Source: a phage. Taken from it: a stretch of DNA of 48,243 nt. Within the stretch, counting starts at the first letter, position 1; each line of letters begins with the position of its first letter. The notes beneath the pieces are model-generated. The model worked only from the letters and a program-made list of their open reading frames with translations, had not been told where the DNA came from and did not search any database. This document shows, piece by piece, positions 1 to 48,243 of this stretch. The translations under genes were made by a program, and so were the position numbers. The stretch is taken from the sequence record PZ150741.1. One strand, written 5' to 3'.

Positions 1-35
1 GGAGATGCAACAATACAAACACCAATAAAATTTAC

Positions 36-64
36 TTGCACACTAAGATAGAATATGCTACTAT
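36..64 (+). promoter_or_regulatory. sigma70-like promoter (TTGCAC-17 bp-TACTAT)
   Basis: -35 TTGCAC at 36-41, 17-bp spacer, -10 TACTAT at 59-64; followed by conserved leader AACGAGAGGAGAGG and ATG at 95. Confidence 0.6.
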
Positions 65-94
65 TCATTTACACAAACGAGAGGAGAGGCAGAT

Positions 95-244
95 ATGGTT
101 ACTTTGATGGTTATGGAGTTCGAAAACAGCACCGCAACTTACCGCGAGATGACTATGGCGCAGGCGTATCACCTGGCCTCAAACGGCAACTTCTACAAGG
201 CCCAAATCATCAACGAGTTCGGGGTAATTGACTATGAATTTTAA
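95..244 (+). CDS. hypothetical small protein (49 aa)
   Basis: ATG at 95 preceded by GAGGAGAGG Shine-Dalgarno; stop overlaps next start (ATGA); below the 60-aa ORF-track cutoff. Confidence 0.45.
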   Translation: MVTLMVMEFENSTATYREMTMAQAYHLASNGNFYKAQIINEFGVIDYEF

Positions 245-506
245 CAGTTACACCGTTACCGTTGATTTTGAGGGGCTGGAGCTGCCCCTCCCTAACAACT
301 ACCGGTATATCTCACGCGACTGTAACGGGTTTATTCAGGGGTGGCGGAACAAACCGACAGATACTGAGTTCGGGATGTCTGGCGGGGAAGAGTTGCCGAT
401 CACTTTCGGACATCAGAGTAGCAACGAAGAACTTAAAACCGTGATTCGTAAGTATCGCCGCCGCGGTAACACCGGACTTATAGCAATAACAGGCGCGGTT
501 GAATAA
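234..506 (+). CDS. hypothetical protein (90 aa)
   Basis: Track ORF 228-506; first ATG at 234 with GGGG upstream. Confidence 0.5.
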   Translation: MNFNSYTVTVDFEGLELPLPNNYRYISRDCNGFIQGWRNKPTDTEFGMSGGEELPITFGHQSSNEELKTVIRKYRRRGNTGLIAITGAVE

Positions 507-525
507 ACGAGAGGAGAGACAGAAG

Positions 526-744
526 ATGTTCCTGGAATGCAAATCCTATGAAGGCTATTGGGCGCTGACCAAAAACGACCTGTACCACCTCAAAGAAGAC
601 GGCGACGAGAGCCGCTGCTACATAATAGACGACAATGGCACTGAACTTGATGTCTATTACACCGGGTATGGTCGATGGGCGTTATTGGCGGACGATGACT
701 TTGTGTTCGAAGAATATAACGGAGAGGAGCCAGAAGATGAGTAA
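526..744 (+). CDS. hypothetical protein (72 aa)
   Basis: Track ORF 499-744; ATG at 526 preceded by AACGAGAGGAGAGACAGAAG leader/SD. Confidence 0.5.
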   Translation: MFLECKSYEGYWALTKNDLYHLKEDGDESRCYIIDDNGTELDVYYTGYGRWALLADDDFVFEEYNGEEPEDE

Positions 745-1339
745 CAAAAACGAAGTATTAGAATACCTGATTGACCAGCTACGGCAGCAGCTACCGGTAG
801 TAGATGTAATGGGTGAAATAAAACGGTGGAGCATAGACCGTAGTATTGCTGGCCGAGGTAACTATACCGAAGAGGAAAACGCCGTAATCGATGCTTACAT
901 CGGCCTGGAGCACAACCCATACAAGCAACAGTGCGAAGACCTGGCACATGAGGTGCAGTCACTCAAGAATCAGTTACGCGACGCTTCGGCGCTGGTGGCT
1001 GAGTTACAGAGCGACAACATTAAGAAATCTGAGCACATATCGCACCTGTCGGAACTGGTGGACGAGTTGATGGGGACTATAACGTTAATGAACGGGGACG
1101 TTGAGGCTTACAAAGTTCTACGCAAAGGTGGGTACGTGCCTGAGCAATCCGGTTGCCGTAAGGACGATACCCAGGAATGCGAGCATGAGTGGCGATGTGT
1201 GGTAGTTTTTGGGAATAGACTTGGGACCCCGTATTGCCGTAAATGTGGTGCGGCTAAACCTGAAGAATGCAAGCACGAATGGCAATTTTACGGAGTCGGG
1301 TTTCCTTGTATGTGCCTTAAATGCGGGTTAAAGAAATGA
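738..1339 (+). CDS. hypothetical protein, coiled-coil N-terminus and tandem Cys-rich zinc-ribbon-like C-terminus
   Basis: Track ORF 635-1339; ATG at 738 after GGAGAGGAG SD; C-terminus has two repeats of ECxHEW...CxKCG. Confidence 0.5.
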
Positions 1340-1539
1340 CCAGCATCCTTTTTATCTGGGTACTGTCTGCAGGTCAGATGCATCTGGCGGCATCAGAAAC
1401 GTTTTACTCGATGGAGGCGTGCCGGTCAGCGGCACGCGCCGCAGAGAACGCACACTTCCTGTTTCAGGGCGACAAGCCCAACGATTCAGAGGTACGCGCT
1501 ATCTGCTCACCTAAGCGACTTGGTAAACAGGAGAAGTGA
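1336..1539 (+). CDS. hypothetical small protein with hydrophobic signal-peptide-like N-terminus
   Basis: Track ORF 1321-1539; ATG at 1336 overlaps upstream stop (ATGA); N-terminus MTSILFIWVLSAGQMHLAAS. Confidence 0.4.
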   Translation: MTSILFIWVLSAGQMHLAASETFYSMEACRSAARAAENAHFLFQGDKPNDSEVRAICSPKRLGKQEK

Positions 1540-1541
1540 TT

Positions 1542-1790
1542 ATGGTTAAATTATACGCAGAGCGCGATTTAGAAATGCTCGACATGACTAACAATTACTA
1601 TTCAAGACATGTGATGGCTATGACGGAGGAAGGATTGAACAGTAAATCATCTATCGCTGCTGAGTTGGCGTACCGTGACTGGATTATTGATGAACAGCAA
1701 AAAGAGTTACAGAAATACAAAGACCAGTTCCCGGATTACGTCGAGTGCGCGAACTGTGGGTTGGTCACACATGTGGAAGGGGTAGAGTGA
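1542..1790 (+). CDS. hypothetical protein (82 aa)
   Basis: Track ORF 1536-1790; ATG at 1542 after AGGAGAAG. Confidence 0.45.
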   Translation: MVKLYAERDLEMLDMTNNYYSRHVMAMTEEGLNSKSSIAAELAYRDWIIDEQQKELQKYKDQFPDYVECANCGLVTHVEGVE

Positions 1791-1792
1791 TT

Positions 1793-2011
1793 ATGATATT
1801 CAGAGACCGTAGCAGCTTAAGAACACCGGATTGTCCTACGTTCGAGTTCGAAGACAAAGACGGAGATGTATGCTGTATTCAATTTTATAGAGACGATGAA
1901 GGTGAGTGCGGGCTTGTAGAGTTGCAGGTTTACAGTGAAACCGGTTGTGTTGTATTAAGTGCAGATGATGCGGAATCACTAGCTCGTAAGATACTTGAGG
2001 GCGTTAAATGA
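1793..2011 (+). CDS. hypothetical protein (72 aa)
   Basis: Track ORF 1745-2011; ATG at 1793 after GAAGGGG, follows upstream stop. Confidence 0.45.
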   Translation: MIFRDRSSLRTPDCPTFEFEDKDGDVCCIQFYRDDEGECGLVELQVYSETGCVVLSADDAESLARKILEGVK

Positions 2012-2301
2012 GCCTCGCAACTGACATCCTGAAACGAAGCGGCCTTGCGCCGCTGTCACCGAGAGCGAACACCCAAATATACAAGCGCCGCCGTAATGCG
2101 CTGTACCCCGAGATTCAGGCCAGACGCAAAGCTATCCGCGCCTGTGGATTCCAGAACGGGAAGGCCGTGAATCTCGGTGAGTTTAAAACACAGGAACGCG
2201 CAGCAATCGCTAACCGGTTATTTAATTACTGGAAATCGCTGGGGTACGATGATATTCCGACGAAACCACAGAGACGACAATACATCTGGAGACACAAATA
2301 A
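2008..2301 (+). CDS. hypothetical basic protein (97 aa)
   Basis: Track ORF; start overlaps upstream stop; Arg/Lys-rich. Confidence 0.45.
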   Translation: MSLATDILKRSGLAPLSPRANTQIYKRRRNALYPEIQARRKAIRACGFQNGKAVNLGEFKTQERAAIANRLFNYWKSLGYDDIPTKPQRRQYIWRHK

Positions 2302-2376
2302 ACAACTATTAGGATAATTCCTACCCGTGGTATCCTCCAGTTACTGCATACTTAATACGCACCTGGAGGATTCATC

Positions 2377-2685
2377 TTGGATAAATTTACTGAAACAGTG
2401 ACAGGCTGGCTTCTAGCTGCCGCGCTCGCCGGAGGGGTAATCGGACTACGACAACATAAGTCCGTTATTTCTGGCCCCACCGACGGCTTCTGCTTTATTG
2501 CTACTGGCTTCACTTGCGCCGTATTTGGTGCACCTCTTGCCGCTCAATGGTTCGGAATCACGGGCGACCGTGAAATCGCCGGGTTGGGCTTCATTATCGC
2601 TGTTCTCTGGATGCCTATCTATTCCCGTCTATCCAGTATCGTAGCCGGGGAATACATCGCACGTCGAGGAGGCACAGATGAATGA
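2377..2685 (+). CDS. holin-like membrane protein (about 3 TM segments)
   Basis: TTG start after GGAGGA; three hydrophobic segments; directly upstream of second membrane protein and endolysin. Confidence 0.45.
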   Translation: MDKFTETVTGWLLAAALAGGVIGLRQHKSVISGPTDGFCFIATGFTCAVFGAPLAAQWFGITGDREIAGLGFIIAVLWMPIYSRLSSIVAGEYIARRGGTDE

Positions 2686-2950
2686 GTTATTCTGGTTCGG
2701 CGGTATGCTGGCAATCGGGGGCACATCGCTGTTTAATGTGTACCACCCCAGCGTGGACGATGGGTTATTTGGTAGGGTGCTCTATATCCTGACAGCTATC
2801 GTCTGCGCCGCCGGATGTATCCACTTGCTACAGGGCAGCATGTCCCCGACGCTGCCTGAGACGTTAATCACATTAGTTGCGCTGCGCCAGATTCGCCAGG
2901 CGTGGTTGTCATACGGAGGACATAAGCGTGTCTCGAAATATTTCAGATAA
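2678..2950 (+). CDS. holin/antiholin-like membrane protein (2 TM segments)
   Basis: Two hydrophobic helices; overlaps both neighbours in the lysis cassette. Confidence 0.45.
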   Translation: MNELFWFGGMLAIGGTSLFNVYHPSVDDGLFGRVLYILTAIVCAAGCIHLLQGSMSPTLPETLITLVALRQIRQAWLSYGGHKRVSKYFR

Positions 2951-3416
2951 TGGGTTGCATTTTACCGCTGCGTTCGAGGGATTCCGCGGAACTGCGTATC
3001 GTGCTACGCCGAACGAGAAGTACCTGACTATAGGCTATGGAAGCTACGGTCCGCATGTTAAGGCGGGGCAAACCATCACGCCTGGTCAGGGCTTACTATT
3101 ACTTAATCGCGATATGGCTAAAGCCGTAGTTGCGGTTGATGCGGCGGCGCACCACTCATTGACACAGGCGCAGTTCGATGCAGTGTGCGACCTGGTGTAT
3201 AACGCGGGTGCCGGAGTGATTGCGGCTACTACTGGCACAGGTAAGGCACTGCGTTCTGGCGATATTGCGACACTGCGGGCTAAGCTGGCGCTGTTCATCA
3301 ACCAGAACGGCAAACCGTTACTTGGCTTACGTCGTCGCGTAGCTGGTCGCCTGGCGCTGTTCGACGGTAAACCGTGGCAGGAGGCGGAGGCTATTGGACG
3401 TGCGGTGAAAGGTTGA
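2928..3416 (+). CDS. endolysin, GH24 lysozyme (T4/P22 lysozyme-like)
   Basis: GTG at 2928 after GGAGGA; motifs ISDNG, FEGF...YLTIGYG, QFDAVCDLVYNAG, RRRVAGRLALF resemble P22 gp19/T4 e lysozymes. Confidence 0.85.
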   Translation: MSRNISDNGLHFTAAFEGFRGTAYRATPNEKYLTIGYGSYGPHVKAGQTITPGQGLLLLNRDMAKAVVAVDAAAHHSLTQAQFDAVCDLVYNAGAGVIAATTGTGKALRSGDIATLRAKLALFINQNGKPLLGLRRRVAGRLALFDGKPWQEAEAIGRAVKG

Positions 3417-3480
3417 CACATAAGACTAATCCGACGATACTTAAATCACCTCCTGCTCCATCCCTCTGCTCTCCAGTTTT

Positions 3481-3512
3481 ATCCCGGCCCTGACCCAGCC
3501 GGGATTTTTTTT
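3481..3512 (+). terminator. rho-independent terminator after lysis cassette
   Basis: Hairpin ATCCCGGC-CCTGACCCA-GCCGGGAT followed by T8 run. Confidence 0.8.
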
Positions 3513-3534
3513 ATCTATTTTCTGTAATGAATAG

Positions 3535-3563
3535 TTGACTATTACTCTGACCCCAATTATATT
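3535..3563 (+). promoter_or_regulatory. sigma70-like promoter (TTGACT-17 bp-TATATT)
   Basis: Immediately downstream of terminator; followed by AACGAGAACGGAG leader and ATG at 3598. Confidence 0.55.
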
Positions 3564-3597
3564 TACTTCATCGACAACGAGAACGGAGTAGAGAGAA

Positions 3598-3846
3598 ATG
3601 GGCAACGTATCGACGATAGAAATAACCGAAGAACTCGAAGATAAATGCATCGCATGGACTATGGATAATGACCCGGTTGCTATGTGTAAATTTCCAATGA
3701 AAATCACAGATACCGAAGCATTCAAAGACGCACAACTGATGGCACGCATCGCCGTTAGTAACCTGAGCAATAGCATTCCAGCGGACGCGTTCTGGTTCGC
3801 CGCAATGCAGACACTGAAAGCAGCTTATGCAGGAGAGAAGAAATGA
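3598..3846 (+). CDS. hypothetical protein (82 aa)
   Basis: Track ORF; strong SD GGAGTAGAGAGAA. Confidence 0.5.
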   Translation: MGNVSTIEITEELEDKCIAWTMDNDPVAMCKFPMKITDTEAFKDAQLMARIAVSNLSNSIPADAFWFAAMQTLKAAYAGEKK

Positions 3847-4046
3847 ACAACGTCACCGTTGGCGGCATTTATAAGAGTCGTCACTCTTGGAATGAGGGTG
3901 CAAGATTCATTGTAACCGCGGTTGGGTTGGACCACGTGCTTATCGCGGACCACCCATTGATAAAATTCAATGAATCCTATTTGGAATATTGTGTTGGTAG
4001 AAAGGAGTTCGAGACTAAATTTAAGTTTGCAGGAGAGAAGAAATGA
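3843..4046 (+). CDS. hypothetical protein (67 aa)
   Basis: Track ORF; ATGA overlap; SD AGGAGAGAAG. Confidence 0.5.
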   Translation: MNNVTVGGIYKSRHSWNEGARFIVTAVGLDHVLIADHPLIKFNESYLEYCVGRKEFETKFKFAGEKK

Positions 4047-4201
4047 GTGAACAAGGTCAAGTAAGCCAGCCACTACGAGTAGGCCGTAAAGTCAGTCGCA
4101 CCCCGTTCCCGACACGCGAGGAACTGATGAAACGTAACAGTTTCCCGGGGCCGGACAAGAACAAGTATCTCAATCGTATGTGGGGAGAGCGTAAAGAATG
4201 A
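4043..4201 (+). CDS. hypothetical small protein (52 aa)
   Basis: ATG at 4043 after AGGAGAGAAG; ATGA overlap with next gene; below track cutoff. Confidence 0.4.
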   Translation: MSEQGQVSQPLRVGRKVSRTPFPTREELMKRNSFPGPDKNKYLNRMWGERKE

Positions 4202-4368
4202 AAAAGTTAATTGCAGATGTTGAACTCGGTGATGTTATTCGTATTGATGACGACTACGGCGGCTACGACGTAGTGGTGAAGCACATCGAGTGGGATTCTA
4301 CGTTGCCATTTGTCACGATTAACCGTGAAATAATGTTCACTAAAACTGATTGGGTAGAGGTTCGATAA
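4198..4368 (+). CDS. hypothetical small protein (56 aa)
   Basis: ATG at 4198 after GGGGAGAG; below track cutoff. Confidence 0.4.
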   Translation: MKKLIADVELGDVIRIDDDYGGYDVVVKHIEWDSTLPFVTINREIMFTKTDWVEVR

Positions 4369-4541
4369 TGACTAACAACGAATACGAGAAACTTAGCGTA
4401 GAAGCGGCGACCGGTGAATCTGAAATAGCGTGGATTGACGCCAACATCGAGCACTACCTACGGCAAGTAGACATCCTTATGGAACGCCGCCGTGAACTGA
4501 TTAACCGCTTCAACCTGAACAAAGGTGACGCCAATGCCTAA
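4368..4541 (+). CDS. hypothetical protein (57 aa)
   Basis: Track ORF 4350-4541; ATG at 4368 overlaps upstream TAA. Confidence 0.45.
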   Translation: MTNNEYEKLSVEAATGESEIAWIDANIEHYLRQVDILMERRRELINRFNLNKGDANA

Positions 4542-4719
4542 AATCACAATTGCATCACTAGAGCGCCGTATTCTGGTGCTCGAGTCAGAGAAACAGACGT
4601 TAGGCGGTCAACTGTCGATTAACGGCGAGTTTCAACTGGAGGCGTTTAAGATGCTACTTGAACGCATGAAGGACGAGGAAGATTGGGCGCATTCCTTGCA
4701 AGACCTCTGGCAATACTAA
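4534..4719 (+). CDS. hypothetical coiled-coil protein (61 aa)
   Basis: Track ORF 4525-4719; ATG at 4534 after AAAGGTGA. Confidence 0.45.
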   Translation: MPKITIASLERRILVLESEKQTLGGQLSINGEFQLEAFKMLLERMKDEEDWAHSLQDLWQY

Positions 4720-4721
4720 AC

Positions 4722-4904
4722 ATGAAATCGCCTGAGCCAGTAGTTATCGATGGCGTCCTGTGGAAACCTTACTCGGTTAACCACATCGACGCCGACGGGA
4801 AGAAGTTCAGCTTCTACATTTTTGCAATTAGCCGTGAGCACGCCGCTTGTGTGGTCGATGATATACGAGAAACGGCGTGGCTCGGTGATGAGATAGTGGG
4901 GTGA
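4722..4904 (+). CDS. hypothetical protein (60 aa)
   Basis: Track ORF 4683-4904; ATG at 4722 just after upstream stop; TTG at 4683 is an alternative start. Confidence 0.4.
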   Translation: MKSPEPVVIDGVLWKPYSVNHIDADGKKFSFYIFAISREHAACVVDDIRETAWLGDEIVG

Positions 4905-4908
4905 GAGT

Positions 4909-4992
4909 ATGAATCTCGAGGTGGTTATCGGTCTGGTAGGTCTTAGCTACTTCATCGGGTTGTTGGTTGGCTTTCTGTGGGGTAGATACTAA
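4909..4992 (+). CDS. possible 27-aa single-TM peptide
   Basis: ATG at 4909, hydrophobic MNLEVVIGLVGLSYFIGLLVGFLWGRY, stop overlaps next start. Confidence 0.25.
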   Translation: MNLEVVIGLVGLSYFIGLLVGFLWGRY

Positions 4993-5273
4993 TGGCGCGT
5001 ACTGTTTCCGCGAGATTCACTGATATCGAATCCGCTATAGAAGAAGCCGTTTATTGTAGATTTTGCAACCCCTCCGCAGTACATAACTACGGAGTTATTG
5101 TTAAATACGGCAAGTTTGAGGTTAGAAGGGTGCGCGCCGACCGTCCGTACGAGTTTTTATGGACAACAGAAAGCCTCATCCCGCGGTGCCACATTTACAC
5201 AAGCGGTGCACATACGATTTTTGTAGACCTTAACAAGAAAGATATTACCGTCACTAAAGGAGAGACAAATTGA
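4992..5273 (+). CDS. hypothetical protein (93 aa)
   Basis: Track ORF; SD GGGGTAG upstream. Confidence 0.45.
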   Translation: MARTVSARFTDIESAIEEAVYCRFCNPSAVHNYGVIVKYGKFEVRRVRADRPYEFLWTTESLIPRCHIYTSGAHTIFVDLNKKDITVTKGETN

Positions 5274-5506
5274 TTACCAGCATCCCTGAACTGATTGAAG
5301 AGTACGGAAGTATGTCGGAGACCTGCCGACAAACCGGTATCTGCGAAATGACGATTGCCAAGTACAGCAAAGACGTGAACTGCGAGCGCCACGTAATCTA
5401 TAACAACCGTCTGATGACGCACGTTAAGACAAGCCCGGTGTTATTCACGCGCCGGGGTATCACTAAAACTGAGCAACGTATTACCAGAGGGGAGAGGGGG
5501 GAATGA
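5270..5506 (+). CDS. hypothetical protein, possible HTH
   Basis: Track ORF with non-ATG start; segment SETCRQTGICEMTIAKYS resembles helix-turn-helix; start uncertain. Confidence 0.35.
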   Translation: MITSIPELIEEYGSMSETCRQTGICEMTIAKYSKDVNCERHVIYNNRLMTHVKTSPVLFTRRGITKTEQRITRGERGE

Positions 5507-5609
5507 GACTGTTAATCGTCCCTAACGCCTGGGTTATTGCCGTAGCTAACGACCATTACGGCGGCGATGGTAAAAGAGCCTCACGACACGGCCTATACAA
5601 CTGATGCAA

Positions 5610-5630
5610 GCCCTCTACGGAGGGTTTTCT
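5610..5630 (+). terminator. weak terminator-like hairpin at early/late boundary
   Basis: CCCTC-TACG-GAGGG followed by TTTTCT. Confidence 0.35.
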
Positions 5631-5724
5631 GTACATCCCGCCCAATCCCCTTATATAATCCCTTTAGACGCGTAGGGCGCGTCTGGTGCGCTCTGATGGT
5701 CAGACGCATATGCAAGGGGATTCT

Positions 5725-6270
5725 ATGAAGCTGAAACTCAAGCAGCCATCGCCAGAGGTGGTGCAAGCTGCACATGAAGAAGCTGTTAGCGCAAACCGTC
5801 GCCGTAAACGACCGCGCGGTAAACAGAGCCTTTATCAATCATCCCGTAATTCCGCCGCGTTGTGGGACCCGGACTATTGCGACGCGTTAATCGAGTTCTT
5901 CGACCGCACGTCGTGGGAACTTGTGCCTACGTCTAAGGGCGACGAACGCCCGCTGATTCAGGATAAGCCACCATCACTGGCCCGCTTCGCCTTACACATC
6001 GGCGTCACTATACCGATTATTAAGCTGTGGTTGCGCGAGATTCCCGCATTTGCAGAAGCTTGGGAGACAGCACAGGCGCTGGAGGAGGCGTACTTCACTG
6101 AGACAGGCGCAGCAGGCATCTCTGCTACGTTCGCTGCCGCTAAGCTGGGCCTCAGCAAAGAGAAACCGGTGGAATCTACCGAAGAAACGGCACCGACCGA
6201 GATTGTTTTCAGTGTTGCAGAGCCTGTAGGTAAGATAGTAACAACGAACATGGGCGAGGCAGAGGAATGA
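5725..6270 (+). CDS. terS: terminase small subunit (putative)
   Basis: Immediately upstream of and ATGA-overlapping terL; ATG at 5725 after AAGGGGA; basic N-terminus and HTH-like segment. Confidence 0.55.
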   Translation: MKLKLKQPSPEVVQAAHEEAVSANRRRKRPRGKQSLYQSSRNSAALWDPDYCDALIEFFDRTSWELVPTSKGDERPLIQDKPPSLARFALHIGVTIPIIKLWLREIPAFAEAWETAQALEEAYFTETGAAGISATFAAAKLGLSKEKPVESTEETAPTEIVFSVAEPVGKIVTTNMGEAEE

Positions 6271-7517
6271 GTATTCAGCTATCCGCACCACAGGCTTTGT
6301 TTCTGAACTGCGATAACAAATACAAAGCCTACGTCGGCGGCTTCGGCAGCGGCAAGACATTTGTTGGCTGCCTTGACCTGCTTACGTTCATGCTCAAACA
6401 TCCCGGTACGCGCCTCGGATACTTTGGCCCTACATATCCGGCTATCCGTGACATCTTCTACCCGACATTCGAGGAAGCGGCTAACCTGCTTGGCCTTGAT
6501 GTGCTGGTTAAATCCGGCGACAAAGAAGTCGTGGTTACTCGCGGTAAGACGGTGCTCGGGACAGTTATCTGCCGTTCTATGGATAACCCGGGGTCTATCG
6601 TTGGTTTCAAAATCGCTGCTGCAGTCGTCGACGAGTTGGACGTACTGAGCCGCGAGAAGGCCGAACTGGCGTGGAACAAAATCGTAGCCCGTATGCGACT
6701 TGTTATTCCTGGCGTAATTAACCACATCTCCGTCACCACGACACCGGAAGGGTTCAAGTTCGTCTTCGCCAAGTTCAAAGATAACCCGACGCCGAGCTAC
6801 TCAATGGTGCAGGCATCAACTCACGAGAACGCGCGATTCCTGCCGTCTGACTACATTAGCTCGCTGACCGAGACTTACCCGGCGCAACTGATTAACGCGT
6901 ACCTGAATGGTGAGTTCGTCAACCTGACCTCCGGCAGCGTCTACTACGCCTACGACCGCCGTAAGCACCGCAGCAAAGAGACAATTCAACCTGGCGACAC
7001 GCTGTACATCGGGCAGGACTTCAACGTTACGAAGAACGCCAGCGCCGTTTATGTGCAGCGTAAAGACGGCTGGCACGCGGTAGCAGAGCTGAAAGGTCTG
7101 TTCGATACGCCGGATACTGTGCGCGTAATTACTGAGAAGTGGAAGTCACATGGGCACCGCATCGTCGTTTACCCTGACGCCAGCGGCAAGAACCGCAAGA
7201 CCAACTCGGCATCAATCTCTGATATCGCGTTACTCCAGCAGGCCGGGTTCGATGTTCGCGCTAAATCTGCCAACCCCCCGGTTAAAGACCGTGTTTTAGC
7301 CGTGAATACCGCACTGGAAAAAGGTAAGCTGTGGGTTAACGACCACTTATGCCCCGAGATAGCGAAGACGCTGGAGCAGCAGGCGTACGACGATAACGGC
7401 GAGCCGGCTAAAGACGGCGTTATTGACCATATGGCGGATGCTCTAGGCTATCCTGTAGTTTACGAGATGCCGGTGGTTAAACCAGTAATCAATACCCCAG
7501 TTCGTTTCGCACTTTAA
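6267..7517 (+). CDS. terL: terminase large subunit
   Basis: Walker A GGFGSGKT, Walker B VVDELD, acidic nuclease-domain residues in C-terminal half; 416 aa. Confidence 0.9.
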   Translation: MSIQLSAPQALFLNCDNKYKAYVGGFGSGKTFVGCLDLLTFMLKHPGTRLGYFGPTYPAIRDIFYPTFEEAANLLGLDVLVKSGDKEVVVTRGKTVLGTVICRSMDNPGSIVGFKIAAAVVDELDVLSREKAELAWNKIVARMRLVIPGVINHISVTTTPEGFKFVFAKFKDNPTPSYSMVQASTHENARFLPSDYISSLTETYPAQLINAYLNGEFVNLTSGSVYYAYDRRKHRSKETIQPGDTLYIGQDFNVTKNASAVYVQRKDGWHAVAELKGLFDTPDTVRVITEKWKSHGHRIVVYPDASGKNRKTNSASISDIALLQQAGFDVRAKSANPPVKDRVLAVNTALEKGKLWVNDHLCPEIAKTLEQQAYDDNGEPAKDGVIDHMADALGYPVVYEMPVVKPVINTPVRFAL

Positions 7518-7529
7518 GAGGATTATTCA

Positions 7530-9011
7530 ATGTTAACTATGAACGGTCAGAATCAGGGTGTTAAGACTAAACACCGGGAATGGCTGCATCACTTCGATAA
7601 ATGGCAGAAGGTGCGTCACGCGCTGGAAGGCGACCTTATTCGCTATCTTCGCAACGTCGGGAAGAATGAACCCGACCCGACCTACGCGGCCCAGCGCCAG
7701 GAAGAATACGAGAATGGCGCTATCTGCTACAACTTCACTAAACGTACCCTGGCGGGGATGGTCGGCAGTGTCATGCGCAAAGACCCTGAACAGATTATTC
7801 CGCCTGAACTTGAGTACCTGTTGCGCAATGCTGACGGTTCAGGCGTCGGGCTGTGGCAGCACGCGCAGGATACTTTGATGGAGATTGACTCGGTAGGCCG
7901 TGGCGGGTTGCTGGTGGACGCCCCGGAGACAGCAGCGGCAACGGCAGCAGAACAGAACGCTGGATTATTAAACCCGGTCATCGCATTCTACACCGCAGAG
8001 AACATCATAAACTGGCGACTGACCCGAGTCGGGTCAGTTAACCGTGTGACAATGGTCGTGTTGCGTGAGGCGTGGGAATACTCAGAACCGGGTGCAGAGT
8101 TCGAAACAAAGTTCGGTGAGCAATATCGTGTCCTTGACCTGATTGAAGGCCGCTACCGCCAGCGCATTTACCGCTTTGACGCTGAAGGTGGCGCTCAGGG
8201 GGATGTAATCGAAATATTCCCTGAACTTGGTGAACAGTTGCGCGGCAAAATCCCGTTCACGTTCATTGGGGCAAGCAACAACGATGCGACCATTGACGAT
8301 GCGCCTTTGCTGCCGTTGGCTGAGCTTAATATCGGGCATTTCCGCAACAGCGCAGACAATGAGGAGTCCAGTTTCGTTGTGGGTCAGCCCACTCTGTTCA
8401 TCGCCCCGGGTGGGAATATGAGCATGGAGCAATGGAAAGAAGCCAACCCACACGGGGTACGCATGGGGTCGCGTTCAGGCCATAACATCGGTGAGGGCGG
8501 CAACGCGTTTCTGGTTCAGGCAGGAGAGAACAACCTCGCCAAACAAAACATGCTGGATAAAGAGAATCAGGCAATCCAGATTGGCGCGCAGCTTATCACC
8601 CCGACGCAGCAAATCACCGCTGAATCGGCCCGTCTGCAACGTGGTGCTGACACGTCCGTTATGGCGACAATCGCGCGTAACGTAAGCATGGCGTACACCG
8701 ATGCGTTGCGCTGGGTGGCTGCGATGCTAGGGCTGCGTGAAGGTACAGAGGTTGAATTCAAGCTGAATATGGAGTTCTTCCTGCAACCGATGACCGCTCA
8801 GGACCGCGCTCAGTGGATGGCAGATATTAACGCAGGTCTGTTACCGGCTACCGCTTACTATGCTGCGTTGCGCAAGGCGGGTGTAACTGACTGGACGGAC
8901 GAGGATATTCAGAACGCTATTGAGGATGCACCTCTGCCGTTGGGTGCTGTTACCCAAGTATCCGGAGAAATTCCGCAGTCGGCGAAGCCACAGGTCACCA
9001 CTCAGCAGTAA
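7530..9011 (+). CDS. portal protein
   Basis: 493-aa ORF directly after terL and before MuF-like gene; canonical position and size. Confidence 0.75.
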   Translation: MLTMNGQNQGVKTKHREWLHHFDKWQKVRHALEGDLIRYLRNVGKNEPDPTYAAQRQEEYENGAICYNFTKRTLAGMVGSVMRKDPEQIIPPELEYLLRNADGSGVGLWQHAQDTLMEIDSVGRGGLLVDAPETAAATAAEQNAGLLNPVIAFYTAENIINWRLTRVGSVNRVTMVVLREAWEYSEPGAEFETKFGEQYRVLDLIEGRYRQRIYRFDAEGGAQGDVIEIFPELGEQLRGKIPFTFIGASNNDATIDDAPLLPLAELNIGHFRNSADNEESSFVVGQPTLFIAPGGNMSMEQWKEANPHGVRMGSRSGHNIGEGGNAFLVQAGENNLAKQNMLDKENQAIQIGAQLITPTQQITAESARLQRGADTSVMATIARNVSMAYTDALRWVAAMLGLREGTEVEFKLNMEFFLQPMTAQDRAQWMADINAGLLPATAYYAALRKAGVTDWTDEDIQNAIEDAPLPLGAVTQVSGEIPQSAKPQVTTQQ

Positions 9012-9021
9012 GTTCACCTAT

Positions 9022-9044
9022 AGCCCCGAAAGGGGCTTTCTTAT
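9022..9044 (+). terminator. hairpin AGCCCC-GAAA-GGGGCT plus T-rich tail
   Basis: Perfect 6-bp GC stem with GAAA tetraloop after portal stop. Confidence 0.5.
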
Positions 9045-9047
9045 AGT

Positions 9048-10124
9048 ATGCTATTAACTTTAGCGCCACAGGGTTTATCTATGAGCTTACTTACATCCCT
9101 AATCAGCCACCAGATTTGGCTGCAACGCACCGCATCAGGCGAGGTGAAAGACCTCGCACCGTTCATTCAGGAAATGCGAGACGAAATCAAACGGCAGGTG
9201 CTGTTGTTCGGTGACGACGGGCGAAGCACTGCGCGGCTGAATAAACTATTACGCGACCTGGAAGAAGCACTGACCGGACTTACAGGTGACTGGCAGACAA
9301 AGCTGATAGAAGACCTTAAGGAACTGGCGGCGTATGAAGCAGAGTGGAACGTAAAGACACTGGCAGCCAACGTAGATGCGGAATTTGTTACGCCTACCGC
9401 TGAACAGGTGTGGGCCGCTGCCGAGTTTCAGCCATTATCGTTAAGCGACAAGCCTGTTGACTTCACTAAGCTGATGTCGGGATGGGGTGAAACCGAAATA
9501 GCACGTCTTGTAACCGGCGTTAAGATGGGCTTTGTCCAAGGCCAGACTACACGGCAGATTGTTAAGAATGTTGTTGGCGCCGGCGGGCTGGCGGACATCA
9601 CTGAACGTAATGCAGCTACGGTAATCCGCACCGCGCTGTCTCACGTATCCAACGAAGCGCGTAACGAGACGTATAGGCAGAACGACGACATCATCGAGAA
9701 ATATGAATGGGTTTCGACGCTGGACAGCCGTACCAGTACGATTTGCAGGGCCAGAGATGGAATGACGTGGGAAATCGATAAAGGGCCGATACCCCCCGCC
9801 CATCCGAACTGTCGAAGTACCACTGCACCCGTAATAAGTTCTGAGTTCGACTTCCTCGATAAAGGGGCGAAACGCGCGGCTAAGGGCGCAGACGGCGGTA
9901 CTCAGGTAAGCGCAGATACCACTTATTACGAGTTCCTGAAACAGCAACCGGCGTGGTTTCAGGACCAGGCGCTCGGCCCTGTTCGCGGTAAGATTTTCCG
10001 TAACAGCGGTATATCGCCGGAAGAGTTTCGCGTAATATCTGTAGATGGTTTCGGGAATCCGCTCACGCTTAAGCAGATGGCGGAACTCGATAAACGTGTT
10101 GCTGATTATCTGAAAGGGGATTAA
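9048..10124 (+). CDS. head morphogenesis protein (Mu F / SPP1 gp7-like)
   Basis: Conserved C-terminal motif STICRARDG...PPAHPNCRST typical of the MuF family; position after portal. Confidence 0.8.
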   Translation: MLLTLAPQGLSMSLLTSLISHQIWLQRTASGEVKDLAPFIQEMRDEIKRQVLLFGDDGRSTARLNKLLRDLEEALTGLTGDWQTKLIEDLKELAAYEAEWNVKTLAANVDAEFVTPTAEQVWAAAEFQPLSLSDKPVDFTKLMSGWGETEIARLVTGVKMGFVQGQTTRQIVKNVVGAGGLADITERNAATVIRTALSHVSNEARNETYRQNDDIIEKYEWVSTLDSRTSTICRARDGMTWEIDKGPIPPAHPNCRSTTAPVISSEFDFLDKGAKRAAKGADGGTQVSADTTYYEFLKQQPAWFQDQALGPVRGKIFRNSGISPEEFRVISVDGFGNPLTLKQMAELDKRVADYLKGD

Positions 10125-10585
10125 TGATGGGCTTTTTCAAAGTAACTGATGTGCCGTCGCGTCGCGTAGTTCAGTACGCCCGAGTGTCTGGCTCCGGTGA
10201 GAACGTGGTGTTTATTGAAGATGAAAGCGTACTGGGTACACCTGTAGACGATATGCCGTTTGCAGATAAAACCGGTATTTCGCTGCCCGCGGCTGGTATG
10301 CTTTACGAGATTCCGTATCTGGCGGACGCTGGCGACGTGTATTTCTCTGCGCAACCGAAAGACACGGAACTGACGAACGGCAGCGCAACTATCACTGTCG
10401 AAGTTAAGGCAGGCAAAGCGCCATATGCGTTGACCTGGTACAAAGACGGTAAGGAAGTGGTAAACGCCCCGGAAGAGGCTTTGTCTCTGACGGTCAATTC
10501 GGCCGGTGAATACTTCGTTAAAGTCACAGATGCCGATGGAGTAGAGGCTGTGAGTAAAGCGGCGAAGGTTACTAAGCCAGAATGA
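10124..10585 (+). CDS. Ig-like domain protein (possible capsid decoration)
   Basis: C-terminal YALTWYKDGKEV...GEYFVKVTDADG pattern typical of I-set/Big-type Ig domains; ATGA overlap with MuF gene. Confidence 0.5.
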   Translation: MMGFFKVTDVPSRRVVQYARVSGSGENVVFIEDESVLGTPVDDMPFADKTGISLPAAGMLYEIPYLADAGDVYFSAQPKDTELTNGSATITVEVKAGKAPYALTWYKDGKEVVNAPEEALSLTVNSAGEYFVKVTDADGVEAVSKAAKVTKPE

Positions 10586-10586
10586 T

Positions 10587-10614
10587 AAAAGGCCCCTTTC
10601 GGGGCCTTAGTTTT
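10587..10614. terminator. bidirectional terminator AAGGCCCC-TTTC-GGGGCCTT
   Basis: 8-bp GC stem flanked by A-run and T-run; lies between convergent genes. Confidence 0.8.
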
Positions 10615-10837
10615 AAACTTCCACGTCTATCACCAAATCACCAGGCATGGTTATGACTATTTTATCGTTTTCATAGAACGGGCTAAGAGGCTCATTTTCA
10701 GACTGCAAACGTAAAGTTAGCTTTTTACCACCAAAATAATCTATGTAACGAACCCAGTACCACTCATCGAATACCTGTACCTTTTCTCCCGGGAGTACAT
10801 CTCTAGCTTTCTTTTGGTTCATAAATCTAATCGGCAT
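10613..10837 (-). CDS. hypothetical protein (74 aa), reverse-oriented accessory gene
   Basis: Track ORF with GGAGG SD; own promoter upstream and terminator downstream. Confidence 0.55.
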   Translation of the reverse strand: MPIRFMNQKKARDVLPGEKVQVFDEWYWVRYIDYFGGKKLTLRLQSENEPLSPFYENDKIVITMPGDLVIDVEV

Positions 10838-10863
10838 AAATACCTCCTGTTTAAGTTGGCTGA

Positions 10864-10892
10864 ATAGTACCCTATTATGTTGGGGTGCGCAA
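10864..10892 (-). promoter_or_regulatory. sigma70-like promoter (TTGCGC-17 bp-TACTAT) for 10613-10837
   Basis: Reverse complement reads TTGCGCACCCCAACATAATAGGGTACTAT; near-identical to promoters at 19711 and 42572. Confidence 0.65.
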
Positions 10893-10958
10893 ACTATTTA
10901 TTTACCCATTCCAGTTATTACACCAAAGTGTAAATGATGGAATAAACTATTCGAATAG

Positions 10959-10987
10959 TTGACTTTTCACTAAAAATGTGCTAAGCT
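10959..10987 (+). promoter_or_regulatory. possible promoter (TTGACT-17 bp-TAAGCT)
   Basis: Good -35, weaker -10; at the head of a 316-bp non-coding stretch. Confidence 0.3.
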
Positions 10988-11165
10988 CCACCTGAGCTTG
11001 TGAAGTATGAACAAGCGACCGCGGCGCGGGCAGGTAACGGAGCGGGACGTAAGTCCTGAGTGTAGTTACGCTGACGCGTTCGGAAGGGCCATACTCTATT
11101 GCTTGTGTGAAAAGTAACTGGTTTACTGAGATTACGCCGTTTCTATGTTTAAATGATAAGGGCTA

Positions 11166-11194
11166 GCGCCCCGCTTTATGGCGGGGCTTTACTT
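11166..11194 (+). terminator. terminator/attenuator-like hairpin GCCCCGC-TTTATG-GCGGGGC plus TTT
   Basis: 7-bp GC stem with short U tract about 20 nt upstream of spanin start. Confidence 0.45.
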
Positions 11195-11211
11195 ATCGAG
11201 AAAGGAGAAAC

Positions 11212-11601
11212 ATGGATCTTAAAGCAACTGTCGTAGCAGGAGCATGTTTCATCATCCTGGCTTACGCACACGGCATCTATCAATACCGAAGCGGCTGGAA
11301 CGAAGGCCGGGCGAATCTCGTTTCGCAGCAACAGCAGGAAGCACAAGCTGAGTTAGCGAAGAAAACACAACGGCAGCAGCAGGACGAATCAAAGGCCGCA
11401 GCCGCTGACAACGAAGGCAAGACGAAATCAGAGGTGATTACCCGTGAAGTCGTTAAGTACATTAAAACGCCTGGCCGCAGCGTGTGCACTTTCGATGATG
11501 CTCGTGTCCTGCTCAAGTCCCGCGCCGTCGCAAACGCCAATTCCATCCCCGGATATGACGATGATGCAGCCACCGTGCAAACTGGCGCCGCCAAGCAGTG
11601 A
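11212..11601 (+). CDS. i-spanin (Rz-like)
   Basis: N-terminal TM segment, Gln/Ala/Lys-rich coiled-coil region, and an embedded out-of-frame lipoprotein ORF. Confidence 0.6.
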   Translation: MDLKATVVAGACFIILAYAHGIYQYRSGWNEGRANLVSQQQQEAQAELAKKTQRQQQDESKAAAADNEGKTKSEVITREVVKYIKTPGRSVCTFDDARVLLKSRAVANANSIPGYDDDAATVQTGAAKQ

Positions 11602-11707
11602 TGCTGACGAGGATTTAGCTATCGATGTTCAGAATGCCGAATGTGCACGGCAACTGCGTCTGAAGGTGTTCATGTTGCAGGATTATGTGAGGAATATTCT
11701 GGAATAG
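11444..11707 (+). CDS. o-spanin (Rz1-like outer-membrane lipoprotein)
   Basis: GTG start after GAGGTGA; signal peptide ending in lipobox LVSC; Pro-rich mature region; overlaps i-spanin in a different frame. Confidence 0.6.
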   Translation: MKSLSTLKRLAAACALSMMLVSCSSPAPSQTPIPSPDMTMMQPPCKLAPPSSDADEDLAIDVQNAECARQLRLKVFMLQDYVRNILE

Positions 11708-11789
11708 TTGCCTTGCATGTTGGAATAATTTATTCTTGACATGTAAATCCGGGTGGCCCGGATTCCAACGTCCAGGGGACATACTGACT

Positions 11790-12491
11790 ATGAATCGTTT
11801 TTTACGTTATCCGTTCCAGGAAGAAGCTGGAGCAGAAGATAAAGCTGGCGGCGGTGACGCACCGAAAATGTTCACAGCCGAAGAAGTTCAGGCGCTGATT
11901 GAGAAAGAAGTTGCCGGGCTTAAGGCCAATCAGGAAGCTTTGCTGGCGGAGAAGAAAGAAGCCGCTCGTAGAGCAAAAGAGGCTGAAGAAGAACGGCAGC
12001 GCGCGCACCAGGAGGCGTTAAAAGCCGCTGGTAAGATGGACGAGTTCGAAAAGACGATTCGTAGCCAGTATGACCCGGTGTTAGCCGAGAAAGATGGTCG
12101 CATCTCCAGAATGGCAGAGCGCATCCTCGGCAGCGAACGTAAAGCGGTGTTAGGCTCTTTCGCAGGGGACTTTATTACCCCGGAAGCAGTAGACATTCTG
12201 GCTCCGTTCGTTAAGACTGAGTTCGAAGGCGATGATGTGGTTACTAAGTTTGTCGGCGCAGACGGTAACGTAATCACGACTGACCCGGAACAGTTCCGCA
12301 AATACCTGCGCGAACACAAAGCGTTTTCGCATTTGATTAAAGCAAATGCAGCTTCCGGCGGCGGGGCTTCCGGTAGCAAAGGCGGCGGGGCCGCACCAGC
12401 GTTTAAAGACATGAGTGAAGCGGAGCGTTTAGCTCTGTACAAATCGAACCCTGCCGAATTTGAACGGCAACTTAAAGCCCTGAGGAAATAA
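11790..12491 (+). CDS. capsid scaffolding protein
   Basis: Track ORF 11736-12491, likely start ATG 11790; highly charged coiled-coil sequence; immediately upstream of major capsid gene. Confidence 0.6.
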   Translation: MNRFLRYPFQEEAGAEDKAGGGDAPKMFTAEEVQALIEKEVAGLKANQEALLAEKKEAARRAKEAEEERQRAHQEALKAAGKMDEFEKTIRSQYDPVLAEKDGRISRMAERILGSERKAVLGSFAGDFITPEAVDILAPFVKTEFEGDDVVTKFVGADGNVITTDPEQFRKYLREHKAFSHLIKANAASGGGASGSKGGGAAPAFKDMSEAERLALYKSNPAEFERQLKALRK

Positions 12492-12493
12492 TA

Positions 12494-13543
12494 ATGGCAA
12501 TTACCACTATCGGCGATATCGTAACTGGCAACATTCCGGTTCTGGCGTCTTACATGACAGAAGACCCGGTAGAAAAAACCGCGTTCTTCCAGTCCGGTAT
12601 TCTGACCCCGACTCCGTACGCTGCTGAGATTGCCCGCGGCCCGTCCAACATCGCTAATATTCCTTTCTGGAAAGCGATTGACACTTCCATCGAGCCTAAC
12701 TACTCGAACGACGTATACCAGGACATCGCCACCCCGCGTAATGTCCAGACCGGCGAGATGATGGCCCGCGTTGCGTACCTGAACGAAGGTTTCGGCCAGG
12801 CGGATTTGACCGTTGAACTGACCAGCCAGAACCCGCTGCAATCCGTAGCGTCCCGTCTGGATAACTTCTGGCAGCGCCAGGCGCAACGCCGTCTGATTGC
12901 TACCGCGCTTGGCCTGTACAACGACAACGTGGCCGCTACCGACGCATACCACGAGCAGAACGACATGGTAATTGACGTGTCCGCTACTCTGGGCTTCGAC
13001 TCCGGCGCGTTCATCGATGCTACCCAGACTATGGGTGACGCTCTGATTGGCAACGGCGGCGAAGTGCTGGGTGCTATTGCTATGCACAGCTTTGTGTATG
13101 CGCAGGCACGTAAGCAGCAGCTTATTGACTTCATCCGTGACGCGGACAACAACACCATGTTCGCCACCTACCAGGGGTACCGCGTGATTGTTGACGACAG
13201 CATGACCGTAGTCGGTACTGGCCCGAGTCGTAAGTTCATTTCCATCATCTTCGGCAACGGCGCTATCGGTTATGGTGAAGGTAATCCGGTTAAACCGCTG
13301 CATTACGAGTACGAAGCGTCCCGCGGCAACGGCGGCGGCGTTGAAACCCTGTGGACCCGTAAGACCTGGCTGCTGCATCCGTTTGGCTACAGCTTCACCA
13401 GCGCAGTAATCACCGGTAACGGTACTGAGACTACCCCGCGCTCTGCTTCCTGGCAGGACCTGGCGAACGCCTCCAACTGGAACCGCGTTGTTGAGCGTAA
13501 GCATGTACCGATTGCCTTCCTGGTAACTGGTGTCGGTGCTTAA
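12494..13543 (+). CDS. major capsid protein
   Basis: 349-aa ORF immediately after scaffold gene, followed by strong terminator; size and position typical of HK97-fold capsid proteins. Confidence 0.75.
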   Translation: MAITTIGDIVTGNIPVLASYMTEDPVEKTAFFQSGILTPTPYAAEIARGPSNIANIPFWKAIDTSIEPNYSNDVYQDIATPRNVQTGEMMARVAYLNEGFGQADLTVELTSQNPLQSVASRLDNFWQRQAQRRLIATALGLYNDNVAATDAYHEQNDMVIDVSATLGFDSGAFIDATQTMGDALIGNGGEVLGAIAMHSFVYAQARKQQLIDFIRDADNNTMFATYQGYRVIVDDSMTVVGTGPSRKFISIIFGNGAIGYGEGNPVKPLHYEYEASRGNGGGVETLWTRKTWLLHPFGYSFTSAVITGNGTETTPRSASWQDLANASNWNRVVERKHVPIAFLVTGVGA

Positions 13544-13558
13544 GGTTAAGCTATAATC

Positions 13559-13586
13559 GAGAGGGACTTCGGTCCCTCTTTTCATT
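13559..13586 (+). terminator. hairpin GAGGGAC-TTCG-GTCCCTC plus T-run
   Basis: After major capsid gene; likely partial terminator for transcript abundance. Confidence 0.7.
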
Positions 13587-13602
13587 TACTAAGAGGTAAA
13601 TT

Positions 13603-13857
13603 ATGGCTAAGACCGGAAAAGGCTTACCGCGCAGCCTTGAGTACACCGATTTCAGTAGTGTTGTGCCAGAAGCAACGGTAGAAACCGCTGGACTGGTTAA
13701 GAAAGGCGCCGCAGTAACTAACATCGGCTCGCAAACCGTTACTGGTGAAGAGGCCGCCGCAGTTGCTACGTCCGCGCAGACCGCGGTTAACGCCGTAGGT
13801 ACTAAACTAAACGCACTTCTGGCGCAACTCCGCGCCGCCGGTGTAATCGCGTCCTGA
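13603..13857 (+). CDS. hypothetical virion-associated protein (84 aa)
   Basis: Track ORF; Ala/Thr/Val-rich. Confidence 0.4.
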   Translation: MAKTGKGLPRSLEYTDFSSVVPEATVETAGLVKKGAAVTNIGSQTVTGEEAAAVATSAQTAVNAVGTKLNALLAQLRAAGVIAS

Positions 13858-13868
13858 GGAGCTTAAAA

Positions 13869-14213
13869 ATGGTTGATGTAATTAAACGTCGTATTACCGG
13901 TGTGTCCGCCGATACCGTAGGCGCTAAAATCGATATGGCAAATATCGCCCCTGCGTCTTTTTCTACCCCACTCGCGGCGACTACCGCAGTAACTGCACCT
14001 AATGCACTAACCCTTACTGTTGAGGCAACTGGCGGGCTTACCCCGTACACTTACCAGTGGTACAAGAACAACAACGCTATTGCGGGCGCTACTGCGGCCA
14101 CATACACCAAAGCCGCCACTGTCGCATCTGCCGATTCCGGCACTTATAAAGTGGTTGTTCACGATGTGTATGGTAATATTATCTCCAGCAGCTCCGTAGT
14201 AACTGTGTCTTAA
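13869..14213 (+). CDS. Ig-like domain protein
   Basis: YTYQWYKNNNAIAG...SGTYKVVVHD pattern typical of I-set Ig domains. Confidence 0.5.
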   Translation: MVDVIKRRITGVSADTVGAKIDMANIAPASFSTPLAATTAVTAPNALTLTVEATGGLTPYTYQWYKNNNAIAGATAATYTKAATVASADSGTYKVVVHDVYGNIISSSSVVTVS

Positions 14214-14217
14214 TTAA

Positions 14218-14235
14218 ACGGCCCTTCGGGGCCGT
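14218..14235 (+). terminator. hairpin ACGGCCC-TTCG-GGGCCGT without U tract
   Basis: Perfect 7-bp stem after Ig-like gene; no T-run, so termination function uncertain. Confidence 0.3.
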
Positions 14236-14249
14236 AATAAGGAAAGGTC

Positions 14250-14429
14250 ATGGCAGATAATTACGTAATCCGCGAAAAGTACACCCACGTCGATATTGTT
14301 GATGGTCAGGTGATGCCAGTTCGCGGTGTTGTAGAAGCGGATGAACTGGTTGCGACCCAACCGGACAACGAAGAAGCACACAACAACGGCGGTGGTGCTA
14401 AGCGTCGTCGCCGTAAATCAGAGGAATAA
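14250..14429 (+). CDS. hypothetical small protein (59 aa) with basic C-terminus
   Basis: ATG at 14250 after GGAAAGG; ends 3 nt before next gene; below track cutoff. Confidence 0.4.
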   Translation: MADNYVIREKYTHVDIVDGQVMPVRGVVEADELVATQPDNEEAHNNGGGAKRRRRKSEE

Positions 14430-14432
14430 TTT

Positions 14433-14945
14433 ATGCCGCTAATCGTGGAAGATGGGTCAATAGTGCCTGACGCCGACAGTTACATTAGTCTGGCTGACGC
14501 CCGCGCGTTAGCGGCTAATTATGGTCTGGAGTTGCCTGCGGACGATACTGCCGCAGAGGTGGCCCTGCGAAACGGTGCTACTTATGTCGGGCTGGCAGAG
14601 CCGCAGATGTGTGGCCGTCGCGTATCCGCTGAACAGTCTCTGGCGTACCCTCGCACCGGGGTAACGTTAAACGGATTCCCGGTAGCGGATAATGTTATTC
14701 CGAAGCAGGTGATTCTTGCGCAGGTAATCGCCGCTGCTACATATGGTGCTGGTACGGAAGTGCGGGCCAACTCTGATGGGCGCTCTGTGCAGACTGAGCG
14801 TGTCGAGGGTGCGGTAACAGTGACCTACTTTAACAACGGCAACAGTGGCGCTACAACCGCGATTACCGCCGCGGACGACGCCTTACGCCCGTTACTGTGT
14901 GGCGGTCTTAGCAATGGCTTCTCGTTTAACGTGTACCGGGGTTAA
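14433..14945 (+). CDS. head-tail connector/adaptor protein (gp6-like, putative)
   Basis: N-terminal SYISLADARALAANYGLELPADD pattern resembles gp6-like connector proteins; position after capsid genes. Confidence 0.45.
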   Translation: MPLIVEDGSIVPDADSYISLADARALAANYGLELPADDTAAEVALRNGATYVGLAEPQMCGRRVSAEQSLAYPRTGVTLNGFPVADNVIPKQVILAQVIAAATYGAGTEVRANSDGRSVQTERVEGAVTVTYFNNGNSGATTAITAADDALRPLLCGGLSNGFSFNVYRG

Positions 14946-14947
14946 AA

Positions 14948-15562
14948 ATGGCGAAGACTAAATCAGAGATGTTCACCCTTATCGGCGCGAACCTCCCCGA
15001 TAACACCACTGGACTTATTACCCCAGAGAAGATACGCGAGGTGATGACGCAGATGGCCGACTCACCTATTTACGCCACTCCTGGCGTTAAAGAGGTTGAG
15101 GTTCTCCGTGCCGCGTCTACCGTAACACAAGCGCCGACCGCAGTAGATACAGCACTGCAGTTAAATTTCGGTGCTGCTCAGGGAAGTGCGTCTGACCCGG
15201 TAATGATTAATGCTGCGGGGCTGGTTACGTTCAACACCGCAGGTAACTACGCCGTGCGCATCAAGTTACAGGCGGGGCGCACGGGTGCTAGCGGAACGTC
15301 CATCCTGCTATCGCGGATTCTTCTTAACGGCGCTCAGTACGGTTCGCCCGCCGCTACAAAACTAGTCAGCGCCGACATAACAATCCCGATTGAGTCTCGC
15401 GTCGTTATTAACCCAACCGCGGGCCAGACGTTTGCAGTTCAGATTATGCGGGATAGCGCCGGAAGCAACTTCGGAGGCGTATACCCGCAAGCGGCTACCG
15501 TAACTGCATGGGGCACAGCACCGTCCGCATTACTGGTTATCTCTAGACTGGAGGCCGCCTGA
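14948..15562 (+). CDS. hypothetical structural protein (204 aa)
   Basis: Track ORF, tightly packed in head-tail joining region. Confidence 0.4.
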   Translation: MAKTKSEMFTLIGANLPDNTTGLITPEKIREVMTQMADSPIYATPGVKEVEVLRAASTVTQAPTAVDTALQLNFGAAQGSASDPVMINAAGLVTFNTAGNYAVRIKLQAGRTGASGTSILLSRILLNGAQYGSPAATKLVSADITIPIESRVVINPTAGQTFAVQIMRDSAGSNFGGVYPQAATVTAWGTAPSALLVISRLEAA

Positions 15563-15921
15563 TGAGCACCGCTTTCAGTAAACGTATGCAGGGCGTTGGT
15601 ACACGCCTGTTAACCAAATTCGGTAGCACAGTATCTCTTGTTCGTGCTGGCTCGAAAGTGTGGGACGAAGTTCTCGGTGAGTACGTCTGGTCCGCAGATG
15701 AAGTGTTACCGTTGAAGGCTGTTCCGGTTCCGGTTAATGCAGGACTGGTAAATGGTACGACGATTCAGGCTGGTGACATGATTGTTAAAGCTGATTACAG
15801 CGTCATTCCGAAGATGGAAGACAAGGTGCAATTCGGCGGCGAGCAATGGTCGGTCGTAGCCATCGAGATGAAGATGGTTAACGATGATGTCGTGGCGTAT
15901 TTTATTCAGGTGAGAAAATGA
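15562..15921 (+). CDS. head-tail joining protein (putative)
   Basis: Overlapping starts/stops with neighbours; size and position. Confidence 0.35.
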   Translation: MSTAFSKRMQGVGTRLLTKFGSTVSLVRAGSKVWDEVLGEYVWSADEVLPLKAVPVPVNAGLVNGTTIQAGDMIVKADYSVIPKMEDKVQFGGEQWSVVAIEMKMVNDDVVAYFIQVRK

Positions 15922-24269: not shown

Positions 24270-26815
24270 TCCTGCACTACACGCGAAACGCTGATGGCGC
24301 TTTCGACCGTACAAAACACGTCGGGATGCCGATGGAGTTTGTCGTTAACCGTATCCCTGACGGCGTGCCTGTGCGCGTCTACCTCGGCGAGATTGGTGAT
24401 GATACCGATGTAACTGACGATTTCGACGCGCTTAAAGATGAAGACGCTGTGTACCACATTATTGAGGGCGCAGGTAGCGGGGCGCTCGGTGCCGTTAGTA
24501 AGGTGTTCGGTTTTATCCTCAAGCCAATCGCTAAGTTGTTTGGGCTTAGCCAGACGTCTAACGCTAACTATACCGCGGTTAATAACCAGACAACATCACC
24601 GAACAACAGCCTAACCGACCGCTCCAACAAACCACGCCCGTATGAGCGGTCTTACGACATTTGCGGAACTGTGCAGACAATTCCTAACGACCTGATGCAG
24701 ACGTATAAGGCGTTCAACTCCACTGGTGCTTTGCTGGAGTATTCGTACTACGACGCGGGACGCGGGCATCTGCATATTGAGGCTGATGGTGTAACGGAAG
24801 GCGACACCCTGATAAGCGACATCACAGGCTCCTCTGTAGCCGTGTACGCACCGTATACTTCCCCGAACAATACCACATCTCCGCAGCTACAAATCGGCGA
24901 CGTCATTGACCAGAAACTCTATGTGACATACTCCAACGACGACGTTGACGGTATTGTACTAAAAGCGCCAAACGACATCGGGGCCAACCCAAGCGCCGGT
25001 GGCACAGCTAAACGTATTTCAACCACAGGCTACATCTATGACCCGTCGGGCGACTCTGCTTTTTCTGAATTTCTTAGCGTCGGCGATGTCGCGGTGCTGA
25101 GCAACTTTGACGTTAAGGACGTCACTAACCTGAACGGCTCGTTTGAGGTTTTATATGTCGACGACTTTGAGGTTCGGTTGTATGTCGGGAATATAGGTAA
25201 CTGGGGAAATCTTAATAGCGGAGAGACTTACGCACTTACAGAGCGTTCAGATACGTTTATCGGCCCGAGCAACACCTATGACGTATCCCTTACAGACTGG
25301 TATTACATGGTTCGCGGAGAGGTTGACCGTGTGCTCGCTAACGTCGCGGGGCAGAACGGCCTCTACAAATACGACGGTGGATATAACCGCACCAGCGTAA
25401 CTGTGGAACTCCAGTACCAAATGATTGATTCTCAGCGTAACCCGTTGAGCGATATTTACACGGTACGGGCTACAATTACGGGCAACAATACGGATTACGT
25501 CGGCACGTCCATTTATGGGCAGTTGCCTACTGCATCGCGTTTCCGCGCCCGTATGCGCCGTGTAACTAATTTCGATAAGGATTACGACGGGACCGTAAGT
25601 GATGAGATAACGTTCATCAACCTGTACGGGCAGTCTCTGGACACAACCCCGCATTACGGCAACCGAACTACCGTACATTGCGCCCGTAAACAGACACCGC
25701 GTGCGGCCAGTATTGACAACCCGGAACTGCGCATGATTGCCACCGAGATGTGCTACAAATACTTAGGTAGCGGCGTATTCGATACGGTAATGACCCCTAA
25801 TACGCAGGCGGTACAATCACTAATCCGCTTGGCTCGCGACCCCGCGGTGGGTAATCTGGAACTGACAACGGCAAACATGGACAAGTTACTTGCTGTTCAG
25901 GAAGAAATTGAGTCCTATTTCGGAAGTGAATTAGCTGGTCAGTTCTGCTACACATTTGACGACTACGACACAACCATGCAAGACATCGTTCAGACCATAG
26001 CGGAAGCTGTGTTCTGTACCGCGTACCGTAAAGGTGCGGATATTATGCTGCGCTTCGACCGTCCTGTCGCTGGGCCTGAAATGGTGTTCACCCACCGCAG
26101 TAAGACGACCGGTACGGAGAAATGGACGCGCACGTTCAATGATTCTACTACCTACGATAGCCTGTCGTTCTCGTACATAGACCCGGATACGAACGTACAG
26201 GAAACGATTTATATCCCGGAAGAACTCGGAGCGAACACCGAGGAATATGAATCGAAGGGCGTACGTAACTATCAGCAGGCATATTGGCTGGCGTGGCGAC
26301 GCTACCAGCGCAATGCATTAAGTAAAGTTGTCGTAGAGTTCGAAGCTACTGAAGAGGGGGCACTCGCCACACCGGGTGGCGTAATCAGTGTGGTCAAAGG
26401 CTCGCGTATCGCGCCGCAGGATGGCTATGTTGTTGCCGTTAATGGGCTTACGCTGACACTGTCACAGCCGGTTACGTTTACCCCCGGCGATGACCACTCC
26501 ATCATTCTTAAGAAGCGCGATGGTTCGGTGCAGAGTATCTCCGTTATCAAAGGAAGCCACGACCGCGAAGTGATTATGCTCTCTGCGCCGGAGGAGGCAA
26601 TCTACACGGGGAATAGCGCGCTAAAAACTGAGTTTTCATTCGGCAACGAAGCAAGGCATAATGCTCAGAAGATAGTTGTTTCTTCAATCGACCCGGGCGA
26701 CGACCGCACGGTCAAGATTACAGGCTACAACTATGACGACGGATTCTATAAATACGACGGCGTCGCGCCATACGGCAGCGGTTTCTCCGACGGATTCAGC
26801 AATGGCTTTAATTAA
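24260..26815 (+). CDS. tail tip / host-specificity protein (lambda J-like, putative)
   Basis: 851-aa ORF following M/L/K-like genes; start uncertain (TTG 24260 or ATG 24326). Confidence 0.5.
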   Translation: MAIILHYTRNADGAFDRTKHVGMPMEFVVNRIPDGVPVRVYLGEIGDDTDVTDDFDALKDEDAVYHIIEGAGSGALGAVSKVFGFILKPIAKLFGLSQTSNANYTAVNNQTTSPNNSLTDRSNKPRPYERSYDICGTVQTIPNDLMQTYKAFNSTGALLEYSYYDAGRGHLHIEADGVTEGDTLISDITGSSVAVYAPYTSPNNTTSPQLQIGDVIDQKLYVTYSNDDVDGIVLKAPNDIGANPSAGGTAKRISTTGYIYDPSGDSAFSEFLSVGDVAVLSNFDVKDVTNLNGSFEVLYVDDFEVRLYVGNIGNWGNLNSGETYALTERSDTFIGPSNTYDVSLTDWYYMVRGEVDRVLANVAGQNGLYKYDGGYNRTSVTVELQYQMIDSQRNPLSDIYTVRATITGNNTDYVGTSIYGQLPTASRFRARMRRVTNFDKDYDGTVSDEITFINLYGQSLDTTPHYGNRTTVHCARKQTPRAASIDNPELRMIATEMCYKYLGSGVFDTVMTPNTQAVQSLIRLARDPAVGNLELTTANMDKLLAVQEEIESYFGSELAGQFCYTFDDYDTTMQDIVQTIAEAVFCTAYRKGADIMLRFDRPVAGPEMVFTHRSKTTGTEKWTRTFNDSTTYDSLSFSYIDPDTNVQETIYIPEELGANTEEYESKGVRNYQQAYWLAWRRYQRNALSKVVVEFEATEEGALATPGGVISVVKGSRIAPQDGYVVAVNGLTLTLSQPVTFTPGDDHSIILKKRDGSVQSISVIKGSHDREVIMLSAPEEAIYTGNSALKTEFSFGNEARHNAQKIVVSSIDPGDDRTVKITGYNYDDGFYKYDGVAPYGSGFSDGFSNGFN

Positions 26816-26827
26816 AGAGGACTCTAT

Positions 26828-29194
26828 ATGTCAAGCGGATGCGGTGACGTTTTAAGCCTGGCGGATTTACAAACCGCCAAGAAGCACCAGATTTTTGAAG
26901 CTGAAGTTATCACAGGTAAATCTGGCGGAGTAGCCGGCGGTGCTGATATTGATTACGCGACAAACCAGGTTACAGGGCAGACCCAGAAGACGTTACCCGC
27001 CGTGTTGCGTGACGCGGGATTTTCTCCAGTGTCATGGGACTTTTCGACCGGCGGCACGCTAACTGTTAATGACCGCGACAAAGTTGTCTATGACCCGGTT
27101 AGCAAAACATGGTACTCGTACGCCGGCACTCTGCCTGTTACGGTTCCAGCTGGTTTTAACCCTGTGGGTAATGCGGATTGGAAACCGCAGACAGACCCCG
27201 ATTTGCGTCATGACATAAAAACTAACGGTCTTGACGGGGTTGTTATTACATCCGCAACGACGCAAGAAATATCCCTCCTTAATTTCACAAGTGGGAAAGT
27301 GCAGCTAACCGACAGAGACAATTGCTTGTTTGAAGTATTACCTCCTGGAACGGCAACGCCAGATGGGTATGCGTATTTGGGTATGCCTAACGGTTATGTT
27401 CTTGCGCTACTTGATTCAAATGGCTCTTACAATGTGCGCGGAGCTGGTGCTGTCGGAGATGGTTACAACGATGATGGTCTACCTATCGCAAGCCTTGTTA
27501 AAAGAGCGATGCAGACAAAAAAAGGGGATTTTGTATTTCCTGCAGTCGGCGCTGGGGAATCCTATGTCCTCAAGACCCCTGTAGATTTAATTTTTTCCAG
27601 TGCGACAATAGACCCGCCATCATTCACTTTTCGCGGGGTAGGTTCGGTTAATGGTCTCAGTATGCAGACTCGAATCGCCCACATTCGCGAAACGTACGGT
27701 ATAAAGCAGCGTAATATTGGAGCAACTTACCGTGACTTTCAGGCTATTGTATACTGCGGAGCACCTGCAAACATTATCAGCACCGGAGTTAACACCATTA
27801 CTCTGGACAGGAACCCATTCGGCGGAAATGGTGGCACCCCTGTAACATGGAATAGCACTGTTACTGCCGGAGATGGCACGCAGTATAGCTCTGGTTACGT
27901 CCAATTCGCGACAAACGCCGGTAGTTTTTATGCAAGCTCTTTCACGGATAATGGTGATGGAACATACACATTCGGCAATGTTAGACATGTAACATCTGCG
28001 TCAACCGACCTGACAACAAGCACACGAATTGTGCGTTTTTCATGCCGTGCACACTTTGAACCATCTGATGGCGGTAAATATCCAACCCCATCTGGTTATG
28101 CTGTTACCGCTGGTTTTATTTGGGCTGATACTCTTGAGAACATCCATATCGATCATGTTTGGTTTCTTCAACAGTTAAGATGTGTGGTACATGATTTGGG
28201 CGCTGGTGGCAGTGGTGATTCAGGGATAGGTAACATAGGTACTGTATCCAACGTAATCGTTGACGGGGCTTTCTCTTTTATGACCAACACCGATTTGTCG
28301 GCCTCGAGCGCACAGTCACTTAACGGCGGACATTTTTCCAACGTTCAGTTTTATTCTGTTAGGGCGCCATTTGTAGGGCGAAGAATACAGAATATTAACA
28401 TGGCTTCATTGCAATTATTTAGTTCAGATGGCCTGTTCTTTGCGCGTGATATTTCTCATGTGGCTATCCCAGGTGCAATATTGGGCTGGGACGGTACAAC
28501 AGGATTCTGTAAAAATATTGTTGTTTGTGAAAACATAGAAGATGCTAACTTCGGTTCATGTGTATTTGGGCGACACCAACACTCAACTCCAGTCATGACG
28601 TTTAACTCAGTTAACGGGCTATCTCTGGTCGGCGCAACACTCGGTACTGTATCTGAGGGTGCCACCGTCGGGGCGTGGATGTATGTAACAGGGAGCAACT
28701 ATAATATATCGGGGTTGAATATTTCAGTATCAATAGCGCACTTAACCGGTTCAGGAAGAAATGAATTGACGCTTTTAGCGGAAGATACGACAACAACTTC
28801 TGTTAACATGTTACGAAATAAATTTAGTTCTCGTGTTTATACAAATATCGCTAGAGACCTGAGAGATTACGACAGCACATCTGGTTTTTACGGTTATCTA
28901 TATTCAGGGGGCTCACCAAATGGTGGTTACAGCTTTGCTTTTAGTGTTGATGTATCTAGCTGGACACCATCTCTGAAAAGGAAGGCGATAAAACTTGGCG
29001 GGGCATTGACGTCTTCTGTGTCAAAAACTCTGCCAAGCGCCATAACTGAACCCGATAACGCTTCTGATTTTATAATAGATACCTCGTCTGTAGCACTTGG
29101 TTCTTACACGCTTACAGTATCAGGGTATACTTTAACCGCAGGAGTGCATGTGTTTAAGTGGGTCGGTTCATGGATACTGGTGTCCAGCAAATAA
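26828..29194 (+). CDS. tailspike / tail fiber protein with probable beta-helix receptor-binding domain
   Basis: 788-aa last late gene; N-terminal region resembles conserved siphovirus tailspike anchor domains; Gly/Ser/Thr/Asn-rich body. Confidence 0.55.
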   Translation: MSSGCGDVLSLADLQTAKKHQIFEAEVITGKSGGVAGGADIDYATNQVTGQTQKTLPAVLRDAGFSPVSWDFSTGGTLTVNDRDKVVYDPVSKTWYSYAGTLPVTVPAGFNPVGNADWKPQTDPDLRHDIKTNGLDGVVITSATTQEISLLNFTSGKVQLTDRDNCLFEVLPPGTATPDGYAYLGMPNGYVLALLDSNGSYNVRGAGAVGDGYNDDGLPIASLVKRAMQTKKGDFVFPAVGAGESYVLKTPVDLIFSSATIDPPSFTFRGVGSVNGLSMQTRIAHIRETYGIKQRNIGATYRDFQAIVYCGAPANIISTGVNTITLDRNPFGGNGGTPVTWNSTVTAGDGTQYSSGYVQFATNAGSFYASSFTDNGDGTYTFGNVRHVTSASTDLTTSTRIVRFSCRAHFEPSDGGKYPTPSGYAVTAGFIWADTLENIHIDHVWFLQQLRCVVHDLGAGGSGDSGIGNIGTVSNVIVDGAFSFMTNTDLSASSAQSLNGGHFSNVQFYSVRAPFVGRRIQNINMASLQLFSSDGLFFARDISHVAIPGAILGWDGTTGFCKNIVVCENIEDANFGSCVFGRHQHSTPVMTFNSVNGLSLVGATLGTVSEGATVGAWMYVTGSNYNISGLNISVSIAHLTGSGRNELTLLAEDTTTTSVNMLRNKFSSRVYTNIARDLRDYDSTSGFYGYLYSGGSPNGGYSFAFSVDVSSWTPSLKRKAIKLGGALTSSVSKTLPSAITEPDNASDFIIDTSSVALGSYTLTVSGYTLTAGVHVFKWVGSWILVSSK

Positions 29195-29195
29195 A

Positions 29196-29224
29196 ACTAA
29201 GGCCCCTTTCGGGGCCTTTTCTCT
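29196..29224. terminator. bidirectional terminator AAGGCCCC-TTTC-GGGGCCTT
   Basis: Third copy of the same hairpin; separates convergent late and replication blocks. Confidence 0.8.
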
Positions 29225-29360
29225 ACTCTTCTGTTAACTTCTCCAGTACAAACGCCAGTTGCGCATTAGCAGCATCTCTCTGTTGCCGTAGTCGTAGAAC
29301 CTCTTCCTCGAGTTCCTTGATACGTTTTTGCAATGCTGGAATCGGGGCTATGATGTTCAT
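29223..29360 (-). CDS. possible small coiled-coil protein (45 aa)
   Basis: ATG overlaps stop of Toprim gene (ATGA); ends at terminator; below track cutoff. Confidence 0.3.
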   Translation of the reverse strand: MNIIAPIPALQKRIKELEEEVLRLRQQRDAANAQLAFVLEKLTEE

Positions 29361-29872
29361 CTGGTAAATTTCCTCGCAAGATACGTTATTTCTTCTTTAC
29401 AAAGCTCATCAAGGTCGTTAGATACAAATCCTCTGGTGAATGTTTTGCTGAACTTTAATCCAGCTTTATCATTGTCCCCAGCGCACACCCAGTCATACGG
29501 CAAAAGTGACATTTGCTGCCGTAGGTCTGTTGGTATATTTGACCCAAGTGCGCTTACGGCATTGAACCCGCAATTCATCAAAGCAACAGCTTTAAATATG
29601 CTTTCGGTGACAAATACCACCCCGCTACTTGGCAGATACTCAAGTCCCCATAAACACGGCCTTGTTGTTCGGGTAAAGTACCGCGCGTCTTTAGGGTTTT
29701 TACAGTTCTTTTCCGCATGTGGCTTGTAATGCTGGTATCCTCGTAGCCTACCGTCAAAGCCCCACAAGTAGAATGTAGCGACGCCAGGGGCTAAGACTAC
29801 ACGTAAACGGTCTGCGTCAAAACCTCGTGACAGCAGATGCGCCTTAAGTAGAAACTCCTCACCGTCAGTCAT
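29357..29872 (-). CDS. Toprim-domain protein (primase/topoisomerase-like catalytic core)
   Basis: VFVTESIF Glu motif and CAGDNDKAG DxD motif at Toprim-typical spacing. Confidence 0.5.
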   Translation of the reverse strand: MTDGEEFLLKAHLLSRGFDADRLRVVLAPGVATFYLWGFDGRLRGYQHYKPHAEKNCKNPKDARYFTRTTRPCLWGLEYLPSSGVVFVTESIFKAVALMNCGFNAVSALGSNIPTDLRQQMSLLPYDWVCAGDNDKAGLKFSKTFTRGFVSNDLDELCKEEITYLARKFTR

Positions 29873-31293
29873 TTCTTACCTCGTCTCTTCATGTAATTAA
29901 GCAACTCTTCCTGTACCGATTTCTTCTCGTCTGTACGCGCGGCGACAACCTCGTCCAGCGTGTCTTTAGCCACGATGTGGTAGAGAAACACCGGGCGCTC
30001 GTGGCCCGCCTGTTTCTGGCGAACGGGGCCGATGCGCTCAACGACCTGCAAATAGTGCTCAAGGTTCCAGCCTTGCGAGATAAACGCCAGATGATGGCCG
30101 CCGTCCTGTAAATTCAAACCATGACCGGCTGACGCAGGGTGAACGCACAAAATCTCGATTTCACCACGGTTCCACGCTTCCATCTGCTTATTACCCTTAG
30201 CGCCTTTGGCAAACGCCTGCGCCTGTGGGAATCGCTTAAGGATGCGCTCAAGTTCGTGCTTGAACTGATAGGCCACCAGTAACGGTGCACCCTGTAGCTC
30301 CTCAACAATCGACTCCAGCGCATCCAGTTTCGTGTCGTGAACTTTCTCCCAGTCTTTGGTCGCTTCTCCGTCTGGCCCTGACACATACACGGCACCGGAC
30401 GCAATCTGCAGGCACTTCGACGTCTTCGCCGCAGCGTTAGCCGCTTCGACTTCCCCGCTCTCCAGTTCCGCGAATAACTTCTCCTCCATATCGATGTACG
30501 CCTGACGCGCTTTCTTCGGCAGGTCGATTTCAACCGGCACAATAATCGGCGCTTCGCAACCGAACCACTCTGCGGCGTCAATCGTAAGACTAATGTCCTT
30601 CATCTTCTGGTGAATTTCATTATCTGCGCCTGGGCGTGCATGATATTCACGCGCCATAGCTGACTTACCTTTCTGGACAGAGTTAAACCAGCGGTCGGTG
30701 AATGCCGTATATGAAGAACCGAGGCGCTCGCCTGCGTCAATAAACCAGTTCTGACCCCACAGGTCTTTGAGGCCGTTTGGTGATGGTGTGCCTGTCAGGT
30801 TAATGAACCGCTTAACCTTTCCGAACGCCACTTTGCTGAGCGCCTTAGCCCGCTTGCTACCCCCTGAACGGCTACGGAATGATTTTAGCTTCGTACTCTC
30901 GTCGGCGACGATAACCGTAAAAGGCCAGTCGTCTTTGCCGTAGTAGTCAATCAGCCACTCGATAACTTCGTAGTTAGTGCACACCACGTTAGCGTCTGAC
31001 TCCAGCGCCGCAATACGGCGTTTCTCCGAACCCGTTGCATCGACGACACGCAGGCACGGGAAACCCCACTTAGTTTGTTCTGCAGGCCACGTACCGGACG
31101 CAACACGTAACGGGGCGAGGATTAACACGCGGTCCTCTTCCGTAAGCTGACCGTTGCGGAACAGGCGGTTTAATGTCCACAGTACGCTGCCAGTCTTCCC
31201 GGCACCCATGCTCGCCCATATGTTGCAGCGATGGTGTTGCAACATGAACGAAGTCATGAGCTTCTGATATTCGCGCCTTTGAAACTTACCCAT
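29869..31293 (-). CDS. SNF2/DEAD-like superfamily 2 helicase
   Basis: Walker A MGAGKTGS, DExx box VADEST, C-terminal HPASAGHGLNLQ helicase motif VI-like. Confidence 0.8.
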   Translation of the reverse strand: MGKFQRREYQKLMTSFMLQHHRCNIWASMGAGKTGSVLWTLNRLFRNGQLTEEDRVLILAPLRVASGTWPAEQTKWGFPCLRVVDATGSEKRRIAALESDANVVCTNYEVIEWLIDYYGKDDWPFTVIVADESTKLKSFRSRSGGSKRAKALSKVAFGKVKRFINLTGTPSPNGLKDLWGQNWFIDAGERLGSSYTAFTDRWFNSVQKGKSAMAREYHARPGADNEIHQKMKDISLTIDAAEWFGCEAPIIVPVEIDLPKKARQAYIDMEEKLFAELESGEVEAANAAAKTSKCLQIASGAVYVSGPDGEATKDWEKVHDTKLDALESIVEELQGAPLLVAYQFKHELERILKRFPQAQAFAKGAKGNKQMEAWNRGEIEILCVHPASAGHGLNLQDGGHHLAFISQGWNLEHYLQVVERIGPVRQKQAGHERPVFLYHIVAKDTLDEVVAARTDEKKSVQEELLNYMKRRGKK

Positions 31294-32203
31294 TTACCAC
31301 CCCCATGAACGCCTTTATAAATTCAGCGGCTACTTGCGGGACGATGGCATTGCCGTAACCGCGCAATCGTCCCACTCTGGCGGGTATCCCATTAGCCAGC
31401 GGGAATGTGCCGGGTTCAACTGGCCGGAATTTCCCATCCCGGCAGCCGAGCCAGTCAGCATCTGACCAGAAGCCGTGATACGAATTGGTTGCGTTATCGC
31501 CGCCGCTTGTGCCACGTCTTGAGGTCCACCCTTCCTCTGAATCTCTGATAGCGCCCCCTCTAGTGTTCTCACGTTCTTTTCCCCGTCCGCACTGCGAGGA
31601 GTAGGCCAATTCGCTTTCCACACTTCCCGCCCCAACAGGCTGTTGGTAGGCACATTCAGGCATTCCTTCCCGTCTTTGTGGTCGCGCGTTGTTGGCGTCG
31701 GCCAATTCGTGCGCACCAAAGAAGAGTCGTTCTCTTTTGTGCGGAGCGCCGACGCTACAAGCTGGGAGTACGGCAAACCCGACGGCGTAGTCTTCTCCTT
31801 CCAGGTGAGCTTGTAAATCGCACATCCACGATTTTGCAATTGCTGGTGCAACCTGTTCCCCAAAGAGGACTGGAGGGCGGCACTCGCTGATGAGGTCGAG
31901 GAAAACTGGCGCGAGGTGTCTCGGGTCGAACTGCCCGAGTTGTTTTCCCGCCGCGCTAAACGGTTGGCAAGGCGGGCTTCCCGTCCAGAGAGGCGTATCT
32001 TCCGAAACTCCCGCAAGTCTGAGCGCGAGAGGCCAGCCGCCGATACCAGCGAAAAAATGACACTGGGTGAATCCGTCAAGGTCTTCTGGTCTAATTTCGG
32101 TAATGCTTCTTTCATCTACAACTCCAAAAGGTATATGACCCTGTTTTATTAGTTCGCGCAGCCACGCGGCTGCGCCTTTATCCCATTCGTTGTAATAGTT
32201 CAT
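31286..32203 (-). CDS. DNA (cytosine-5)-methyltransferase, compact
   Basis: Motif I FFAGIGGW, motif IV PPCQPFSAAG, ENV-like FGEQV, motif X YGNAIVPQVA. Confidence 0.75.
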   Translation of the reverse strand: MNYYNEWDKGAAAWLRELIKQGHIPFGVVDERSITEIRPEDLDGFTQCHFFAGIGGWPLALRLAGVSEDTPLWTGSPPCQPFSAAGKQLGQFDPRHLAPVFLDLISECRPPVLFGEQVAPAIAKSWMCDLQAHLEGEDYAVGFAVLPACSVGAPHKRERLFFGAHELADANNARPQRREGMPECAYQQPVGAGSVESELAYSSQCGRGKERENTRGGAIRDSEEGWTSRRGTSGGDNATNSYHGFWSDADWLGCRDGKFRPVEPGTFPLANGIPARVGRLRGYGNAIVPQVAAEFIKAFMGVVNG

Positions 32204-32391
32204 TTCGCCACCAGAACTAACTCTTTACGCCCGAATGCCGTAACGTTGCCCGTTACATCTTCGATAACCAGTTTACCGTTCGACTCGACGTACACCGTAT
32301 CAACGGCAACCGGCTGGCGGGTTTTAACGTTGAAAATCATGTCGCCTGGTACGATGTCACGTGCCGGTTTGCGGTCATATTCGTGTTTCAT
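32200..32391 (-). CDS. hypothetical small protein (63 aa)
   Basis: Track ORF, overlapping stop/start with methyltransferase gene. Confidence 0.45.
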   Translation of the reverse strand: MKHEYDRKPARDIVPGDMIFNVKTRQPVAVDTVYVESNGKLVIEDVTGNVTAFGRKELVLVAK

Positions 32392-32405
32392 TTCTCAATT
32401 CCTTA

Positions 32406-32699
32406 TCAGTATATTAATTCGTTTATTTTCTTATCCAGAGATTCTTTTGAGTAAAAGAAACCCATGTGTCTTCCTTTAAATACGAGCCTGTACACATTTT
32501 CCCCGTCTTCGGTAATAGAAAGGAAAACCTTACAACTAGTTCGGAACTCTCTTACTTTGTCACCAAACGCCAATTGCTCCCATTTTACTAAAGGAAATTC
32601 TTTTAACATATTAGTGTACAAGTCATTCGCGGTAGCCACTAAACCCGCATCTAACAGTACGGCGATTCTCTGTGCGTAATCTAAAAGGACCTTATTCAT
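32406..32699 (-). CDS. hypothetical protein (97 aa)
   Basis: Track ORF immediately downstream of near-consensus promoter. Confidence 0.5.
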   Translation of the reverse strand: MNKVLLDYAQRIAVLLDAGLVATANDLYTNMLKEFPLVKWEQLAFGDKVREFRTSCKVFLSITEDGENVYRLVFKGRHMGFFYSKESLDKKINELIY

Positions 32700-32729
32700 T
32701 TCTCAATTCCTTATATTGTTGGTGTACGG

Positions 32730-33014
32730 TTAACTATAATAGTTAGCTATTATGTCGTCAACCTGTTTAAACGAACCAACGACAAAAACATTCGCGCCAC
32801 GTTTACGCATCCGCTCATGTTCACGTAACTGGTGCGGGTCTGGCTTCGTGTTTTCATCTTTCTTAACCTCGACAAACCAGACGATGCCGTCGGGGAGGAT
32901 TACCAGCAGGTCGGGAGCGCCGGAGCGCCCCTCGTAGGAGAGTTTGCGAACGAGGCCCCCCAGGGCCTCGAATCGCTCTTTTGCGTATTTCTGTATTTTG
33001 CCTTCCGGGGTCAT
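32730..33014 (-). CDS. VRR-NUC domain nuclease (PD-(D/E)XK)
   Basis: Track ORF 32730-33029; motif PDLLVILPDG...FVEVKK; start probably ATG 33014. Confidence 0.6.
   Translation of the reverse strand: MTPEGKIQKYAKERFEALGGLVRKLSYEGRSGAPDLLVILPDGIVWFVEVKKDENTKPDPHQLREHERMRKRGANVFVVGSFKQVDDIIANYYS
32733..32761 (-). promoter_or_regulatory. sigma70-like promoter (TTGACG-17 bp-TATAGT)
   Basis: Reverse complement TTGACGACATAATAGCTAACTATTATAGT; member of leftward early promoter family. Confidence 0.65.
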
Positions 33015-33163
33015 GAGCGCAGAACCCAAGTAAGGAAAGCCCCTCCTAGAACGGCAACACCGACAAACTTAAAGAACAGGCCATAACAGAACATCGCAGC
33101 TATTCCAGCGCCGAGTAACAGTGCGAGCATGGCTACTATCGTCCAAAATACAAACATCGTCAT
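33011..33163 (-). CDS. possible 50-aa membrane peptide
   Basis: ATG at 33163; hydrophobic throughout; stop overlaps VRR-NUC start; below track cutoff. Confidence 0.25.
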   Translation of the reverse strand: MTMFVFWTIVAMLALLLGAGIAAMFCYGLFFKFVGVAVLGGAFLTWVLRS

Positions 33164-33245
33164 AATACACACCCCTCACGTTTTGTATGCTCAACCCCAC
33201 AGCGCGGGCAGATTCGGCAGTCTTCTTCATAAAACCAGTAAATTT

Positions 33246-33377
33246 TCATTCCAGCACCCACAGATAAATTGCGATGAACATGCCCAATATGGCAACCATC
33301 ATGCCGTATTGACCCTCGTGACAGTAGACACCGGCGGCGAATCCTGCCAGTACCGCGATAATCAGTTTACTTGGCAT
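33246..33377 (-). CDS. possible 43-aa membrane peptide
   Basis: ATG at 33377 overlaps 3' end of polymerase gene; hydrophobic. Confidence 0.2.
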   Translation of the reverse strand: MPSKLIIAVLAGFAAGVYCHEGQYGMMVAILGMFIAIYLWVLE

Positions 33378-35670
33378 AACGCTTCATCTCCGCACCTTCC
33401 GCTACAAGAGGGAACCCTTCGGCCCATTCCGGTAATTCGCACATCAACCGCCCAAGCTCTGCAACATTGTATTCCGGTGTATCTGGTGTCTCGCAGATAA
33501 TTTCGTCGTGTACGTGAAGCACAATCGGATAGCCGTTAGCTTCTACATTCAGCAGCGCATTAGCCAGCAAATCACGGCACAGCGCCTGAGTGCAGTTTTC
33601 CACCAGTTTACCGGAGTAGGTGTACTGGAAGCCCCACTGACGGGTTAACTGGTTTTCTCCCTGGTACTTGATACGCACGTTAGTAGACACCTTTCCGTCT
33701 TCGTCTGTCTCTTTCGACACGCTTAACCCGACTCCGGGGTATGACATAACACGACCCGACGGCAACGTCATGCGCAGCCACCAGCCAGCGACTTTGTTGC
33801 CGTTGGTGTCTGTCTCCACGTTGCGCGAAAACTTAACGCCGCGTGGCCCTGCGGTGAACTCTTTACCTGGATTGCGGATAGCTGCCATAGCCGCATCTTC
33901 AATATCTCGCCAGAACGCTACTGTTTCAGGGTGGGACTCACGCCACATGCGCTTGATAGCGTCGCAGGTACGCCACACTTTCTTATCAAGAATATACGAT
34001 GGCCGGTCATCCTTTTCACCCGGACGCGGTGGTCGCTTTGCCTCCTGAATACGCGCCCACTCATACCCACGTGCTGTAGCAGCCCAGATGTGGTCGGGGA
34101 AAGTCCCATCCATTGTTTTTGCCATATCAACAAGGTTTAAGCCGAGGTTTTTAGCAAACTGAACGAAAGCGCCAACGCCGCCTGCGTAGCCGAGGCCAAG
34201 TTCGCAGGCTTTACCAATCTGGCGCAGGTCACTACGGCTTTCGAGAATGTAATCAGGGTCCATGCCGAACATCTTACCCGCGGTTACGCAGTAAATATCC
34301 AATCCCGCACGGAACGTATCGAGCGCGGTTTCTTCTCCCGCCAGCCATGCCAAACCGCGACCTTCAACGTTAGAGTAATCAGCTACGACAAACTTATGCC
34401 CGGCTTCCGGTATGATGCAGCTACGCACCGTCGATGCCGTTAGCTTGGCTACATCGAAACGGCGGTGTGCTCGGCCTTTAAACAACAGGTCGATTCCGTA
34501 GGACAACGGGTGTGTTACTCTCCACCAGTCCTTCTCCGACATCCAGTCATAACGTACTTTCTTCTTTTTATTCTTAGGGTCGTCGTGATAATACCCGCGC
34601 GCCAGGTTCTGCGGCTGAAAGCCTTTACCCGCAAACCGTAACGTACGCTTAGCCCCGCCATACTGGATACAACCGCGACGGCGGTCGTCCGACGAACGGC
34701 CCAACAGAAGCGGGTTATATTTCGTTGACGCGGTGGACGCGGCCCCGAGGCGCATTTCGATAATCATACGAGCGTCGTCCGGTAAATCATCATCCGCAAG
34801 CAGGTCATTCAGAGTCGACTTCTGCGCATTGTGGATGCGGTGCGCTGGCGCAAGTTCACGTAGAATCGGCAGAAAGTCTTTACCAGTAAGCGAGCCGCCG
34901 TACTTACGCTGGGCTTCTTCCTGTAACTGCGCCTTGTGTTTCTCTACCGCTTCAATCGCTGCTTCTGCAAGCGCGACGTCAACCTTAAACCCGCGGTCGT
35001 TAATTAACTGGTCCAGCTCCAGTACACGGTCTTCGAACTCAGAGTTACCCCAACGCGGCAGCTTATGGAAGACTTCACGCATTGCGGTGATGTCGCTCAC
35101 AGCGTACTTGATGAATAGTGCCCACTCGTCAGGGTGCGTTTCGGCGGTGTAGCGTCTGATTTTGTAGTTCTTCGGTGTCGGTTTAGAGAAACGCTTAATC
35201 AGTGCCTTTCCGCGTTTATCTTTCGCGTTGTCTGCAGACACGCCCAGCACTTCACACAACGCATCGAGTGACCCAGGCAGCGCGTGACGAAACGCCCAAA
35301 TCATCGTATCAATGGTGTTGCTTACCGGAATATCAAAACCCCAGCAGTGCTTCATGATTAACCTATCGAACATTGAGCCGTTGTGCCACACCATCTTAAC
35401 GCGGCTGTTTGGCTTAACCAGGCGGCGCAAGGCGCGGTGTAAATCCCCCGGCATGTCGCTGCCGTCGGTGCAATCCCATATCTGTACCGGCTCGTCGTCA
35501 AAAGCATAAGTACAGATGAGCACTTCGGTGGTTGGGTGCTCCGCGTAAGCGTATGAGCCGACTTTCTTCAAATCGGCTTCGGAGAATGTTTCAAAGTCCA
35601 GGTATAAGTAGCTCATTTCTTTTTCCTTAAATCCAGTGCCTTTGTTTCGCTTAATCTTATTTTCATACAA
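33367..35670 (-). CDS. family A DNA polymerase with 3'-5' exonuclease domain
   Basis: Exo I YLDFET; motif A ADYSNVEGR; motif B RQIGKACELGLGYAGG; motif C HVHDE; alternative start ATG 35616. Confidence 0.9.
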   Translation of the reverse strand: MYENKIKRNKGTGFKEKEMSYLYLDFETFSEADLKKVGSYAYAEHPTTEVLICTYAFDDEPVQIWDCTDGSDMPGDLHRALRRLVKPNSRVKMVWHNGSMFDRLIMKHCWGFDIPVSNTIDTMIWAFRHALPGSLDALCEVLGVSADNAKDKRGKALIKRFSKPTPKNYKIRRYTAETHPDEWALFIKYAVSDITAMREVFHKLPRWGNSEFEDRVLELDQLINDRGFKVDVALAEAAIEAVEKHKAQLQEEAQRKYGGSLTGKDFLPILRELAPAHRIHNAQKSTLNDLLADDDLPDDARMIIEMRLGAASTASTKYNPLLLGRSSDDRRRGCIQYGGAKRTLRFAGKGFQPQNLARGYYHDDPKNKKKKVRYDWMSEKDWWRVTHPLSYGIDLLFKGRAHRRFDVAKLTASTVRSCIIPEAGHKFVVADYSNVEGRGLAWLAGEETALDTFRAGLDIYCVTAGKMFGMDPDYILESRSDLRQIGKACELGLGYAGGVGAFVQFAKNLGLNLVDMAKTMDGTFPDHIWAATARGYEWARIQEAKRPPRPGEKDDRPSYILDKKVWRTCDAIKRMWRESHPETVAFWRDIEDAAMAAIRNPGKEFTAGPRGVKFSRNVETDTNGNKVAGWWLRMTLPSGRVMSYPGVGLSVSKETDEDGKVSTNVRIKYQGENQLTRQWGFQYTYSGKLVENCTQALCRDLLANALLNVEANGYPIVLHVHDEIICETPDTPEYNVAELGRLMCELPEWAEGFPLVAEGAEMKRYAK

Positions 35671-35783
35671 TCACGGCAAATCCACACATGCCGGTATCCT
35701 GCCCGGTACTTATCCGCGTACCACGGAAGCGGTTTCATATAGCGATAAACGTGCTTACAGAAAAACATTATTTTCGACCCTTA

Positions 35784-35809
35784 GTAAAAAGGCCCAATGA
35801 AGGGCCTTA
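35784..35809 (-). terminator. attenuator-type hairpin between SSB-like and polymerase genes
   Basis: On minus strand AAGGCCC-TTCATT-GGGCCTT followed by TTTTTA. Confidence 0.55.
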
Positions 35810-35827
35810 GTTAAATTGATTCAGATA

Positions 35828-36457
35828 TTAACGGCGGCGACGTTCGCGGCGCGGTGCTTCATCTTCTTCGTCGTCTTCCAGGTCGTCAGTGCTCGCCACT
35901 ACACTGGAGCCTCCGAAGCGTTTACCTTCACCCATATACTTGATGCCGAGGATGGTAGCGCACAGGTTTTTCCAATCTTTGTGCCACCATAACTCTACAG
36001 ATACGTTTGCGACACATCCGCTATATACCTGCTCACCTTCTATTTCCTTCCCATCGATGTTGAAATCAGGCTCGGTTTGTTTTTCGCCTTTAGCCGATGT
36101 CATAATCACCGGTTGACGGTTGTTAGTAGCGCGGAAATACAGACCTTCTTCAAAATCATCAATCGGATTATCTCGCATCGCCAGGTCACGGACACAGCAT
36201 TTATCTGCATGGTGGTCTACGCCGTAGTTGGCCTTCATCCATTTCTCGGCAGCAGCTGCCCCGATTGCCTCCGTTACAACTTCCATCGCGGTATCGTAAA
36301 GCGCATCGATTTGAGGGTGGTCAGGCTGCATAAGAACCGTAACCTGATATTTACCCTTAATCAGTTTACCAGTTTTCTTGTCCTCAGAGTCGGCAGCACG
36401 TTCGAATACGTTAACCCAGGCAGTGTTTACTTTACGCAGATTCAGTTTAATACCCAT
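35828..36457 (-). CDS. ssDNA-binding-like protein (DUF2815-like) with acidic C-terminal tail
   Basis: 209 aa; C-terminus DDLEDDEEDE; co-located with DUF2800-like nuclease and polymerase. Confidence 0.5.
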   Translation of the reverse strand: MGIKLNLRKVNTAWVNVFERAADSEDKKTGKLIKGKYQVTVLMQPDHPQIDALYDTAMEVVTEAIGAAAAEKWMKANYGVDHHADKCCVRDLAMRDNPIDDFEEGLYFRATNNRQPVIMTSAKGEKQTEPDFNIDGKEIEGEQVYSGCVANVSVELWWHKDWKNLCATILGIKYMGEGKRFGGSSVVASTDDLEDDEEDEAPRRERRRR

Positions 36458-36523
36458 CTTGATTTCTCGCTTTTCAGTTTATATTTCAAAGTTTACTCCG
36501 GGAACTGCCCGGCCAGTGATTTA

Positions 36524-36552
36524 ACTATAATAGCTTACTATTCAGGTGTCAA
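36524..36552 (-). promoter_or_regulatory. sigma70 consensus promoter (TTGACA-17 bp-TATAGT)
   Basis: Reverse complement TTGACACCTGAATAGTAAGCTATTATAGT; palindrome CCGGGCAGTTCCCGG in the leader. Confidence 0.7.
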
Positions 36553-36556
36553 CACT

Positions 36557-37831
36557 TTATTCCAAATCTTCTTCACTAACCCGATTCCATTCAGGACGCT
36601 TGTCGTCTGCCGTCGCGACACATGGTGAACCGGGCTTACGCGTAATGAAGTCTTTTAGTTCTTCTTCCGGTATTACTTTAACGGCCTCGGTAGGCGTCAT
36701 GAGCACGTCTTTAGTCAGCTTGTAACCATATTTCTCGTATACCGCCTCGGCATCCTTCCACGCACGATTACCCGGGCGACCTTCAACCAGCTTGTACCCA
36801 GGAACTTTCTTACCGGAATGCAACGCGGTGGCCATCGCTTTCTCGACCTTGTCGATGTGCTGGCGCAACAACGGCAGCTTCTCATACTCGACTACGAGTT
36901 GCTCCGGCGTCAGTTCCAGCGCAAAGTCATCTTCAAGTTCTTCCGCCAGTACAGAATTAACGGTTCTTGTACGCGCGGCGCACTGTTCTGAGAACCGACA
37001 CCACTGACAACCATCGACAGACGGCTTGAAGTCCGTCGCTTTCAGGTTCTTTTTACCACGGAAATAAGCATCAAGCGCTAACAGCGCGCGTTTCTGTGCG
37101 AACTTAGCAAACAGTTCCAGACCTTCGACCGAGATGTCCCATTCCGACGCACCGCCCGCGTACGGCTGGAAGATGACCAGACGAACAACCGTGATGTTAT
37201 AACGTCTCTTGAGTCGGCGATAAACACCGAGAGCGTAAAGCATAAGCTGCTTGTTTTCTTTCGCTTCGACACGATGTCGTCCTGTTTTCAGGTCGCCAAT
37301 AATTAGCATGTGCTCGTCAGTGTTAGCCAGTTCCTGAACGGCAACAAGGTCAGCGGTCCCGAAGGTCTCTAAATCGTCTTCCTCACCTTCTTCACCATCA
37401 GCAGGTACTTTGTAGCCCGGATGCAACACCTCAGTAAGATTGACACGCATCTCGAGTTTGGCGTAAGTCGCTACATCGATAATCGGTTTGCAGTAGCCGG
37501 TGTACTTGCGCACCTGCTCAATCATGTCAGCCGTAATCAGTACCGCACCTTTCATCGGGCTGATTAGCGCCTTAATCTGGCCTTTACCCTCGTCCAGCAC
37601 GTAAGCACCAACTTCGCGCTCTAACGGCAACGCAGTGCCTTTGATGTACTGGTTAAGGTGCATCTCAGCTATGGTGTGCATTGCCGTGCCTAATACAGCG
37701 GCTTTACCGGACGTGTTAGGAATATCTTTTTCACAGGCCAGTGATGCGGCGCAGCTTAGCCACTTTTTAGCCCCCGATGGTGACAGTAAGGCGTGCACAT
37801 CATTATTTCCGCCGCGTTCTTTTAGAATCAT
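36557..37831 (-). CDS. Cas4-like PD-(D/E)XK exonuclease (DUF2800-like)
   Basis: N-terminal HALLSPSGAKKWLSC motif; C-terminal Cys cluster CQWCRFSEQC. Confidence 0.6.
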   Translation of the reverse strand: MILKERGGNNDVHALLSPSGAKKWLSCAASLACEKDIPNTSGKAAVLGTAMHTIAEMHLNQYIKGTALPLEREVGAYVLDEGKGQIKALISPMKGAVLITADMIEQVRKYTGYCKPIIDVATYAKLEMRVNLTEVLHPGYKVPADGEEGEEDDLETFGTADLVAVQELANTDEHMLIIGDLKTGRHRVEAKENKQLMLYALGVYRRLKRRYNITVVRLVIFQPYAGGASEWDISVEGLELFAKFAQKRALLALDAYFRGKKNLKATDFKPSVDGCQWCRFSEQCAARTRTVNSVLAEELEDDFALELTPEQLVVEYEKLPLLRQHIDKVEKAMATALHSGKKVPGYKLVEGRPGNRAWKDAEAVYEKYGYKLTKDVLMTPTEAVKVIPEEELKDFITRKPGSPCVATADDKRPEWNRVSEEDLE

Positions 37832-37977
37832 TCCGTAATCTCCACAATACGCGCATTAGTGAAACTGCGTTCGAAGCCGAATGTATAGAAGACATGCCGC
37901 GCTTCCTCAAGATGGGCGTAACGGCTATGTTCCTGGTCTTTACCGTCTATTTCTACGACTATCGCGTATCTTGTCAT
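37828..37977 (-). CDS. possible small protein (49 aa)
   Basis: ATGA-coupled at both ends to neighbouring genes; below track cutoff. Confidence 0.3.
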   Translation of the reverse strand: MTRYAIVVEIDGKDQEHSRYAHLEEARHVFYTFGFERSFTNARIVEITE

Positions 37978-38246
37978 ACCCTGTTCTCCCACTGGTCAAT
38001 TAAATGTCTGGTCTGGTGCTGGCAATGCATAGCCCACCCATACATCGACTCGAAGACATAAAAGTCGGGTTTGGTGAAAGTCGTGCGCTTAATCTGCGAC
38101 ACGTGGCGGCCTATATCTTTAGGCCGTGGTACTTTACCTAAGTACGCCATCTCTTCCATCTGGTGCGTGCCGGACGGCGCACGTAACAGCCATAGCGCCT
38201 CTGTGTTATCCCGCCTGTCTACGGCGCGGTAGAGTTGGTAAATCAT
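37974..38246 (-). CDS. hypothetical protein (90 aa)
   Basis: Track ORF. Confidence 0.45.
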   Translation of the reverse strand: MIYQLYRAVDRRDNTEALWLLRAPSGTHQMEEMAYLGKVPRPKDIGRHVSQIKRTTFTKPDFYVFESMYGWAMHCQHQTRHLIDQWENRV

Positions 38247-38578
38247 TTATCCACCTCATGCGTTCTCAAGAAGACAATCATAGCGGCGCGTAGAGGGTTT
38301 TTGCCGATAACGCATTCGTCTCCAACGTAAATCATACTGGTGGCGTCTCCGGTAATGCCGTCAATAACCGCATTATCCGGTAAAGCAATCCATTCTGAAT
38401 CGGTAGCTACAATCGAGATGTTGTTGCCGGTGATAACATGCCATGCGTCTTCCACGCGGTTGCAATAATCAACATCACCAGAAGCTAATTCCATCTGATG
38501 CCCACGAGAAACATCACCGTATAGCGCGCGGCTAACTCGTGCGTTAATCTCTATGTCTGTTAAATTTTCATATTTCAT
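38243..38578 (-). CDS. hypothetical protein (111 aa), DUF2591/NinX-like (tentative)
   Basis: Track ORF; weak recollected resemblance only. Confidence 0.4.
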   Translation of the reverse strand: MKYENLTDIEINARVSRALYGDVSRGHQMELASGDVDYCNRVEDAWHVITGNNISIVATDSEWIALPDNAVIDGITGDATSMIYVGDECVIGKNPLRAAMIVFLRTHEVDK

Positions 38579-38589
38579 ATTTCCGACCC

Positions 38590-38614
38590 TCAGTTAAAGC
38601 GGCCCGAAGGCCGC
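38590..38614 (-). terminator. hairpin GCGGCC-TTCG-GGCCGC plus T-rich tail (minus strand)
   Basis: Between the acidic protein gene and downstream operon genes. Confidence 0.5.
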
Positions 38615-38621
38615 GAGATAA

Positions 38622-39083
38622 TTATTCTTCTTCGAAATACTTGTTCTTGATTGCCGTCAGGCGTTCCAGGTATTCAGCCAGGTCTTCATCTTTAATCGCA
38701 GCAATCTTCATCTTCTTACCGGTGAACTCTTCCAGCAGCTCGTCAGAATCATCACACGCGGCATCGCTCGGACCTTCATTAATCGCATCGTCGATAGCCT
38801 GAATCTGGTCGCGCAGAGACTGGTAATCTACTTCTTCTTTCTCTTCTTCCGGCTCTGGTGTAGGTTCCTCTACTTTAGCTTTACGCGGCTTGCGTTTTGG
38901 CTTCTCTTCTTCTGCTGGTTTAGTGTCAACTATGTCTTCACCTTCGGCCGGGATTTCTTTCGTTGCAACAGTAGGCTCGATTGTTGCAGTTTCCGCAACG
39001 ACAACCTGTTTTGCACTGTTCGCGGCAATCAGTTCATGTGCAACTACGAAACGTTCCAGTAACACCAAGAATTTCTCTAACAT
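38622..39083 (-). CDS. highly acidic Glu/Asp-rich protein, first gene of a leftward early operon
   Basis: 153 aa with roughly 45 Asp+Glu versus about 20 Lys+Arg; immediately downstream of consensus promoter. Confidence 0.55.
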   Translation of the reverse strand: MLEKFLVLLERFVVAHELIAANSAKQVVVAETATIEPTVATKEIPAEGEDIVDTKPAEEEKPKRKPRKAKVEEPTPEPEEEKEEVDYQSLRDQIQAIDDAINEGPSDAACDDSDELLEEFTGKKMKIAAIKDEDLAEYLERLTAIKNKYFEEE

Positions 39084-39114
39084 TTGTTTCTCTCCTCTCG
39101 TTTGGTATGGGCTA

Positions 39115-39143
39115 ACTATAATAGCGAACTATTCACATGTCAA
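39115..39143 (-). promoter_or_regulatory. sigma70 consensus promoter (TTGACA-17 bp-TATAGT)
   Basis: Reverse complement TTGACATGTGAATAGTTCGCTATTATAGT. Confidence 0.7.
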
Positions 39144-39165
39144 TGGGCTTTTCTAAAATAATTAA

Positions 39166-39176
39166 TATGGTACTAT
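39166..39176 (+). promoter_or_regulatory. possible extended -10 promoter (TGGTACTAT) for HTH gene
   Basis: TG-n-TACTAT about 30 nt upstream of ATG 39208; no clear -35. Confidence 0.3.
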
Positions 39177-39207
39177 TCACATATCAACTGACTAAGGAGT
39201 AACTGAC

Positions 39208-39423
39208 ATGCAACCATCTGAACTAGGCATCCGTGTAGAACAACGCCGCAAAGAACTCGGCATCTCCCAGCGCCGTCTGGCGGTCCTGGCCGGGGTTTCC
39301 CAGGGCGCAATTAACCAACTTGCACTTGGAGTAACTCAGGACGTCCGCCCGGCGACGCTGTTTAAACTGGCGGAAGTTCTGCAAGTAGACGCTAAGTGGC
39401 TGGCGTTCGGTGAAGGGGCTTAA
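39208..39423 (+). CDS. XRE/Cro-type HTH transcriptional regulator
   Basis: LGISQRRLAVLAGVSQGAINQL HTH signature; AAGGAG SD. Confidence 0.7.
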   Translation: MQPSELGIRVEQRRKELGISQRRLAVLAGVSQGAINQLALGVTQDVRPATLFKLAEVLQVDAKWLAFGEGA

Positions 39424-39440
39424 CGCCCCTTTCTTTTTAC

Positions 39441-41681
39441 CTATTCCAAATCTTCCTCTGTAACTATCAGCATTTCATTCGGTTCGTATATTGTCTTCGG
39501 TCTTAATCTGTCACCCATCTTTTCCGGTATCCGGTATGTACCGGGAATAACCTCGCCGTTAACATCACACCCTAGCATCAACTCACCGTCCTTCAGCATC
39601 TTCTCAAGATGGTGGTTGGTTATGGCGTGGTCGCCGGAGTTCGCTACTATCTGCCGTTGGGTAAAACCTCGTCCGGTGTCGTCGGACTGTTGCAGGTCTT
39701 CCAGCGCGGCGAGTATTGATTCCTTACGCCCTTCATCCTTCCCACGTTTTACGGCATTCTTTACGTTTTCCTTACCTTCCTTTGTCAGCCCTTCTTCGCG
39801 CTCTTTCTCCTCGTCAGTTTTGAACGGCTCGAAACCCCACGGCATCAACACAAGCGCCTTGTGCGGCTCAGGCAGGTCCAGGTTTACGATTGTGCCGTAC
39901 TCCTCGGTGCTACCCAGGAACTCAACCGCACGGTACTCTTTTGGCGGCGGGGCTTCACGGAACTGTACGGACTCCAGAACCATACCGACAGTTTTCTGTT
40001 GAGGCCCGTGCTTAAATTTCGAGTGGTATACGTTTATCTGACGGTCGGTTGCACGTTCGATTGTCAGTTCCACGTCGACGCCCGCATACAGCGCCCCACT
40101 GCCACGGGCTTTCTTTCCGCCTTTCGGCGTATGGTGAACAACGCCCACCGCGGCTTTAGTCGCATCGCGTACTTCTTTCAGGATGGCGATAACTTTACCC
40201 ATGCCGATTGCCGTCGATGAACTGTTCTCGTCGAACTTATCAATTGTCAGGGCCAGCGTCTGGTTAAGGGTGTCGAACGCGACCATTCCGATAGGTTCAT
40301 CCCCGGCAGTTTCGCGCATGAGCTTAATCAGGCTTTTCAGTTTGCCGACTTCGCCCATATCGATGACATGTACATAATCTTTACCTTCCGCGCCATATTT
40401 AGCCGCGAGTGCATCGATACGTGTACGTGTGGCTGCACCACCCTCACCATCGATATAGAAATGGTGACAACGCTGGGTATCCGCCCCCGCAAACCGGTAA
40501 CCAGCGGCGCTGAGATACATCATACCCAGCGTATAGAACGATTTGTACGTGCCAGATTCCCCGACGATATCCCAGATACAATCCGACGGCATGTACCCTT
40601 CGACGACGAAATCAGCCTTTACCGGTTCCGGTAATTCGTCCTCCTCTGAGTCCTCGTCGTCTTCCAGGTCGTCCAGGCTGCATGAGACGGATTCACGCGC
40701 ACCCCAACCGATGGCCTCTGCCACTTCACTGAATGGCAGCCCGGTCGCATCGCACGCGTACTTCCACACCTCTTTCGGCGACATGCCTTCGGTTGCCGTA
40801 ATGTCGGTGTCGTGAATCATGGTTACGTTCGGAGCTTCATATCCCTCGCGCGGGAAGCACAGCAGGAAGTCGTCCGGGCGCGGTGTCGGGTCGCTGTAGT
40901 TTTCTGCGTGTTCTGGCGTAGCTGGCATTTTCAGTCCGCGGGGTGTCATGACACCGCCGTACTCGAACGCCAGTGCTTCGAACGCATCCGTAAACGCGGT
41001 GCGCAGTTCTTCCGGTATCTGGTAATCCGATGCGCTGCTAACGTCAACGGCGGGGATGCCTTCCAGTAACTCGTCCGGGTCAATCAGGTCGTTGCGGCGC
41101 GACCAGATAACCTGAGAGCCAACCGGCGGCAGGTACATCGGCTGCGACAGAGTAAAACCGCTGCGGTCGGCGCCCATGCCTTTGAAGAAGTGTTCCAGCA
41201 GCCCATGACGAACACGGGTGATGTCGCCACCCTCAACCGGACGGCCCAGCGGCATGACGACGCGAAAGCGCGGGGACTCATCGGTATGGGATGCCGTGGT
41301 GTAGAGGCACATAGCCCGGCGGCTGCGCTTAACCAGGCGCACCGCTTCCTGGTACTCTTCCGGTGTTGCGCTGTCGAAGTCCAGATACGCCAGCGACGAT
41401 TTGCTTACAGAAGCGTCGCAGCGGTATAAAAAGCCTTTGCGCGCTTGCTTAAAGTCACCAGTTTCCGGGTCTTTTACGGTGCTGTGTGTAGAGTCACACG
41501 CGGCGGTGATATAGCCGGGCGCAGTCTTAGGGTTAACCCCATCGCGAACGGCATCGAGCGGCTGAATTAACTCTTTCAGGTCGTCCAGTGTTGCCGTGTG
41601 TGTGGTTCTGACGTTTATATCCTTTTTCTCTGCTCTCGCGTTGCGACGTGACCACGAGTAGGATAAAATTGCATCGGACAT
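39441..41681 (-). CDS. primase-helicase (N-terminal primase-like region plus RecA/DnaB-like NTPase)
   Basis: Walker A GESGTYKS and downstream acidic Walker B-like VAFD; 746 aa, large N-terminal domain; placement in replication block. Confidence 0.55.
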   Translation of the reverse strand: MSDAILSYSWSRRNARAEKKDINVRTTHTATLDDLKELIQPLDAVRDGVNPKTAPGYITAACDSTHSTVKDPETGDFKQARKGFLYRCDASVSKSSLAYLDFDSATPEEYQEAVRLVKRSRRAMCLYTTASHTDESPRFRVVMPLGRPVEGGDITRVRHGLLEHFFKGMGADRSGFTLSQPMYLPPVGSQVIWSRRNDLIDPDELLEGIPAVDVSSASDYQIPEELRTAFTDAFEALAFEYGGVMTPRGLKMPATPEHAENYSDPTPRPDDFLLCFPREGYEAPNVTMIHDTDITATEGMSPKEVWKYACDATGLPFSEVAEAIGWGARESVSCSLDDLEDDEDSEEDELPEPVKADFVVEGYMPSDCIWDIVGESGTYKSFYTLGMMYLSAAGYRFAGADTQRCHHFYIDGEGGAATRTRIDALAAKYGAEGKDYVHVIDMGEVGKLKSLIKLMRETAGDEPIGMVAFDTLNQTLALTIDKFDENSSSTAIGMGKVIAILKEVRDATKAAVGVVHHTPKGGKKARGSGALYAGVDVELTIERATDRQINVYHSKFKHGPQQKTVGMVLESVQFREAPPPKEYRAVEFLGSTEEYGTIVNLDLPEPHKALVLMPWGFEPFKTDEEKEREEGLTKEGKENVKNAVKRGKDEGRKESILAALEDLQQSDDTGRGFTQRQIVANSGDHAITNHHLEKMLKDGELMLGCDVNGEVIPGTYRIPEKMGDRLRPKTIYEPNEMLIVTEEDLE

Positions 41682-41739
41682 GTTGTATTTCCTTCAGCAA
41701 GTAATTTGGCCTCGGCGTTCACCGCGTCGGGGCTTTCTT

Positions 41740-41973
41740 TTATTCCAGGTCTTCTAAAGTAGCGGTCATTCCGCGAACTTCGGCAACGGCGCTATATTTC
41801 CCGCCAACGTTTTTCACGACACCGGATTTAACCAGAACACGTAACGACCCTTCAATAATGGCGGAACTATAGTACTTAAAATAACTACGGCGCAAGTCGA
41901 TAACACTGCACGACCCTTTTTTACGTGTTAACGAAACGACTGCTGTGAATACTCGTGACTGGAACTCGGTCAT
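41740..41973 (-). CDS. hypothetical protein (77 aa)
   Basis: Track ORF; ATGA-coupled to upstream HTH gene. Confidence 0.45.
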   Translation of the reverse strand: MTEFQSRVFTAVVSLTRKKGSCSVIDLRRSYFKYYSSAIIEGSLRVLVKSGVVKNVGGKYSAVAEVRGMTATLEDLE

Positions 41974-42140
41974 TTCACGTTCTCCTTAATCCACGCTTCC
42001 ACTTTCTCCGGGTCGAACGTACCTGGCTGCCGGCGGCCCATAATGCGAATACAACAATCCGGGAACTTTCCACTCTTTAACCAGTTATTCAGCGTGCGAC
42101 GGGTAACCCCGATACGCTCAGCTACCTCATTCTGCGTCAT
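41970..42140 (-). CDS. AlpA/excisionase-like HTH DNA-binding protein (56 aa)
   Basis: MTQNEVAERIGVTRRTLNNWLKSGKFP resembles AlpA-family HTH; first gene after leftward promoter; below track cutoff. Confidence 0.55.
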   Translation of the reverse strand: MTQNEVAERIGVTRRTLNNWLKSGKFPDCCIRIMGRRQPGTFDPEKVEAWIKENVK

Positions 42141-42172
42141 TCTCAAACCCTCATCATCAGTTAACGAAACAA

Positions 42173-42201
42173 AGTATACATTGCGAATAATGGGAAATCA
42201 A
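42173..42201 (-). promoter_or_regulatory. sigma70-like promoter (TTGATT-17 bp-TATACT) for leftward operon
   Basis: Reverse complement gives TTGATT, 17-bp spacer, TATACT about 30 nt upstream of ATG 42140. Confidence 0.5.
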
Positions 42202-42475
42202 ACATAATCGCACCTATTGACATTATGAAAATCTTCGTTTAAGGTGCTTCTATATCTTAGTTACTTTGATTCCTGTTCACCTTGTAAATCCGCTTAAACC
42301 GTGCGTTAAGCAAAGGGTTAAGCGCAAGTTTACTGAACATGAGAATTATTGTAACTTTCCTTCCTAAGTATCTCAGGTTGCCCTGGGCGAGCTATATTCT
42401 CATCGGCAGCATATCTCTTAAGTATCTGATTTTCTTAAAGTGCCGTAGATTCGCAACCGTAAAAATGTAACCCTT

Positions 42476-42506
42476 ACCGGGCAGGCTTAAGGCCTGCCCT
42501 TTAGTT
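42476..42506 (+). terminator. terminator hairpin GGGCAGGC-TTAAG-GCCTGCCC plus TTTAGTT inside control region
   Basis: 8-bp perfect stem plus T-rich tail; no annotated upstream + strand gene. Confidence 0.5.
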
Positions 42507-42571
42507 ACCAAGTAATAAGAATAAAGGCACAACCTTCCCTAAAGAATCACAACGGCAACGTAACTATTCTC

Positions 42572-42600
42572 TTGCACACCCCAACATAATAGGATACTAT
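42572..42600 (+). promoter_or_regulatory. sigma70-like promoter (TTGCAC-17 bp-TACTAT)
   Basis: TTGCACACCCCAACATAATAGGATACTAT; followed by AACGAGACAGAGGAG leader and ATG 42635. Confidence 0.65.
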
Positions 42601-42634
42601 TCACTTATCGAAACGAGACAGAGGAGTGAGGGTT

Positions 42635-42820
42635 ATGTTTAAGAAGGGTCAGTTGGTGAAAACGAAAGATTACGGTTATTACGGTGTTATCGAACAAATT
42701 TCAAATGATGTTATCGGGATGTACTACATCTATATACCTGACGGGCGTTTCGGTAAGTGGTGCTTTGGCGATGAGATAACACTAATCGGCAACAATTTTA
42801 AATTCAAAGGGGCGAAGTGA
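42635..42820 (+). CDS. hypothetical small protein (61 aa)
   Basis: Track ORF 42626-42820; ATG at 42635 after GAGGAGTGAGGG. Confidence 0.5.
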   Translation: MFKKGQLVKTKDYGYYGVIEQISNDVIGMYYIYIPDGRFGKWCFGDEITLIGNNFKFKGAK

Positions 42821-43059
42821 TGCAAATCATAATTACAGATAACACAGTTTCCTACGAAAAAGGTGACGACGATACTTTGGAAAGCATAGGTGTAAATATA
42901 GGTGACGTTTTCGAGGTGCTTGGTCCTGTATCAGGCGGATGGTGGATTAAGGTTGGGCGCTACAAAGTTCCGGTAAGTAAAGCCGAAGCGGAAATACACA
43001 CAACGGCATCGAATCACGATGCTCGTGCCGACGACTCTGAGGGAGGTTGCCGTGAATAA
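42820..43059 (+). CDS. hypothetical protein (79 aa)
   Basis: Track ORF 42817-43059; ATG 42820 overlaps upstream stop. Confidence 0.45.
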   Translation: MQIIITDNTVSYEKGDDDTLESIGVNIGDVFEVLGPVSGGWWIKVGRYKVPVSKAEAEIHTTASNHDARADDSEGGCRE

Positions 43060-43119
43060 TTACCCGTTTATTTTAATCATCAGCGCCGTTTATGCGGTGC
43101 ACGCGTTGTGGGGGTTGTT

Positions 43120-43263
43120 ATGAGAGAAGCATTTGAACGGTGGGCCGTCGTCGAGGGGCTGCCGGTTAACAAGGGTTCAAAGAAAGAGTACCTGAACGTC
43201 AAGACGCGTCTCGCGTGGCGGGCGTGGAAAGCCGGGGTGTTGTCTGTGATGAATAAGGGGTGA
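43120..43263 (+). CDS. hypothetical small protein (47 aa)
   Basis: ATG at 43120; Trp/Arg-rich; below track cutoff. Confidence 0.3.
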   Translation: MREAFERWAVVEGLPVNKGSKKEYLNVKTRLAWRAWKAGVLSVMNKG

Positions 43264-43266
43264 GAT

Positions 43267-43464
43267 ATGAGTGAATGGATTAAGTGCAGTGAGCGGATGC
43301 CAGGTGATTTTGAAGATGTTCTGGTTACTGATGGGGTCTATGTAGAAGTTATGTGGTTAGATTGTGATGGGTATTGGGATAGTCGGGTAGAGTCGTGGGC
43401 GGTTACGGTGGACCGGGAAGATATAACACACTGGATGCCGTTACCAGAGCCGCCGGAAGTGTGA
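43267..43464 (+). CDS. hypothetical protein, DUF551-like (tentative)
   Basis: Track ORF; C-terminal WMPLPEPP resembles small phage DUF551 proteins. Confidence 0.45.
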   Translation: MSEWIKCSERMPGDFEDVLVTDGVYVEVMWLDCDGYWDSRVESWAVTVDREDITHWMPLPEPPEV

Positions 43465-43495
43465 TGTTCAATAGTTTGGGATTTTACTGAGTGAC

Positions 43496-43530
43496 TTACG
43501 CTGCTACACAGCAGCGTATCATTTTTCTCA
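43496..43530 (+). terminator. rho-independent terminator ACGCTGC-TACACA-GCAGCGT plus T-runs
   Basis: 7-bp stem followed by ATCATTTTTCTCATTTTT; immediately upstream of repeat/promoter. Confidence 0.7.
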
Positions 43531-43611
43531 TTTTTGTTCTATTTCACGAAACGCAACAATTGAAGCTACTATTGCAGGAGATGCAACAATACAAACACCA
43601 ATAAAATTTAC

Positions 43612-43640
43612 TTGCACACTAAGATAGAATATGCTACTAT
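43612..43640 (+). promoter_or_regulatory. sigma70-like promoter, copy of 36-64
   Basis: Duplicate within repeat. Confidence 0.6.
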
Positions 43641-43670
43641 TCATTTACACAAACGAGAGGAGAGGCAGAT

Positions 43671-43820
43671 ATGGTTACTTTGATGGTTATGGAGTTCGAA
43701 AACAGCACCGCAACTTACCGCGAGATGACTATGGCGCAGGCGTATCACCTGGCCTCAAACGGCAACTTCTACAAGGCCCAAATCATCAACGAGTTCGGGG
43801 TAATTGACTATGAATTTTAA
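43671..43820 (+). CDS. hypothetical small protein (copy of 95-244)
   Basis: Duplicate within repeat. Confidence 0.45.
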   Translation: MVTLMVMEFENSTATYREMTMAQAYHLASNGNFYKAQIINEFGVIDYEF

Positions 43821-44082
43821 CAGTTACACCGTTACCGTTGATTTTGAGGGGCTGGAGCTGCCCCTCCCTAACAACTACCGGTATATCTCACGCGACTGTA
43901 ACGGGTTTATTCAGGGGTGGCGGAACAAACCGACAGATACTGAGTTCGGGATGTCTGGCGGGGAAGAGTTGCCGATCACTTTCGGACATCAGAGTAGCAA
44001 CGAAGAACTTAAAACCGTGATTCGTAAGTATCGCCGCCGCGGTAACACCGGACTTATAGCAATAACAGGCGCGGTTGAATAA
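43810..44082 (+). CDS. hypothetical protein (copy of 234-506)
   Basis: Duplicate within repeat. Confidence 0.5.
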   Translation: MNFNSYTVTVDFEGLELPLPNNYRYISRDCNGFIQGWRNKPTDTEFGMSGGEELPITFGHQSSNEELKTVIRKYRRRGNTGLIAITGAVE

Positions 44083-44101
44083 ACGAGAGGAGAGACAGAA
44101 G

Positions 44102-44320
44102 ATGTTCCTGGAATGCAAATCCTATGAAGGCTATTGGGCGCTGACCAAAAACGACCTGTACCACCTCAAAGAAGACGGCGACGAGAGCCGCTGCTACATA
44201 ATAGACGACAATGGCACTGAACTTGATGTCTATTACACCGGGTATGGTCGATGGGCGTTATTGGCGGACGATGACTTTGTGTTCGAAGAATATAACGGAG
44301 AGGAGCCAGAAGATGAGTAA
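44102..44320 (+). CDS. hypothetical protein (copy of 526-744)
   Basis: Duplicate within repeat. Confidence 0.5.
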   Translation: MFLECKSYEGYWALTKNDLYHLKEDGDESRCYIIDDNGTELDVYYTGYGRWALLADDDFVFEEYNGEEPEDE

Positions 44321-44915
44321 CAAAAACGAAGTATTAGAATACCTGATTGACCAGCTACGGCAGCAGCTACCGGTAGTAGATGTAATGGGTGAAATAAAAC
44401 GGTGGAGCATAGACCGTAGTATTGCTGGCCGAGGTAACTATACCGAAGAGGAAAACGCCGTAATCGATGCTTACATCGGCCTGGAGCACAACCCATACAA
44501 GCAACAGTGCGAAGACCTGGCACATGAGGTGCAGTCACTCAAGAATCAGTTACGCGACGCTTCGGCGCTGGTGGCTGAGTTACAGAGCGACAACATTAAG
44601 AAATCTGAGCACATATCGCACCTGTCGGAACTGGTGGACGAGTTGATGGGGACTATAACGTTAATGAACGGGGACGTTGAGGCTTACAAAGTTCTACGCA
44701 AAGGTGGGTACGTGCCTGAGCAATCCGGTTGCCGTAAGGACGATACCCAGGAATGCGAGCATGAGTGGCGATGTGTGGTAGTTTTTGGGAATAGACTTGG
44801 GACCCCGTATTGCCGTAAATGTGGTGCGGCTAAACCTGAAGAATGCAAGCACGAATGGCAATTTTACGGAGTCGGGTTTCCTTGTATGTGCCTTAAATGC
44901 GGGTTAAAGAAATGA
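44314..44915 (+). CDS. zinc-ribbon-like protein (copy of 738-1339)
   Basis: Duplicate within repeat. Confidence 0.5.
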
Positions 44916-45115
44916 CCAGCATCCTTTTTATCTGGGTACTGTCTGCAGGTCAGATGCATCTGGCGGCATCAGAAACGTTTTACTCGATGGAGGCGTGCCG
45001 GTCAGCGGCACGCGCCGCAGAGAACGCACACTTCCTGTTTCAGGGCGACAAGCCCAACGATTCAGAGGTACGCGCTATCTGCTCACCTAAGCGACTTGGT
45101 AAACAGGAGAAGTGA
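44912..45115 (+). CDS. hypothetical small protein (copy of 1336-1539)
   Basis: Duplicate within repeat. Confidence 0.4.
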   Translation: MTSILFIWVLSAGQMHLAASETFYSMEACRSAARAAENAHFLFQGDKPNDSEVRAICSPKRLGKQEK

Positions 45116-45117
45116 TT

Positions 45118-45366
45118 ATGGTTAAATTATACGCAGAGCGCGATTTAGAAATGCTCGACATGACTAACAATTACTATTCAAGACATGTGATGGCTATGAC
45201 GGAGGAAGGATTGAACAGTAAATCATCTATCGCTGCTGAGTTGGCGTACCGTGACTGGATTATTGATGAACAGCAAAAAGAGTTACAGAAATACAAAGAC
45301 CAGTTCCCGGATTACGTCGAGTGCGCGAACTGTGGGTTGGTCACACATGTGGAAGGGGTAGAGTGA
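45118..45366 (+). CDS. hypothetical protein (copy of 1542-1790)
   Basis: Duplicate within repeat. Confidence 0.45.
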   Translation: MVKLYAERDLEMLDMTNNYYSRHVMAMTEEGLNSKSSIAAELAYRDWIIDEQQKELQKYKDQFPDYVECANCGLVTHVEGVE

Positions 45367-45368
45367 TT

Positions 45369-45587
45369 ATGATATTCAGAGACCGTAGCAGCTTAAGAAC
45401 ACCGGATTGTCCTACGTTCGAGTTCGAAGACAAAGACGGAGATGTATGCTGTATTCAATTTTATAGAGACGATGAAGGTGAGTGCGGGCTTGTAGAGTTG
45501 CAGGTTTACAGTGAAACCGGTTGTGTTGTATTAAGTGCAGATGATGCGGAATCACTAGCTCGTAAGATACTTGAGGGCGTTAAATGA
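45369..45587 (+). CDS. hypothetical protein (copy of 1793-2011)
   Basis: Duplicate within repeat. Confidence 0.45.
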   Translation: MIFRDRSSLRTPDCPTFEFEDKDGDVCCIQFYRDDEGECGLVELQVYSETGCVVLSADDAESLARKILEGVK

Positions 45588-45877
45588 GCCTCGCAACTGA
45601 CATCCTGAAACGAAGCGGCCTTGCGCCGCTGTCACCGAGAGCGAACACCCAAATATACAAGCGCCGCCGTAATGCGCTGTACCCCGAGATTCAGGCCAGA
45701 CGCAAAGCTATCCGCGCCTGTGGATTCCAGAACGGGAAGGCCGTGAATCTCGGTGAGTTTAAAACACAGGAACGCGCAGCAATCGCTAACCGGTTATTTA
45801 ATTACTGGAAATCGCTGGGGTACGATGATATTCCGACGAAACCACAGAGACGACAATACATCTGGAGACACAAATAA
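45584..45877 (+). CDS. hypothetical basic protein (copy of 2008-2301)
   Basis: Duplicate within repeat. Confidence 0.45.
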   Translation: MSLATDILKRSGLAPLSPRANTQIYKRRRNALYPEIQARRKAIRACGFQNGKAVNLGEFKTQERAAIANRLFNYWKSLGYDDIPTKPQRRQYIWRHK

Positions 45878-45952
45878 ACAACTATTAGGATAATTCCTAC
45901 CCGTGGTATCCTCCAGTTACTGCATACTTAATACGCACCTGGAGGATTCATC

Positions 45953-46261
45953 TTGGATAAATTTACTGAAACAGTGACAGGCTGGCTTCTAGCTGCCGCG
46001 CTCGCCGGAGGGGTAATCGGACTACGACAACATAAGTCCGTTATTTCTGGCCCCACCGACGGCTTCTGCTTTATTGCTACTGGCTTCACTTGCGCCGTAT
46101 TTGGTGCACCTCTTGCCGCTCAATGGTTCGGAATCACGGGCGACCGTGAAATCGCCGGGTTGGGCTTCATTATCGCTGTTCTCTGGATGCCTATCTATTC
46201 CCGTCTATCCAGTATCGTAGCCGGGGAATACATCGCACGTCGAGGAGGCACAGATGAATGA
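45953..46261 (+). CDS. holin-like membrane protein (copy of 2377-2685)
   Basis: Duplicate within repeat. Confidence 0.45.
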   Translation: MDKFTETVTGWLLAAALAGGVIGLRQHKSVISGPTDGFCFIATGFTCAVFGAPLAAQWFGITGDREIAGLGFIIAVLWMPIYSRLSSIVAGEYIARRGGTDE

Positions 46262-46526
46262 GTTATTCTGGTTCGGCGGTATGCTGGCAATCGGGGGCAC
46301 ATCGCTGTTTAATGTGTACCACCCCAGCGTGGACGATGGGTTATTTGGTAGGGTGCTCTATATCCTGACAGCTATCGTCTGCGCCGCCGGATGTATCCAC
46401 TTGCTACAGGGCAGCATGTCCCCGACGCTGCCTGAGACGTTAATCACATTAGTTGCGCTGCGCCAGATTCGCCAGGCGTGGTTGTCATACGGAGGACATA
46501 AGCGTGTCTCGAAATATTTCAGATAA
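46254..46526 (+). CDS. holin/antiholin-like membrane protein (copy of 2678-2950)
   Basis: Duplicate within repeat. Confidence 0.45.
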   Translation: MNELFWFGGMLAIGGTSLFNVYHPSVDDGLFGRVLYILTAIVCAAGCIHLLQGSMSPTLPETLITLVALRQIRQAWLSYGGHKRVSKYFR

Positions 46527-46990
46527 TGGGTTGCATTTTACCGCTGCGTTCGAGGGATTCCGGAACTGCGTATCGTGCTACGCCGAACGAGAAGTACCTG
46601 ACTATAGGCTATGGAAGCTACGGTCCGCATGTTAAGGCGGGGCAAACCATCACGCCTGGTCAGGGCTTACTATTACTTAATCGCGATATGGCTAAAGCCG
46701 TAGTTGCGGTTGATGCGGCGGCGCACCACTCATTGACACAGGCGCAGTTCGATGCAGTGTGCGACCTGGTGTATAACGCGGGTGCCGGAGTGATTGCGGC
46801 TACTACTGGCACAGGTAAGGCACTGCGTTCTGGCGATATTGCGACACTGCGGGCTAAGCTGGCGCTGTTCATCAACCAGAACGGCAAACCGTTACTTGGC
46901 TTACGTCGTCGCGTAGCTGGTCGCCTGGCGCTGTTCGACGGTAAACCGTGGCAGGAGGCGGAGGCTATTGGACGTGCGGTGAAAGGTTGA
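46504..46990 (+). pseudogene. endolysin copy disrupted by 2-bp deletion (frameshift)
   Basis: Relative to 2928-3416, CGCG becomes CG at 46561; reading frame breaks after FEGFR; track splits it into 46453-46635 and 46526-46990. Confidence 0.8.
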
Positions 46991-47054
46991 CACATAAGAC
47001 TAATCCGACGATACTTAAATCACCTCCTGCTCCATCCCTCTGCTCTCCAGTTTT

Positions 47055-47085
47055 ATCCCGGCCCTGACCCAGCCGGGATTTTTTT
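47055..47085 (+). terminator. terminator copy with T7 instead of T8
   Basis: Same hairpin as 3481-3512, one T shorter. Confidence 0.8.
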
Positions 47086-47107
47086 ATCTATTTTCTGTAA
47101 TGAATAG

Positions 47108-47136
47108 TTGACTATTACTCTGACCCCAATTATATT
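47108..47136 (+). promoter_or_regulatory. sigma70-like promoter, copy of 3535-3563
   Basis: Duplicate within repeat. Confidence 0.55.
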
Positions 47137-47170
47137 TACTTCATCGACAACGAGAACGGAGTAGAGAGAA

Positions 47171-47419
47171 ATGGGCAACGTATCGACGATAGAAATAACC
47201 GAAGAACTCGAAGATAAATGCATCGCATGGACTATGGATAATGACCCGGTTGCTATGTGTAAATTTCCAATGAAAATCACAGATACCGAAGCATTCAAAG
47301 ACGCACAACTGATGGCACGCATCGCCGTTAGTAACCTGAGCAATAGCATTCCAGCGGACGCGTTCTGGTTCGCCGCAATGCAGACACTGAAAGCAGCTTA
47401 TGCAGGAGAGAAGAAATGA
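47171..47419 (+). CDS. hypothetical protein (copy of 3598-3846)
   Basis: Duplicate within repeat. Confidence 0.5.
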   Translation: MGNVSTIEITEELEDKCIAWTMDNDPVAMCKFPMKITDTEAFKDAQLMARIAVSNLSNSIPADAFWFAAMQTLKAAYAGEKK

Positions 47420-47619
47420 ACAACGTCACCGTTGGCGGCATTTATAAGAGTCGTCACTCTTGGAATGAGGGTGCAAGATTCATTGTAACCGCGGTTGGGT
47501 TGGACCACGTGCTTATCGCGGACCACCCATTGATAAAATTCAATGAATCCTATTTGGAATATTGTGTTGGTAGAAAGGAGTTCGAGACTAAATTTAAGTT
47601 TGCAGGAGAGAAGAAATGA
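47416..47619 (+). CDS. hypothetical protein (copy of 3843-4046)
   Basis: Duplicate within repeat. Confidence 0.5.
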   Translation: MNNVTVGGIYKSRHSWNEGARFIVTAVGLDHVLIADHPLIKFNESYLEYCVGRKEFETKFKFAGEKK

Positions 47620-47774
47620 GTGAACAAGGTCAAGTAAGCCAGCCACTACGAGTAGGCCGTAAAGTCAGTCGCACCCCGTTCCCGACACGCGAGGAACTGA
47701 TGAAACGTAACAGTTTCCCGGGGCCGGACAAGAACAAGTATCTCAATCGTATGTGGGGAGAGCGTAAAGAATGA
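47616..47774 (+). CDS. hypothetical small protein (copy of 4043-4201)
   Basis: Duplicate within repeat. Confidence 0.4.
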   Translation: MSEQGQVSQPLRVGRKVSRTPFPTREELMKRNSFPGPDKNKYLNRMWGERKE

Positions 47775-47941
47775 AAAAGTTAATTGCAGATGTTGAACTC
47801 GGTGATGTTATTCGTATTGATGACGACTACGGCGGCTACGACGTAGTGGTGAAGCACATCGAGTGGGATTCTACGTTGCCATTTGTCACGATTAACCGTG
47901 AAATAATGTTCACTAAAACTGATTGGGTAGAGGTTCGATAA
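47771..47941 (+). CDS. hypothetical small protein (copy of 4198-4368)
   Basis: Duplicate within repeat. Confidence 0.4.
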   Translation: MKKLIADVELGDVIRIDDDYGGYDVVVKHIEWDSTLPFVTINREIMFTKTDWVEVR

Positions 47942-48114
47942 TGACTAACAACGAATACGAGAAACTTAGCGTAGAAGCGGCGACCGGTGAATCTGAAATA
48001 GCGTGGATTGACGCCAACATCGAGCACTACCTACGGCAAGTAGACATCCTTATGGAACGCCGCCGTGAACTGATTAACCGCTTCAACCTGAACAAAGGTG
48101 ACGCCAATGCCTAA
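47941..48114 (+). CDS. hypothetical protein (copy of 4368-4541)
   Basis: Duplicate within repeat. Confidence 0.45.
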   Translation: MTNNEYEKLSVEAATGESEIAWIDANIEHYLRQVDILMERRRELINRFNLNKGDANA

Positions 48115-48243
48115 AATCACAATTGCATCACTAGAGCGCCGTATTCTGGTGCTCGAGTCAGAGAAACAGACGTTAGGCGGTCAACTGTCGATTAACGGCG
48201 AGTTTCAACTGGAGGCGTTTAAGATGCTACTTGAACGCATGAA
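48107..48243 (+). CDS. hypothetical protein, 3'-truncated by window end (copy of 4534-4719)
   Basis: Duplicate within repeat; ORF runs off the window. Confidence 0.4.
   Translation, partial: MPKITIASLERRILVLESEKQTLGGQLSINGEFQLEAFKMLLERM

Follow-up and report, generated by a model that had tools for sequence, protein, structure and literature searches.

The heptamer AACGAGA recurs just ahead of start codons in the coliphage genome analyzed here, and our best explanation, which we hold with moderate confidence, is that it forms the shared leader core of four paralogous cassettes, each joining a sigma70 promoter, a leader and a ribosome-binding site (RBS), and that these cassettes also act as recombination joints. 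No new mechanism is called for: the cassettes belong to a known type of phage regulatory module. Each would comprise near-consensus -35 and -10 hexamers 17 nt apart, an AATAG-N4-CTATT palindrome lying within or next to this spacer, followed by a pyrimidine-rich 6-nt discriminator, an A start, a C/A-rich stretch, AACGAGA at roughly +6 to +12 and, at the end, a purine-rich Shine-Dalgarno (SD) sequence and an ATG 24-28 nt from the predicted start. Purifying selection would keep the whole block as a single expression unit, in which a strong promoter and its initial transcribed sequence are coupled to a ribosome-loading leader that is unstructured and mostly poor in U, and which drives any gene placed behind it.

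Genome and gene layout

The DNA (sequence record PZ150741.1) is that of a Kagunavirus (Guernseyvirinae) coliphage, and "the window" denotes the whole stretch analyzed, 48,243 nt. Its first 4 kb are ~90% identical to Kagunavirus coliphages, with weaker matches to some 280 Salmonella phages of the Jersey type. Positions 1-4670 are repeated at the window end (Table 1), and the repeat is either a circular wrap or terminal redundancy; the unique genome is thus ~43,576 bp (~43.6 kb), and features of the first 4.67 kb occur twice. The class iv promoter, P39143, heads a leftward unit leading into the exonuclease and replication genes, while the class iii promoter, P3535, lies 3' of the lysis-cassette terminator and 5' of small genes and of the terminase and portal genes.

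Table 1. Coordinates of the AACGAGA copies, cassette elements and neighboring genes in the window. Promoters, leaders and terminator-like hairpins are predicted; positions on the minus strand are given as plus-strand coordinates.
Feature	Position	Strand	Details
AACGAGA, site 1	76-82	+	GGAG 83-86; ATG 95
AACGAGA, site 2	506-512	+	GGAG 513-516; ATG 526
AACGAGA, site 3	3576-3582	+	GGAG 3585-3588; ATG 3598
AACGAGA, site 4	42612-42618	+	SD GAGGAG 42621-42626; ATG 42635
AACGAGA, fifth copy	39102-39096	-	ATG 39083
Promoter P36, class i	36-64	+	-35 TTGCAC 36-41, 17-nt spacer, -10 TACTAT 59-64
P36 palindrome-like sequence	52-65	+	AATATGCTACTATT; overlaps -10
P36 transcript, 5'UTR	71-94	+	ACACAAACGAGAGGAGAGGCAGAT; AACGAGA at +6 to +12
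Module ORF 1 (MVTLM gene)	95-244	+	49 aa; phrog_4653
Module ORF 2	228/234-506	+	phrog_1972
Second leader copy, promoterless	505-525	+	AAACGAGAGGAGAGACAGAAG; ATG 526
Holin and endolysin	~2678-3416		PHROG/Pfam scans
Hairpin and T-run after endolysin gene	3482-3512	+	Read by eye; absent from automatic scan
Promoter P3535, class iii	3535-3563	+	TTGACT-17-TATATT
P3535 palindrome	3530-3543	+	AATAGTTGACTATT; overlaps -35
P3535 transcript, 5'UTR	3570-3597	+	ATCGACAACGAGAACGGAGTAGAGAGAA; ATG 3598
Terminase, portal, structural genes	from ~5686 rightward		PHROG/Pfam scans
DNA polymerase	33367-35670	-	PHROG/Pfam scans
Gp2.5-like annealing protein	35828-36457	-	PHROG/Pfam scans
Exonuclease	36557-37831	-	PHROG/Pfam scans
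Gene behind P39143	38622-39083	-	153 aa; phrog_3127
Promoter P39143, class iv	39143-39115	-	TTGACA-17-TATAGT
P39143 palindrome	39120-39133	-	In spacer
P39143 transcript, 5'UTR	39084-39108	-	ATACCAAACGAGAGGAGAGAAACAA; ATG 39083
Helicase-primase	39441-41681	-	PHROG/Pfam scans
HTH_17 protein	41970-42146	-	58 aa; Pfam, domain residues 3-56
Hairpin 5' of P42572	42479-42499	+	
Promoter P42572, class ii	42572-42600	+	TTGCAC-17-TACTAT
P42572 palindrome	42588-42601	+	AATAGGATACTATT; overlaps -10
P42572 transcript, 5'UTR	42607-42634	+	ATCGAAACGAGACAGAGGAGTGAGGGTT; ATG 42635
Second copy of 1-4670	43577-48243	+	99.9% identity; three indel bases

Predicted promoters and palindromes of the cassettes

The cassettes look like host sigma70 promoters: the promoters match 10-11 of the 12 consensus bases, a score that reflects sequence match only, and they recur about 9-10 times. 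We infer promoter activity from this match and have placed each start, by the usual rule, at the A that lies seven nt beyond the -10 hexamer; the predicted leaders are then 24-28 nt long, and AACGAGA, which begins 11-12 nt after the -10 hexamer in four promoters, falls at about +6 to +12. P3535, P42572 and P36 are each preceded, at a distance of 25-95 nt, by a terminator-like hairpin, and the T-run of the hairpin at 3482-3512 carries a 1-bp indel between the two window copies.

The AATAG-N4-CTATT palindrome has 16 matches at up to one mismatch, versus 1.1 expected, and is found at all of these strong promoters; depending on the class, it overlaps the -35, lies within the spacer or overlaps the -10. 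Five promoters of the same style carry it without AACGAGA (10892-, 19739-, 32761-, 36552- and 39164+, the last located by palindrome position) and have other short C/A-rich leaders. A paper on the related phage fBC-Eco01 lists the palindrome as a PHIRE motif, assigning it to a phage RNA polymerase (PMC9825357); no such polymerase was recognizable in the ORFs covered by our scans, and the sites resemble those of host sigma70. A single transcriptome from the relatives turned up, that of vB_Eco_K1B4; its time points are too coarse for the question, and it gives no start sites. The cassettes offer a compact map of predicted transcription units for phages of the genera Kagunavirus and Jerseyvirus, which have found wide use in therapy and in the biocontrol of Salmonella and E. 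coli.

Occurrence and enrichment of AACGAGA

The initial annotation had described AACGAGA followed by a purine-rich SD before the ATGs at 95, 526, 3598 and 42635, and all four sites are as described, three of them lying behind promoters of the form TTGnCn-17-TAnnnT (36-64, 3535-3563 and 42572-42600) and the copy at 506 having none. Its restriction of the motif to rightward early genes was too narrow and is not supported, given the leftward copy at 39102-39096, which it had overlooked, and the position of P3535 ahead of small genes, terminase and portal. Each of the five copies sits 12-16 nt 5' of a start codon.

Over both strands of the whole window AACGAGA was counted 13 times versus 5.8 expected. 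Because the window end repeats 1-4670, however, the copies at 43652, 44082, 46586 and 47149 are duplicates of those at 76, 506, 3012 and 3576; with the duplication removed, nine unique copies remain (six plus, three minus), a total that is not striking by itself. The whole-window count was therefore rejected as evidence of enrichment, 4.67 kb of the window being duplicated. Four of the nine unique copies are plainly within coding sequence (3012 and 9663 on the plus strand, 11316 and 14920 on the minus strand). The direct repeat CATTTACACAAGCG at 5192, also within coding sequence and with no promoter, was set aside as chance.

The AACGAGA signal is positional and non-random. In the 40-mers upstream of 65 genes, a set defined by a rough gene call, it occurred in 5, versus 0.30 expected from column shuffling or 0.44 from block shuffling that preserves local composition, and no other 7-mer was shared by more of these regions, although TACTATT (a -10 word) and AGAGGAG and AGGAGAG (SD words) equaled it. 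These figures bear on the alternative that AACGAGA is a chance resemblance among AG-rich ribosome-binding regions, the frequency of which the initial annotation had named as the yardstick. The unique copies are indeed not far above expectation in number, and in an exact IMG/VR scan the 14-mer AAACGAGAGGAGAG turned up in viral contigs of many unrelated kinds, where it mostly serves as a common RBS, often 5' of an ATG and without a promoter. Yet the upstream frequency exceeds that yardstick (5 of 65 regions vs 0.3-0.44 expected), the distance from the -10 is fixed in four promoters, and the motif is conserved at orthologous sites in 43 related contigs; upstream enrichment and orthologous conservation together refute chance resemblance, the probability of which we consider negligible.

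Outside the family, AAACGAGAGGAGAG was found in one unrelated group of ~66-74 kb phages, in which two adjacent genes have the same RBS. Such scattered, RBS-like matches give no sign of a cassette moving between phage families. A literature search for the literal sequence returned unrelated primers only.

Conservation in related phages

To assess conservation we collected 51 loci from 43 distinct IMG/VR contigs (Kagunavirus and Jerseyvirus), anchored on the helicase-primase and one other protein. As an anchor, the protein at 635-1339 recovered no more than 9 loci, its own gene being variable. The relatives include Jerseyviruses of the SETP3 type, whose helicase is 64-65% identical, and SETP3 itself (L035). 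Promoters were retrieved from the relatives by their hexamers alone, AACGAGA playing no part in the search.

Exact AACGAGA was present in 18/28 unique class i sequences, 25/31 of class ii, 26/33 of class iii and all 17 of class iv (17/17), and the remaining copies are single-base variants (AGCGAGA, AACGGGA, AACAAGA, AACGATA and others). The consensus fraction was 0.91-1.00 over the -35 and -10 hexamers (1.00 and 0.99, respectively, for P36), 0.91-0.97 over the gap between the -10 and AACGAGA, 0.92-1.00 over AACGAGA and 0.75-0.98 over the 12 nt after it, falling to 0.45-0.77 past the ATG. For the helicase-primase, codon position 3 scored 0.70 across all genomes and 0.81 across Kagunavirus-like ones, and positions 1 and 2 scored 0.90-0.97. 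Promoter and leader are thus as conserved as codon positions 1 and 2 and above position 3, and the block as a whole is therefore under purifying selection. The suggestion of a shared leader is borne out: in Kagunavirus as in Jerseyvirus genomes, leader and promoter are conserved jointly, and the search of related phages that had been advised places AACGAGA at orthologous sites. Most Kagunavirus and Jerseyvirus contigs, those of the SETP3 type included, have one and the same class iii leader between the predicted +1 and the ATG, although the spacer and discriminator have diverged.

Within each class, however, AACGAGA is no more conserved than its flanks, so that any role may belong to the leader as a whole rather than to these seven bases in particular. 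Furthermore, in some Jerseyviruses another leader, TCTTATCACCAACTAAACAGGAG, replaces the class iv leader with promoter and gene unchanged, from which it follows that AACGAGA is dispensable. Cornellvirus FSL SP-031, of the third genus in the subfamily, has neither the AACGAGA leader nor the palindrome promoters, and the system is thus lineage-specific.

These observations leave some room for the reading that the 7-mer has no function of its own, the paralogous cassettes (i with iv, ii with iii) being similar through duplication, gene conversion or recombination between relatives during co-infection, and AACGAGA being just the part that has yet to diverge. Classes i and iv have the tract AAACGAGAGGAGAGA in common and classes ii and iii have ATCGA(C)AACGAGA; hybrid cassettes exist, in which a class ii-like upstream half is combined with a class i downstream half (L029, L032 and L049); and both the even conservation within classes and the absence of motif and palindrome from Cornellvirus FSL SP-031 are what an inherited, lineage-specific cassette would give. 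Against this, the flanks have fully diverged between classes (i-iv differ in the 11-12 nt before AACGAGA and in the sequence after it), yet the 7-mer and its distance of 11-12 nt from the -10 were kept, and the transcribed leader is conserved far above synonymous sites, even across genera, which points to some constraint on the RNA or on the initial transcribed region. We regard shared descent without function as possible but unlikely, and prefer the explanation in which AACGAGA is the core of a selected expression unit.

Shine-Dalgarno context, RNA structure and processing

At all five sites GGAG or GAGGAG follows AACGAGA within 0-3 nt, giving an SD-type match 5-10 nt from the start codon. 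In classes i and iv the terminal GA of AACGAGA extends the SD duplex to GAGGAG, whereas in classes ii and iii AACGAGA is separate from the SD, the next base being C or A. The AACGA portion is presumably not complementary to the anti-SD, taking the 16S 3' end as it is known. A role for AACGAGA as a translation enhancer is possible.

The other role that had been proposed, an RNase processing site, found no support. The five leaders fold no better than shuffled sequences (z = +0.08 to +1.74), a characteristic that rules out a hairpin-type processing or attenuator element; an Rfam scan of the whole window returned nothing at gathering score; and the leaders of classes i, iii and iv are U-poor, with 0-2 T per 24-28 nt, the opposite of an RNase E site, which is AU-rich. 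The lack of a fold together with the scarcity of T fits an unstructured, purine-rich leader for ribosome loading and not an RNase III hairpin.

A further possibility is that AACGAGA, with or without the GGAG, is an mRNA site for a trans-acting factor, either a phage translational repressor or an endoribonuclease. In T4, RegB cuts GGAG in early SD sequences. Such a site would account for a lineage-specific 7-mer common to four otherwise different leaders, and in classes i and iv GGAG does come directly after AACGAGA; in classes ii and iii, however, C or A stands there instead, no structure presents the site, motif-less leaders serve the same genes in relatives, and the 27 ORFs scanned yielded neither a RegB homologue nor any other candidate for an RNase or RNA-binding protein. 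We therefore consider a trans-acting factor of this kind improbable.

AACGAGA as a probable part of the initial transcribed sequence

The fixed distance from the -10 and the cases in which the conserved block ends directly past AACGAGA suggest that the 7-mer is part of the initial transcribed sequence of the promoter. Such sequences are known to modulate promoter output (PMC12464699, PMC5961368); by those data, the CG step conserved here at about +8/+9 would favor initial pausing and tend to slow rather than speed escape, so that any effect of the 7-mer could run in either direction. The early promoters of T5 (e.g., PN25) reportedly have a conserved, purine-rich initial transcribed sequence that modulates promoter escape. 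The likeness is that one phage has a number of very strong promoters for the host polymerase with sequence in common past +1, and that this sequence leads straight, through a short leader, into an RBS of the GAGAGGAG type; the two cases differ in sequence and in phage group.

A position in the initial transcribed region also recalls sigma70-dependent pausing. The pause element of lambda pR' is AACGAT at +1 to +6 (PMC4005639), and P. aeruginosa PalpB has CACGAT, an AlpA-binding element between the -35 and -10, and a T in the pause motif whose mutation abolished AlpA action (PMC9371919). AACGAG matches five of the six bases of AACGAT (5/6) and lies in the initial transcribed region, while the palindrome in or beside the spacer resembles a protein-binding element and the phage encodes a 58-aa HTH_17 protein; AACGAGA could on these grounds be a pause element, and palindrome and protein a loading site for Q/AlpA-like antitermination. 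But the essential T, the last -10-like position, is G in >90% of the copies, in classes i and iv the motif region is devoid of T and offers no A2/T6 register, and the element is shifted downstream by 5-6 nt relative to lambda and PalpB. The palindrome, moreover, varies in position by class and is present at promoters without AACGAGA, and several promoters are concerned here rather than one late promoter. The HTH_17 protein, the sole HTH protein in the vicinity among the ORFs scanned, had no match to an antiterminator family in the Pfam scan; its HTH fills residues 3-56 of 58, leaving no N-terminal segment for a ring at the RNA exit channel, and no Q/AlpA-type architecture was found among the proteins scanned. 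With the T missing, the element displaced downstream and the protein architecture wrong, we rejected a sigma-dependent pause with AlpA-like antitermination, which seems to us scarcely credible.

More speculatively, AACGAGA and the palindrome might be the cis part of a lineage-specific global switch by which a phage factor retimes four transcription units. Such a factor, for example the 58-aa HTH_17 protein or an RNA-binding protein, would recognize the promoter plus the 12 nt transcribed first and would then load onto RNA polymerase or onto the leader, either in Q/AlpA-like or in RegA/RegB-like fashion, at an element without the -10-like T. We think such a switch very improbable.

Cassettes as probable joints between variable first genes

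Conservation of the promoter-leader cassettes contrasts with the consensus past the ATG, and the first genes behind them vary widely. About 17-19 N-termini were distinguished in 27 sequences behind class i (P36), 13-16 in 29 sequences behind class iii and 7-10 in 16 sequences behind class iv; behind class ii there are two real types. Variable first genes are also found behind motif-less cassettes, e.g., P32761. Similarity among relatives mostly stops at the ATG, and in several cases directly past AACGAGA. At the class ii joint, for example, AACGAGAC continues either with AGAGGAG or with ATAAGGAATT, giving AACGAGAC-AGAGGAGTGAGGGTT-ATG in the first type (MFKKG) and AACGAGAC-ATAAGGAATTTAGAA-ATG in the second (MNKAT); one contig (L013) has the joint AACGGGA-TAAGGAATTTGAAG.

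The cassettes are the only conserved DNA in these hypervariable small-gene regions, so that joints fall inside them or at their 3' edge. Recombination, which would explain the mosaic pattern, could thus replace genes directly past the ATG or past AACGAGA and could insert modules with a duplicated leader, and the exonuclease and the Gp2.5-like annealing protein of the phage are plausible machinery for it. The joints may simply mark where homology is available. The cassettes mark where these phages swap their first-expressed small genes, and the hypervariable first genes are, by analogy with other phages, good candidates for host-takeover or anti-defense functions. The constant block of 75-80 bp from promoter to ATG is in addition a ready-made, predicted strong expression signal and a natural homology arm for the insertion of payload genes.

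A close known parallel is the arrangement of the promoter-early stem-loop (PeSL) cassettes of T4-type phages (Arbiol et al. 2010, PMC2839356; Comeau et al. 2014, PMC4122927). PeSLs, too, are strong promoter cassettes of a sigma70-like type that recur within the genome and finish with an SD and the start codon of the gene downstream; they are concentrated 5' of small genes of unknown function (ORFans) in plastic regions, and they bound the indels and replacements between close relatives. Three of the rightward cassettes described here are also preceded by terminator-like hairpins. In PeSLs, however, the defining element is a stable stem-loop terminator rich in G/C, placed within the promoter or adjoining it, whereas here the promoter has an AT-rich palindrome of 5+5 bp and the terminators lie 25-95 nt upstream; a T4-type genome has ~50 cassettes versus about 9-10 in the 43.6-kb genome here; and a conserved transcribed leader such as AACGAGA is not a described PeSL feature. 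The likeness is one of arrangement only, with no sequence relationship expected. Recombination between nearby PeSLs gives mini-circles (PMC2839356, PMC4122927).

A second parallel concerns the joints themselves, in which short conserved intergenic sequences coincide with mosaic boundaries between unrelated genes. Lambdoid phages are said to have conserved boundary or linker sequences of this sort at gene junctions. The difference is that the conserved stretch here comprises all the signals for expression, and the selective reason for keeping it is plain.

The copy of AACGAGA at 506 illustrates how such a module can be bounded. A leader repeat of 19 nt (75-93 and 505-523) is 95% identical between its two copies, which are 430 nt apart, and the stop codon TAA (504-506) of the upstream ORF overlaps AACGAGA at 506-512. 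The 430-bp module between the repeats, which may serve as an example of a unit insertable with a duplicated leader, is present in the window and in four relatives (L010, L011, L024 and L043) with the order P36, leader, MVTLM gene, second gene and second leader; those four have the gene MSNKNE behind the second leader, where the window has MFLECK. In three other relatives (L001, L008 and L012) the module is missing, and the gene that otherwise follows the second leader stands directly behind P36. BLAST alignment of the window with L001 paired 19-93 with 19-93 and 507-1193 with 77-799, a difference of exactly one repeat-to-repeat unit, and the 506 copy is thus the second flank of a two-gene module. 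On this sequence comparison, it is the flank of an apparently inserted or deletable module and not an independent internal translation signal.

A palindrome at the promoters and its candidate binder

The palindrome AATAG-N4-CTATT has 16 matches in the window with at most one mismatch, against 1.1 expected. Each strong sigma70-like promoter of the window carries it, and its placement, over the -10, in the spacer or over the -35, varies with the promoter class. The palindrome resembles an operator that a dimeric regulator would bind. A paper on fBC-Eco01 described the same palindrome as a PHIRE motif and ascribed it to a phage RNA polymerase (PMC9825357). It was absent from Cornellvirus FSL SP-031, which represents the third genus of the subfamily. 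A candidate binder is the 58-aa HTH_17 protein, whose gene lies immediately to the left of the rightward small genes. In the record of a relative, an "alpa family transcriptional regulator" is annotated within a match covering 42480-43576, the part of the window next to the HTH_17 gene.

Two of the predicted promoters diverge from each other, back to back and about 30 nt apart (39115-39177), namely P39143 on the minus strand, which belongs to an AACGAGA leader cassette, and a TACTAT-type promoter at ~39164 on the plus strand, which serves a single gene of 71 aa (39208-39423) closed by a terminator.

Coordinates of the features described
Feature	Position	Strand	Remarks
Palindrome AATAG-N4-CTATT	52-65, 3530-3543, 10863-10876, 19710-19723, 32738-32751, 36529-36542, 39120-39133, 39164-39177, 42588-42601; also 10954-10967
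HTH_17 (excisionase/AlpA/MerR-like) protein, 58 aa	41970-42146	minus	just left of rightward small-gene region
Terminator	39412-39432		closes 71-aa gene
Promoter P36552, TTGACA-17-TATAGT	region 36552-36458	minus	before Gp2.5-like SSB/annealing gene
TGCAGGAGAGAAGAAATGA	3828-3846 and 4028-4046		two copies, 100% identity, spacing 200 nt
ATAAGGAATTGAGAAATG	in front of the small-gene starts at 32391 and 32699	minus	two copies
Protein with a C-5 cytosine DNA methylase domain, and SNF2-family helicase	31286-32203 and 29869-31293	minus	leftward replication block
Paired junctions with AAACGAGAGGAGAG	L058 7122/7779; L105 165/822; L112 2906/3563		positions in the contigs named

Leaders and duplicated translation-initiation regions

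The leader of P36552, a promoter of the same style without AACGAGA, is longer (~60 nt) and contains a hairpin, CCGGGCAGTTCCCGG (~36512-36498), as well as a AGCGAGAAAT element close to the start codon. The hairpin is kept in Kagunavirus and Jerseyvirus contigs alike. It could act as an attenuator, or as an operator for autoregulation.

Further translation-initiation regions, TGCAGGAGAGAAGAAATGA and ATAAGGAATTGAGAAATG, were present as verbatim duplicates before different small genes, and in some relatives the ATAAGGAATTGAGAAATG module was joined directly 3' of AACGAGAC. Standardised RBS modules seem to be a general trait of these genomes. In an unrelated phage group (IMG/VR contigs of ~66-74 kb), a pair of neighbouring genes, 657 bp apart, has the junction GGCTGAG-AAACGAGAGGAGAG-TGA...ATGGCA in common, and this pair looks like a tandem paralogue duplication, RBS included.

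Repeated ends of the window

Comparison of 1-4670 with 43577-48243 showed that the window wraps round a genome of ~43.6 kb. Indels distinguish the copies at 2985-2986 and 3505; errors in assembly or sequencing, or heterogeneity of the terminal repeat, are the probable cause. The 1-bp difference lies in a terminator T-run, and the 2-bp indel falls within the endolysin gene, which is intact in copy 2 (46526-46990, 154 aa) and differs in its N-terminal frame in copy 1.

Follow-up and report, generated by a model that had tools for sequence, protein, structure and literature searches.

What does the perfect 7-bp palindrome next to a TATAAT box, just ahead of the terminase gene terS, do for the phage that carries it? 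A sequence-only reading had offered two answers, given the position at the start of the packaging genes: a late promoter with an operator, or part of a packaging-recognition region. We analyzed the whole stretch of DNA (48,243 nt, hereafter the window) together with related phage genomes. With about even confidence, we conclude that the palindrome is HP1, the first of two RNA stem-loops in a cis-acting 5′ leader of the mRNA for terS and the other late (packaging and structural) genes.

The window represents the genome of a Kagunavirus (K1G-like, Guernseyvirinae), and the region of interest is 88–94% identical to K1G-like phages, with weaker matches to Jerseyvirus and Cornellvirus genomes. Bases 1–4670 recur at the window end (43574–48243; 99.94% identity, 0 mismatches, two indels). 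The contig therefore over-runs a circularly permuted sequence, by ~10.7%, and the true genome size is about 43.57 kb. The end repeat stems either from overlap in assembling the circularly permuted genome or from terminal redundancy within a molecule-length read. In DNA order, the locus consists of a terminator-like hairpin, a sigma-70-type promoter, HP1, one base, a second hairpin (HP2), an AU-rich linker, a Shine-Dalgarno (SD) sequence and the terS ATG:

5610–5629, plus strand: terminator-like hairpin, stem (G)CCCTC/GAGGG(T), loop TACG, then the T-tract TTTTCT
5630–5635, plus strand: −35-like hexamer TGTACA from a promoter scan, 18 nt upstream of the −10
5652–5730, plus strand: full conserved element, found by covariance model R1 (100.5 bits, E 4e-22; the sole R1 match in the window)
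5654–5659, plus strand: −10 hexamer TATAAT, T-A-[T/C]-A-A-T in 36/36 distinct variants and in five clades
5666–5684, plus strand: HP1, the palindrome AGACGCG (5666–5672), loop TAGGG (5673–5677), CGCGTCT (5678–5684)
5685, plus strand: unpaired linker base between HP1 and HP2 in the single-sequence and consensus folds
5686–5709, plus strand: RNA hairpin HP2, stem of 9–10 bp, bulged C (5691), loop AUGGU
5714–5720, plus strand: SD sequence AAGGGGA of terS, 4 nt before the ATG
5725–6270, plus strand: terS, terminase small subunit, 181 codons (phrog_3064 'terminase', E 3e-73)

The upstream boundary of the locus resembles an intrinsic terminator, with a GC-rich stem and a U-tract. The hairpin at 5610–5629 is formed in the minimum-energy fold, is found in nearly all relatives, and keeps its stem through a compensatory change (CTC/GAG to CGC/GCG) in the Jersey and Cornell types. 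A terminator scan flagged the copy in Cornellvirus L052 and did not flag those in the window and in Jerseyvirus L040; the window copy is without one C of the 3′ arm carried by relatives. This terminator-like hairpin would close the upstream block of small ORFs and a NinH-like gene. The latter (5270–5506, directly upstream of the hairpin; Pfam PF06322 at E 6e-6, below the curated cut-off; phrog_268) encodes a probable small DNA-binding protein. As in the terminator–promoter junctions that insulate phage and bacterial operons, the terminator-like T-tract abuts the −35 of the next promoter, and the sequence upstream is mosaic among relatives. We found no unusual difference from such junctions, and this part of the locus appears ordinary. 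At the downstream end, the terS stop overlaps the ATG (6267) of a 416-codon ORF, which we take to be the large terminase subunit gene, terL, following its annotation in relatives.

The promoter, TGTACA-18-TATAAT, scores 10/12 in the promoter scan and is the best site within 4500–7000, with a weak −35 (4/6 match to consensus). Equivalent sites occur in the Jersey type (L040, TGTACA-18-TACAAT) and the Cornell type (L052, TTGCCT-17-TATAAT). A −10 of TATAAT or TACAAT with a −35-like hexamer at 17–18 bp is kept in at least three genera; the hexamer is unclear in L067–L069, and neither the −35/−10 spacer nor the sequence before the terminator is constrained among relatives. The site has the features of a sigma-70 promoter: its −10 is near TATAAT and includes the A of position 2 and the T of position 6, and a −35-like hexamer lies within the 16–18 bp range. 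The promoter proposed by the sequence-only reading thus holds as a prediction. Counting from the last T of the −10, HP1 begins at 6–8 nt in all clades, and the A and G that open it hardly vary. Transcription by E. coli-type polymerase usually starts at this distance from the −10. We infer a transcription start at about 5666, which would place HP1 at the extreme 5′ end of the mRNA. In the literature searched, no mapped promoter, transcription start or pac site was found for these phages, and the one Kagunavirus RNA-seq paper found gives no start sites.

The single-sequence fold of 5666–5740 (−25.9 kcal/mol) consists of HP1, one unpaired base and HP2, with HP1 forming a 7-bp RNA stem (8 bp including U5673–G5677) and the loop UAGGG. 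Its z-score of −1.57 shows that the fold energy is not exceptional, and it is not decisive alone. Palindromes of this size are also common in the window, where 41 perfect 7-bp stems with 3–8 nt loops compare with 18 ± 6 in first-order Markov simulations, a count that includes long terminator stems several times each. The exact HP1 pattern with up to three mismatches gave 5 matches in the window vs 3.1 expected, and the half-site CAGACGCG with up to one mismatch was not enriched there (56 vs 52 expected). A lone 7-bp palindrome is not beyond chance; HP1 is taken as real because of its conservation and covariation in relatives. The coordinates that the sequence-only reading gave for the TATAAT box and the palindrome are exact, and its naming of the downstream gene as terS agrees with the phrog_3064 match. 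The terS SD and ATG that it placed after the palindrome are present but lie 40 nt further on, with HP2, which it had not listed, in between.

Two other regulatory uses of the hairpins were considered and rejected. An attenuator-type switch, in which GCGTCTG (5679–5685) would pair alternatively with CAGACGC (5701–5707), is not supported, as that pairing is not kept in the Jersey and Cornell types. Sites of the CsrA type were dismissed by sequence inspection only, the loops being without GGA.

We examined conservation in 44 IMG/VR relatives aligned over the region. The conserved block is sharply bounded, running from 5610 on, and the sequence upstream is unrelated or mosaic. In GenBank, 199 phage records match 5596–5790. 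The module was found in Kagunavirus, Jerseyvirus, Cornellvirus and two further clades, L063–L069 (reached via a TerS profile) and L181/L203 (via a pattern scan), in which both hairpins are kept and the stem sequences differ. In Cornellvirus, the only blastn match nearby is 5652–5722, at 76% identity, and TerS is only 27–29% identical to that of the window phage, a putative helix-turn-helix (HTH) segment included. The leader element is thus better conserved than the TerS protein encoded after it. A purine-rich SD lies 4–8 nt before the ATG in every clade despite its changing sequence (AAGGGGA, GAGAGGA, CAGGAGA, AAGAGGU).

The pattern of substitutions indicates which molecule is under selection. 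Across 36 distinct sequences aligned to R1, a covariance model built from 30 variants, 96.5% of pair cells are paired and 7/16 pairs show two-sided changes; fitting the structural alignment to the model biases these counts upward, yet both the controls with one arm slid by 1–3 columns (17–53% paired) and RNAalifold, which independently predicts the same two hairpins, agree with them. The covariation score and the percentage of paired cells were each matched by 0/500 shuffles, controls that overstate significance because the sequences are related. In HP1, 98% of cells are paired. Its two-sided changes are CG to UA (3 variants) and GC to UG (7), and one-sided changes to G-U add up to 20, comprising AU to GU (5), CG to UG (11) and GC to GU (4). 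HP1 is a perfect DNA palindrome, fully Watson-Crick, in 17/36 variants, and is fully paired in 31/36 when G-U is allowed. In HP2, 5/9 pairs have changed on both sides: C5693–G5703 is replaced by A-U in 16 variants and by G-C in 3, and U5694–A5702 by C-G in 3.

G-U pairs in the transcript are A-C mismatches on the other strand, and the pattern therefore points to selection on the plus-strand transcript, not on DNA symmetry. That HP1 and HP2 are plus-strand RNA structures kept by compensatory and G-U changes is, by this comparison of sequences, well supported. The element and its pairing persist across clades, but the perfect DNA palindrome is found in those 17 variants only. Pairs that covary on the transcribed strand within a non-coding leader are the hallmarks of a structured cis-regulatory 5′ UTR. 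Outside the stems, the loops are nearly invariant, both containing xGG (AGG or UGG in HP1, UGG in HP2); the HP2 loop AUGGU, within GAUGGUC, is invariant in 35/36 variants. The HP1 3′ arm is nearly invariant as well.

Is the leader non-coding? Many GenBank relatives (e.g. EF2-1) annotate terS from a GTG at 5686, inside the HP2 stem, a start for which the HP1 loop would have to serve as the SD. We rejected this start because it is not conserved among relatives. The frame from 5686 has an in-frame stop in L054, is shifted in L064 and L065, and is without a start codon in L067–L069, and synonymous-type substitutions begin only after the ATG at 5725. Together, the broken upstream frames, the substitution pattern and the conserved SD place the terS start at 5725, leaving 5666–5724 as a leader of about 59 nt; the GTG 5686 annotation is probably wrong. 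A G/A polymorphism at 5686 retains GTG or ATG and equally retains a G-U or A-U pair with U5709. Separately, a 10-codon upstream ORF (uORF; MVRRICKGIL, 5696–5728) begins at the invariant AUG of the HP2 loop, and its UGA overlaps the terS AUG. The versions in the other clades have 5–12 codons; they stop immediately 5′ of the SD or reach into the terS AUG. We did not adopt this uORF as functional: it is always present, but it is without an SD, and the AU-rich linker accounts for where it stops.

The element is single-copy, confined to virulent phages of the Guernseyvirinae type, and uncatalogued. Rfam returned no match at the gathering threshold in the window and noise only (E > 5) in 5550–5800, and no description of the element was found in the literature. 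R1 found no true matches upstream of more distant TerS relatives (L070–L101), nor in bacterial genomes apart from one contaminant contig. A 19-base pattern run against the genomes of 185,579 bacterial and archaeal species hit four stretches, one of which scored with R1. This stretch is L260, 4433–4512 on an 18,987-bp contig of a Bacteroidota assembly (Taishania pollutisoli scaffold22, NZ_JACVEL010000022.1). The contig is 100% identical to the Salmonella jerseyviruses vB_SalS_JNS02 and Psm140 over the 2 kb tested, and is almost certainly phage contamination of the assembly.

The two-hairpin leader is therefore a newly described element of a familiar sort, absent from Rfam. The Guernseyvirinae (Jersey-, Kaguna- and Cornellviruses) are among the commonest isolates for biocontrol of Salmonella and E. 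coli and for synthetic-phage work. With our analysis, the start of their packaging/late operon has a single covarying RNA element with sharp limits, on which start-site mapping and mutagenesis can be focused, and a widespread annotation of the terS start codon is corrected (ATG 5725 instead of GTG 5686).

By analogy with known leaders, the role of this one is most likely to control the stability or translation of the terS/late mRNA. Leaders of the ompA type guard mRNAs against 5′-end-dependent decay and set their translation; the E. coli ompA 5′ UTR has a hairpin at its extreme 5′ end, a second hairpin, and a single-stranded ribosome-binding segment. We hypothesize that host RNA polymerase starts at ~5666, so that few if any unpaired bases precede HP1 at the very 5′ end of the mRNA, and that from then on the leader acts in cis. 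It would protect the late mRNA from 5′-end-dependent decay, as an ompA-type 5′ stabiliser, and would set the level of terS translation; terL would follow by coupling to terS, since the terS stop overlaps the terL start.

The leader resembles ompA in its second hairpin and in the AU-rich single-stranded segment carrying the SD, and would do so as well in a hairpin placed at the predicted +1 with 0–2 unpaired bases. As in ompA, the leader seems to be constitutively stable; we found no alternative fold that is conserved. The two differ in length, the ompA leader having 133 nt vs about 59 nt here. A pure stabiliser of the ompA type also needs no sequence invariance, whereas the phage loops and 3′ arm are invariant across genera. 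Because a generic stabiliser hairpin requires neither invariant loops nor an invariant 3′ arm, the proposed role in stability or translation may be incomplete or wrong. Such invariance across phages with diverged proteins suggests that the leader is bound by a partner that is itself conserved; a host factor is more probable than a diverged phage protein.

The same two hairpins could instead serve as the scaffold of a filter against read-through, an explanation that we consider unlikely. In transcripts started upstream, 5644–5665 would pair with the SD/ATG region (5714–5727) and form a three-way junction around HP1 and HP2 that blocks terS translation, whereas transcripts from the terS promoter would be without this pyrimidine segment and hence be translated. 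One part of the segment can be listed as a tentative feature:

5657–5665, plus strand: tentative anti-SD segment AAUCCCUUU, complementary to 5714–5722 and present only in read-through transcripts

The minimum-energy fold of 5600–5740 is this three-way junction, with the SD sequestered (z = −3.05). However, the long-transcript fold buries the SD via an upstream near-copy, AAUCCCCUU (5644–5652), and not via the 5657–5665 segment. The duplex between 5657–5665 and the SD (−10.3 kcal/mol) is matched or beaten by 1.3% of genomic windows; it thus beats 98.7% of them in the window phage, as do its counterparts 99.5% in Jersey L040 and 97.5% in L065. The signal reaches significance in the K1G, Jersey and L065 clades but not in Cornellvirus (p 0.27), L068 (0.22), L041 (0.08) or L067 (0.08). 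Cognate segments pair best with the SDs of the Jersey type, L065 and L067/L068, yet the upstream segment of L181 and L203 has its partner beside HP2 and not in the SD. A change of the −10 from TATAAT to TACAAT accompanies a change from GGAUUA/C to GGAUUG between SD and AUG; most K1G-type variants, however, are mismatched at this covarying position, and any C/U-rich stretch will pair with an SD. Within the window, the near-copies AATCCCCTTA (5644–5653) and AATCCCTTTA (5657–5666) flank the −10, and both are complementary to the SD region AAGGGGATT (5714–5722).

A further candidate partner of the leader is RNA polymerase itself. The two hairpins, occupying the first ~45 nt of the late transcript, would bind the polymerase that has just made them and render it resistant to terminators in the ~23-kb late region. 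We regard it as quite unlikely that HP1–HP2 is such a compact put-like RNA, acting on RNA polymerase or otherwise binding a host factor. The architecture and position are those of HK022 putL, an antiterminator of early transcripts whose two stem-loops begin at +3 of a sigma-70 transcript (PMC9378689); the phage hairpins would likewise begin at about +1 to +3, at a transcript start that is predicted. Like putL and putR, they form a cis RNA of two adjacent stem-loops at the head of a sigma-70 transcript; in both cases the phage is an enterobacterial siphophage and a long operon with terminators follows. That the sequence stays invariant among phages whose proteins differ greatly is consistent with the host polymerase as partner. 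None of the ten proteins tested (terS and nine upstream ORFs) matched a Q-like or other antiterminator family. The structural-gene region has strong terminator-like hairpins on the plus strand:

9022–9037, plus strand: terminator-like hairpin
11168–11187, plus strand: terminator-like hairpin
13559–13580, plus strand: terminator-like hairpin
20400–20423, plus strand: terminator-like hairpin

To these are added bidirectional hairpins (10589, 17900). Since neither 11168 nor 13559 is followed by a promoter-like site, late transcription has to pass through both, though the internal terminators may be no more than leaky attenuators. The resemblance to put ends with the general layout: there is no similarity in sequence or structure to putL/putR, R1 finds nothing in HK022 (E ≤ 10), and the phage element is the smaller of the two, at about 44 nt vs ~70 nt; its stems are short and regular, whereas those of put are long and bulged, and put also has a triplex (PMC9378689). 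HK022 is a lambdoid phage with put on its early operon; here the phage is virulent, the operon is late, and the single-copy element lies directly before the SD, where a translational role fits too. If the put-like reading were true, put-type RNA antitermination would extend beyond HK022-like temperate phages, and a large subfamily of virulent enterobacterial siphophages would possess a protein-independent antitermination switch for late genes. As an observation on the same region, the terminator-like hairpins follow the portal gene and the probable capsid gene, among others.

Antitermination of the lambda type is not supported. The nut sites of lambda and P22 (boxA + boxB) share with the leader a GC-rich hairpin with a 5-nt loop near the operon start, and the K1G-type string CGCUCUGA matches boxA, which is CGCUCUUA, at 7/8 positions. 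This boxA-like string lies inside the HP2 stem and occurs in the K1G type only, not being conserved in Jersey, Cornell or the other clades. The order of hairpin then boxA-like string is the reverse of that in nut, the HP1-type loops (UAGGG, CAGGG, CUGGG) are not GNRA-like as in boxB, and no N-like protein was identified.

Packaging recognition at the DNA level, the second proposal of the sequence-only reading, appears very improbable. TerS would recognize the conserved stretch that opens its gene as a pac site and start headful packaging there. The position at the start of the packaging genes is apt, as SPP1 pacL is located likewise, and the strong conservation extends to bases that are unpaired. 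The substitution pattern, however, is that of RNA pairing on one strand. Moreover, a pac site should covary with the DNA-binding domain of TerS, and clades that share a ~76% identical element have TerS proteins only 27–29% identical, HTH segment included; this divergence makes a common DNA target unlikely. Headful packaging of the P1 type, probably from a pac site, has been reported for jerseyviruses (PMC10783031), but no pac coordinates are published in the literature searched, and PhageTerm found no obvious termini in Kagunavirus fBC-Eco01 (PMC9825357). Several GenBank records start inside the region (fBC-Eco01, Shashou, Bas70/73); we judged these starts to be annotation conventions rather than mapped ends, fBC-Eco01 being the genome without PhageTerm termini.

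The operator proposed by the same reading, at which a dimeric repressor or activator would bind the palindrome just downstream of the −10 and time late transcription, has in its favour a classical operator position, with the perfect 7-bp inverted repeat spanning +1 to +19 of the predicted promoter, and a NinH-like DNA-binding protein encoded immediately upstream, but is the least credible explanation of all, since two-fold DNA symmetry is lost in 19/36 variants while RNA pairing is kept, G-U type changes leave A-C mismatches on the other strand, the adjacent HP2 shows the same RNA-type covariation, and the genome holds no further copies of the site, unlike the sites of a regulator.

Elsewhere in the window, a 10-bp perfect palindrome, AGACGCGTCT (43202–43211), consists of HP1 arms without the loop. 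It lies inside a small early-region ORF, and we judged it to be a chance occurrence and not a further copy of HP1. A 20-nt perfect hairpin, AAGGCCCC-TTTC-GGGGCCTT, is present three times (10589–10608, 17900–17919 and 29199–29218). The three copies end plus-strand gene blocks, two of them adjoin minus-strand inserts, and all are flanked by T-runs on either side, which gives them the appearance of bidirectional terminators.

Follow-up and report, generated by a model that had tools for sequence, protein, structure and literature searches.

The reverse-oriented gene for a 74-aa protein in the phage DNA analyzed here (sequence record PZ150741.1; 48,243 nt, referred to as the window) appears from sequence comparison to be a moron, more precisely one cargo of a conserved plug-in expression slot. 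Its promoter, 5'UTR, and terminator are not private to the 74-aa gene and represent a scaffold common to all filled slots. We consider it fairly probable that the 319-bp unit is a swappable moron cassette made of a fixed shell, an early promoter read by the host, and a cargo that binds a host factor.

The window belonged to a Kagunavirus-type siphophage and consisted of one 43,576-bp genome unit, after which the first 4.67 kb were repeated. The locus together with its flanks matched 342 phage records; the best matches were Escherichia Kagunavirus phages (Guernseyvirinae) at ~93% identity, and the phage is a virulent E. coli phage. The genes around the locus were arranged in the order portal, Mu-F-like head morphogenesis, Hoc-like decoration, slot, spanins, scaffold, and major capsid, the same order as annotated in the relatives Ro145c2YLVW and Bas70. 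The two copies of the end repeat (1-4670 and 43577-48243) differed at two places, with an indel of 2 nt (CG) at 2987 and one of 1 nt (T) at 3512, and these indels altered the ORF calls (179-aa versus 154-aa ORFs). The repeat could represent terminal redundancy, concatemer assembly, or sequencing error.

The elements of the reverse cassette are listed in Table 1. The 74-aa ORF was present on the minus strand as originally predicted, with an ATG start and an upstream AGGAGG. This AGGAGG lay within a conserved 5'UTR, type A (GTTAACTTAAACAGGAGG), which was common to other cargos, and transcription of the cargo would start near 10857. The hairpin behind the gene had been described as bidirectional. 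In the terminator scan it was called for the minus strand alone (8 pairs, tail TTTTATCATTCT); the plus-strand tail (AGTTTTA, 4 T) is weaker and was not called, so that the description is supported only in part. From its sequence, the hairpin is a probable terminator for the cargo transcript on the minus strand and would stop plus-strand transcription of the Hoc-like gene less strongly. Relative to phages with an empty slot, the insert was 319 bp long and had a GC content of 40.4%, compared with 51% for the genome, and the backbone restarted at ATTCCAG (10908-10914). The cargo ORF itself had a GC content of 39.1%, compared with 51.0% for the genome, which placed it in the lowest 2% of 225-nt windows.

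Table 1. Positions of the cassette elements and related features in the window.
Feature	Position	Strand	Details
Whole insert versus empty-slot relatives	10589-10907	-	Terminator, cargo, ribosome-binding site, promoter, and ~15 nt of AT-rich leader
GC-rich hairpin AAGGCCCC-TTTC-GGGGCCTT	10589-10608		From sequence and terminator scan
Cargo ORF	10613-10837	-	ATG start; 74 aa; 8.8 kDa; pI 5.0; PHROG 8705
Shine-Dalgarno AGGAGG	10843-10848	-	5 nt upstream of the cargo ATG
Promoter-like 32-mer TTGCGCACCCCAACATAATAGGGTACTATTCA	10861-10892	-	-35 TTGCGC, 10887-10892; 17-nt spacer; -10 TACTAT, 10864-10869
Second 32-mer copy	19708-19739	-	One mismatch; before the Imm_superinfect-family gene
Third 32-mer copy	42572-42603	+	Two mismatches; head of a plus-strand cluster of small early-type genes
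Degenerate motif copy TGGTACTATTCA, then regulator gene	39162-39423	+	71-aa HTH_3/DicA-like regulator gene at 39208-39423
Imm_superinfect-family gene	19489-19695	-	Membrane protein; PF14373, E 1.6e-12; 39.6% GC
Exonuclease gene	18320-19450	-	376 aa; behind the Imm gene
76-aa ORF	18093-18323	-	Behind the Imm gene
Core copy without TTGCRC -35	36527-36544	+	Runs antisense to the 3' end of a 424-aa gene on the minus strand
Core copy without TTGCRC -35	3528-3545	-	
Candidate small RNA	10960-11192	+	Strong terminator at 11168-11187
Inverted repeat region	10908-10959		TTACAC-caaa-GTGTAA within ATTCCAG...TGGAAT

The slot was surveyed in 39 IMG/VR loci, with the Hoc-like protein as anchor, and in three GenBank relatives, giving 42 evaluable slot loci with the window itself counted. 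The slot was empty in 9 of the 42, where it comprised 81 bp with the hairpin only, and no promoter, ribosome-binding site, or ORF was found in any of these nine. The remaining 33 slots were filled with 13 unrelated cargos, whose ORFs ranged from 33 to 242 codons. A promoter of the TTGCGC-17-TACTAT class, with the pattern TTGCRNAC.CCAAYATAATAGGGTACTATTCA, was present in all 33 filled slots and in none of the nine empty ones. Along with this promoter, all filled slots had in common the Shine-Dalgarno sequence and the 3' junction, at which the stop codon passed straight into TAAAACTAAGGCCCC-loop-GGGGCCTTTT. The stem of the terminator was constant and its loop variable, and it was always preceded by the junction TAAAACTAAGG (n=33). 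The breakpoints of replacement lay at the promoter/5'UTR and stop codon/terminator junctions. Three types of 5'UTR were distinguished, and the 173-aa cargo was found with two of them. These types resembled UTRs behind other motif promoters in the genome, and the slot UTR of one locus (L015) was nearly equal to the early-region UTR of Bas70.

The cargos were the 74-aa gene, which among the 42 loci occurred in the window and Ro145c2YLVW alone; a 67-aa ORFan in 4 loci; a beta-clamp-domain-like protein of 173 aa in 9 loci; ORFans of 81, 83, and 57 aa; a 70-aa membrane protein; a 94/106-aa protein; a pair of 92 and 62 aa; a 242-aa N6/N4 DNA methyltransferase (PF01555, E 1.7e-29); a set of three genes (61, 76, and 102 aa); a 141/179-aa endonuclease-VII/HNH-like protein; and a 33-aa membrane peptide, in some cases accompanied by a 114-aa lipoprotein. 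The 74-aa cargo was absent from the IMG/VR loci L004-L041 (n=38) and occurred in only 5 of the 342 related GenBank records. Presence or absence among relatives, the comparison proposed with the original prediction, took the form of a clean polymorphism, with 9 empty and 33 filled slots. An ORF that is not conserved, in a region variable only in length, had been named as the outcome that would speak against a moron; this is not what we found, because the slot varied in content and not in length alone. The moron reading agreed with the nine empty relatives lacking ORF and promoter, with the promoter-like site and terminator around the gene, and with its atypical GC content. Neither the window nor Bas70 contained a slot cargo of another phage at a further locus, so that transfer of cargos from one locus to another is something we infer.

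Some loci showed further variation. The endonuclease-VII/HNH-like protein had 179 aa in L038 and 141 aa in L020, where the remainder lay in another frame; the L020 ORF looks like a decaying cargo, and homing-type endonucleases may be among the users of the slot. Two genomes that also carried the 74-aa cargo had a second reverse insert between the portal and Mu-F-like head genes (L046, 4357-5225; L051, 4361-5225), which contained a 53-aa ORF, a Vut_1 (queuosine-precursor transporter family) gene, and a 244-aa ORF. The same junction measured only 36 bp in the window.

When two mismatches were allowed, the promoter-like 32-mer occurred at three sites in the window, with 0 expected by chance, and no match was obtained in 100 dinucleotide-preserving shuffles. 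The match of the cargo promoter to the 19.7-kb site, given as 32 of 33 positions in the original prediction, was essentially right (one mismatch in the 32-mer), and the likeness to the early promoter at 42572 was upheld with two mismatches. An 18-nt core, ATAATAGNNNACTATTCA, was found at six distinct sites (0 expected) and was kept even at sites without a TTGCRC -35 element (36527, 39118, and 3528), while more degenerate copies of the motif lay at 36-67 and 39162-39179. Two tandem copies (39118-39179, plus strand) preceded the HTH_3/DicA-like gene inside the minus-strand replication block. The copies at 39118-39179, 36527-36544, and 3528-3545 may be operators rather than promoters. A palindrome, AATAG-N4-CTATT, was contained in the 32-mer and overlapped the -10 element. 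The hexamers of the cargo promoter matched the sigma-70 consensus at 7 of 12 positions, and the site at 10861-10892 was not called by a generic promoter scan. In fBC-Eco01, PHIRE had yielded the same motif, on the opposite strand, at seven sites listed as "phage promoters" (PMC9825357). Assignment of these sites as phage RNA-polymerase promoters was rejected, as no RNA polymerase was annotated in Bas70. A -10 element of TATAAT or CATAAT within the spacer was likewise rejected, as there was no -35 element 16-18 nt upstream.

Copies of the motif headed the early gene cluster, the Imm gene, the 74-aa cargo, and the HTH regulator gene (two copies). Because neither an RNA polymerase nor a sigma factor was annotated in Bas70, host polymerase was taken to be the reader of the motif sites, and early transcription of the cargo by the host enzyme, as originally proposed, is plausible. 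The weak sigma-70 match (7/12) and the palindrome in the conserved spacer, which suggests a phage regulator, speak against this; the 71-aa HTH_3/DicA-like protein is a candidate binder of the palindrome. The most likely scheme would be early transcription by host polymerase followed by repression by the HTH protein. In the RNA-seq data of Kagunavirus K1B4, an HTH gene was among four early genes and an Imm-like gene was classed as late (PMC12645636); this early HTH gene is presumably the homologue of the motif-bearing HTH gene of the window. The time points lay far beyond the 30-min latent period and phage reads made up <9% (PMC12645636), so that these data are too coarse to settle promoter timing and do not resolve the 74-aa gene.

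The near-identical promoter at 19.7 kb headed a different kind of block. The original prediction had counted this block as the first of two single-gene morons, which did not hold because the exonuclease gene and the 76-aa ORF follow the Imm gene on the same strand, giving three minus-strand genes. Among 17 close relatives, the Imm gene occupied this site in all 17 and no hypervariability was found at the sister promoter, indicating that the motif alone does not make a hotspot. In Bas70 and L069, a 107-108-aa signal-peptide protein was present at this site in place of Imm.

The 74-aa protein matched PHROG 8705 (E 9.5e-22; residues 8-73 on profile positions 4-69 of 73), a family of 60-80 aa proteins from enterobacterial phages and prophages that includes gp49 of Salmonella phage Chi and of which the window protein is a member. 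No significant match was obtained against Pfam, NCBIfam, or PADLOC or in a sequence-profile search of the PDB; SH3_16, at E 0.13, was all that appeared. A tblastn search detected homologues of the gene in 114 phage records, of which only five (three phages) were Kagunavirus records, with 81-93% identity, and phages with this cargo include Ro145clw, Ro145c2YLVW, and ZCEC5; Sashavirus and Klebsiella phages showed 60-66% and Chi-like phages (Chi gp49) ~43%. Two large protein searches returned 36 representatives at 50% clustering and 81 clusters, all annotated as "hypothetical" and all from enterobacterial phages and prophages. The Chi-like, Sasha-like, and lambdoid homologues were co-directional members of operons of small early or nin-type genes, whereas the stand-alone reverse cassette was seen only in a few Kagunaviruses.

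Structure prediction, also proposed at the outset, gave a confident result. Two AlphaFold2 runs with alignments of 14 and 68 sequences produced the same six-strand beta-barrel (pLDDT 81.8 and 84.1), resembling domain I of EF-P/eIF5A, and the top 36 Foldseek hits to the model were eIF5A or EF-P only. A BFVD fold search returned only uncharacterised small phage proteins with weak E-values. The predicted fold is that of a KOW/SH3-like barrel of the EF-P/eIF5A domain I type. In contrast to EF-P, eIF5A, and EfpL, which have OB-fold domains II/III, the 74-aa protein is a single domain without them, and its family has no detectable sequence homology to the N-terminal KOW-like domain (EFP_N). EFP_N (PF08207) did not match the window protein and, among 22 relatives, matched one below the cut-off (E 0.042); hhalign of the family against E. 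coli EF-P gave a probability of 0.1. A modifiable Lys/Arg at the tip of the beta3-beta4 hairpin was not conserved (GGKK here; G-TT, G-SE, A-SG, and similar forms elsewhere). The conserved positions of the family were P16, R30, Y31, Q45, L51, and the acidic loop E47-D58, and R30-Y31, Q45, and this loop lay away from the EF-P tip. No catalytic motif, signal peptide, or transmembrane segment was found in the protein. The domain also occurred as the C-terminal module of longer proteins, two with an HD_4 (RelA/SpoT-type hydrolase) N-terminus and others with Ead/Ea22-like N-terminal regions, and the Sashavirus homologue lay 1 kb from an HD_4 gene. The HD_4 fusions and this neighbour hint at a link between the family and translation or alarmone biology.

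Taken as a mechanism, the swappable cassette would work as follows. It would have been inserted opposite to its neighbours, between the Hoc-like gene and the conserved small-RNA-like element before the spanins. Its shell, consisting of the repeated-motif promoter, a short 5'UTR carrying a strong ribosome-binding site, and the GC-rich terminator with the stop codon joined to it, would serve as a plug-in socket that relatives keep while the inner ORF is swapped (at least 13 cargos) or that is absent with the whole insert. Host sigma-70 RNA polymerase would fire the cargo promoter and the other motif promoters at the start of infection, and the phage HTH repressor would later shut them through the palindrome over the -10 element, with ATAATAGGGTACTATTCA as the candidate target stretch. 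As in PeSL cassettes, cargos would move in and out by recombination within the conserved shell. The acidic 74-aa beta-barrel, presumably a small accessory protein that binds a host factor, would bind a host protein or an RNA-protein complex stoichiometrically, in host takeover or counter-defence, and would be dispensable for the core lytic cycle.

Several other explanations were weighed against this one. That the 74-aa ORF is spurious or decaying, and the slot a mere variable intergenic spacer, might be suggested by its short length, lack of a Pfam family, and rarity among relatives, but this is scarcely credible given a dN/dS of 0.10-0.29 among the Kagunavirus copies (dS up to 0.83), its spread through several phage genera (114 phage records, 81 protein clusters), a confident and reproducible predicted fold, and a strong ribosome-binding site; the ORF is a real, conserved gene. 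We regard as unlikely, with somewhat more in its favour, a promoter of a phage-factor-dependent (middle or delayed) class, in which the spacer and the -10-proximal motif would be the site of a phage activator. The 7/12 match to sigma-70 is weak, the core is conserved at three sites without the -35 element, and the motif has been labelled "phage promoters" via PHIRE (PMC9825357). However, the motif also stands before the first genes of the early-type cluster, which unmodified host polymerase must read, neither RNA polymerase nor sigma factor is annotated in Bas70, and the presumed homologue of the HTH gene is early in K1B4.

The function of the cargo may also be read differently. A role in superinfection exclusion or inter-phage competition, guarding the infected cell from secondary phages, would fit the near-identical promoter at 19708, which drives an Imm_superinfect-family gene, and the presence among the alternative cargos of a lipoprotein and small membrane proteins, as is typical for exclusion functions. 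We rate this role as quite unlikely. The cell envelope is where most known exclusion proteins act, whereas the 74-aa protein is a predicted soluble beta-barrel without signal peptide or transmembrane segment. It is very unlikely that the family consists of stand-alone mimics of EF-P/eIF5A domain I docking on the translation apparatus or the tRNA acceptor end. Such a protein would imitate EF-P domain I at the ribosome or at the acceptor end of P-site tRNA, or decoy the EF-P-modifying enzyme; alternatively, it would dock on tRNA 3' ends against toxSAS-type defences (CapRel, FaRel2). The two HD_4 fusions and the HD_4 gene near the Sashavirus homologue point in this direction, as does the chemistry of toxSAS enzymes, which pyrophosphorylate tRNA CCA ends and are counteracted by small alarmone hydrolases (doi 10.1101/2021.04.30.441581; PMC9712102). 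If this were true, the free protein would disturb translation or shield it, for instance from defences acting by modification of tRNA 3' ends, and the C-terminal module would bring HD_4 alarmone/pyrophosphate hydrolases to their substrate. Against it stand the lack of any sequence relation to EF-P (hhalign 0.1; EFP_N in 1/22 at E 0.042), the variable tip residue where EF-P-type proteins carry the modified Lys/Arg, the acidic character of the protein (pI 5.0), the absence of an HD_4 gene from the window phage, and the fusion of the same domain to unrelated N-terminal regions.

The moron concept was developed by Hendrix and co-workers for lambdoid and HK97-like phages. The swappable cassette resembles a moron in being an extra gene of atypical base composition (39% versus 51% GC), with its own promoter-like site and terminator, inside a conserved operon and cleanly absent in some relatives. 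It differs in that the promoter and terminator form a socket reused by 13 cargos rather than belonging to one gene, and in that the window phage is virulent, so that the 74-aa gene cannot serve lysogenic conversion. The closest described analogue of the slot is the PeSL (promoter-early stem-loop) cassette of T4-like phages (PMC2839356), a repeated early-type promoter with a Shine-Dalgarno sequence and a stem-loop terminator that flanks ORFans in variable regions and whose terminator insulates neighbouring late genes (PMC2839356, PMC4122927). The slot combines the same kinds of parts, and, as with PeSL, ORFan insertions, deletions, and replacements between close relatives map to it. In contrast, the PeSL promoter is identical or near-identical to the sigma-70 consensus, whereas the slot promoter matches only 7/12 positions. 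The PeSL stem-loop is stable and embedded in or overlapping the promoter motif, while in the slot 250 bp separate the promoter from the GC-rich stem-loop, which is found at the cargo's 3' end, and the promoter has only the short AATAG-N4-CTATT palindrome over the -10 element. PeSL is present in ~50 copies, compared with one dominant hotspot here (three near-identical motif copies and six core sites). Recombination between PeSL copies yields mini-circles or moves ORFs between loci; in the slot, UTR types were common to several loci, and no cargo was found at a second locus in the window or Bas70.

Swappable slots are commonplace among phage accessory loci and leave current views of phage genome plasticity unchanged; the one unusual feature of the locus is the EF-P-domain-I-like fold of its cargo. 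The slot is of practical value: in a virulent coliphage of 43.6 kb it forms a compact expression socket of natural origin, which leaves the flanking head and lysis genes undisturbed and offers a ready-made payload site for engineered phages. In the literature, the genus Kagunavirus is called an attractive synthetic-biology model (PMC11990801). The slot cargos, including the methyltransferase, the clamp-like protein, the lipoprotein, and the ORFans, provide a catalogue for screening of counter-defence and exclusion functions, and the small, widespread 74-aa family, with its EF-P/eIF5A domain I-like fold, provides a concrete and testable lead.

A candidate small RNA was located 68 bp from the moron promoter, in divergent orientation. 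It had a -35 element (TTGACT) and an extended -10 element (TGC-TAAGCT), and a predicted transcript of ~200 nt (10989-11192), which a strong terminator would end immediately ahead of the spanin gene. The element showed at least 95% identity over 266 nt in 180 phage records, including Salmonella phages; in the wider 1.8-kb search, many Salmonella records showed only 60-80%. This region is annotated as a 36-aa ORF in Bas70, and 1-nt indels break the frame in five relatives, while one hairpin showed compensatory double changes. A search of Rfam, at the gathering threshold over the window and at E<5 around the locus, returned nothing relevant, and a tRNA scan detected no tRNA. The imperfect inverted repeat between the two divergent promoters (Table 1) occurred in every relative, whether the slot was filled or empty, and may be a regulator site or a hairpin.

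Follow-up and report, generated by a model that had tools for sequence, protein, structure and literature searches.

Bidirectional intrinsic terminators between convergent genes are reportedly pervasive in E. coli, as Ju, Li and Liu are said to have found in 2019, and phage morons are said to have been described by Juhala et al. in 2000 as promoter-gene-terminator units between late genes. Terminators of the former kind are also treated in bioRxiv 10.1101/2022.10.23.513370, and morons are reviewed in PMC3594210. Closer to the present case, Pas et al. (2023; PMC10408124) reported a conserved 20-nt terminator, “motif three,” downstream of tailspikes and proposed it as a recombination hotspot; it was found in Gamaleya-, Kutter- and Justusliebigviruses and in single Kayfuna- and Nouzillyviruses, but not in Kagunavirus. 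For the Guernseyvirinae themselves, 13 rho-independent terminators have been predicted in a Kagunavirus genome paper (PMC7203180), the one transcriptome paper on the subfamily did not map terminators, and no transcript 3'-end maps (Term-seq) were found in the literature on it. In the GenBank record of phage SETP3 (EF177456.2), two overlapping rho-independent terminators are annotated at tailspike/ORF33.

The sequence considered here (“the window,” 48,243 nt, record PZ150741.1) comes from a Kagunavirus-like (Guernseyvirinae) siphophage with about 90% identity to the E. coli phages K1ind2 and Bas74. An earlier note on it had pointed to one hairpin recurring at three junctions of transcription units, and had suggested that beyond terminating transcription the copies could act as short homology for the exchange of accessory islands. 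Like the E. coli bidirectional terminators, these hairpins combine a perfect GC-rich palindrome, a tetraloop, A- and T-tracts, converging stop codons, and a predicted equal fold on either strand; there is no essential difference, except that here activity is predicted and that one stem is used at all three junctions. One of the three occupies the position orthologous to the SETP3 terminators and has the same AAGGCCCC stem, and the two overlapping annotations in SETP3 are consistent with two-way action; in SETP3-like genomes, however, the flanks differ and the loop is GTAA rather than TTTC. Both islands resemble morons in lying on the opposite strand within the late region, each with a terminator and a promoter-like element of its own (a putative promoter), and differ from them in that, among the closer, Kagunavirus-like relatives, the signals are fixed in the backbone and only the ORFs change. 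The hypothesis attached to motif three, which can be compared by description only, is that of the earlier note, whereas here a tailspike receptor-binding domain (RBD) transfer that could be traced took place without a shared terminator. The idea of a terminator as a recombination hotspot has thus already been published for other genera (Pas et al., 2023; PMC10408124), and the element itself is an ordinary, already known kind of signal, part of standard phage gene punctuation.

Sequence and comparison set

Relatives were taken from IMG/VR (about 130 related loci) by searching with the tube and helicase proteins, and gene context was read from ORFs, the annotated relative Bas74, and PHROG/Pfam matches. 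The window overlaps itself by 4.67 kb, positions 1-4667 being the same as 43577-48243 except for three bases (CG at 2985-2986 and T at 3505) that the second copy lacks, so that the genome is about 43.6 kb. Owing to the deleted bases, the ORF calls in the endolysin region differ between the two copies (2877-3416, 179 aa, versus 46526-46990, 154 aa); the differences could be sequencing or assembly errors, or could come from a heterogeneous concatemer or terminal repeat.

Three copies of one hairpin unit

The 20-mer AAGGCCCCTTTCGGGGCCTT has three exact copies on the + strand of the window, at 10589-10608 (J1), 17900-17919 (J2), and 29199-29218 (J3). The same hairpin had indeed been noted at three sites, but with the third copy at 29202-29219 and with a form shorter by 1 nt; the exact match shifts the third copy, and all three are full 20-mers. 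No chance copy appeared in 100 dinucleotide-preserving shuffles with up to two mismatches tolerated. The core GCCCC-N3-7-GGGGC, for which the chance expectation is 0.13, occurs in the window at the three sites and otherwise only at 9023-9036, where it belongs to a shorter related hairpin, AGCCCC-GAAA-GGGGCT followed by TTCTTAT (9022-9037, + strand). This hairpin is placed between two co-directional genes, portal and head-morphogenesis, and is probably a one-way terminator or attenuator within the late operon.

The likeness extends beyond the 20-mer. Copies 2 and 3 are identical over about 30-33 nt including flanks (ATAAAACTAAGGCCCCTTTCGGGGCCTTTTCTC), and the flanks of copy 1 are the same but inverted (reverse complement TAAAACTAAGGCCCCGAAAGGGGCCTTTTATC): allowing for this inversion, the repeated unit is TAA-AAC-TAA-GGCCCC-loop-GGGGCC-TTTT. 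Its layout across both strands is TAAAACTAAGGCCCC-NNNN-GGGGCCTTTT, with an A-tract upstream and a T-tract downstream; the stronger T-tract is the one read at the end of the island gene at J1, and at the end of the late gene at the other two junctions. As unstranded features, the full units span 10584-10615 at J1 (stem AAGGCCCC/GGGGCCTT, loop TTTC on the + strand and GAAA on the - strand), 17893-17924 at J2 (TAAAACT-hairpin-TTTTC), and 29192-29224 at J3.

Genes at the junctions

ORFs, Bas74 and PHROG/Pfam agree with the earlier placement of all three copies between convergent units, two of them separating late genes from accessory islands and the third separating late genes from the replication block. 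At J1, the late unit ends with a Hoc-like head decoration gene (10124-10585, + strand; phrog_3945, E 6.5e-86; homologue Bas74_0005), whose stop codon precedes the hairpin by 3 nt; 4 nt beyond the hairpin is the stop of a 74-aa - strand gene (10613-10837; phrog_8705), the variable cassette of the J1 slot. Few GenBank phages carry this gene, namely three distinct Kagunavirus (Ro145clw, Ro145c2YLVW, and ZCEC5), and in relatives the slot is filled with other cargo that begins directly after the hairpin unit.

At J2, a tail tube or “minor tail” gene (16723-17895, + strand; phrog_290, annotated as tail tube in several relatives) converges on a - strand island (17924-19695) in which ORFs and PHROG/Pfam matches distinguish two small ORFs, a metallophosphoesterase or “DNA repair exonuclease” gene (18320-19450, - strand), and a superinfection-immunity gene (19489-19695, - strand) that is a moron in the Bas74 annotation. 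In relatives this island can be as short as 90 nt or as long as 3138 nt, and breakpoints inside it fall at 18090, 18320, and 19482. Of the two small ORFs, that of 76 aa (18093-18323, - strand) matches only the C-terminal third of the 235-residue profile phrog_2452, and that of 72 aa (17924-18142, - strand), which overlaps it, belongs to no family; the region is probably the remnant of a truncated gene, and in relatives whose J2 islands are longer, its place seems to be taken by another gene of greater length.

At J3, the late unit ends with the tailspike gene (26828-29194, + strand), whose receptor-binding part (about 27065/27306 to 29194) is a cassette that has been exchanged; the 3' ends of tailspikes in relatives diverge as far as the TAA stop that opens the J3 unit. 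Facing it, 4 nt from the hairpin, is a 45-aa ORF (29223-29360, - strand; homologue Bas74_0033), the last gene of the replication block, whose 3' end (TTTTCTCTACTCTTCT on the + strand) is kept in Kagunavirus relatives; beyond it come the helicase gene and the remainder of the block. Next to the 45-aa ORF, a 171-aa ORF (29357-29872, - strand) matches primase and Toprim profiles in their middle only, and the slot that it occupies, between the helicase gene and the 45-aa ORF, measures 138-678 nt among relatives.

Predicted bidirectional termination

Each copy is flanked by two converging genes, whose stop codons are 3-7 nt away, and can form a stem of 8 bp (6 G-C and 2 A-U) with a 4-nt loop, the same on either strand. 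With flanks, the predicted folds come to -15.4 to -16.3 kcal/mol on both strands at the three sites (at J1, -15.9 on the + strand and -16.3 on the - strand), and by loop the hairpin folds at -14.9 (UUUC) or -15.8 (GAAA) kcal/mol. Among the 8 nt directly following the stem, four to five are U, again on both strands at all three sites. A scan for consensus terminators lists all three on the - strand, the + strand tails being slightly weaker; at J1, the + strand U-tract is broken (UUAGUUUUA), so that termination on this strand may be only moderately efficient.

Of 45 relatives, 32 have the very same 8-bp stem at the position orthologous to J1, as do 46 of 60 at that orthologous to J2, and the stem AAGGCCCC/GGGGCCTT follows diverse tailspikes (J3) in most Kagunavirus and Jerseyvirus-like loci. 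The J3 count of 48 of 48 comes from a pattern-guided search and is biased, an unbiased hairpin scan having found AAAGGGCC or GGGGC stems in its place in a few relatives. At all three junctions, retention in most relatives extends down to about 65% identity of the tube protein. Different terminators at these junctions in relatives, which the earlier note had named as the observation that would tell against its exchange idea, were not encountered within the subfamily. The loops, on the other hand, vary in sequence and in length (4-6 nt): variants include ATTAA, GTTAT, and TTGAC at J1, TTTC or GAAA at J2, and AAAC, GTTT, or GTAA at J3. Where distant relatives have other stems, the substitutions are paired (GGGGCC/GGCCCC, GGGCC/GGCCC, GCCCCC/GGGGGC), and RNAalifold recovers a consensus hairpin from 43 distinct J2 sequences with compensatory changes at five of seven pairs, for example C-G to G-C in nine of them; such changes imply selection on pairing.

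Sequence, position, predicted fold, conservation, and covariation together argue strongly that the three 20-mers are bidirectional intrinsic terminators at three convergent junctions, a reading in which the predicted activity is in all likelihood real; the terminator role and boundary placement proposed earlier are thus supported by the fold, U-rich tails, conservation, and neighboring stop codons. With a palindromic stem set between an A-tract and a T-tract, RNA from either strand would form the 8-bp stem and 4-nt loop followed by a U-rich tract, and RNA polymerase would be released at the hairpin whichever direction it came from. Release from either side would in turn spare the islands and the replication block antisense read-through from the late genes, and the reverse.

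Exact conservation of the stem across two genera whose neighboring proteins are 65-70% identical exceeds what stability strictly requires, leaving room for an additional constraint. Could the palindrome then be primarily a DNA-level site (for protein binding, replication, or packaging) that only has the appearance of a terminator? The stem is unusually invariant within Kagunavirus and Jerseyvirus, a point in favor of such a site, but the loop is free to vary in sequence, length, and orientation, and the compensatory changes keep pairing rather than sequence. The constant placement, with converging stop codons on both sides and an A-tract and a T-tract as flanks, also speaks for transcription, as does the ubiquity of the palindrome in unrelated genomes; no Rfam family matches the window (0 matches over its whole length at the gathering score). 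A DNA-level site is therefore scarcely credible as the primary role, and the hairpins are treated below as predicted two-way terminators.

Origin of the three identical copies

How distinctive is the 20-mer? It occurs exactly at no fewer than 120 loci in IMG/VR, 94 of which, among the matches listed, have no other homology to the window; the unrelated loci among these listed matches share the layout of A-tract, hairpin, and T-tract. Among bacteria (one genome per species), at least 120 contigs from many phyla carry it, and the matches listed include Collinsella, Pseudomonas, Shewanella, Akkermansia, Bacteroidota, and Chloroflexia. A control with the arms swapped (AAGGGGCCTTTCGGCCCCTT) also has at least 120 matches and is as abundant as the 20-mer among the matches listed, both counts being lower bounds from which true frequencies cannot be compared, whereas a mixed-GC control stem of equal GC content (AAGCGGCGTTTCCGCCGCTT) has zero. 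This pattern indicates that GGCCCC/GGGGCC with a TTTC or GAAA loop is a preferred terminator word, and by its distribution in sequence collections it is a generic one that has evolved repeatedly. Use of GGCCCC as a lineage marker was considered and rejected, the abundance of the arms-swapped stem pointing to a general preference. An example from outside the subfamily is the unrelated Skatevirus Bas79, which has a 36-nt match where an SSB gene and a tail fibre gene converge. The motif search that the earlier note had recommended thus finds the 20-mer widespread as such, but, among the matches listed from the viral and bacterial collections, mostly in unrelated contexts; with so generic a word, identity between copies is no evidence of exchange.

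The three copies might alternatively come from a spreading short repeat (MITE- or REP-like) or be kept alike by ongoing gene conversion. In line with spreading, J2 and J3 have about 33 nt in common including flanks, J1 is the same unit inverted, and one 8-bp stem is used at all three sites while other terminators in the genome use different stems. The sites, however, are orthologous and occupied across two genera, so that the copies must be old rather than recently spread; there are no target-site duplications and no additional copies in the window; the word arises in unrelated phages and bacteria as well; and hairpin-plus-flank variants cluster by junction rather than by genome, albeit in a small sample. 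A mobile repeat was accordingly rejected, the window containing no further copies or near-copies and the sites being orthologous across genera.

Among the 34 genomes in which all three sites were recovered, the window alone has three identical loops, and permutation of loops among these genomes gave no excess of within-genome identity (P 0.2-0.9), the identity between sites being what permutation leads one to expect; a single genome with a triple loop match is itself within chance (P about 0.2). Concerted evolution was rejected on this comparison of J1, J2, and J3 loops with permutations, and a common origin by spreading or conversion is altogether very improbable. The triple identity in the window reflects instead a very common stem, used across the subfamily at all three sites, together with fast-changing loops that happen to coincide.

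A promoter-like repeat and two apparent expression slots

The other end of each island is marked by a second repeat, 32 nt long, with the sequence TTGC(G/A)CACCCCAACATAATAGG(G/A)TACTATTCA. A repeat search places it at the upstream end of the J1 island (10861-10892, - strand), at the upstream end of the J2 island (19708-19739, - strand; 97% identical to the first), and at the head of a + strand block starting near 42626 (42572-42603, + strand). It is a putative promoter, matching 8 of 12 sigma-70 consensus positions, a degree of match that also explains its absence from the consensus scan. With up to seven mismatches allowed, it was recognized in 23 of 52 J1 islands, always about 300-340 nt ahead of the next late gene, and in 31 of 78 J2 islands, always about 100 nt ahead of the tail assembly chaperone gene; this distance is fixed regardless of island length, and the carriers are essentially the closer relatives. 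Homology with relatives resumes close by, at 10842-10908 on the J1 side and 19693-19707 on the J2 side.

Since the 32-mer and the hairpin stay in place while the cargo is diverse, the islands look like fixed promoter-terminator slots with changing contents rather than self-contained units that move with their own signals; gain or loss of a whole unit including its signals, as in morons, was not seen among the closer, Kagunavirus-like relatives. The hairpin is part of the conserved backbone and, with the promoter-like repeat, frames a pair of fixed slots for expression in which the cargo ORFs turn over in the course of evolution; at J3 it closes a tailspike gene whose receptor-binding part is swapped too. 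As natural insulated slots, each with a promoter-like element and a predicted two-way terminator, the islands may be useful for annotating Kagunavirus transcription units and for engineering. A second promoter-like family in the window, TTGACA-N17-TATAGT with a common AATAG core, is found at 32731-32761, 36522-36552, and 39113-39143.

Loop inversions

Between some near-identical genomes the loop is the exact reverse complement, in the pairs L156/L157 and L211/L240 and at the window positions 17908-17911 (J2) and 29207-29210 (J3). TTTC and GAAA are found in a ratio of 25:14 at J2, and AAAC and GTTT in a ratio of 17:8 at J3, and the flips are seen between nearest neighbors with 99% identical flanks. 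No description of loop inversion in phage terminators was found in the literature searched. In chloroplast non-coding DNA, hairpin loops enclosed by short inverted repeats are well known to undergo minute inversions (PMC2903610); the phage loops are like these in occurring in both orientations (TTTC/GAAA, AAAC/GTTT) within near-identical surroundings, and unlike them in belonging to phage terminators. By this analogy, the flips look like recurrent minute inversions of the chloroplast type.

Does the hairpin take part in exchange?

Apart from its predicted role in termination, the hairpin unit might also serve as short homology, or as a template-switch site, for the exchange of islands and tailspikes between co-infecting phages. 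The alignment of related phages that the earlier note had called for does show homology to the approximately 130 relatives breaking within a few nt of the unit: 19 HSP ends fall at 10613-10618, about 29 at 17919-17930, and 29 at 29189-29199. Pile-ups of HSP ends are nevertheless equal or larger at gene borders that have no hairpin, for example at 32400, 34575, and 37400. Diverse cargo genes begin or end at the TAA stop embedded in the unit, and the promoter-like 32-mer, likewise a conserved repeat, marks the other end of each island; yet at every junction the side that is conserved is where an essential gene ends, and selection against breakpoints within such a gene would give the same pattern.

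The cargo itself points both ways. The metallophosphoesterase gene occupies the J2 slot in the window phage and most relatives but directly adjoins the J1 hairpin in two more distant relatives of one lineage (L163, 2228-3343; L193, 2245-3360), which would be in keeping with movement between slots. It is the only cargo common to J1 and J2, all other cross matches between them being to the promoter-like repeat, and the J1 cargo of the window has a distant homologue, its sole match outside the subfamily, in an operon of Klebsiella phage KP13-27 that has no hairpin.

As to mechanism, Bas74 homologues imply a Gp2.5-like annealing protein and an exonuclease in the window phage, and the reverse-complement flips of loops between 99% identical flanks indicate that the palindrome is prone to template switching; these flips are the sole mechanistic hint for cassette exchange by that route. 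Against this, the loops are not homogenized within the 34 genomes, and the 20-mer is generic. The same proposal has been made for another terminator motif (Pas et al., 2023; PMC10408124).

The clearest single case is that of the tailspike. Positions 27306-29194 of the window match 4559-6447 of a 146.5-kb myovirus-like metagenomic contig (L515), which has baseplate genes and several tailspikes, at 95.5% nucleotide identity over 1889 nt; the matched tailspike is of 1148 aa. In GenBank phages, the receptor-binding region has only 32%-identical relatives, in Vibrio phages, and by these comparisons it looks like a recent cross-family transfer of a rare domain. The match ends precisely with the stop codon (29194), and the contig has a different terminator, AACCCCGCTTCGGCGGGGTT, 24 nt downstream: the crossover of this traceable RBD transfer was not inside a shared motif, and the transfer took place without use of the hairpin.

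Of the exchange proposal, then, the part that stands is that breakpoints adjoin the hairpin and that one gene can be found in either slot; the shared homology is not required for this, and is contradicted in the one case that can be traced. A role of the hairpin in recombination is weakly supported, neither needed nor demonstrated, and at most that of an occasional contributor; as an addition to its predicted terminator function it is unlikely, though it has some chance of being right. Longer odds attach to a fuller model for the Guernseyvirinae, in which two or three slots, each framed by the 32-mer and the palindrome, would have foreign ORFs swapped in, out, and from slot to slot, with a preference for the palindrome, by copy-choice template switching in the course of replication, an integrase-free form of cassette exchange (no integrase is included in the annotation of the relative Bas74); the recurrent loop flips would be its visible trace. 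If the hairpin were a preferred crossover site, it would provide a sequence basis for the swapping of anti-defence or exclusion genes and of tailspikes in small virulent siphophages, and would be relevant to host-range design for phage therapy.

Other short repeats accompany gene borders in this genome. Exact repeats of 19-20 nt, comprising ribosome-binding site and start codon, are found at gene starts (32387-32406 equals 32695-32714; 3828-3846 equals 4028-4046), and HSP ends also accumulate beside them, at 32400-32424 and 32675-32699, which suggests that conserved punctuation at mosaic borders is general rather than specific to the hairpin. Within the tailspike gene, a stretch of 52 nt (27157-27208) has a further match, in the next tailspike gene of the same metagenomic contig, and may, by analogy, correspond to the anchor-end motif of Pas et al.

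Follow-up and report, generated by a model that had tools for sequence, protein, structure and literature searches.

The stretch that we studied (positions 10893-11211 of phage record PZ150741.1) lies on the upstream side of a pair of spanin genes in the genome of a Guernseyvirinae (Kagunavirus-like) phage. We refer to the whole stretch of DNA that was analysed, 48,243 nucleotides, as the window. The window wraps round a genome of about 43.57 kb, with bases 1-4670 repeated at 43577-48243 (99.94% identity). A megablast search with the region and its flanks matched 301 phage records, and all of these are Escherichia or Salmonella siphoviruses of the Guernseyvirinae (Kagunavirus or Jerseyvirus). 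Members of these two genera have been isolated widely and serve as chassis for therapy and engineering. To our knowledge, the control of transcription in the Guernseyvirinae is essentially unstudied. The genes and signals around the stretch are:

10124-10585, plus strand: Hoc-like decoration gene, upstream of the gap
10589-10608: bidirectional terminator after the Hoc-like gene
10613-10837, minus strand: variable gene of 74 amino acids, with no function assigned
11203-11207, plus strand: AGGAG, the ribosome-binding site of the i-spanin gene
11212-11601, plus strand: i-spanin, the first gene of the operon that the leader heads
11444-11707, plus strand: o-spanin, embedded
11790-12491, plus strand: scaffold, after the spanins
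12494-13543, plus strand: major capsid protein, after the scaffold
13559-13580, plus strand: strong terminator 3' of the capsid gene, before the connector and tail genes

The spanins belong to the PHROG Rz-like spanin families (E = 1.5e-54 and 1e-29 for the pair).

An earlier sequence-only reading had described the stretch as 316 bp long, GC-rich, and poor in open reading frames. The interval is in fact 319 bases long. It does not contain any ORF of 60 amino acids or more: the plus strand has ORFs of just 25, 36, and 27 amino acids, and a 56-amino-acid ORF on the minus strand overlaps the 3' end. As a whole the stretch is not GC-rich (44.5% GC, versus 50.8% for the window). That description fits only the 5' RNA domain (10994-11101, 57% GC) and, within it, the hairpin that we call P2 (11019-11083, 66% GC); the flanks are at 35-37%.

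Promoter and operator-like repeats

Upstream of the predicted RNA, the stretch and its left flank contain two divergent promoter-like elements with repeats between them:

10861-10892, minus strand: divergent promoter-like inverted-repeat motif (TTGCGC, 17 bases, TACTAT), facing the variable 74-amino-acid gene at 10613-10837
10905-10960: operator-like repeats between the two divergent promoters, with an inverted repeat (ATTCCA/TGGAAT) and a perfect 16-bp palindrome
10959-10987, plus strand: sigma-70-type promoter, with -35 element TTGACT (10959-10964), a 17-bp spacer, and an extended -10 element, TGc TAAGCT (10979-10987)

The plus-strand promoter had been proposed from the sequence-only reading, and we confirmed it at the same position. 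Its -10 hexamer occupies 10982-10987 and the TG of the extended -10 is at 10979-10980. A consensus scanner overlooked this promoter because just 3 of the 6 bases in TAAGCT agree with the consensus. In the window there is a single occurrence of the full 29-base pattern, and in shuffled sequences there is none. Furthermore, both hexamers and the TG are invariant in about 50 homologues, and the bases of the spacer and of the discriminator (from -10 to +1) vary. This is the pattern of conservation that would be expected of a working promoter, and we infer that transcription starts near G10994. (As a candidate for a sigma-pause element of the lambda Q type, TGAGCT at 10993-10998 looks like a -10 hexamer, but the A that is essential at its second position is missing.)

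The exact 32-base motif of the divergent element is found three times in the window and not at all in shuffled sequences, and it agrees with a repeated "phage promoter" motif that was reported for a Kagunavirus (PMC9825357). The palindrome, AACTATTCGAATAGTT (10945-10960), was read from the sequence and was also found as a self-match; it overlaps the -35 element of the plus-strand promoter. The GAATAGTTGAC context recurs at 3529 and at 47102. As discussed below, many relatives have two paralogous copies of the promoter and the 5' RNA, and the palindrome is present in the late-locus copy only. The adjacent palindromes probably control the promoter, by way of a putative binding protein.

Anatomy of the leader RNA

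We infer that the leader transcript is about 200 nt long (roughly 10994-11197), untranslated, and highly structured, with these parts:

10996-11016, plus strand: P1, the 5'-terminal hairpin, with 6 bp (GCUUGU/ACAAGC), 2 nt from the predicted 5' end; 98.9% paired
11019-11083, plus strand: P2, an irregular hairpin of 65 nt with 23 bp in three helical segments, from folding and covariation
11019-11028 with 11075-11083, plus strand: P2a
11031-11038 with 11065-11073, plus strand: P2b
11043-11048 with 11053-11058, plus strand: P2c, capped by a GUAA loop
11084-11101, plus strand: conserved unpaired tail, AAGGGCCAUACUCUAUUG (AAGGGCC...CUAUUG)
11102-11154, plus strand: AT-rich middle region, with a weak hairpin at about 11114-11126 and the conserved stretch GAUUACGCCGUUUCUAUGUUUAAAU
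11155-11197, plus strand: P4, a two-part hairpin just 5' of the spanin ribosome-binding site, from folding and a terminator scan

The position of P1 is taken in Jerseyvirus by a different hairpin (UACGCU-UUC-AGCGUA), and there are further versions in more distant relatives. In P2, the helices are 94-99% paired and both sides change in 15 of the 23 pairs. Its internal loops are partly conserved, as GGAG or GAAG on the 5' side and AGUGUA or AGCGUA on the 3' side, and its apical loop varies freely. That the internal loops are partly kept while the helices covary suggests that P2 has a specific partner, and that it does not act merely as generic double-stranded RNA.

The most widely conserved motif of the family is GGAAGGG, which is present in both copies from Kagunavirus and in the Jerseyvirus version; CGGAAGGGUC is also found in more distant leaders. 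The middle region is partly common to Jerseyvirus and to the second copy. In the alignment of homologues, we did not find a covariation-supported partner for AAGGGCC in the tail or for the middle region. By eye, there are only weak resemblances in the leader to boxA-like, ops-like, and sigma-pause-like motifs, for which we make no claim.

The GC hairpin that had been noted shortly before the spanin gene is also confirmed. It lies at 11168-11187, has 8 pairs (7 of them G-C), and is followed by TTTACTTATC; from the end of its stem to the spanin ATG (at 11212) is 24 nt. This hairpin forms the inner stem of P4, with UUUA after it. The outer helix of P4 pairs GAUAAG (11155-11160) with CUUAUC (11192-11197), and the fold that includes the outer helix has a free energy of -23.0 kcal/mol. 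The same two-part design recurs with other sequences: UAUACG/CGUAUA in Jerseyvirus, AGAGUAC/GUACUCU in one form of the second copy (2a), and GUAAC/GUUAC in the window's own early leader. The inner stem shows a compensatory change in one homologue (GCCCTGC/GCAGGGC in L005). In Jerseyvirus, the inner stem is followed by UUAG, which implies that a canonical intrinsic terminator is not a conserved feature of P4.

Evidence for the structure

Folded as a single sequence, the leader is unremarkable (z = -1.89) and gives a long hairpin. Near-identical sequences, together with a structure that was set by hand, were the basis for our covariance model. This model recovered the diverged versions from Jerseyvirus, at the same genomic position and with scores of 35-43 bits, as well as the paralogous copies. 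The final alignment has 76 sequences, 47 of them distinct. In the alignments used to count pairs, which were fitted to the model and so favour the structure, standard pairs fill 96.7% of 1313 pair cells across the 47 distinct sequences, versus 32-37% if the partners are slid by 1-3 columns. Both sides change in 19 of 29 pairs, and 0 of 500 shuffles reached the observed values. For example, one pair in P2a is C-G in 26 sequences, U-A in 16, and A-U in 4. An independent alignment made with plain MAFFT already has C-G, U-A, and A-U at this pair. Folding with covariation across homologous phages was the check that the sequence-only reading had proposed for its structured leader, and it gives strong support to the pairing. 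Also, if the opposite strand were the one transcribed, A-C mismatches would stand in place of the conserved G-U pairs, so the fold belongs to the plus-strand RNA.

This bears on whether the element might instead work as DNA, for instance as a transcription-activated replication origin for a T7-like replisome, with the promoter and its transcript priming or opening the DNA. Such a role would suit an AT-rich, repeat-rich region with divergent promoters; the second copy of the element adjoins a primase/helicase operon, and the replication proteins are annotated as T7-like. However, the compensatory changes and the conserved G-U pairs reflect selection on an RNA fold from one strand, which is neither needed nor helpful for forming an R-loop, and the late-locus copy sits among structural genes. 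We consider a DNA-level role to be very improbable.

The leader is also conserved beyond its pairs. A blastn search with 10838-11211 matched 181 records; 177 of these cover at least 80% of the query, and all but one of the 177 are at least 90% identical to it. The region is thus conserved among relatives, with about 180 phage records at 90% identity or more. To compare segments, we used the mean pairwise identity among 29 distinct Kagunavirus-type loci, which was:

promoter: 0.949
5' RNA domain: 0.956
middle region: 0.964
3' hairpin: 0.964
i-spanin gene: 0.891
scaffold gene: 0.929
capsid gene: 0.887

Diversity at third codon positions of the i-spanin, scaffold, and capsid genes is 0.17-0.26. 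The leader is more conserved than these genes, and the non-coding stretch evolves several times more slowly than the synonymous sites next to it. These comparisons show that the whole leader bears the mark of purifying selection. In short, the earlier suggestion of a structured leader or a small RNA between the promoter and the spanin gene is supported by the compensatory changes, by the conserved G-U pairs, and by conservation above that of the neighbouring genes. We are highly confident that the leader is real, as an RNA that is structured and does not code for protein.

The 36-codon ORF is spurious

Several GenBank records include a "hypothetical protein" of 36 residues within the leader, and the sequence-only reading had raised the same ORF, with a start at about 10999. 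It actually lies at 11007-11117 (plus strand). Gene finders call this ATG-initiated ORF in Bas70, SE124, and Snoke, and it is intact in most of the Kagunavirus copies. However, across 33 distinct Kagunavirus-type leaders, the ORF ends after 9 codons in three lineages and after 17 codons in a fourth; it is frameshifted in L012, has lost its ATG in L061, and is extended in two others. The length of the 5' domain (105-110 nt) varies by insertions or deletions that are not multiples of three, and the Jerseyvirus version does not have the ORF.

The pattern of substitution is not that of a coding sequence either: diversity at the three codon positions is 0.057, 0.047, and 0.034, with no excess at the third position, versus 0.050, 0.026, and 0.262 for the capsid gene. 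The differences between intact copies include non-conservative replacements (R/L, A/P, and L/G). Furthermore, the ATG sits in the loop of P1, just one base past a weak GAAG; the ORF has no match among PHROG families; and in Snoke, a paralogous copy is annotated as a coding sequence on the opposite strand. It is exceedingly improbable that the 36-residue protein is real: the ORF is spurious and, as a gene, is effectively refuted. This corrects a recurrent mis-annotation, in which a "hypothetical protein" is called over an RNA hairpin.

Distribution of the RNA family

The window has no match to Rfam (release 15) at the gathering score, and the matches at E up to 10 are at chance level. Four diverged versions of the leader gave nothing in Rfam at E <= 0.1, and ARAGORN did not find a tRNA or tmRNA. 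We did not find any E. coli genome that carries the element. A scan with a degenerate pattern found the element only in Guernseyvirinae-like viral contigs. The same pattern had 15 matches in contigs from bacterial genomes, of which 13 were chance matches to GC-rich sequence. The other two, from a metagenome-assembled genome and from a draft assembly, are on short phage-like contigs and are most likely phage sequence rather than bacterial DNA. We also scanned metagenomes for contigs that end at the boundaries of the RNA, which would be a sign of abundant transcripts, and found whole phage genomes only. PQ561396, which is the only diverged BLAST match and an 83% homologue next to an AlpA-like gene and a primase, was considered as a possible P4-like satellite and was rejected: it is a fragment of a Kagunavirus with the early-locus copy.

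In the searchable papers, we found no description of RNAs or of transcript maps for these phages. Judging from these searches, the leader appears to belong to a previously undescribed RNA family that is confined to the Guernseyvirinae.

A second copy and exchangeable cassettes

In many Kagunaviruses, the promoter and P1-P2 are present again at about 37.7 kb, between a divergent HTH/primase operon and the rightward early operon. Both copies are present in at least 16 Kagunavirus contigs from IMG/VR and also in Snoke. In these contigs (at least 16), the copies of the cassette head both of the rightward transcription units, and each is followed by a terminator-like hairpin. The two paralogous copies are homologous from the -35 element onward, with an exact boundary there, and the similarity fades past the tail of the 5' domain. 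After this point, the early-locus copy has a terminator-like hairpin and then a second promoter.

The window does not contain a second copy, even if the search filters are off. At its early locus (42218-42512, with the cassette itself at 42218-42360), both parts are different: the promoter is TTGACA, 17 bp, TAAGGT, and the RNA, which is strongly structured (z = -4.23), is the type common across Jerseyviruses. When early loci are compared, there are at least four alternative 5' cassettes, each with a promoter and a long hairpin, and these are freely combined with three 3' hairpin modules. Similarly, at the late locus of more distant relatives (whose spanin is about 50% identical), we found other structured leaders or an operator-rich leader. 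The alternative cassettes at the early locus and the other leaders at the late locus suggest that the leader is one of a set of exchangeable modules, each comprising a promoter and a structured RNA.

What might the leader do?

The best explanation for the stretch is that it is the regulatory head of the late operon for the spanins, scaffold, and capsid, with a strong host sigma-70 promoter and a structured leader RNA. In every case, including distant relatives that have other types of leader, the element points in the same direction as the operon and lies immediately upstream of it. From P4 to the scaffold and capsid genes, we did not see a convincing promoter (there is a TTGACA at 11731, without a usable -10). 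Since there is no other convincing promoter before the scaffold and capsid genes, the most abundant proteins of the virion appear to need transcripts from 10994 that pass P4.

The sequence-only reading had instead suggested an attenuator that controls the expression of the spanin. This is too narrow, as the operon also contains the scaffold and major capsid genes, and it is not supported as stated. Neither the folds nor the consensus has a conserved, mutually exclusive pairing with the arms of the terminator, so no terminator/antiterminator switch is evident, and the inner stem sits within the longer two-part hairpin. In Jerseyvirus, that stem is followed by UUAG in place of a U tract. The promoter and 5' RNA cassette is not spanin-specific, as in sister phages it also heads the early operon. 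A related idea is that the leader senses a ligand or a protein, as an attenuator or translational operator for the spanin, or that a protein of the phage or the host binds to it. In favour of this, the structured domain has a terminator-like hairpin after it, 24 nt from the start codon, and the internal-loop motif of P2 is conserved. But no riboswitch or leader family from Rfam matches the leader or its diverged versions, no alternative pairing is conserved, the 5' domain is also found upstream of unrelated early genes, and the apical loop of P2 varies freely. We think that a sensor or operator is quite unlikely.

As the leading candidate for the mechanism of the leader, we tentatively propose transcription read-through in cis, similar to that of the put RNAs of phage HK022; we offer this as a possibility and do not claim that it is probable. 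P1-P2, at the very start of the transcript, would fold while it emerges from RNA polymerase, and the folded RNA would act in cis on the elongating complex. Polymerase would then pass the P4 hairpin as well as later terminators, such as the one at 13559-13580, and a leader RNA of about 200 nt would be released by complexes that failed to do so. The promoter and the RNA move as one cassette, the folded domain starts at about +3, and the cassette heads two operons in sister phages, all of which recalls put. No antiterminator protein is annotated in Snoke, a carefully annotated relative.

Several observations fit this mechanism less comfortably. First, the cassette at the early locus is interchangeable with at least three unrelated cassettes that have a promoter and a hairpin, so a generic property (RNA stability or cleavage by RNase III) fits at least as well. 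Second, the inner hairpin of P4 in Jerseyvirus has no U tract, so termination at P4 may not be a conserved function. Third, the second promoter after the RNA unit at the early locus would fit an independent RNA gene. Finally, the strong conservation of the unpaired middle region goes beyond what a put-like role requires.

The first of these points leads to a leader for RNA processing or stability, with hairpins related to RNase III or RNase E and with P1 shielding the primary 5' end. Read-through transcripts would be cut in P2, in the extended P4, or in both, and P4 would be left as a protective 5' hairpin on the spanin-scaffold-capsid mRNA, as at the RNase III sites of T7 or the sib site of lambda. 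P1 begins within 2 nt of the predicted 5' end, and P2, with 23 bp and internal loops, has a quasi-continuous helix of the length (about 20 bp or more) that is expected of an RNase III site. P4 reaches 14-17 bp only after CUUAUC has been transcribed (14 bp in this phage, and 17 bp without a mismatch in L013). Across the subfamily, a long hairpin just 5' of the spanin ribosome-binding site is the sole feature that is common to all types of leader, including those without a U tract. Also, the unrelated cassettes at early loci likewise start with long hairpins, which suggests that what matters is a generic property of double-stranded RNA. On the other hand, a generic role for hairpins does not explain the near-invariant unpaired segments and internal loops, and there is no obvious benefit in cutting P2, just 25-90 nt from the 5' end. 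We take processing seriously as an alternative, though we consider it somewhat unlikely.

The leader could also be a small RNA of about 200 nt that is ended at P4, by termination or by processing, and that acts in trans on mRNAs or proteins of the host or the phage; the spanin would then be expressed by leaky read-through. The unit has its own strong promoter and a GC hairpin at its 3' end, and hairpins at both ends would stabilise the RNA. Conservation is strong in the unpaired, AU-rich sequence that precedes the 3' hairpin, and at the early locus, the genes have a promoter of their own after the homologous unit. There is a precedent in StxS (PMC7547250). However, the U tract is short in this phage (UUUACUUAU, with three consecutive U) and absent from Jerseyvirus (UUAG), and efficient termination at P4 would starve the scaffold and capsid genes. 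Within the phage's own genome, complementarity to the RNA is only at chance level (matches of 11-14 nt), and E. coli genomes contained nothing similar to it. Furthermore, the orientation of the element and its position directly 5' of the operon are invariant. We regard an independent small RNA that acts in trans as a serious alternative, though an unlikely one.

Whichever of these mechanisms applies, the analysis yields a covariation-supported RNA family that is new and absent from Rfam, and it identifies a probable promoter and leader for the most highly expressed genes of the Guernseyvirinae. If RNA-only read-through is correct, the leader would be a rare second example, and would give synthetic biology a compact and portable part. 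Should it prove to be a processing signal or a stable small RNA, it would still be a conserved step in late expression that should be respected when payloads are placed near the capsid genes.

Comparison with known systems

Like the RNase III hairpins of T7, the elements described here lie in the leaders of operons and are paralogous: they are irregular hairpins, about 60 nt long, whose internal loops are conserved. Like lambda sib, P4 is a terminator hairpin that read-through lengthens into a longer helix. Unlike these systems, to which there is no sequence similarity, our element is at the extreme 5' end of the transcript and not between cistrons, and its cleavage is putative.

The layout of the locus also resembles the late leader of lambda (PR', 6S RNA, and tR'), in that a strong promoter and a leader of about 200 nt end in a terminator-like hairpin directly before the lysis genes (of Rz/Rz1 type), with the head genes after these. 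In a Shiga phage, termination within the leader of the late promoter gives rise to the regulatory small RNA StxS (PMC7547250), and the short leader transcript proposed here may act as a small RNA as well. In contrast to the Q system, which does not require it, the RNA fold itself is under selection here; no Q-family protein is annotated in Snoke. Also unlike a lambda-type late leader, the terminator is weak or absent in the Jerseyviruses.

Of the known systems, we return last to put, whose suppression of termination in cis depends on the zinc-binding domain of the beta' subunit of RNA polymerase. The HK022 put RNA acts alone on RNA polymerase and suppresses both pausing and termination (PMC9378689). 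Pairing in HK022 putL begins at +3, after a sigma-70 promoter (PMC9378689), and P1 likewise begins at +3. In both systems, two adjacent stem-loops (here P1 and P2) lie directly 3' of a sigma-70 promoter on the strand of the operon, helices covary and bulges or loops are conserved, there are terminators downstream, and no antiterminator protein that is dedicated to the element is known. In sister phages, two operons are headed by paralogous copies, as with put; the window has one copy only. The proportions are different: hairpins of 21 and 65 nt here, versus two of about 35 nt each in put. Also, our element is from a virulent siphovirus and not from a lambdoid phage like HK022, and the leader runs for another 100 conserved nt into a two-part hairpin.

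We rejected homology to put: the covariance model had no match at E <= 1 in HK022 at 24.5-32.5 kb, the region that contains putL (putR was not mapped). A short GC-rich resemblance to putL (CGCGGCG..CAGG..AACGG) falls in different structural contexts. Since the model does not match the put region of HK022 and the proportions differ, any likeness to put is functional and not familial. It is conceivable, then, that the promoter and P1-P2 represent a second, independently evolved class of processive antiterminators made of RNA only, from virulent siphoviruses whose transcription depends entirely on the host's RNA polymerase. Such an antiterminator would be portable, as one of several cassettes that are swapped by recombination and that head the rightward transcription units.

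The leader RNA of the early operon

A second structured non-coding RNA, at 42218-42512 on the plus strand of the window, heads the early operon.

Features of the early-operon leader (window positions)
within 42218-42512, plus strand: promoter (TTGACA, 17 bp, TAAGGT)
about 42259-42356, plus strand: long 5' hairpin of ~100 nt
42467-42507, plus strand: two-part terminator-like hairpin
42572-42603, plus strand: second promoter, 3' of the terminator-like hairpin

The fold of this RNA has a z score of -4.23, and its apical helix shows compensatory variants among sister phages. The RNA is 70-96% conserved in about 295 records.

Among the Kagunaviruses, the early leaders are mosaics (early loci of the related-phage sequences L004, L009, L047, L128, and L194-L204): at least four unrelated cassettes, each a promoter plus a 5' hairpin, are freely joined with three 3' hairpin modules. 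One of these cassettes is the P1-P2 element, the 5' hairpin domain of the late leader, and in another the promoter region is shared with the late leader found in more distant relatives (L097, L099, L102). One type of early-locus leader also varies between phages in its number of tandem CTCA repeats (about 7 units in L009, about 4340-4370, versus 3-4 in L004, about 37880-37900); the repeats make up a tract that is C-rich, G-poor, and unstructured.

Operator-like repeats and the spanin-scaffold gap

Two symmetric sequences lie at the late-leader promoter.

10908-10940: inverted repeat ATTCCA/TGGAAT, upstream of the palindrome
10945-10960: perfect 16-bp palindrome AACTATTCGAATAGTT, overlapping the -35 element

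The GAATAGTTGAC context is seen again at 3529 and 47102, at the promoter that precedes the small genes located 5' of the terminase genes, and TGGAATAAATTATTCCA occupies the corresponding position in more distant relatives. These sequences probably serve a phage regulator as operators.

Conservation is high (0.943) across the gap between the spanin and scaffold genes (11708-11789). This gap includes TGGAATAATTTATTC-TTGACA, which echoes the sequence upstream of the late-leader promoter, as well as the perfect hairpin AATCCGGG-TGG-CCCGGATT; it has no usable -10 element.

Gene content and genome ends

Between the Hoc-like gene and the late leader, gene content differs from phage to phage. The window has a 74-aa protein (phrog_8705; 10613-10837, minus strand), while the same slot holds a 173-aa sliding-clamp-like protein in Snoke, a 179-aa protein in SE124, and a 67-aa protein in Bas70. 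This is a variable accessory-gene site.

The two ends of the window overlap: positions 1-4670 and 43577-48243 share 99.94% identity, interrupted by two small indels, which implies a circularly permuted or concatenated genome of about 43.57 kb.

Directly 3' of the endolysin gene (3413-3515, equivalent to 46987-47089) is a promoter-like site (TTGACA, 17 bp, GATACT). Downstream come a C/U-rich, anti-Shine-Dalgarno-like tract, CCUCCUGCUCCAUCCCUCUGCUCUCC, and then a strong terminator, ATCCCGGC...GCCGGGAT with a run of eight T. The region may encode a small RNA of ~70 nt, or may merely be the operon terminator.

Repeated terminator and promoter-like motif

A 20-bp bidirectional terminator, AAGGCCCCTTTCGGGGCCTT, occurs in three identical copies (10589-10608, 17900-17919, and 29199-29218), all at switches in gene orientation. 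Another motif, TTGCRCACCCCAACATAATAGGRTACTATTCA, has three near-identical copies.

10861-10892, minus strand: copy 1
19708-19739, minus strand: copy 2
42572-42603, plus strand: copy 3, the second promoter of the early leader

This motif, which is also an inverted repeat, is plausibly a sigma-70 promoter (TTGCGC, 17 bp, TACTAT). It is identical to the "phage promoter" motif reported, in seven copies, for phage fBC-Eco01 (PMC9825357).

Follow-up and report, generated by a model that had tools for sequence, protein, structure and literature searches.

An overlapped spanin gene pair of the Jersey families in the head-gene region of a Kagunavirus coliphage, apart from the holin and endolysin genes

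Spanin genes usually, but not obligatorily, adjoin the genes for holin and endolysin, and phage T4 is an exception. A published census of spanins (Kongari et al. 2018, PMC6139136; BMC Bioinformatics 19:326) described the "Jersey" i-spanin and o-spanin families, with 27-28 members, which include those of phage Jersey and of the kagunaviruses K1G, K1H and K1ind1-3 and fall in the overlapped class with an overlap of 155 bp. According to this census (PMC6139136), the Jersey i-spanins consist of two helices and a linker with predicted beta strands, and Cys45 and Cys67 of the Jersey o-spanins are "constant". The pseT.3/pseT.2 genes of T4 were described there as a precedent for unlinked spanins. In the published description of the kagunavirus Golestan, the holins are ORF66 and ORF67 and the endolysin is ORF68, with the spanins at ORF7 and ORF8. 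Similarly, the description of SeF1 places the spanins at Gp_009 and Gp_010 and the holins and endolysin at Gp_063-065.

The DNA analyzed here, referred to as the window, is a stretch of 48,243 nucleotides in which a genome of 43,576 bp is followed by 4,667 bp that repeat its beginning (positions 1-4670 compared with 43577-48243, 99.94%). A megablast search with positions 10600-12500 matched 484 phage records, the best match being Escherichia phage vB_EcoS-Ro145c2YLVW, a member of Kagunavirus (Guernseyvirinae), which covered 100% of the query with 94.9% identity. By these nucleotide matches the window is a Kagunavirus genome. In order to obtain a comparative set, IMG/VR was scanned with the i-spanin, which yielded 47 full loci with i-spanin identities of 58-97%, or 48 sequences with the window included. 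The two genes at 11212-11601 and 11444-11707 are interpreted as a functional two-component spanin of this Kagunavirus (Guernseyvirinae) coliphage, with an estimated probability of about 93%.

The i-spanin gene (11212..11601, + strand) is an ATG-initiated open reading frame (ORF) of 129 aa, preceded by the Shine-Dalgarno sequence (SD) AAGGAG at 11202-11207. The hydrophobic maximum of the protein falls on residues 5-23 (ATVVAGACFIILAYAHGIY), the predicted transmembrane domain (TMD) encoded at 11224-11280, and an N-terminal hydrophobic stretch was present in all 48 i-spanins, with Kyte-Doolittle 18-residue maxima of 1.0-2.1. Residues 26-129 contain 16 Ala, 11 Gln and 9 Lys. The hydrophobic maximum and this composition agree with the N-terminal transmembrane helix and the Gln/Ala/Lys richness claimed for this protein in the original prediction. 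A single-sequence AF2 model of the monomer gave one helix from residue 3 to 84, with a pLDDT of about 80 at residues 1-60, low confidence past residue 60 and a C-terminal third without resolved structure. In the periplasmic domain, Cys92 is invariant (48/48). The i-spanin matched phrog_2536, "Rz-like spanin", over its full length (E=1.5e-54). Searches of both proteins against Pfam and NCBIfam returned nothing above cutoff; the best Pfam match was DUF2514 (E=0.027, 15 bits vs a cutoff of 26), and the Rz (PF03245) and Rz1 (PF06085) models were unmatched. Since the spanin models of these databases were unmatched, sequence homology to lambda Rz/Rz1 is undetectable.

The o-spanin gene (11444..11707, + strand) lies in the +1 frame, starts with GTG and encodes 87 aa; its SD, GAGGTGA at 11431-11437, stands 6 nt ahead of the GTG. 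The two genes overlap by 158 nt, and the o-spanin gene runs 106 nt past the i-spanin stop. Both ORFs are thus located where they had been predicted, with the second SD as stated there. In the signal peptide (11444-11512; MKSLSTLKRLAAACALSMMLVSC, then SSPAP), an n-region with positive charge precedes a hydrophobic core, the lipobox LVSC, Cys23 (codon 11510-11512) and Ser at +2, and the sequence passes the PROSITE-PS51257-style rule that was used for lipobox scoring. The mature protein has 65 aa with 9 Pro, a Pro-rich N-terminal part and further Cys at 45 and 67, and ends in a conserved segment encoded beyond the i-spanin stop. The lipoprotein signal, the lipobox and the Pro-rich domain noted earlier were therefore recovered. 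The sequence AAAC at residue 14 was considered as an alternative lipidation site (Cys14) and rejected, because its h-region has just 4 residues and the motif is missing in Jerseyvirus-type sequences. The 87-aa protein contains no hydrophobic C-terminal segment, and is hence unlike a unimolecular spanin of the T1 gp11 type. Among the PHROG profiles, phrog_1267 matched over residues 8-86 (E=2.5e-19) and phrog_5672 over residues 41-87 only (E=1e-29).

With the 87-aa o-spanin as query, tblastn matched 667 phage records, including K1ind1 (88.5%), K1G (85.1%) and wksl3 (69.3%), as well as members of the Dhillonvirus group (e.g. StarDew and the HK578 group) at 35-40% identity. The RefSeq record of K1G carries the same gene models, at 4663-5049 and 4895-5158, the latter marked "overlapping gene" and both named "Rz-like spanin", between the genes for Hoc-like head decoration and head scaffolding. 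Compared with the Jersey families, the pair has the same +1-frame architecture with a nearly equal overlap (158 bp here, 155 bp there), Cys45 and Cys67 of the o-spanin occupy identical positions, and the i-spanin likewise combines helices with a non-helical linker. The i-spanin has 129 aa rather than 128 and the lipobox LVSC is rare; otherwise there is no difference of substance. Since PHROG, the Kongari census, tblastn and RefSeq K1G agree, membership of the pair in the Jersey families of i-spanins and o-spanins is established. The original prediction of an overlapped i-spanin/o-spanin pair is upheld by these family assignments and annotations together with the conservation described below. 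The family, the overlapped architecture and the position of the pair are already known from the census and RefSeq, so for the spanins themselves little changes.

A lipobox alone carries little weight in this genome. When the rule was applied to all starts on both genome strands, three further ORFs passed with similar hydrophobicity, each lying across a large structural gene on the opposite strand or in another frame, and for this reason the lipobox by itself is not significant. The same genome-wide ORF scan gave no other credible lipoprotein, spanin or u-spanin candidate. Those three ORFs could suggest that the +1-frame ORF is likewise a chance open frame from which no lipoprotein is made, and the full-length ORF is indeed unannotated in many GenBank records. 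The comparative data argue strongly against such a reading. By the original prediction the embedded ORF should be conserved in related phages, and in all 47 IMG/VR loci the +1 frame was found open across the 3' part of the i-spanin gene and past its stop. In each of these loci a lipobox of the form [LMI][SANVT][AGS]C is kept, the +2 residue is one of S, Q, N, R and A but in no case Asp, and the mature o-spanin has 64-66 aa with exactly three Cys. The periplasmic Cys pair was present in 48/48 sequences, and the variant LVSC in 1/48. The frame and lipobox persist across all 48 sequences although the signal peptides of the Kagunavirus type (..ALSTMLASC) are wholly different from those of the Jerseyvirus type (..SVSFLLNGC). 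Furthermore, the o-spanin SD is conserved among relatives, and the overlap measures 155 bp in 40 of 47 relatives.

Nucleotide diversity by codon position pointed in the same direction. In the periplasmic region encoded by the i-spanin frame only, i-frame position 3 was the most diverse (0.247 vs 0.090 and 0.059). Diversity shifted with the frame, and past the i-spanin stop it was highest at o-frame position 3 (0.277 vs 0.099 and 0.042), so that third-position-type diversity tracks the o-frame there. In the overlap encoding the mature o-spanin, the pattern was flattened (0.169, 0.096 and 0.162), as expected for two constrained frames. This distribution of diversity indicates that purifying selection is acting on both frames. 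In one locus (L038) the gene for the same o-spanin is almost separate, overlapping by 14 nt, mirroring the arrangement of FSL_SP-031, which the literature lists as a "separated" spanin variant. A chance origin of the +1 frame is thus effectively refuted by the comparative data, and is given a negligible probability. The full-length GTG-start o-spanin, as put forward in the original prediction, is the correct gene model. In many GenBank and Pharokka records, and in PHROG 5672, the protein is cut to an ATG-initiated ORF of 47-48 aa without the signal peptide, and in at least one database record the labels of i-spanin and o-spanin are swapped.

The proposed mode of action follows the established work on lambda Rz/Rz1. 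By analogy, the N-terminal helix of the i-spanin would anchor in the inner membrane, and the remainder, forming a mostly helical dimer held together by disulfides, would extend into the periplasm. The o-spanin would be exported, lipidated at Cys23 and sorted to the outer membrane, the last because the residue at +2 is Ser and not Asp. The two proteins would then bind across the periplasm through the cell-wall meshwork, and once the peptidoglycan is destroyed by holin and endolysin, the complexes would be expected to collapse, fusing the inner and outer membranes and completing lysis. As in lambda, whose Rz/Rz1 is the prototype of two-component spanins, two frames of one DNA segment encode a type II protein of the inner membrane and a lipoprotein of the outer membrane, Pro abounds in the o-spanin, both proteins have periplasmic Cys, and membrane fusion is presumed to follow murein degradation. 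Unlike the lambda genes, the pair is overlapped rather than fully embedded, has no holin or endolysin gene adjacent and shows no detectable homology to Rz/Rz1. The mature o-spanin, at 65 aa, is also longer than mature lambda Rz1, which has about 40 aa, and carries the conserved C-terminal segment. A relatively long o-spanin is shared with T4 pseT.3/pseT.2; in T4, however, the spanin genes are "separated", the holin and endolysin genes are mutually unlinked too, and the protein families are unrelated.

The remainder of the lysis set lies elsewhere in the window. Two holin genes (2377-2685, + strand, phrog_2359, and 2678-2950, + strand, phrog_2508) are followed by a lysozyme-type endolysin gene (2877-3416, + strand; endolysin PHROGs, PF00959 E=3.3e-25), and the i-spanin start is 7796 bp past the endolysin stop at 3416. 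Upstream of the spanins are the genes for Mu-F-like head morphogenesis (9048-10124) and Hoc-like decoration (10124-10585) and a reverse-strand ORF of 74 aa (10613-10837), which occupies a variable moron slot and is absent from 47/47 IMG/VR relatives. Downstream are the scaffold (11790-12491) and major capsid protein (12494-13543) genes. All 47 of the 47 IMG/VR loci share the gene order Hoc-like, spanins, scaffold, capsid, and none of them showed a holin or endolysin gene within 2.5 kb of the spanins. A separation of about 8 kb from the holins and endolysin, between head-morphogenesis and scaffold genes, had been described for the window from its sequence, and the same placement is evident across the relatives.

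This location, next to a variable moron slot and unlinked from holin and endolysin, would be in keeping with a reading of the TMD protein and lipoprotein as a moron-type envelope module, which might exclude superinfection or mask a receptor, for example, in the manner of T5 Llp or phi80/N15 Cor. The lack of a match to the Pfam spanin families would fit as well, as would the outcome of a literature search, in which no experimental report on the Jersey spanin family was found. Opposed to it is the Klebsiella phage Kp4887-1 (OK490472), whose spanins are of the same PHROG/Jersey families, as are those of Dhillonvirus. In Kp4887-1 the genes for a holin (phrog_20), an endolysin (phrog_7), the i-spanin (phrog_2536, E=9e-45) and the o-spanin (phrog_5672) are contiguous in a canonical cassette, and the spanin family is therefore tied to lysis by neighbourhood. 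In addition, an overlapped pair of TMD protein and lipoprotein with conserved periplasmic Cys is a spanin signature (Kongari et al. 2018, PMC6139136), the genome holds no rival spanin candidate, and the pair is universal in the clade, whereas morons are patchy. An envelope module is accordingly considered very improbable, and a two-component spanin remains the preferred interpretation, on the grounds of sequence signals, membership in the family and the gene neighbourhood seen in a relative.

In Dhillonvirus the spanin pair also lies between head-morphogenesis and scaffold genes (StarDew), but the structured leader that precedes the pair in the window (see below) is absent. The contrast with the cassette of Kp4887-1 shows that position in the head module is a trait of the lineage and not a property of the spanin proteins. 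Because they lie outside the cassette, the spanins can be overlooked when the "lysis system" of Jersey-like phages is studied, as in the S10 study.

Three terminator-like hairpins intervene between the endolysin and spanin genes: one 3' of the endolysin gene (3483-3503, + strand) with a T8 run at 3505-3512, one at 9022-9037 (+ strand), and a bidirectional one at 10589-10608. Further interruptions on the + strand are a promoter-like site at 3535-3563 and the GC hairpin at 11168-11187, both described below. Because of the three hairpins and the reverse-strand gene, it is plausible that the spanins are transcribed apart from the holin-endolysin cassette, as the original prediction had inferred. 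The pair lies behind a promoter-like site and a leader, between the Hoc-like and scaffold genes, and joint expression with the capsid genes, not with the endolysin, is therefore judged most likely from this arrangement. In a Kagunavirus RNA-seq study (PMC12645636), a coarse "middle" class took in the lysozyme, Mu-F-like and capsid genes alike, with the spanins unmentioned.

The promoter-like site (10945..10987, + strand) is located 5' of the spanins and is made up of a palindrome, a -35 element, a 17-nt spacer with a TGn extension and a -10 element. The perfect 16-bp palindrome AACTATTCGAATAGTT (10945-10960) abuts the -35 element TTGACT (10959-10964), and TGn at 10979-10981 is followed by TAAGCT at 10982-10987. 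The site is conserved over Kagunavirus-type and Jerseyvirus-type loci. A simple sigma-70 scanner made no call at 10959-10987, since the -10 element has only 3/6 matches and the site relies on its TGn extension. The spanin pair had been proposed to possess a candidate promoter and an attenuator of its own; for the promoter, the evidence extends as far as this conserved, extended -10 promoter-like site.

Between the promoter-like site and the i-spanin SD is a conserved non-coding leader of about 200 nt (10994..11197, + strand), the only part of the locus that may be undescribed. It contains a long hairpin of 65 nt (11019-11083, + strand) that covaries, followed by the motif GGAAGGGCC (11082-11090, + strand), which is invariant, phiEap-2 included. 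A second, GC-rich hairpin (11168-11187, + strand) with the tail TTTACTTATC lies at the leader end, before the i-spanin SD. The inner helices of the leader were misaligned by MAFFT between the Kagunavirus and Jerseyvirus types and were realigned by a covariance model. In the realigned set, compensatory changes were observed in 12/23 pairs of the long hairpin, with 97% of cells paired and observed values that were reached by 0/500 shuffles, in an alignment that was fitted to the model and so leans towards structure. In slid controls, pairing fell to 23-41%. Searches with the covariance model returned one copy in the window and one per Kagunavirus, Jerseyvirus and phiEap-2 locus searched, and none in the Dhillonvirus, Otaku, TS6 and Kp4887-1 loci. 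A looser hairpin pattern scan of IMG/VR gave mostly chance matches; the model confirmed 10 of 80 fetched loci, all of them known contigs of the Guernseyvirinae set. Rfam, searched with positions 10500-11900 at E<=1, contained no match to the leader, and its sole return, Histone3 at the bidirectional terminator (10586-10630), was spurious. The 36-aa ORF at 11007-11117, which Bas70 lists as a "hypothetical protein", was judged to be non-coding, since Jersey-type loci lack its start region and 1-nt indels inside it shift the frame.

The GC hairpin is conserved among relatives, with compensatory changes from CG to GC or UA. In the window, hairpin and tail together satisfy an intrinsic-terminator rule, and for this phage the attenuator reading is possible on that basis. 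A U-rich tail was found solely in the Kagunavirus type (TTTACTTA); the Jerseyvirus type has TTAGCGTA, with 3 T in 8. Given this restriction, attenuation is not the conserved feature, and of the attenuator originally proposed, the conserved and covarying hairpin stands while the U-tract is missing in Jerseyvirus-type relatives. The hairpin could instead form the 3' end of a small RNA of about 200 nt, or be a stabilizing or processing stem in a 5' UTR, with the spanins as the first genes of the capsid operon. Covariation of the stem without a shared U-tract is compatible with either role, as is Otaku, where the leader is shorter and no terminator-like stem precedes the ATG. The gap between hairpin and SD, furthermore, is too small for another promoter. 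The fit of hairpin and tail to the terminator rule in the window weighs on the side of an attenuator, as does, by analogy only, the layout of lambda pR'-6S-tR', where a promoter, a leader and a hairpin stand directly before the late genes. A role other than attenuation is considered a realistic prospect, at somewhat less than even chance.

The leader as a whole could be an undescribed Guernseyvirinae cis-regulatory RNA, for instance a regulated attenuator or an antitermination element of the put-like kind, or else a small RNA in its own right, although this is judged rather unlikely. If true, the element would time or dose expression of the spanins, and possibly of the capsid operon, independently of holin and endolysin, and a regulatory leader would offer a handle on late-gene control in a virulent siphovirus without a Q-like antiterminator. 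The structured leader ahead of the spanins deserves attention at the transcript level.

The GAATAGTTGaCT box of the promoter-like site upstream of the spanins recurs at 3529 and 11702. At the former position it precedes a strong promoter-like site (3535-3563, + strand; TTGACT-17-TATATT). A second promoter-like site, a sequence match only and preceded by the box at 11702, is found at the end of the o-spanin gene, 5' of the scaffold gene (11708..11736, + strand), and reads TTGCCT-17-TATTCT after GAATAG.

The i-spanin gene (11212-11601) is preceded by a conserved, non-coding leader of about 200 nt on the plus strand (10994-11197), flanked by a promoter-like site upstream and the i-spanin Shine-Dalgarno sequence downstream. 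The leader contains a long hairpin (11019-11083), a GGAAGGGCC motif (11082-11090) and a GC hairpin (11168-11187), all on the plus strand. Compensatory changes were observed in the long hairpin across Kagunavirus, Jerseyvirus, and phiEap-2. The leader occurs once per genome, and 10994-11197 had no match in Rfam.

Three plus-strand promoter-like sites in the window have in common the box GAATAGTTG(A/C)CT, in which GAATAG is joined directly to the -35 hexamer. The box was found after the endolysin terminator (3529-3540), ahead of the spanin leader (10945-10964), where it forms part of a 16-bp palindrome, AACTATTCGAATAGTT, and ahead of the scaffold gene (11702-11713). It may be a regulator site common to the three, or may define a class of promoter. 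Furthermore, a promoter/operator-like motif of about 30 nt, GAATAGTAnCCTATTAT(g/a)TT, which contains the inverted repeat AATAG..CTATT and often has GGGGTGCGCAA after it, recurs in the window (10862-10892 and 19709-19739, with further copies on the minus strand at 36537, 39128, 39172, 42563, and 42596). Copies are placed where divergent or early-looking gene blocks begin.

The interval separating the Hoc-like gene from the spanin leader carries, on the minus strand, a 74-aa ORF (10613-10837; phrog_8705, unknown function) bordered by a bidirectional hairpin (10589-10608). This ORF was found in the two closest GenBank relatives and was missing from all 47 related IMG/VR spanin loci, a distribution that makes 10613-10837 a variable moron slot.

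Spanin annotation in GenBank relatives was truncated or swapped (L001, 11295-11441; L002, 5839-5982; L053, 957-1452; L-numbers denote relatives' loci). MH051334 and Bas70 list the o-spanin as a 47-48-aa fragment with an ATG start and without a signal peptide, and PHROG 5672 is based upon this truncated form. In MW790495 the two labels are swapped: the 387-nt gene carries the name 'o-spanin', and 'i-spanin' is given to a 126-nt fragment. Within the same spanin family, the Kagunavirus-like contig IMGVR_UViG_3300045988_013393 (L038; spanin region 2501-3100) encodes a 118-aa i-spanin and an o-spanin with an unrelated signal peptide, MTMNKLFLSAVIIGITGC, the two genes overlapping by only 14 nt. This pair is a natural 'separated' variant, similar in arrangement to that of FSL_SP-031.

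In the lysis cassette, the longest endolysin ORF (2877-3416) begins with a TTG and overlaps the second holin gene (2678-2950) by 74 nt. The Bas70 endolysin is annotated as a shorter protein (162 aa), and the TTG at 2877 is a candidate start. Lastly, positions 43577-48243, at the end of the window, duplicate 1-4670 (4.67 kb, 99.94% identity, lengths differing by 3 nt), which leaves 43,576 bp of unique genome. The duplication arises either because a circularly permuted assembly wraps around on itself or because the genome has a terminal repeat.

Follow-up and report, generated by a model that had tools for sequence, protein, structure and literature searches.

A nested +1-frame gene within a phage C5 cytosine methyltransferase gene points to a two-subunit enzyme

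The DNA analysed here (the window, 48,243 nt) comes from a K1G-like Kagunavirus. On its minus strand, an ORF of 305 codons runs from ATG to stop at exactly the coordinates given in the initial annotation, which described a compact C5 cytosine methyltransferase; we call its product alpha. A second ORF of 261 codons, overlooked in that annotation, lies wholly inside the first on the same strand and alters the interpretation of the locus; we call its product beta. The features are as follows, in the 5' to 3' order of the coding strand.

31286..32203, minus strand: alpha, C5 cytosine methyltransferase catalytic chain, 305 aa, frame A (ORF, Pfam, PHROG, hhalign)
32162..32197, minus strand: motif II-like N-terminal segment of alpha, YYNEWDKGAAAW, preceding motif I (phmmer local match to M.HhaI, not significant)
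32122..32125, minus strand: GGAG, Shine-Dalgarno-like, 6 nt 5' of the beta ATG at 32113..32115 (sequence)
31330..32115, minus strand: beta, 261 aa, +1 frame of alpha, candidate small subunit, "Mte8-like" in K1G (ORF, phrog_1008, selection tests)
31888..32115, minus strand: N-terminal ~76 residues of beta, open, unconstrained in the beta frame, predicted disordered (codon pattern, z = 6, pLDDT)
32033..32056, minus strand: alpha motif I, FFAGIGGW, residues 50-57, AdoMet binding (M.HhaI alignment)
31946..31975, minus strand: alpha motif IV, PPCQPFSAAG, residues 77-86, catalytic Cys79 (M.HhaI and homologue alignment)
31738..31878, minus strand: beta helix and beta-hairpin block, residues 80-126, ...GCAIYKLTWKEKTTPSGLPYSQLVASALRT, overlapping alpha motifs VI-VIII (alignment; z = 30; pLDDT 82-85 on the hairpin)
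31850..31864, minus strand: alpha motif VI, FGEQV, an ENV variant, residues 114-118 (alignment to M.HhaI FMENV)
31718..31747, minus strand: alpha motif VIII, APHKRERLFF (M.HhaI alignment)
31475..31708, minus strand: alpha spacer, residues 166-243, G/R/E/S-rich and indel-rich, tracking the beta repeat array (occupancy, codon pattern, composition)
31618..31707, minus strand: beta WPTP repeat 1, 30 residues (alignment)
31495..31611, minus strand: beta WPTP repeat 2, NWPTPRSADGEKNVRTLEGALSEIQRKGGPQDVAQAAAI (alignment)
31358..31474, minus strand: conserved C-terminal element of alpha, GFWSDADWLGCRDGKFRPVEPGTFPLANGIPARVGRLRG, dual-coded with the beta C-terminal block (alignment; both frames constrained)
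31372..31422, minus strand: beta motif-IX-like block, 17 residues (invariant residues; hhalign E = 0.17)
31328..31357, minus strand: alpha motif X, YGNAIVPQVA, residues 283-292 (pattern; G284, N285 and A286 invariant)

Judged by its sequence, alpha is a genuine C5 cytosine methyltransferase, as first proposed. It matches PF00145 over residues 72-169 (E = 1.2e-16) and phrog_363 over its full length (3e-86), and its profile aligns with M.HhaI at 98.7% probability (hhalign, E = 3e-16), with motifs I and IV-VIII covered. All four motifs originally quoted for the protein (I, IV, VI and X) are present. FFAGIGGW pairs with FAGLGG of M.HhaI and is invariant among homologues, PPCQPFS pairs with GFPCQAFS, and PHKRERLFF pairs with PQKRERIYM (motif VIII, QxRxR). 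The catalytic Cys, whose loss in homologues would have counted against the initial annotation, lies in a P78-C79-Q80 triplet without variation in homologues from very distant phages. Motif X is recognised by its GN.v.P pattern and invariant residues, with no significant match to a Pfam or M.HhaI profile. The region between motifs I and IV lacks motifs II-III and shows a 35-residue gap relative to M.HhaI (hhalign), which accounts for the small size of alpha; near the N terminus, YYNEWD resembles YSNEWDKYAQE of M.HhaI (phmmer local match, not significant). Past motif VIII, nothing in alpha aligns to M.HhaI by hhalign, including motif IX.

The gene does lie in the replication block, among a primase, a helicase, two small genes of unknown function, a VRR-NUC-type nuclease/resolvase and a DNA polymerase, and there is no restriction endonuclease near alpha, in agreement with the original description. 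Orphan phage C5 methyltransferases shield DNA from host restriction. Given the replication-gene setting and the lack of a restriction endonuclease, it is reasonable to regard this gene as an orphan methylase that would protect the phage's own DNA.

Two further proposals of the initial annotation, that alpha has a very short target-recognition region and hence a short recognition site, are not supported. Motifs VIII and X lie 120 aa apart, compared with about 135 aa in M.HhaI, and most of this stretch is a low-complexity spacer (G/R/E/S 48% vs 27% in the rest of the chain) with an alignment occupancy of 0.36-0.88 and a codon pattern dominated by the beta frame. The spacer sequence is set by the nested beta. 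With a two-polypeptide enzyme the more likely reading, the length of the recognition site cannot be deduced from the size of alpha.

Beta matches phrog_1008 (1e-54), and a TAG stop in its own frame directly precedes its ATG. Its N-terminal ~76 residues show an alpha-only codon pattern, reach only z = 6 in the beta-frame conservation test and are open with P of about 0.07 per locus. Near its C terminus, the motif-IX-like block carries the invariant residues L233, P235, W240, L241, M242 and W248 and lies just ahead of alpha motif X on the DNA. Motif IX is the only match between the beta profile and M.HhaI, and it is statistically weak (hhalign, E = 0.17); the pattern L.P......MGYP..[WY] is common to the two. 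Beta has no family model in Pfam or NCBIfam, its profile gives only chance matches to coronavirus spike among PDB sequences, and "Mte8" receives no more than a passing mention in the literature. A composite of alpha I-VIII, the beta repeats and motif IX, and alpha X did not score above alpha alone against Pfam, and short C-terminal fragments gave no matches; this comparison carries no information either way, as alpha's own motif X goes undetected in it too. AlphaFold2 models had mean pLDDT values of 34.9 for alpha (MSA of 43 close homologues) and 48.7 for beta (73 sequences; residues 1-74 below 50), and with such low confidence for both chains they lend no structural support to a heterodimer.

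The beta frame is not a product of chance. In about 60 loci with 44-98% identity, the +1 frame is open across 83-94% of alpha, whereas the longest open stretch in the +2 frame is 94 codons; compared with synonymous shuffles, the openness of the +1 frame has P < 0.002 in most loci. Against the same kind of null, beta-frame identity reaches z = 30 in the VI-VIII region and z = 26 at the C terminus, compared with z = 1.7 in an alpha-only control region, and the reverse test shows that the alpha frame is constrained as well (z = 26-75). Third-position diversity in alpha is low exactly where beta is conserved and is restored right after the beta stop, with a beta-dominant wobble pattern at alpha codons 121-135 and 166-180 and single-coding behaviour in control regions. 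A Shine-Dalgarno sequence with an ATG is found in 60 of 61 loci, within alpha codons 21-45 and at a site that differs by lineage. Beta is interrupted by a stop in one locus (L055), and in phage PMG1 it is alpha that is interrupted and beta that is intact. Across phage diversity at the level of phyla, each of the two frames is kept open and conserved by purifying selection of its own, and selection on alpha alone cannot explain the openness, the excess conservation, the suppressed synonymous diversity of alpha and the start signals. These patterns show that beta is a real coding sequence with its own start signal, from which it is probably translated.

The nested ORF is also found, again in the +1 frame, in nine distant annotated phages: K1G, RcDora, Vaitephage, SEN5, PhiXhv-1, Lacticaseibacillus R9.1, Che9d, Paenibacillus Diva and cyanophage Cy-LDV1. 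The beta motifs are kept in phages of Proteobacteria, Firmicutes, Actinobacteria and Cyanobacteria. The beta family comprises 10,185 representative clusters; none of 316 members carries the full catalytic motif set in its own chain. The nested ORF is 786 nt long in this phage and exceeds 1,200 nt in some relatives, and the length of alpha correlates with the number of WPTP repeats (r = 0.85). By single-linkage clustering, 758 of 1,030 repeats fall into one cluster, indicating one homologous repeat family; the existence of a limited set of distinct module types was not established by this clustering. The family-wide reach of the nested design appears to be undescribed, although the design itself is already known, and papers on Paenibacillus phages are silent on the "internal gene" annotated in them.

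Together, our results support a model in which one stretch of DNA encodes an orphan heterodimeric alpha/beta C5 methylase, to which we assign a probability of about 0.6. Alpha would be the catalytic chain, with motifs I, IV (Cys79), VI, VIII and X but without a motif IX that can be recognised; a spacer of low complexity takes the position of the classical variable region. Beta would be translated independently from GGAG-N6-ATG in the +1 frame inside alpha, as an unconstrained and probably disordered leader of ~75 residues followed by the helix-hairpin, the two WPTP repeats and the motif-IX-like block. By analogy with M.EcoHK31I, the two chains would assemble into an active enzyme, with beta as the source of motif IX and probably a contributor to DNA recognition, and this enzyme would methylate phage DNA during replication and so protect it from host restriction.

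The alternative that survives best, which we nonetheless consider unlikely, is that beta is real and translated but acts independently of alpha, for example in DNA binding, regulation or anti-defence, and shares its DNA solely for the genome space that overprinting saves. Beta has no detectable relative among PDB or Pfam sequences and a core made up of repeats with no known function, PMG1 retains beta despite its broken alpha, and some contigs join the beta frame to Dam, HNH or PD-(D/E)XK domains, all of which would suit an independent protein. (Long members of the beta family with Dam, DUF2800 or HNH fusions were left out as evidence of translation because they may be read-throughs selected by length.) However, in the loci inspected beta always lies within a C5 methylase gene and is never free-standing, alpha lacks motif IX while beta has a motif-IX-like block just before alpha motif X, and the only characterised nested case, M.EcoHK31I, requires both chains (PMC2836561).

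The compact monomer of the initial annotation, with the nested ORF as an untranslated by-product of the alpha sequence, now seems highly improbable. Alpha does hold motifs I, IV, VI, VIII and X, and most database records annotate alpha alone at such loci, but the openness, conservation, wobble pattern and start signals of the beta frame go beyond what selection on alpha could produce. The nested chain, under purifying selection of its own, holds the motif-IX-like block and the WPTP repeats, and these, along with the correlation of repeat number with alpha length, make a two-polypeptide enzyme more likely than a monomer.

Least probable of all is a programmed ribosomal frameshift or transcriptional slippage that leads from the catalytic half of alpha into the beta frame, and possibly back, to give one canonical-looking chain: the order of alpha I-VIII, beta repeats and motif IX, and alpha X does imitate a canonical monomer, rare database proteins (P0043, P0116, P0315) begin in alpha and proceed in beta, and a T6 run in motif I coincides with a frame switch in two contigs, but two shifts would be required, no conserved shift site was seen, beta has its own Shine-Dalgarno sequence and ATG and ~75 open codons 5' of its core that a frameshift would not need, the conserved beta block over alpha motifs VI-VIII would drop out of the fusion, and the natural fusions look like indels, since their junctions vary and fall early, motifs VI-X are absent from them and each is confined to one contig.

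A broader reading, which we offer tentatively and at somewhat less than even odds, is that the nested alpha/beta arrangement defines a very large family of phage C5 methylases that spans phyla, with beta contributing motif IX and repeats that set recognition. On this reading, the beta family of more than 10,000 clusters, without a Pfam model, usually unannotated and carrying 1-8 WPTP repeats, would belong to enzymes whose alpha chain merely tolerates the beta repeats as a disordered spacer, and the beta frame would provide a translated context for "hidden" out-of-frame HNH homing endonucleases.

Few long genes nested on the same strand are conserved across phyla, and gene callers usually drop them. 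If the two-subunit interpretation is correct, many "small" phage cytosine methylases are incomplete enzymes as annotated, expression of alpha alone would give misleading negatives, and specificity predictions based on alpha would be wrong. The beta repeat array would also be a built-in, modular means of tuning methylation specificity, and the beta frame a possible answer to the published puzzle of how out-of-frame HNH elements in phage methylase genes are translated.

In the multispecific C5 methylases of Bacillus phages (SPR, phi3T), specificity is determined by tandem, modular units of variable number. The WPTP repeats are likewise tandem and variable in number, a likeness of layout. The SPR and phi3T units differ in being in-frame target-recognition domains (TRDs) in the specificity-determining region of a single chain. 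M.HhaI (PDB 10mh etc.) aligns with alpha motifs I, IV, VI and VIII at 98.7% probability, and its motif IX (RKLHPRECARVMGYPDSY) lines up with LNP..WLMGYP..W of beta in the weak match noted above; unlike the present pair, it consists of one chain, in which motifs II-III fall between I and IV and the TRD and motif IX are in frame. M.AquI is a C5 methylase that occurs naturally as two polypeptides, alpha and beta, divided within the variable region (PMC3404938), and in this it resembles the proposed enzyme. However, M.AquI beta carries motifs IX and X, whereas motif X here is in alpha, and its gene is not described as nested within alpha (PMC3404938), whereas beta here is fully nested.

In the ShiLan-type insertions of actinophage methylase genes, the methylase frame is free of stops and an HNH nuclease is encoded in another frame (PMC11855218). 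Three relatives (L075, L023 and L024) carry a hidden-HNH insertion of this kind; the window itself contains none. The Cluster F phage Che9d methylase has a nested beta.

The closest counterpart is M.EcoHK31I of E. coli HK31 (site YGGCCR; Lee, Kam & Shaw 1995, as described in PMC2836561 and PMC3404938), whose beta bears motif IX, is read in a different frame inside the alpha gene and is required, along with alpha, for activity (PMC2836561). By that published description, the two loci share a beta ORF wholly inside alpha and an alpha with motifs I-VIII and X, though in this phage motifs II-III are atypical and motif X is recognised by its pattern. M.EcoHK31I is part of a restriction-modification system, and its TRD is assigned to alpha; the present gene is an orphan carried by a lytic phage, its alpha spacer is of low complexity, and the variable WPTP array is in beta. 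Part of its beta N terminus is dispensable (PMC2836561, PMC3404938), and the beta N terminus aids association; here, the N-terminal 75 residues of beta show no frame-specific selection. M.EcoHK31I is the one characterised C5 methylase with a nested beta, a rare known type to which the alpha/beta pair described here would belong.

We favor, at a probability of roughly 0.6, a model in which the methylase gene of this phage encodes an orphan two-chain C5 methylase. Alpha would be the catalytic domain, an independently initiated beta chain nested in the same gene would supply motif IX and probably DNA recognition, and the two chains would jointly methylate phage DNA, protecting it from host restriction. 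We infer that beta is translated, that it assembles with alpha, which site the enzyme would recognize and that it would counter restriction. The initial annotation had described a compact monomeric orphan with a very short target-recognition domain (TRD); its motifs all lie in the 305-aa ORF, and the observation is real, but it was incompletely read because the nested 261-aa ORF was missed.

Features of the methylase locus (minus strand of the window; motifs by alpha residue)
31286..32203, minus strand: alpha, ATG-to-stop ORF, 305 aa
50-57: motif I, FFAGIGGW
77-86: motif IV, PPCQPFSAAG
114-118: motif VI, FGEQV
153-162: motif VIII, APHKRERLFF
283-292: motif X, YGNAIVPQVA
31330..32115, minus strand: beta, 261-aa ORF in the +1 frame, wholly within alpha

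The assignment of alpha as a C5 methyltransferase stands. Pfam PF00145 matches it with E=1.2e-16, limited to residues 72-169, and phrog_363 ('DNA methyltransferase') matches across the full length. A profile of diverse alpha homologues aligns to the canonical monomer M.HhaI (reference sequence identical to PDB 10mh_A) with 98.7% probability and E=3e-16 over motifs I and IV–VIII. Pro78-Cys79-Gln80 is invariant in the homologue alignment, which spans distant phages of E. coli, Lacticaseibacillus, Rhodobacter and cyanobacteria, so the catalytic cysteine is conserved, as the initial annotation required of its homologues. A compact, monomeric enzyme with a short TRD did not hold up, however: the motif VIII-to-X distance of 120 aa is near that of M.HhaI, and the true deletion removes 35 aa separating motifs I and IV, the position of motifs II–III in M.HhaI. 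In the profile alignment, nothing downstream of motif VIII aligned to M.HhaI. Motif X is called from its pattern, with G284, N285 and A286 invariant among homologues; no profile match to it was significant. Residues 166-243 are 48% G/R/E/S, compared with 27% elsewhere, with few hydrophobic residues and many indels (alignment occupancy 0.36-0.88). Because alpha length tracks the number of beta repeats (r=0.85), the compactness reflects a two-repeat beta rather than a short TRD. Before motif I, the stretch YYNEWDKGAAAW (residues 3-14; window 32162-32197, minus strand) resembles M.HhaI motif II, YSNEWDKYAQE, although the local match is not significant; judging from sequence, motifs II–III may be permuted within the alpha family. 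The Lacticaseibacillus phage homologue of alpha keeps the canonical motif order.

Beta matches phrog_1008 at 1e-54, a family also named 'DNA methyltransferase' but distinct from that of alpha; no Pfam or NCBIfam family matched it. Its first ~75 residues (1-76; window 31888-32115, minus strand) overlap alpha motifs I–IV, are predicted to be disordered and show no beta-specific selection, yet no stops interrupt the frame in this stretch (P about 0.07 per locus by shuffling). One possibility is that beta starts so far upstream because the loop before alpha motif I is the sole site tolerating an embedded SD plus ATG. The leader is followed by a conserved helix and beta-hairpin, L..L..rL....GSTlY.LtWK..tTPsGr...LrAS.rRTS, the sole part of beta modelled confidently by AF2 (pLDDT 82-85); the models of both chains are of low confidence overall. 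Next come tandem repeats of ~39 aa beginning W-P-T-P, two here and 1-8 in relatives, all of one homologous family and forming 123 architectures among 374 beta proteins. The C-terminal block opens P.R.TASG..LTGS.AGM and closes PpEW, with L233, P235, W240, L241, M242 and W248 invariant. On the DNA, this block lies directly upstream of alpha motif X, and the single hhalign match of the beta profile to M.HhaI, a weak one (E=0.17), places it on RKLHPRECARVMGYPDSYKVH, which is motif IX. A composite of alpha motifs I–VIII, the beta repeats with the motif-IX-like block and alpha motif X scored no higher against Pfam than alpha by itself, a comparison of little power given that Pfam misses motif X of alpha as well. 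That beta is a real protein working independently of alpha is the strongest alternative, but we consider it improbable.

The pairing of frames is widespread. The conserved part of beta matched 250 phage records by tblastn, and the Lacticaseibacillus homologue as query matched 180 further or overlapping records, among them those of Paenibacillus, Mycobacterium, Microbacterium, Microcystis and Acinetobacter phages; at E<=1e-3, an exhaustive HMMER scan returned 10,185 representative clusters. The phage K1G record annotates both frames ('C-specific methylase' and a nested 'Mte8-like protein'), and Paenibacillus phage Diva labels the beta equivalent 'g49 internal gene'; most other megablast matches annotate a single frame. 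In all annotated cases inspected (RcDora, Vaitephage, SEN5, PhiXhv-1, R9.1, Cy-LDV1, Che9d and Diva), the beta match lies 3n+1 from the annotated methylase start, and neither long ORF is interrupted. Across 316 beta-type proteins, not one carries the full catalytic motif set within one chain, so no single-frame 'canonical' version was found. Exceptions to the paired pattern are Pseudomonas phage PMG1, with beta intact and annotated but alpha interrupted, and locus L055, with one stop within beta. In two loci, L026 and L038, the frame changes at the run of T encoding Phe-Phe in motif I, probably a homopolymer error. In three beta-family proteins (P0246, P0241 and P0316), the ORF runs on into a Dam adenine methylase, DUF2800/PD-(D/E)XK or C-terminal HNH domain; these may be real fusions or downstream read-through.

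A monomeric alpha with a spurious beta is contradicted by tests of openness, conservation, codon position and start signal, and we regard it as very unlikely. Of 65 alpha genes sharing 44-98% identity, about 60 have a +1 frame without stops across 83-94% of alpha, whereas the longest +2 frame is at most 94 codons; permuting synonymous codons within a gene almost never matches the observed +1 length (P<0.002 in most loci). Conservation was assessed in pairs with less than 55% identity; the null held each alpha protein constant while shuffling its synonymous codons.

Beta-frame identity along alpha, observed versus null
Alpha codons 1-29 (alpha-only control): 0.268 vs 0.255, z 1.7
Alpha codons 30-108 (motifs I-IV): 0.283 vs 0.251, z 6
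Alpha codons 109-172 (motifs VI-VIII): 0.297 vs 0.176, z 30
Alpha codons 253-291 (C-terminus): 0.411 vs 0.220, z 26

The reverse test, alpha conservation given beta, was also strongly positive (z=26-75), and high values in both directions indicate that the motif VI–VIII region and the C-terminus are truly dual-coding. In 27 closer relatives, codons 1-105 and 286-300 of alpha behave normally, diversity being greatest at the third position (0.36-0.51). Across codons 106-150 and 241-285, third-position diversity falls to 0.15-0.26, and at codons 121-135 and 166-180 the first position, the beta wobble position, is most variable. The normal pattern resumes directly after the beta stop, at alpha codon ~291.

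The beta ATG (32113-32115) has GGAG (32122-32125) 6 nt upstream. A beta-frame ATG falls at alpha codons 21-45 in 60 of 61 loci, before motif I throughout the proteobacterial type, and in most cases follows a GGAG, AGGAG or AAGGAG, at a site that varies by lineage, which fits independent initiation rather than a fixed frameshift site. A frameshift-produced fusion is least probable of all, as beta has its own start and stays open ahead of its core, and as the rare fusions that occur naturally (P0043, P0116 and P0315) join at differing early positions without motifs VI–X. By sequence criteria, then, beta is real, with breadth, openness, conservation, codon-position diversity and start signal as five independent lines.

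The source phage is a K1G-like Kagunavirus (Guernseyvirinae); window 31000-32500 matched 419 phage records by megablast, the best full-length at 90-93% identity. Alpha is surrounded by genes for primase, helicase, two small unknowns, a VRR-NUC-type nuclease/resolvase and DNA polymerase. As initially annotated, there is no cognate endonuclease nearby: no restriction enzyme occurs among these neighbors, making the gene an orphan, and its methylase is probably protective. Directly upstream of the replication block lies a 788-aa ORF (26828-29194, plus strand); by position it corresponds to 'tailspike 63D sialidase' in K1G and 'tailspike protein' in phiEc3.

Some relatives contain HNH-endonuclease insertions through which the alpha frame runs without a stop. 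At L075 (alpha 1413-3188, beta 1498-3144), ~240 aa directly after motif VI hold an HNH-like Zn-ribbon domain in-frame with nested beta; at L023 and L024, an HNH ORF in the +1 frame lies between the beta stop and alpha motif X. These mirror the 'ShiLan' hidden HNH of mycobacteriophage methylases; how that element comes to be translated is a published puzzle (PMC11855218). Nested beta also occurs in Che9d gp80, of a Cluster F phage.

The closest characterized counterpart is M.EcoHK31I, in which the beta gene lies within that of alpha in a different frame, alpha carries motifs I–VIII and X plus the TRD, beta carries motif IX, and activity requires both chains, the first ~37-42 residues of beta being largely dispensable (PMC2836561, PMC3404938). 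The window locus shares this anatomy and belongs with it by architecture, so we class it, by analogy, as working like M.EcoHK31I. It differs in being an orphan in a lytic phage, in its bigger beta with a variable repeat array, and in having a spacer where the TRD of alpha would be. The accessible literature searched makes no link between the phage alpha/beta family and M.EcoHK31I. On architectural grounds, the gene joins a rare, previously known class, that of nested two-polypeptide C5 methylases, and our results suggest that such enzymes are far commoner in phages than the accessible literature indicates.
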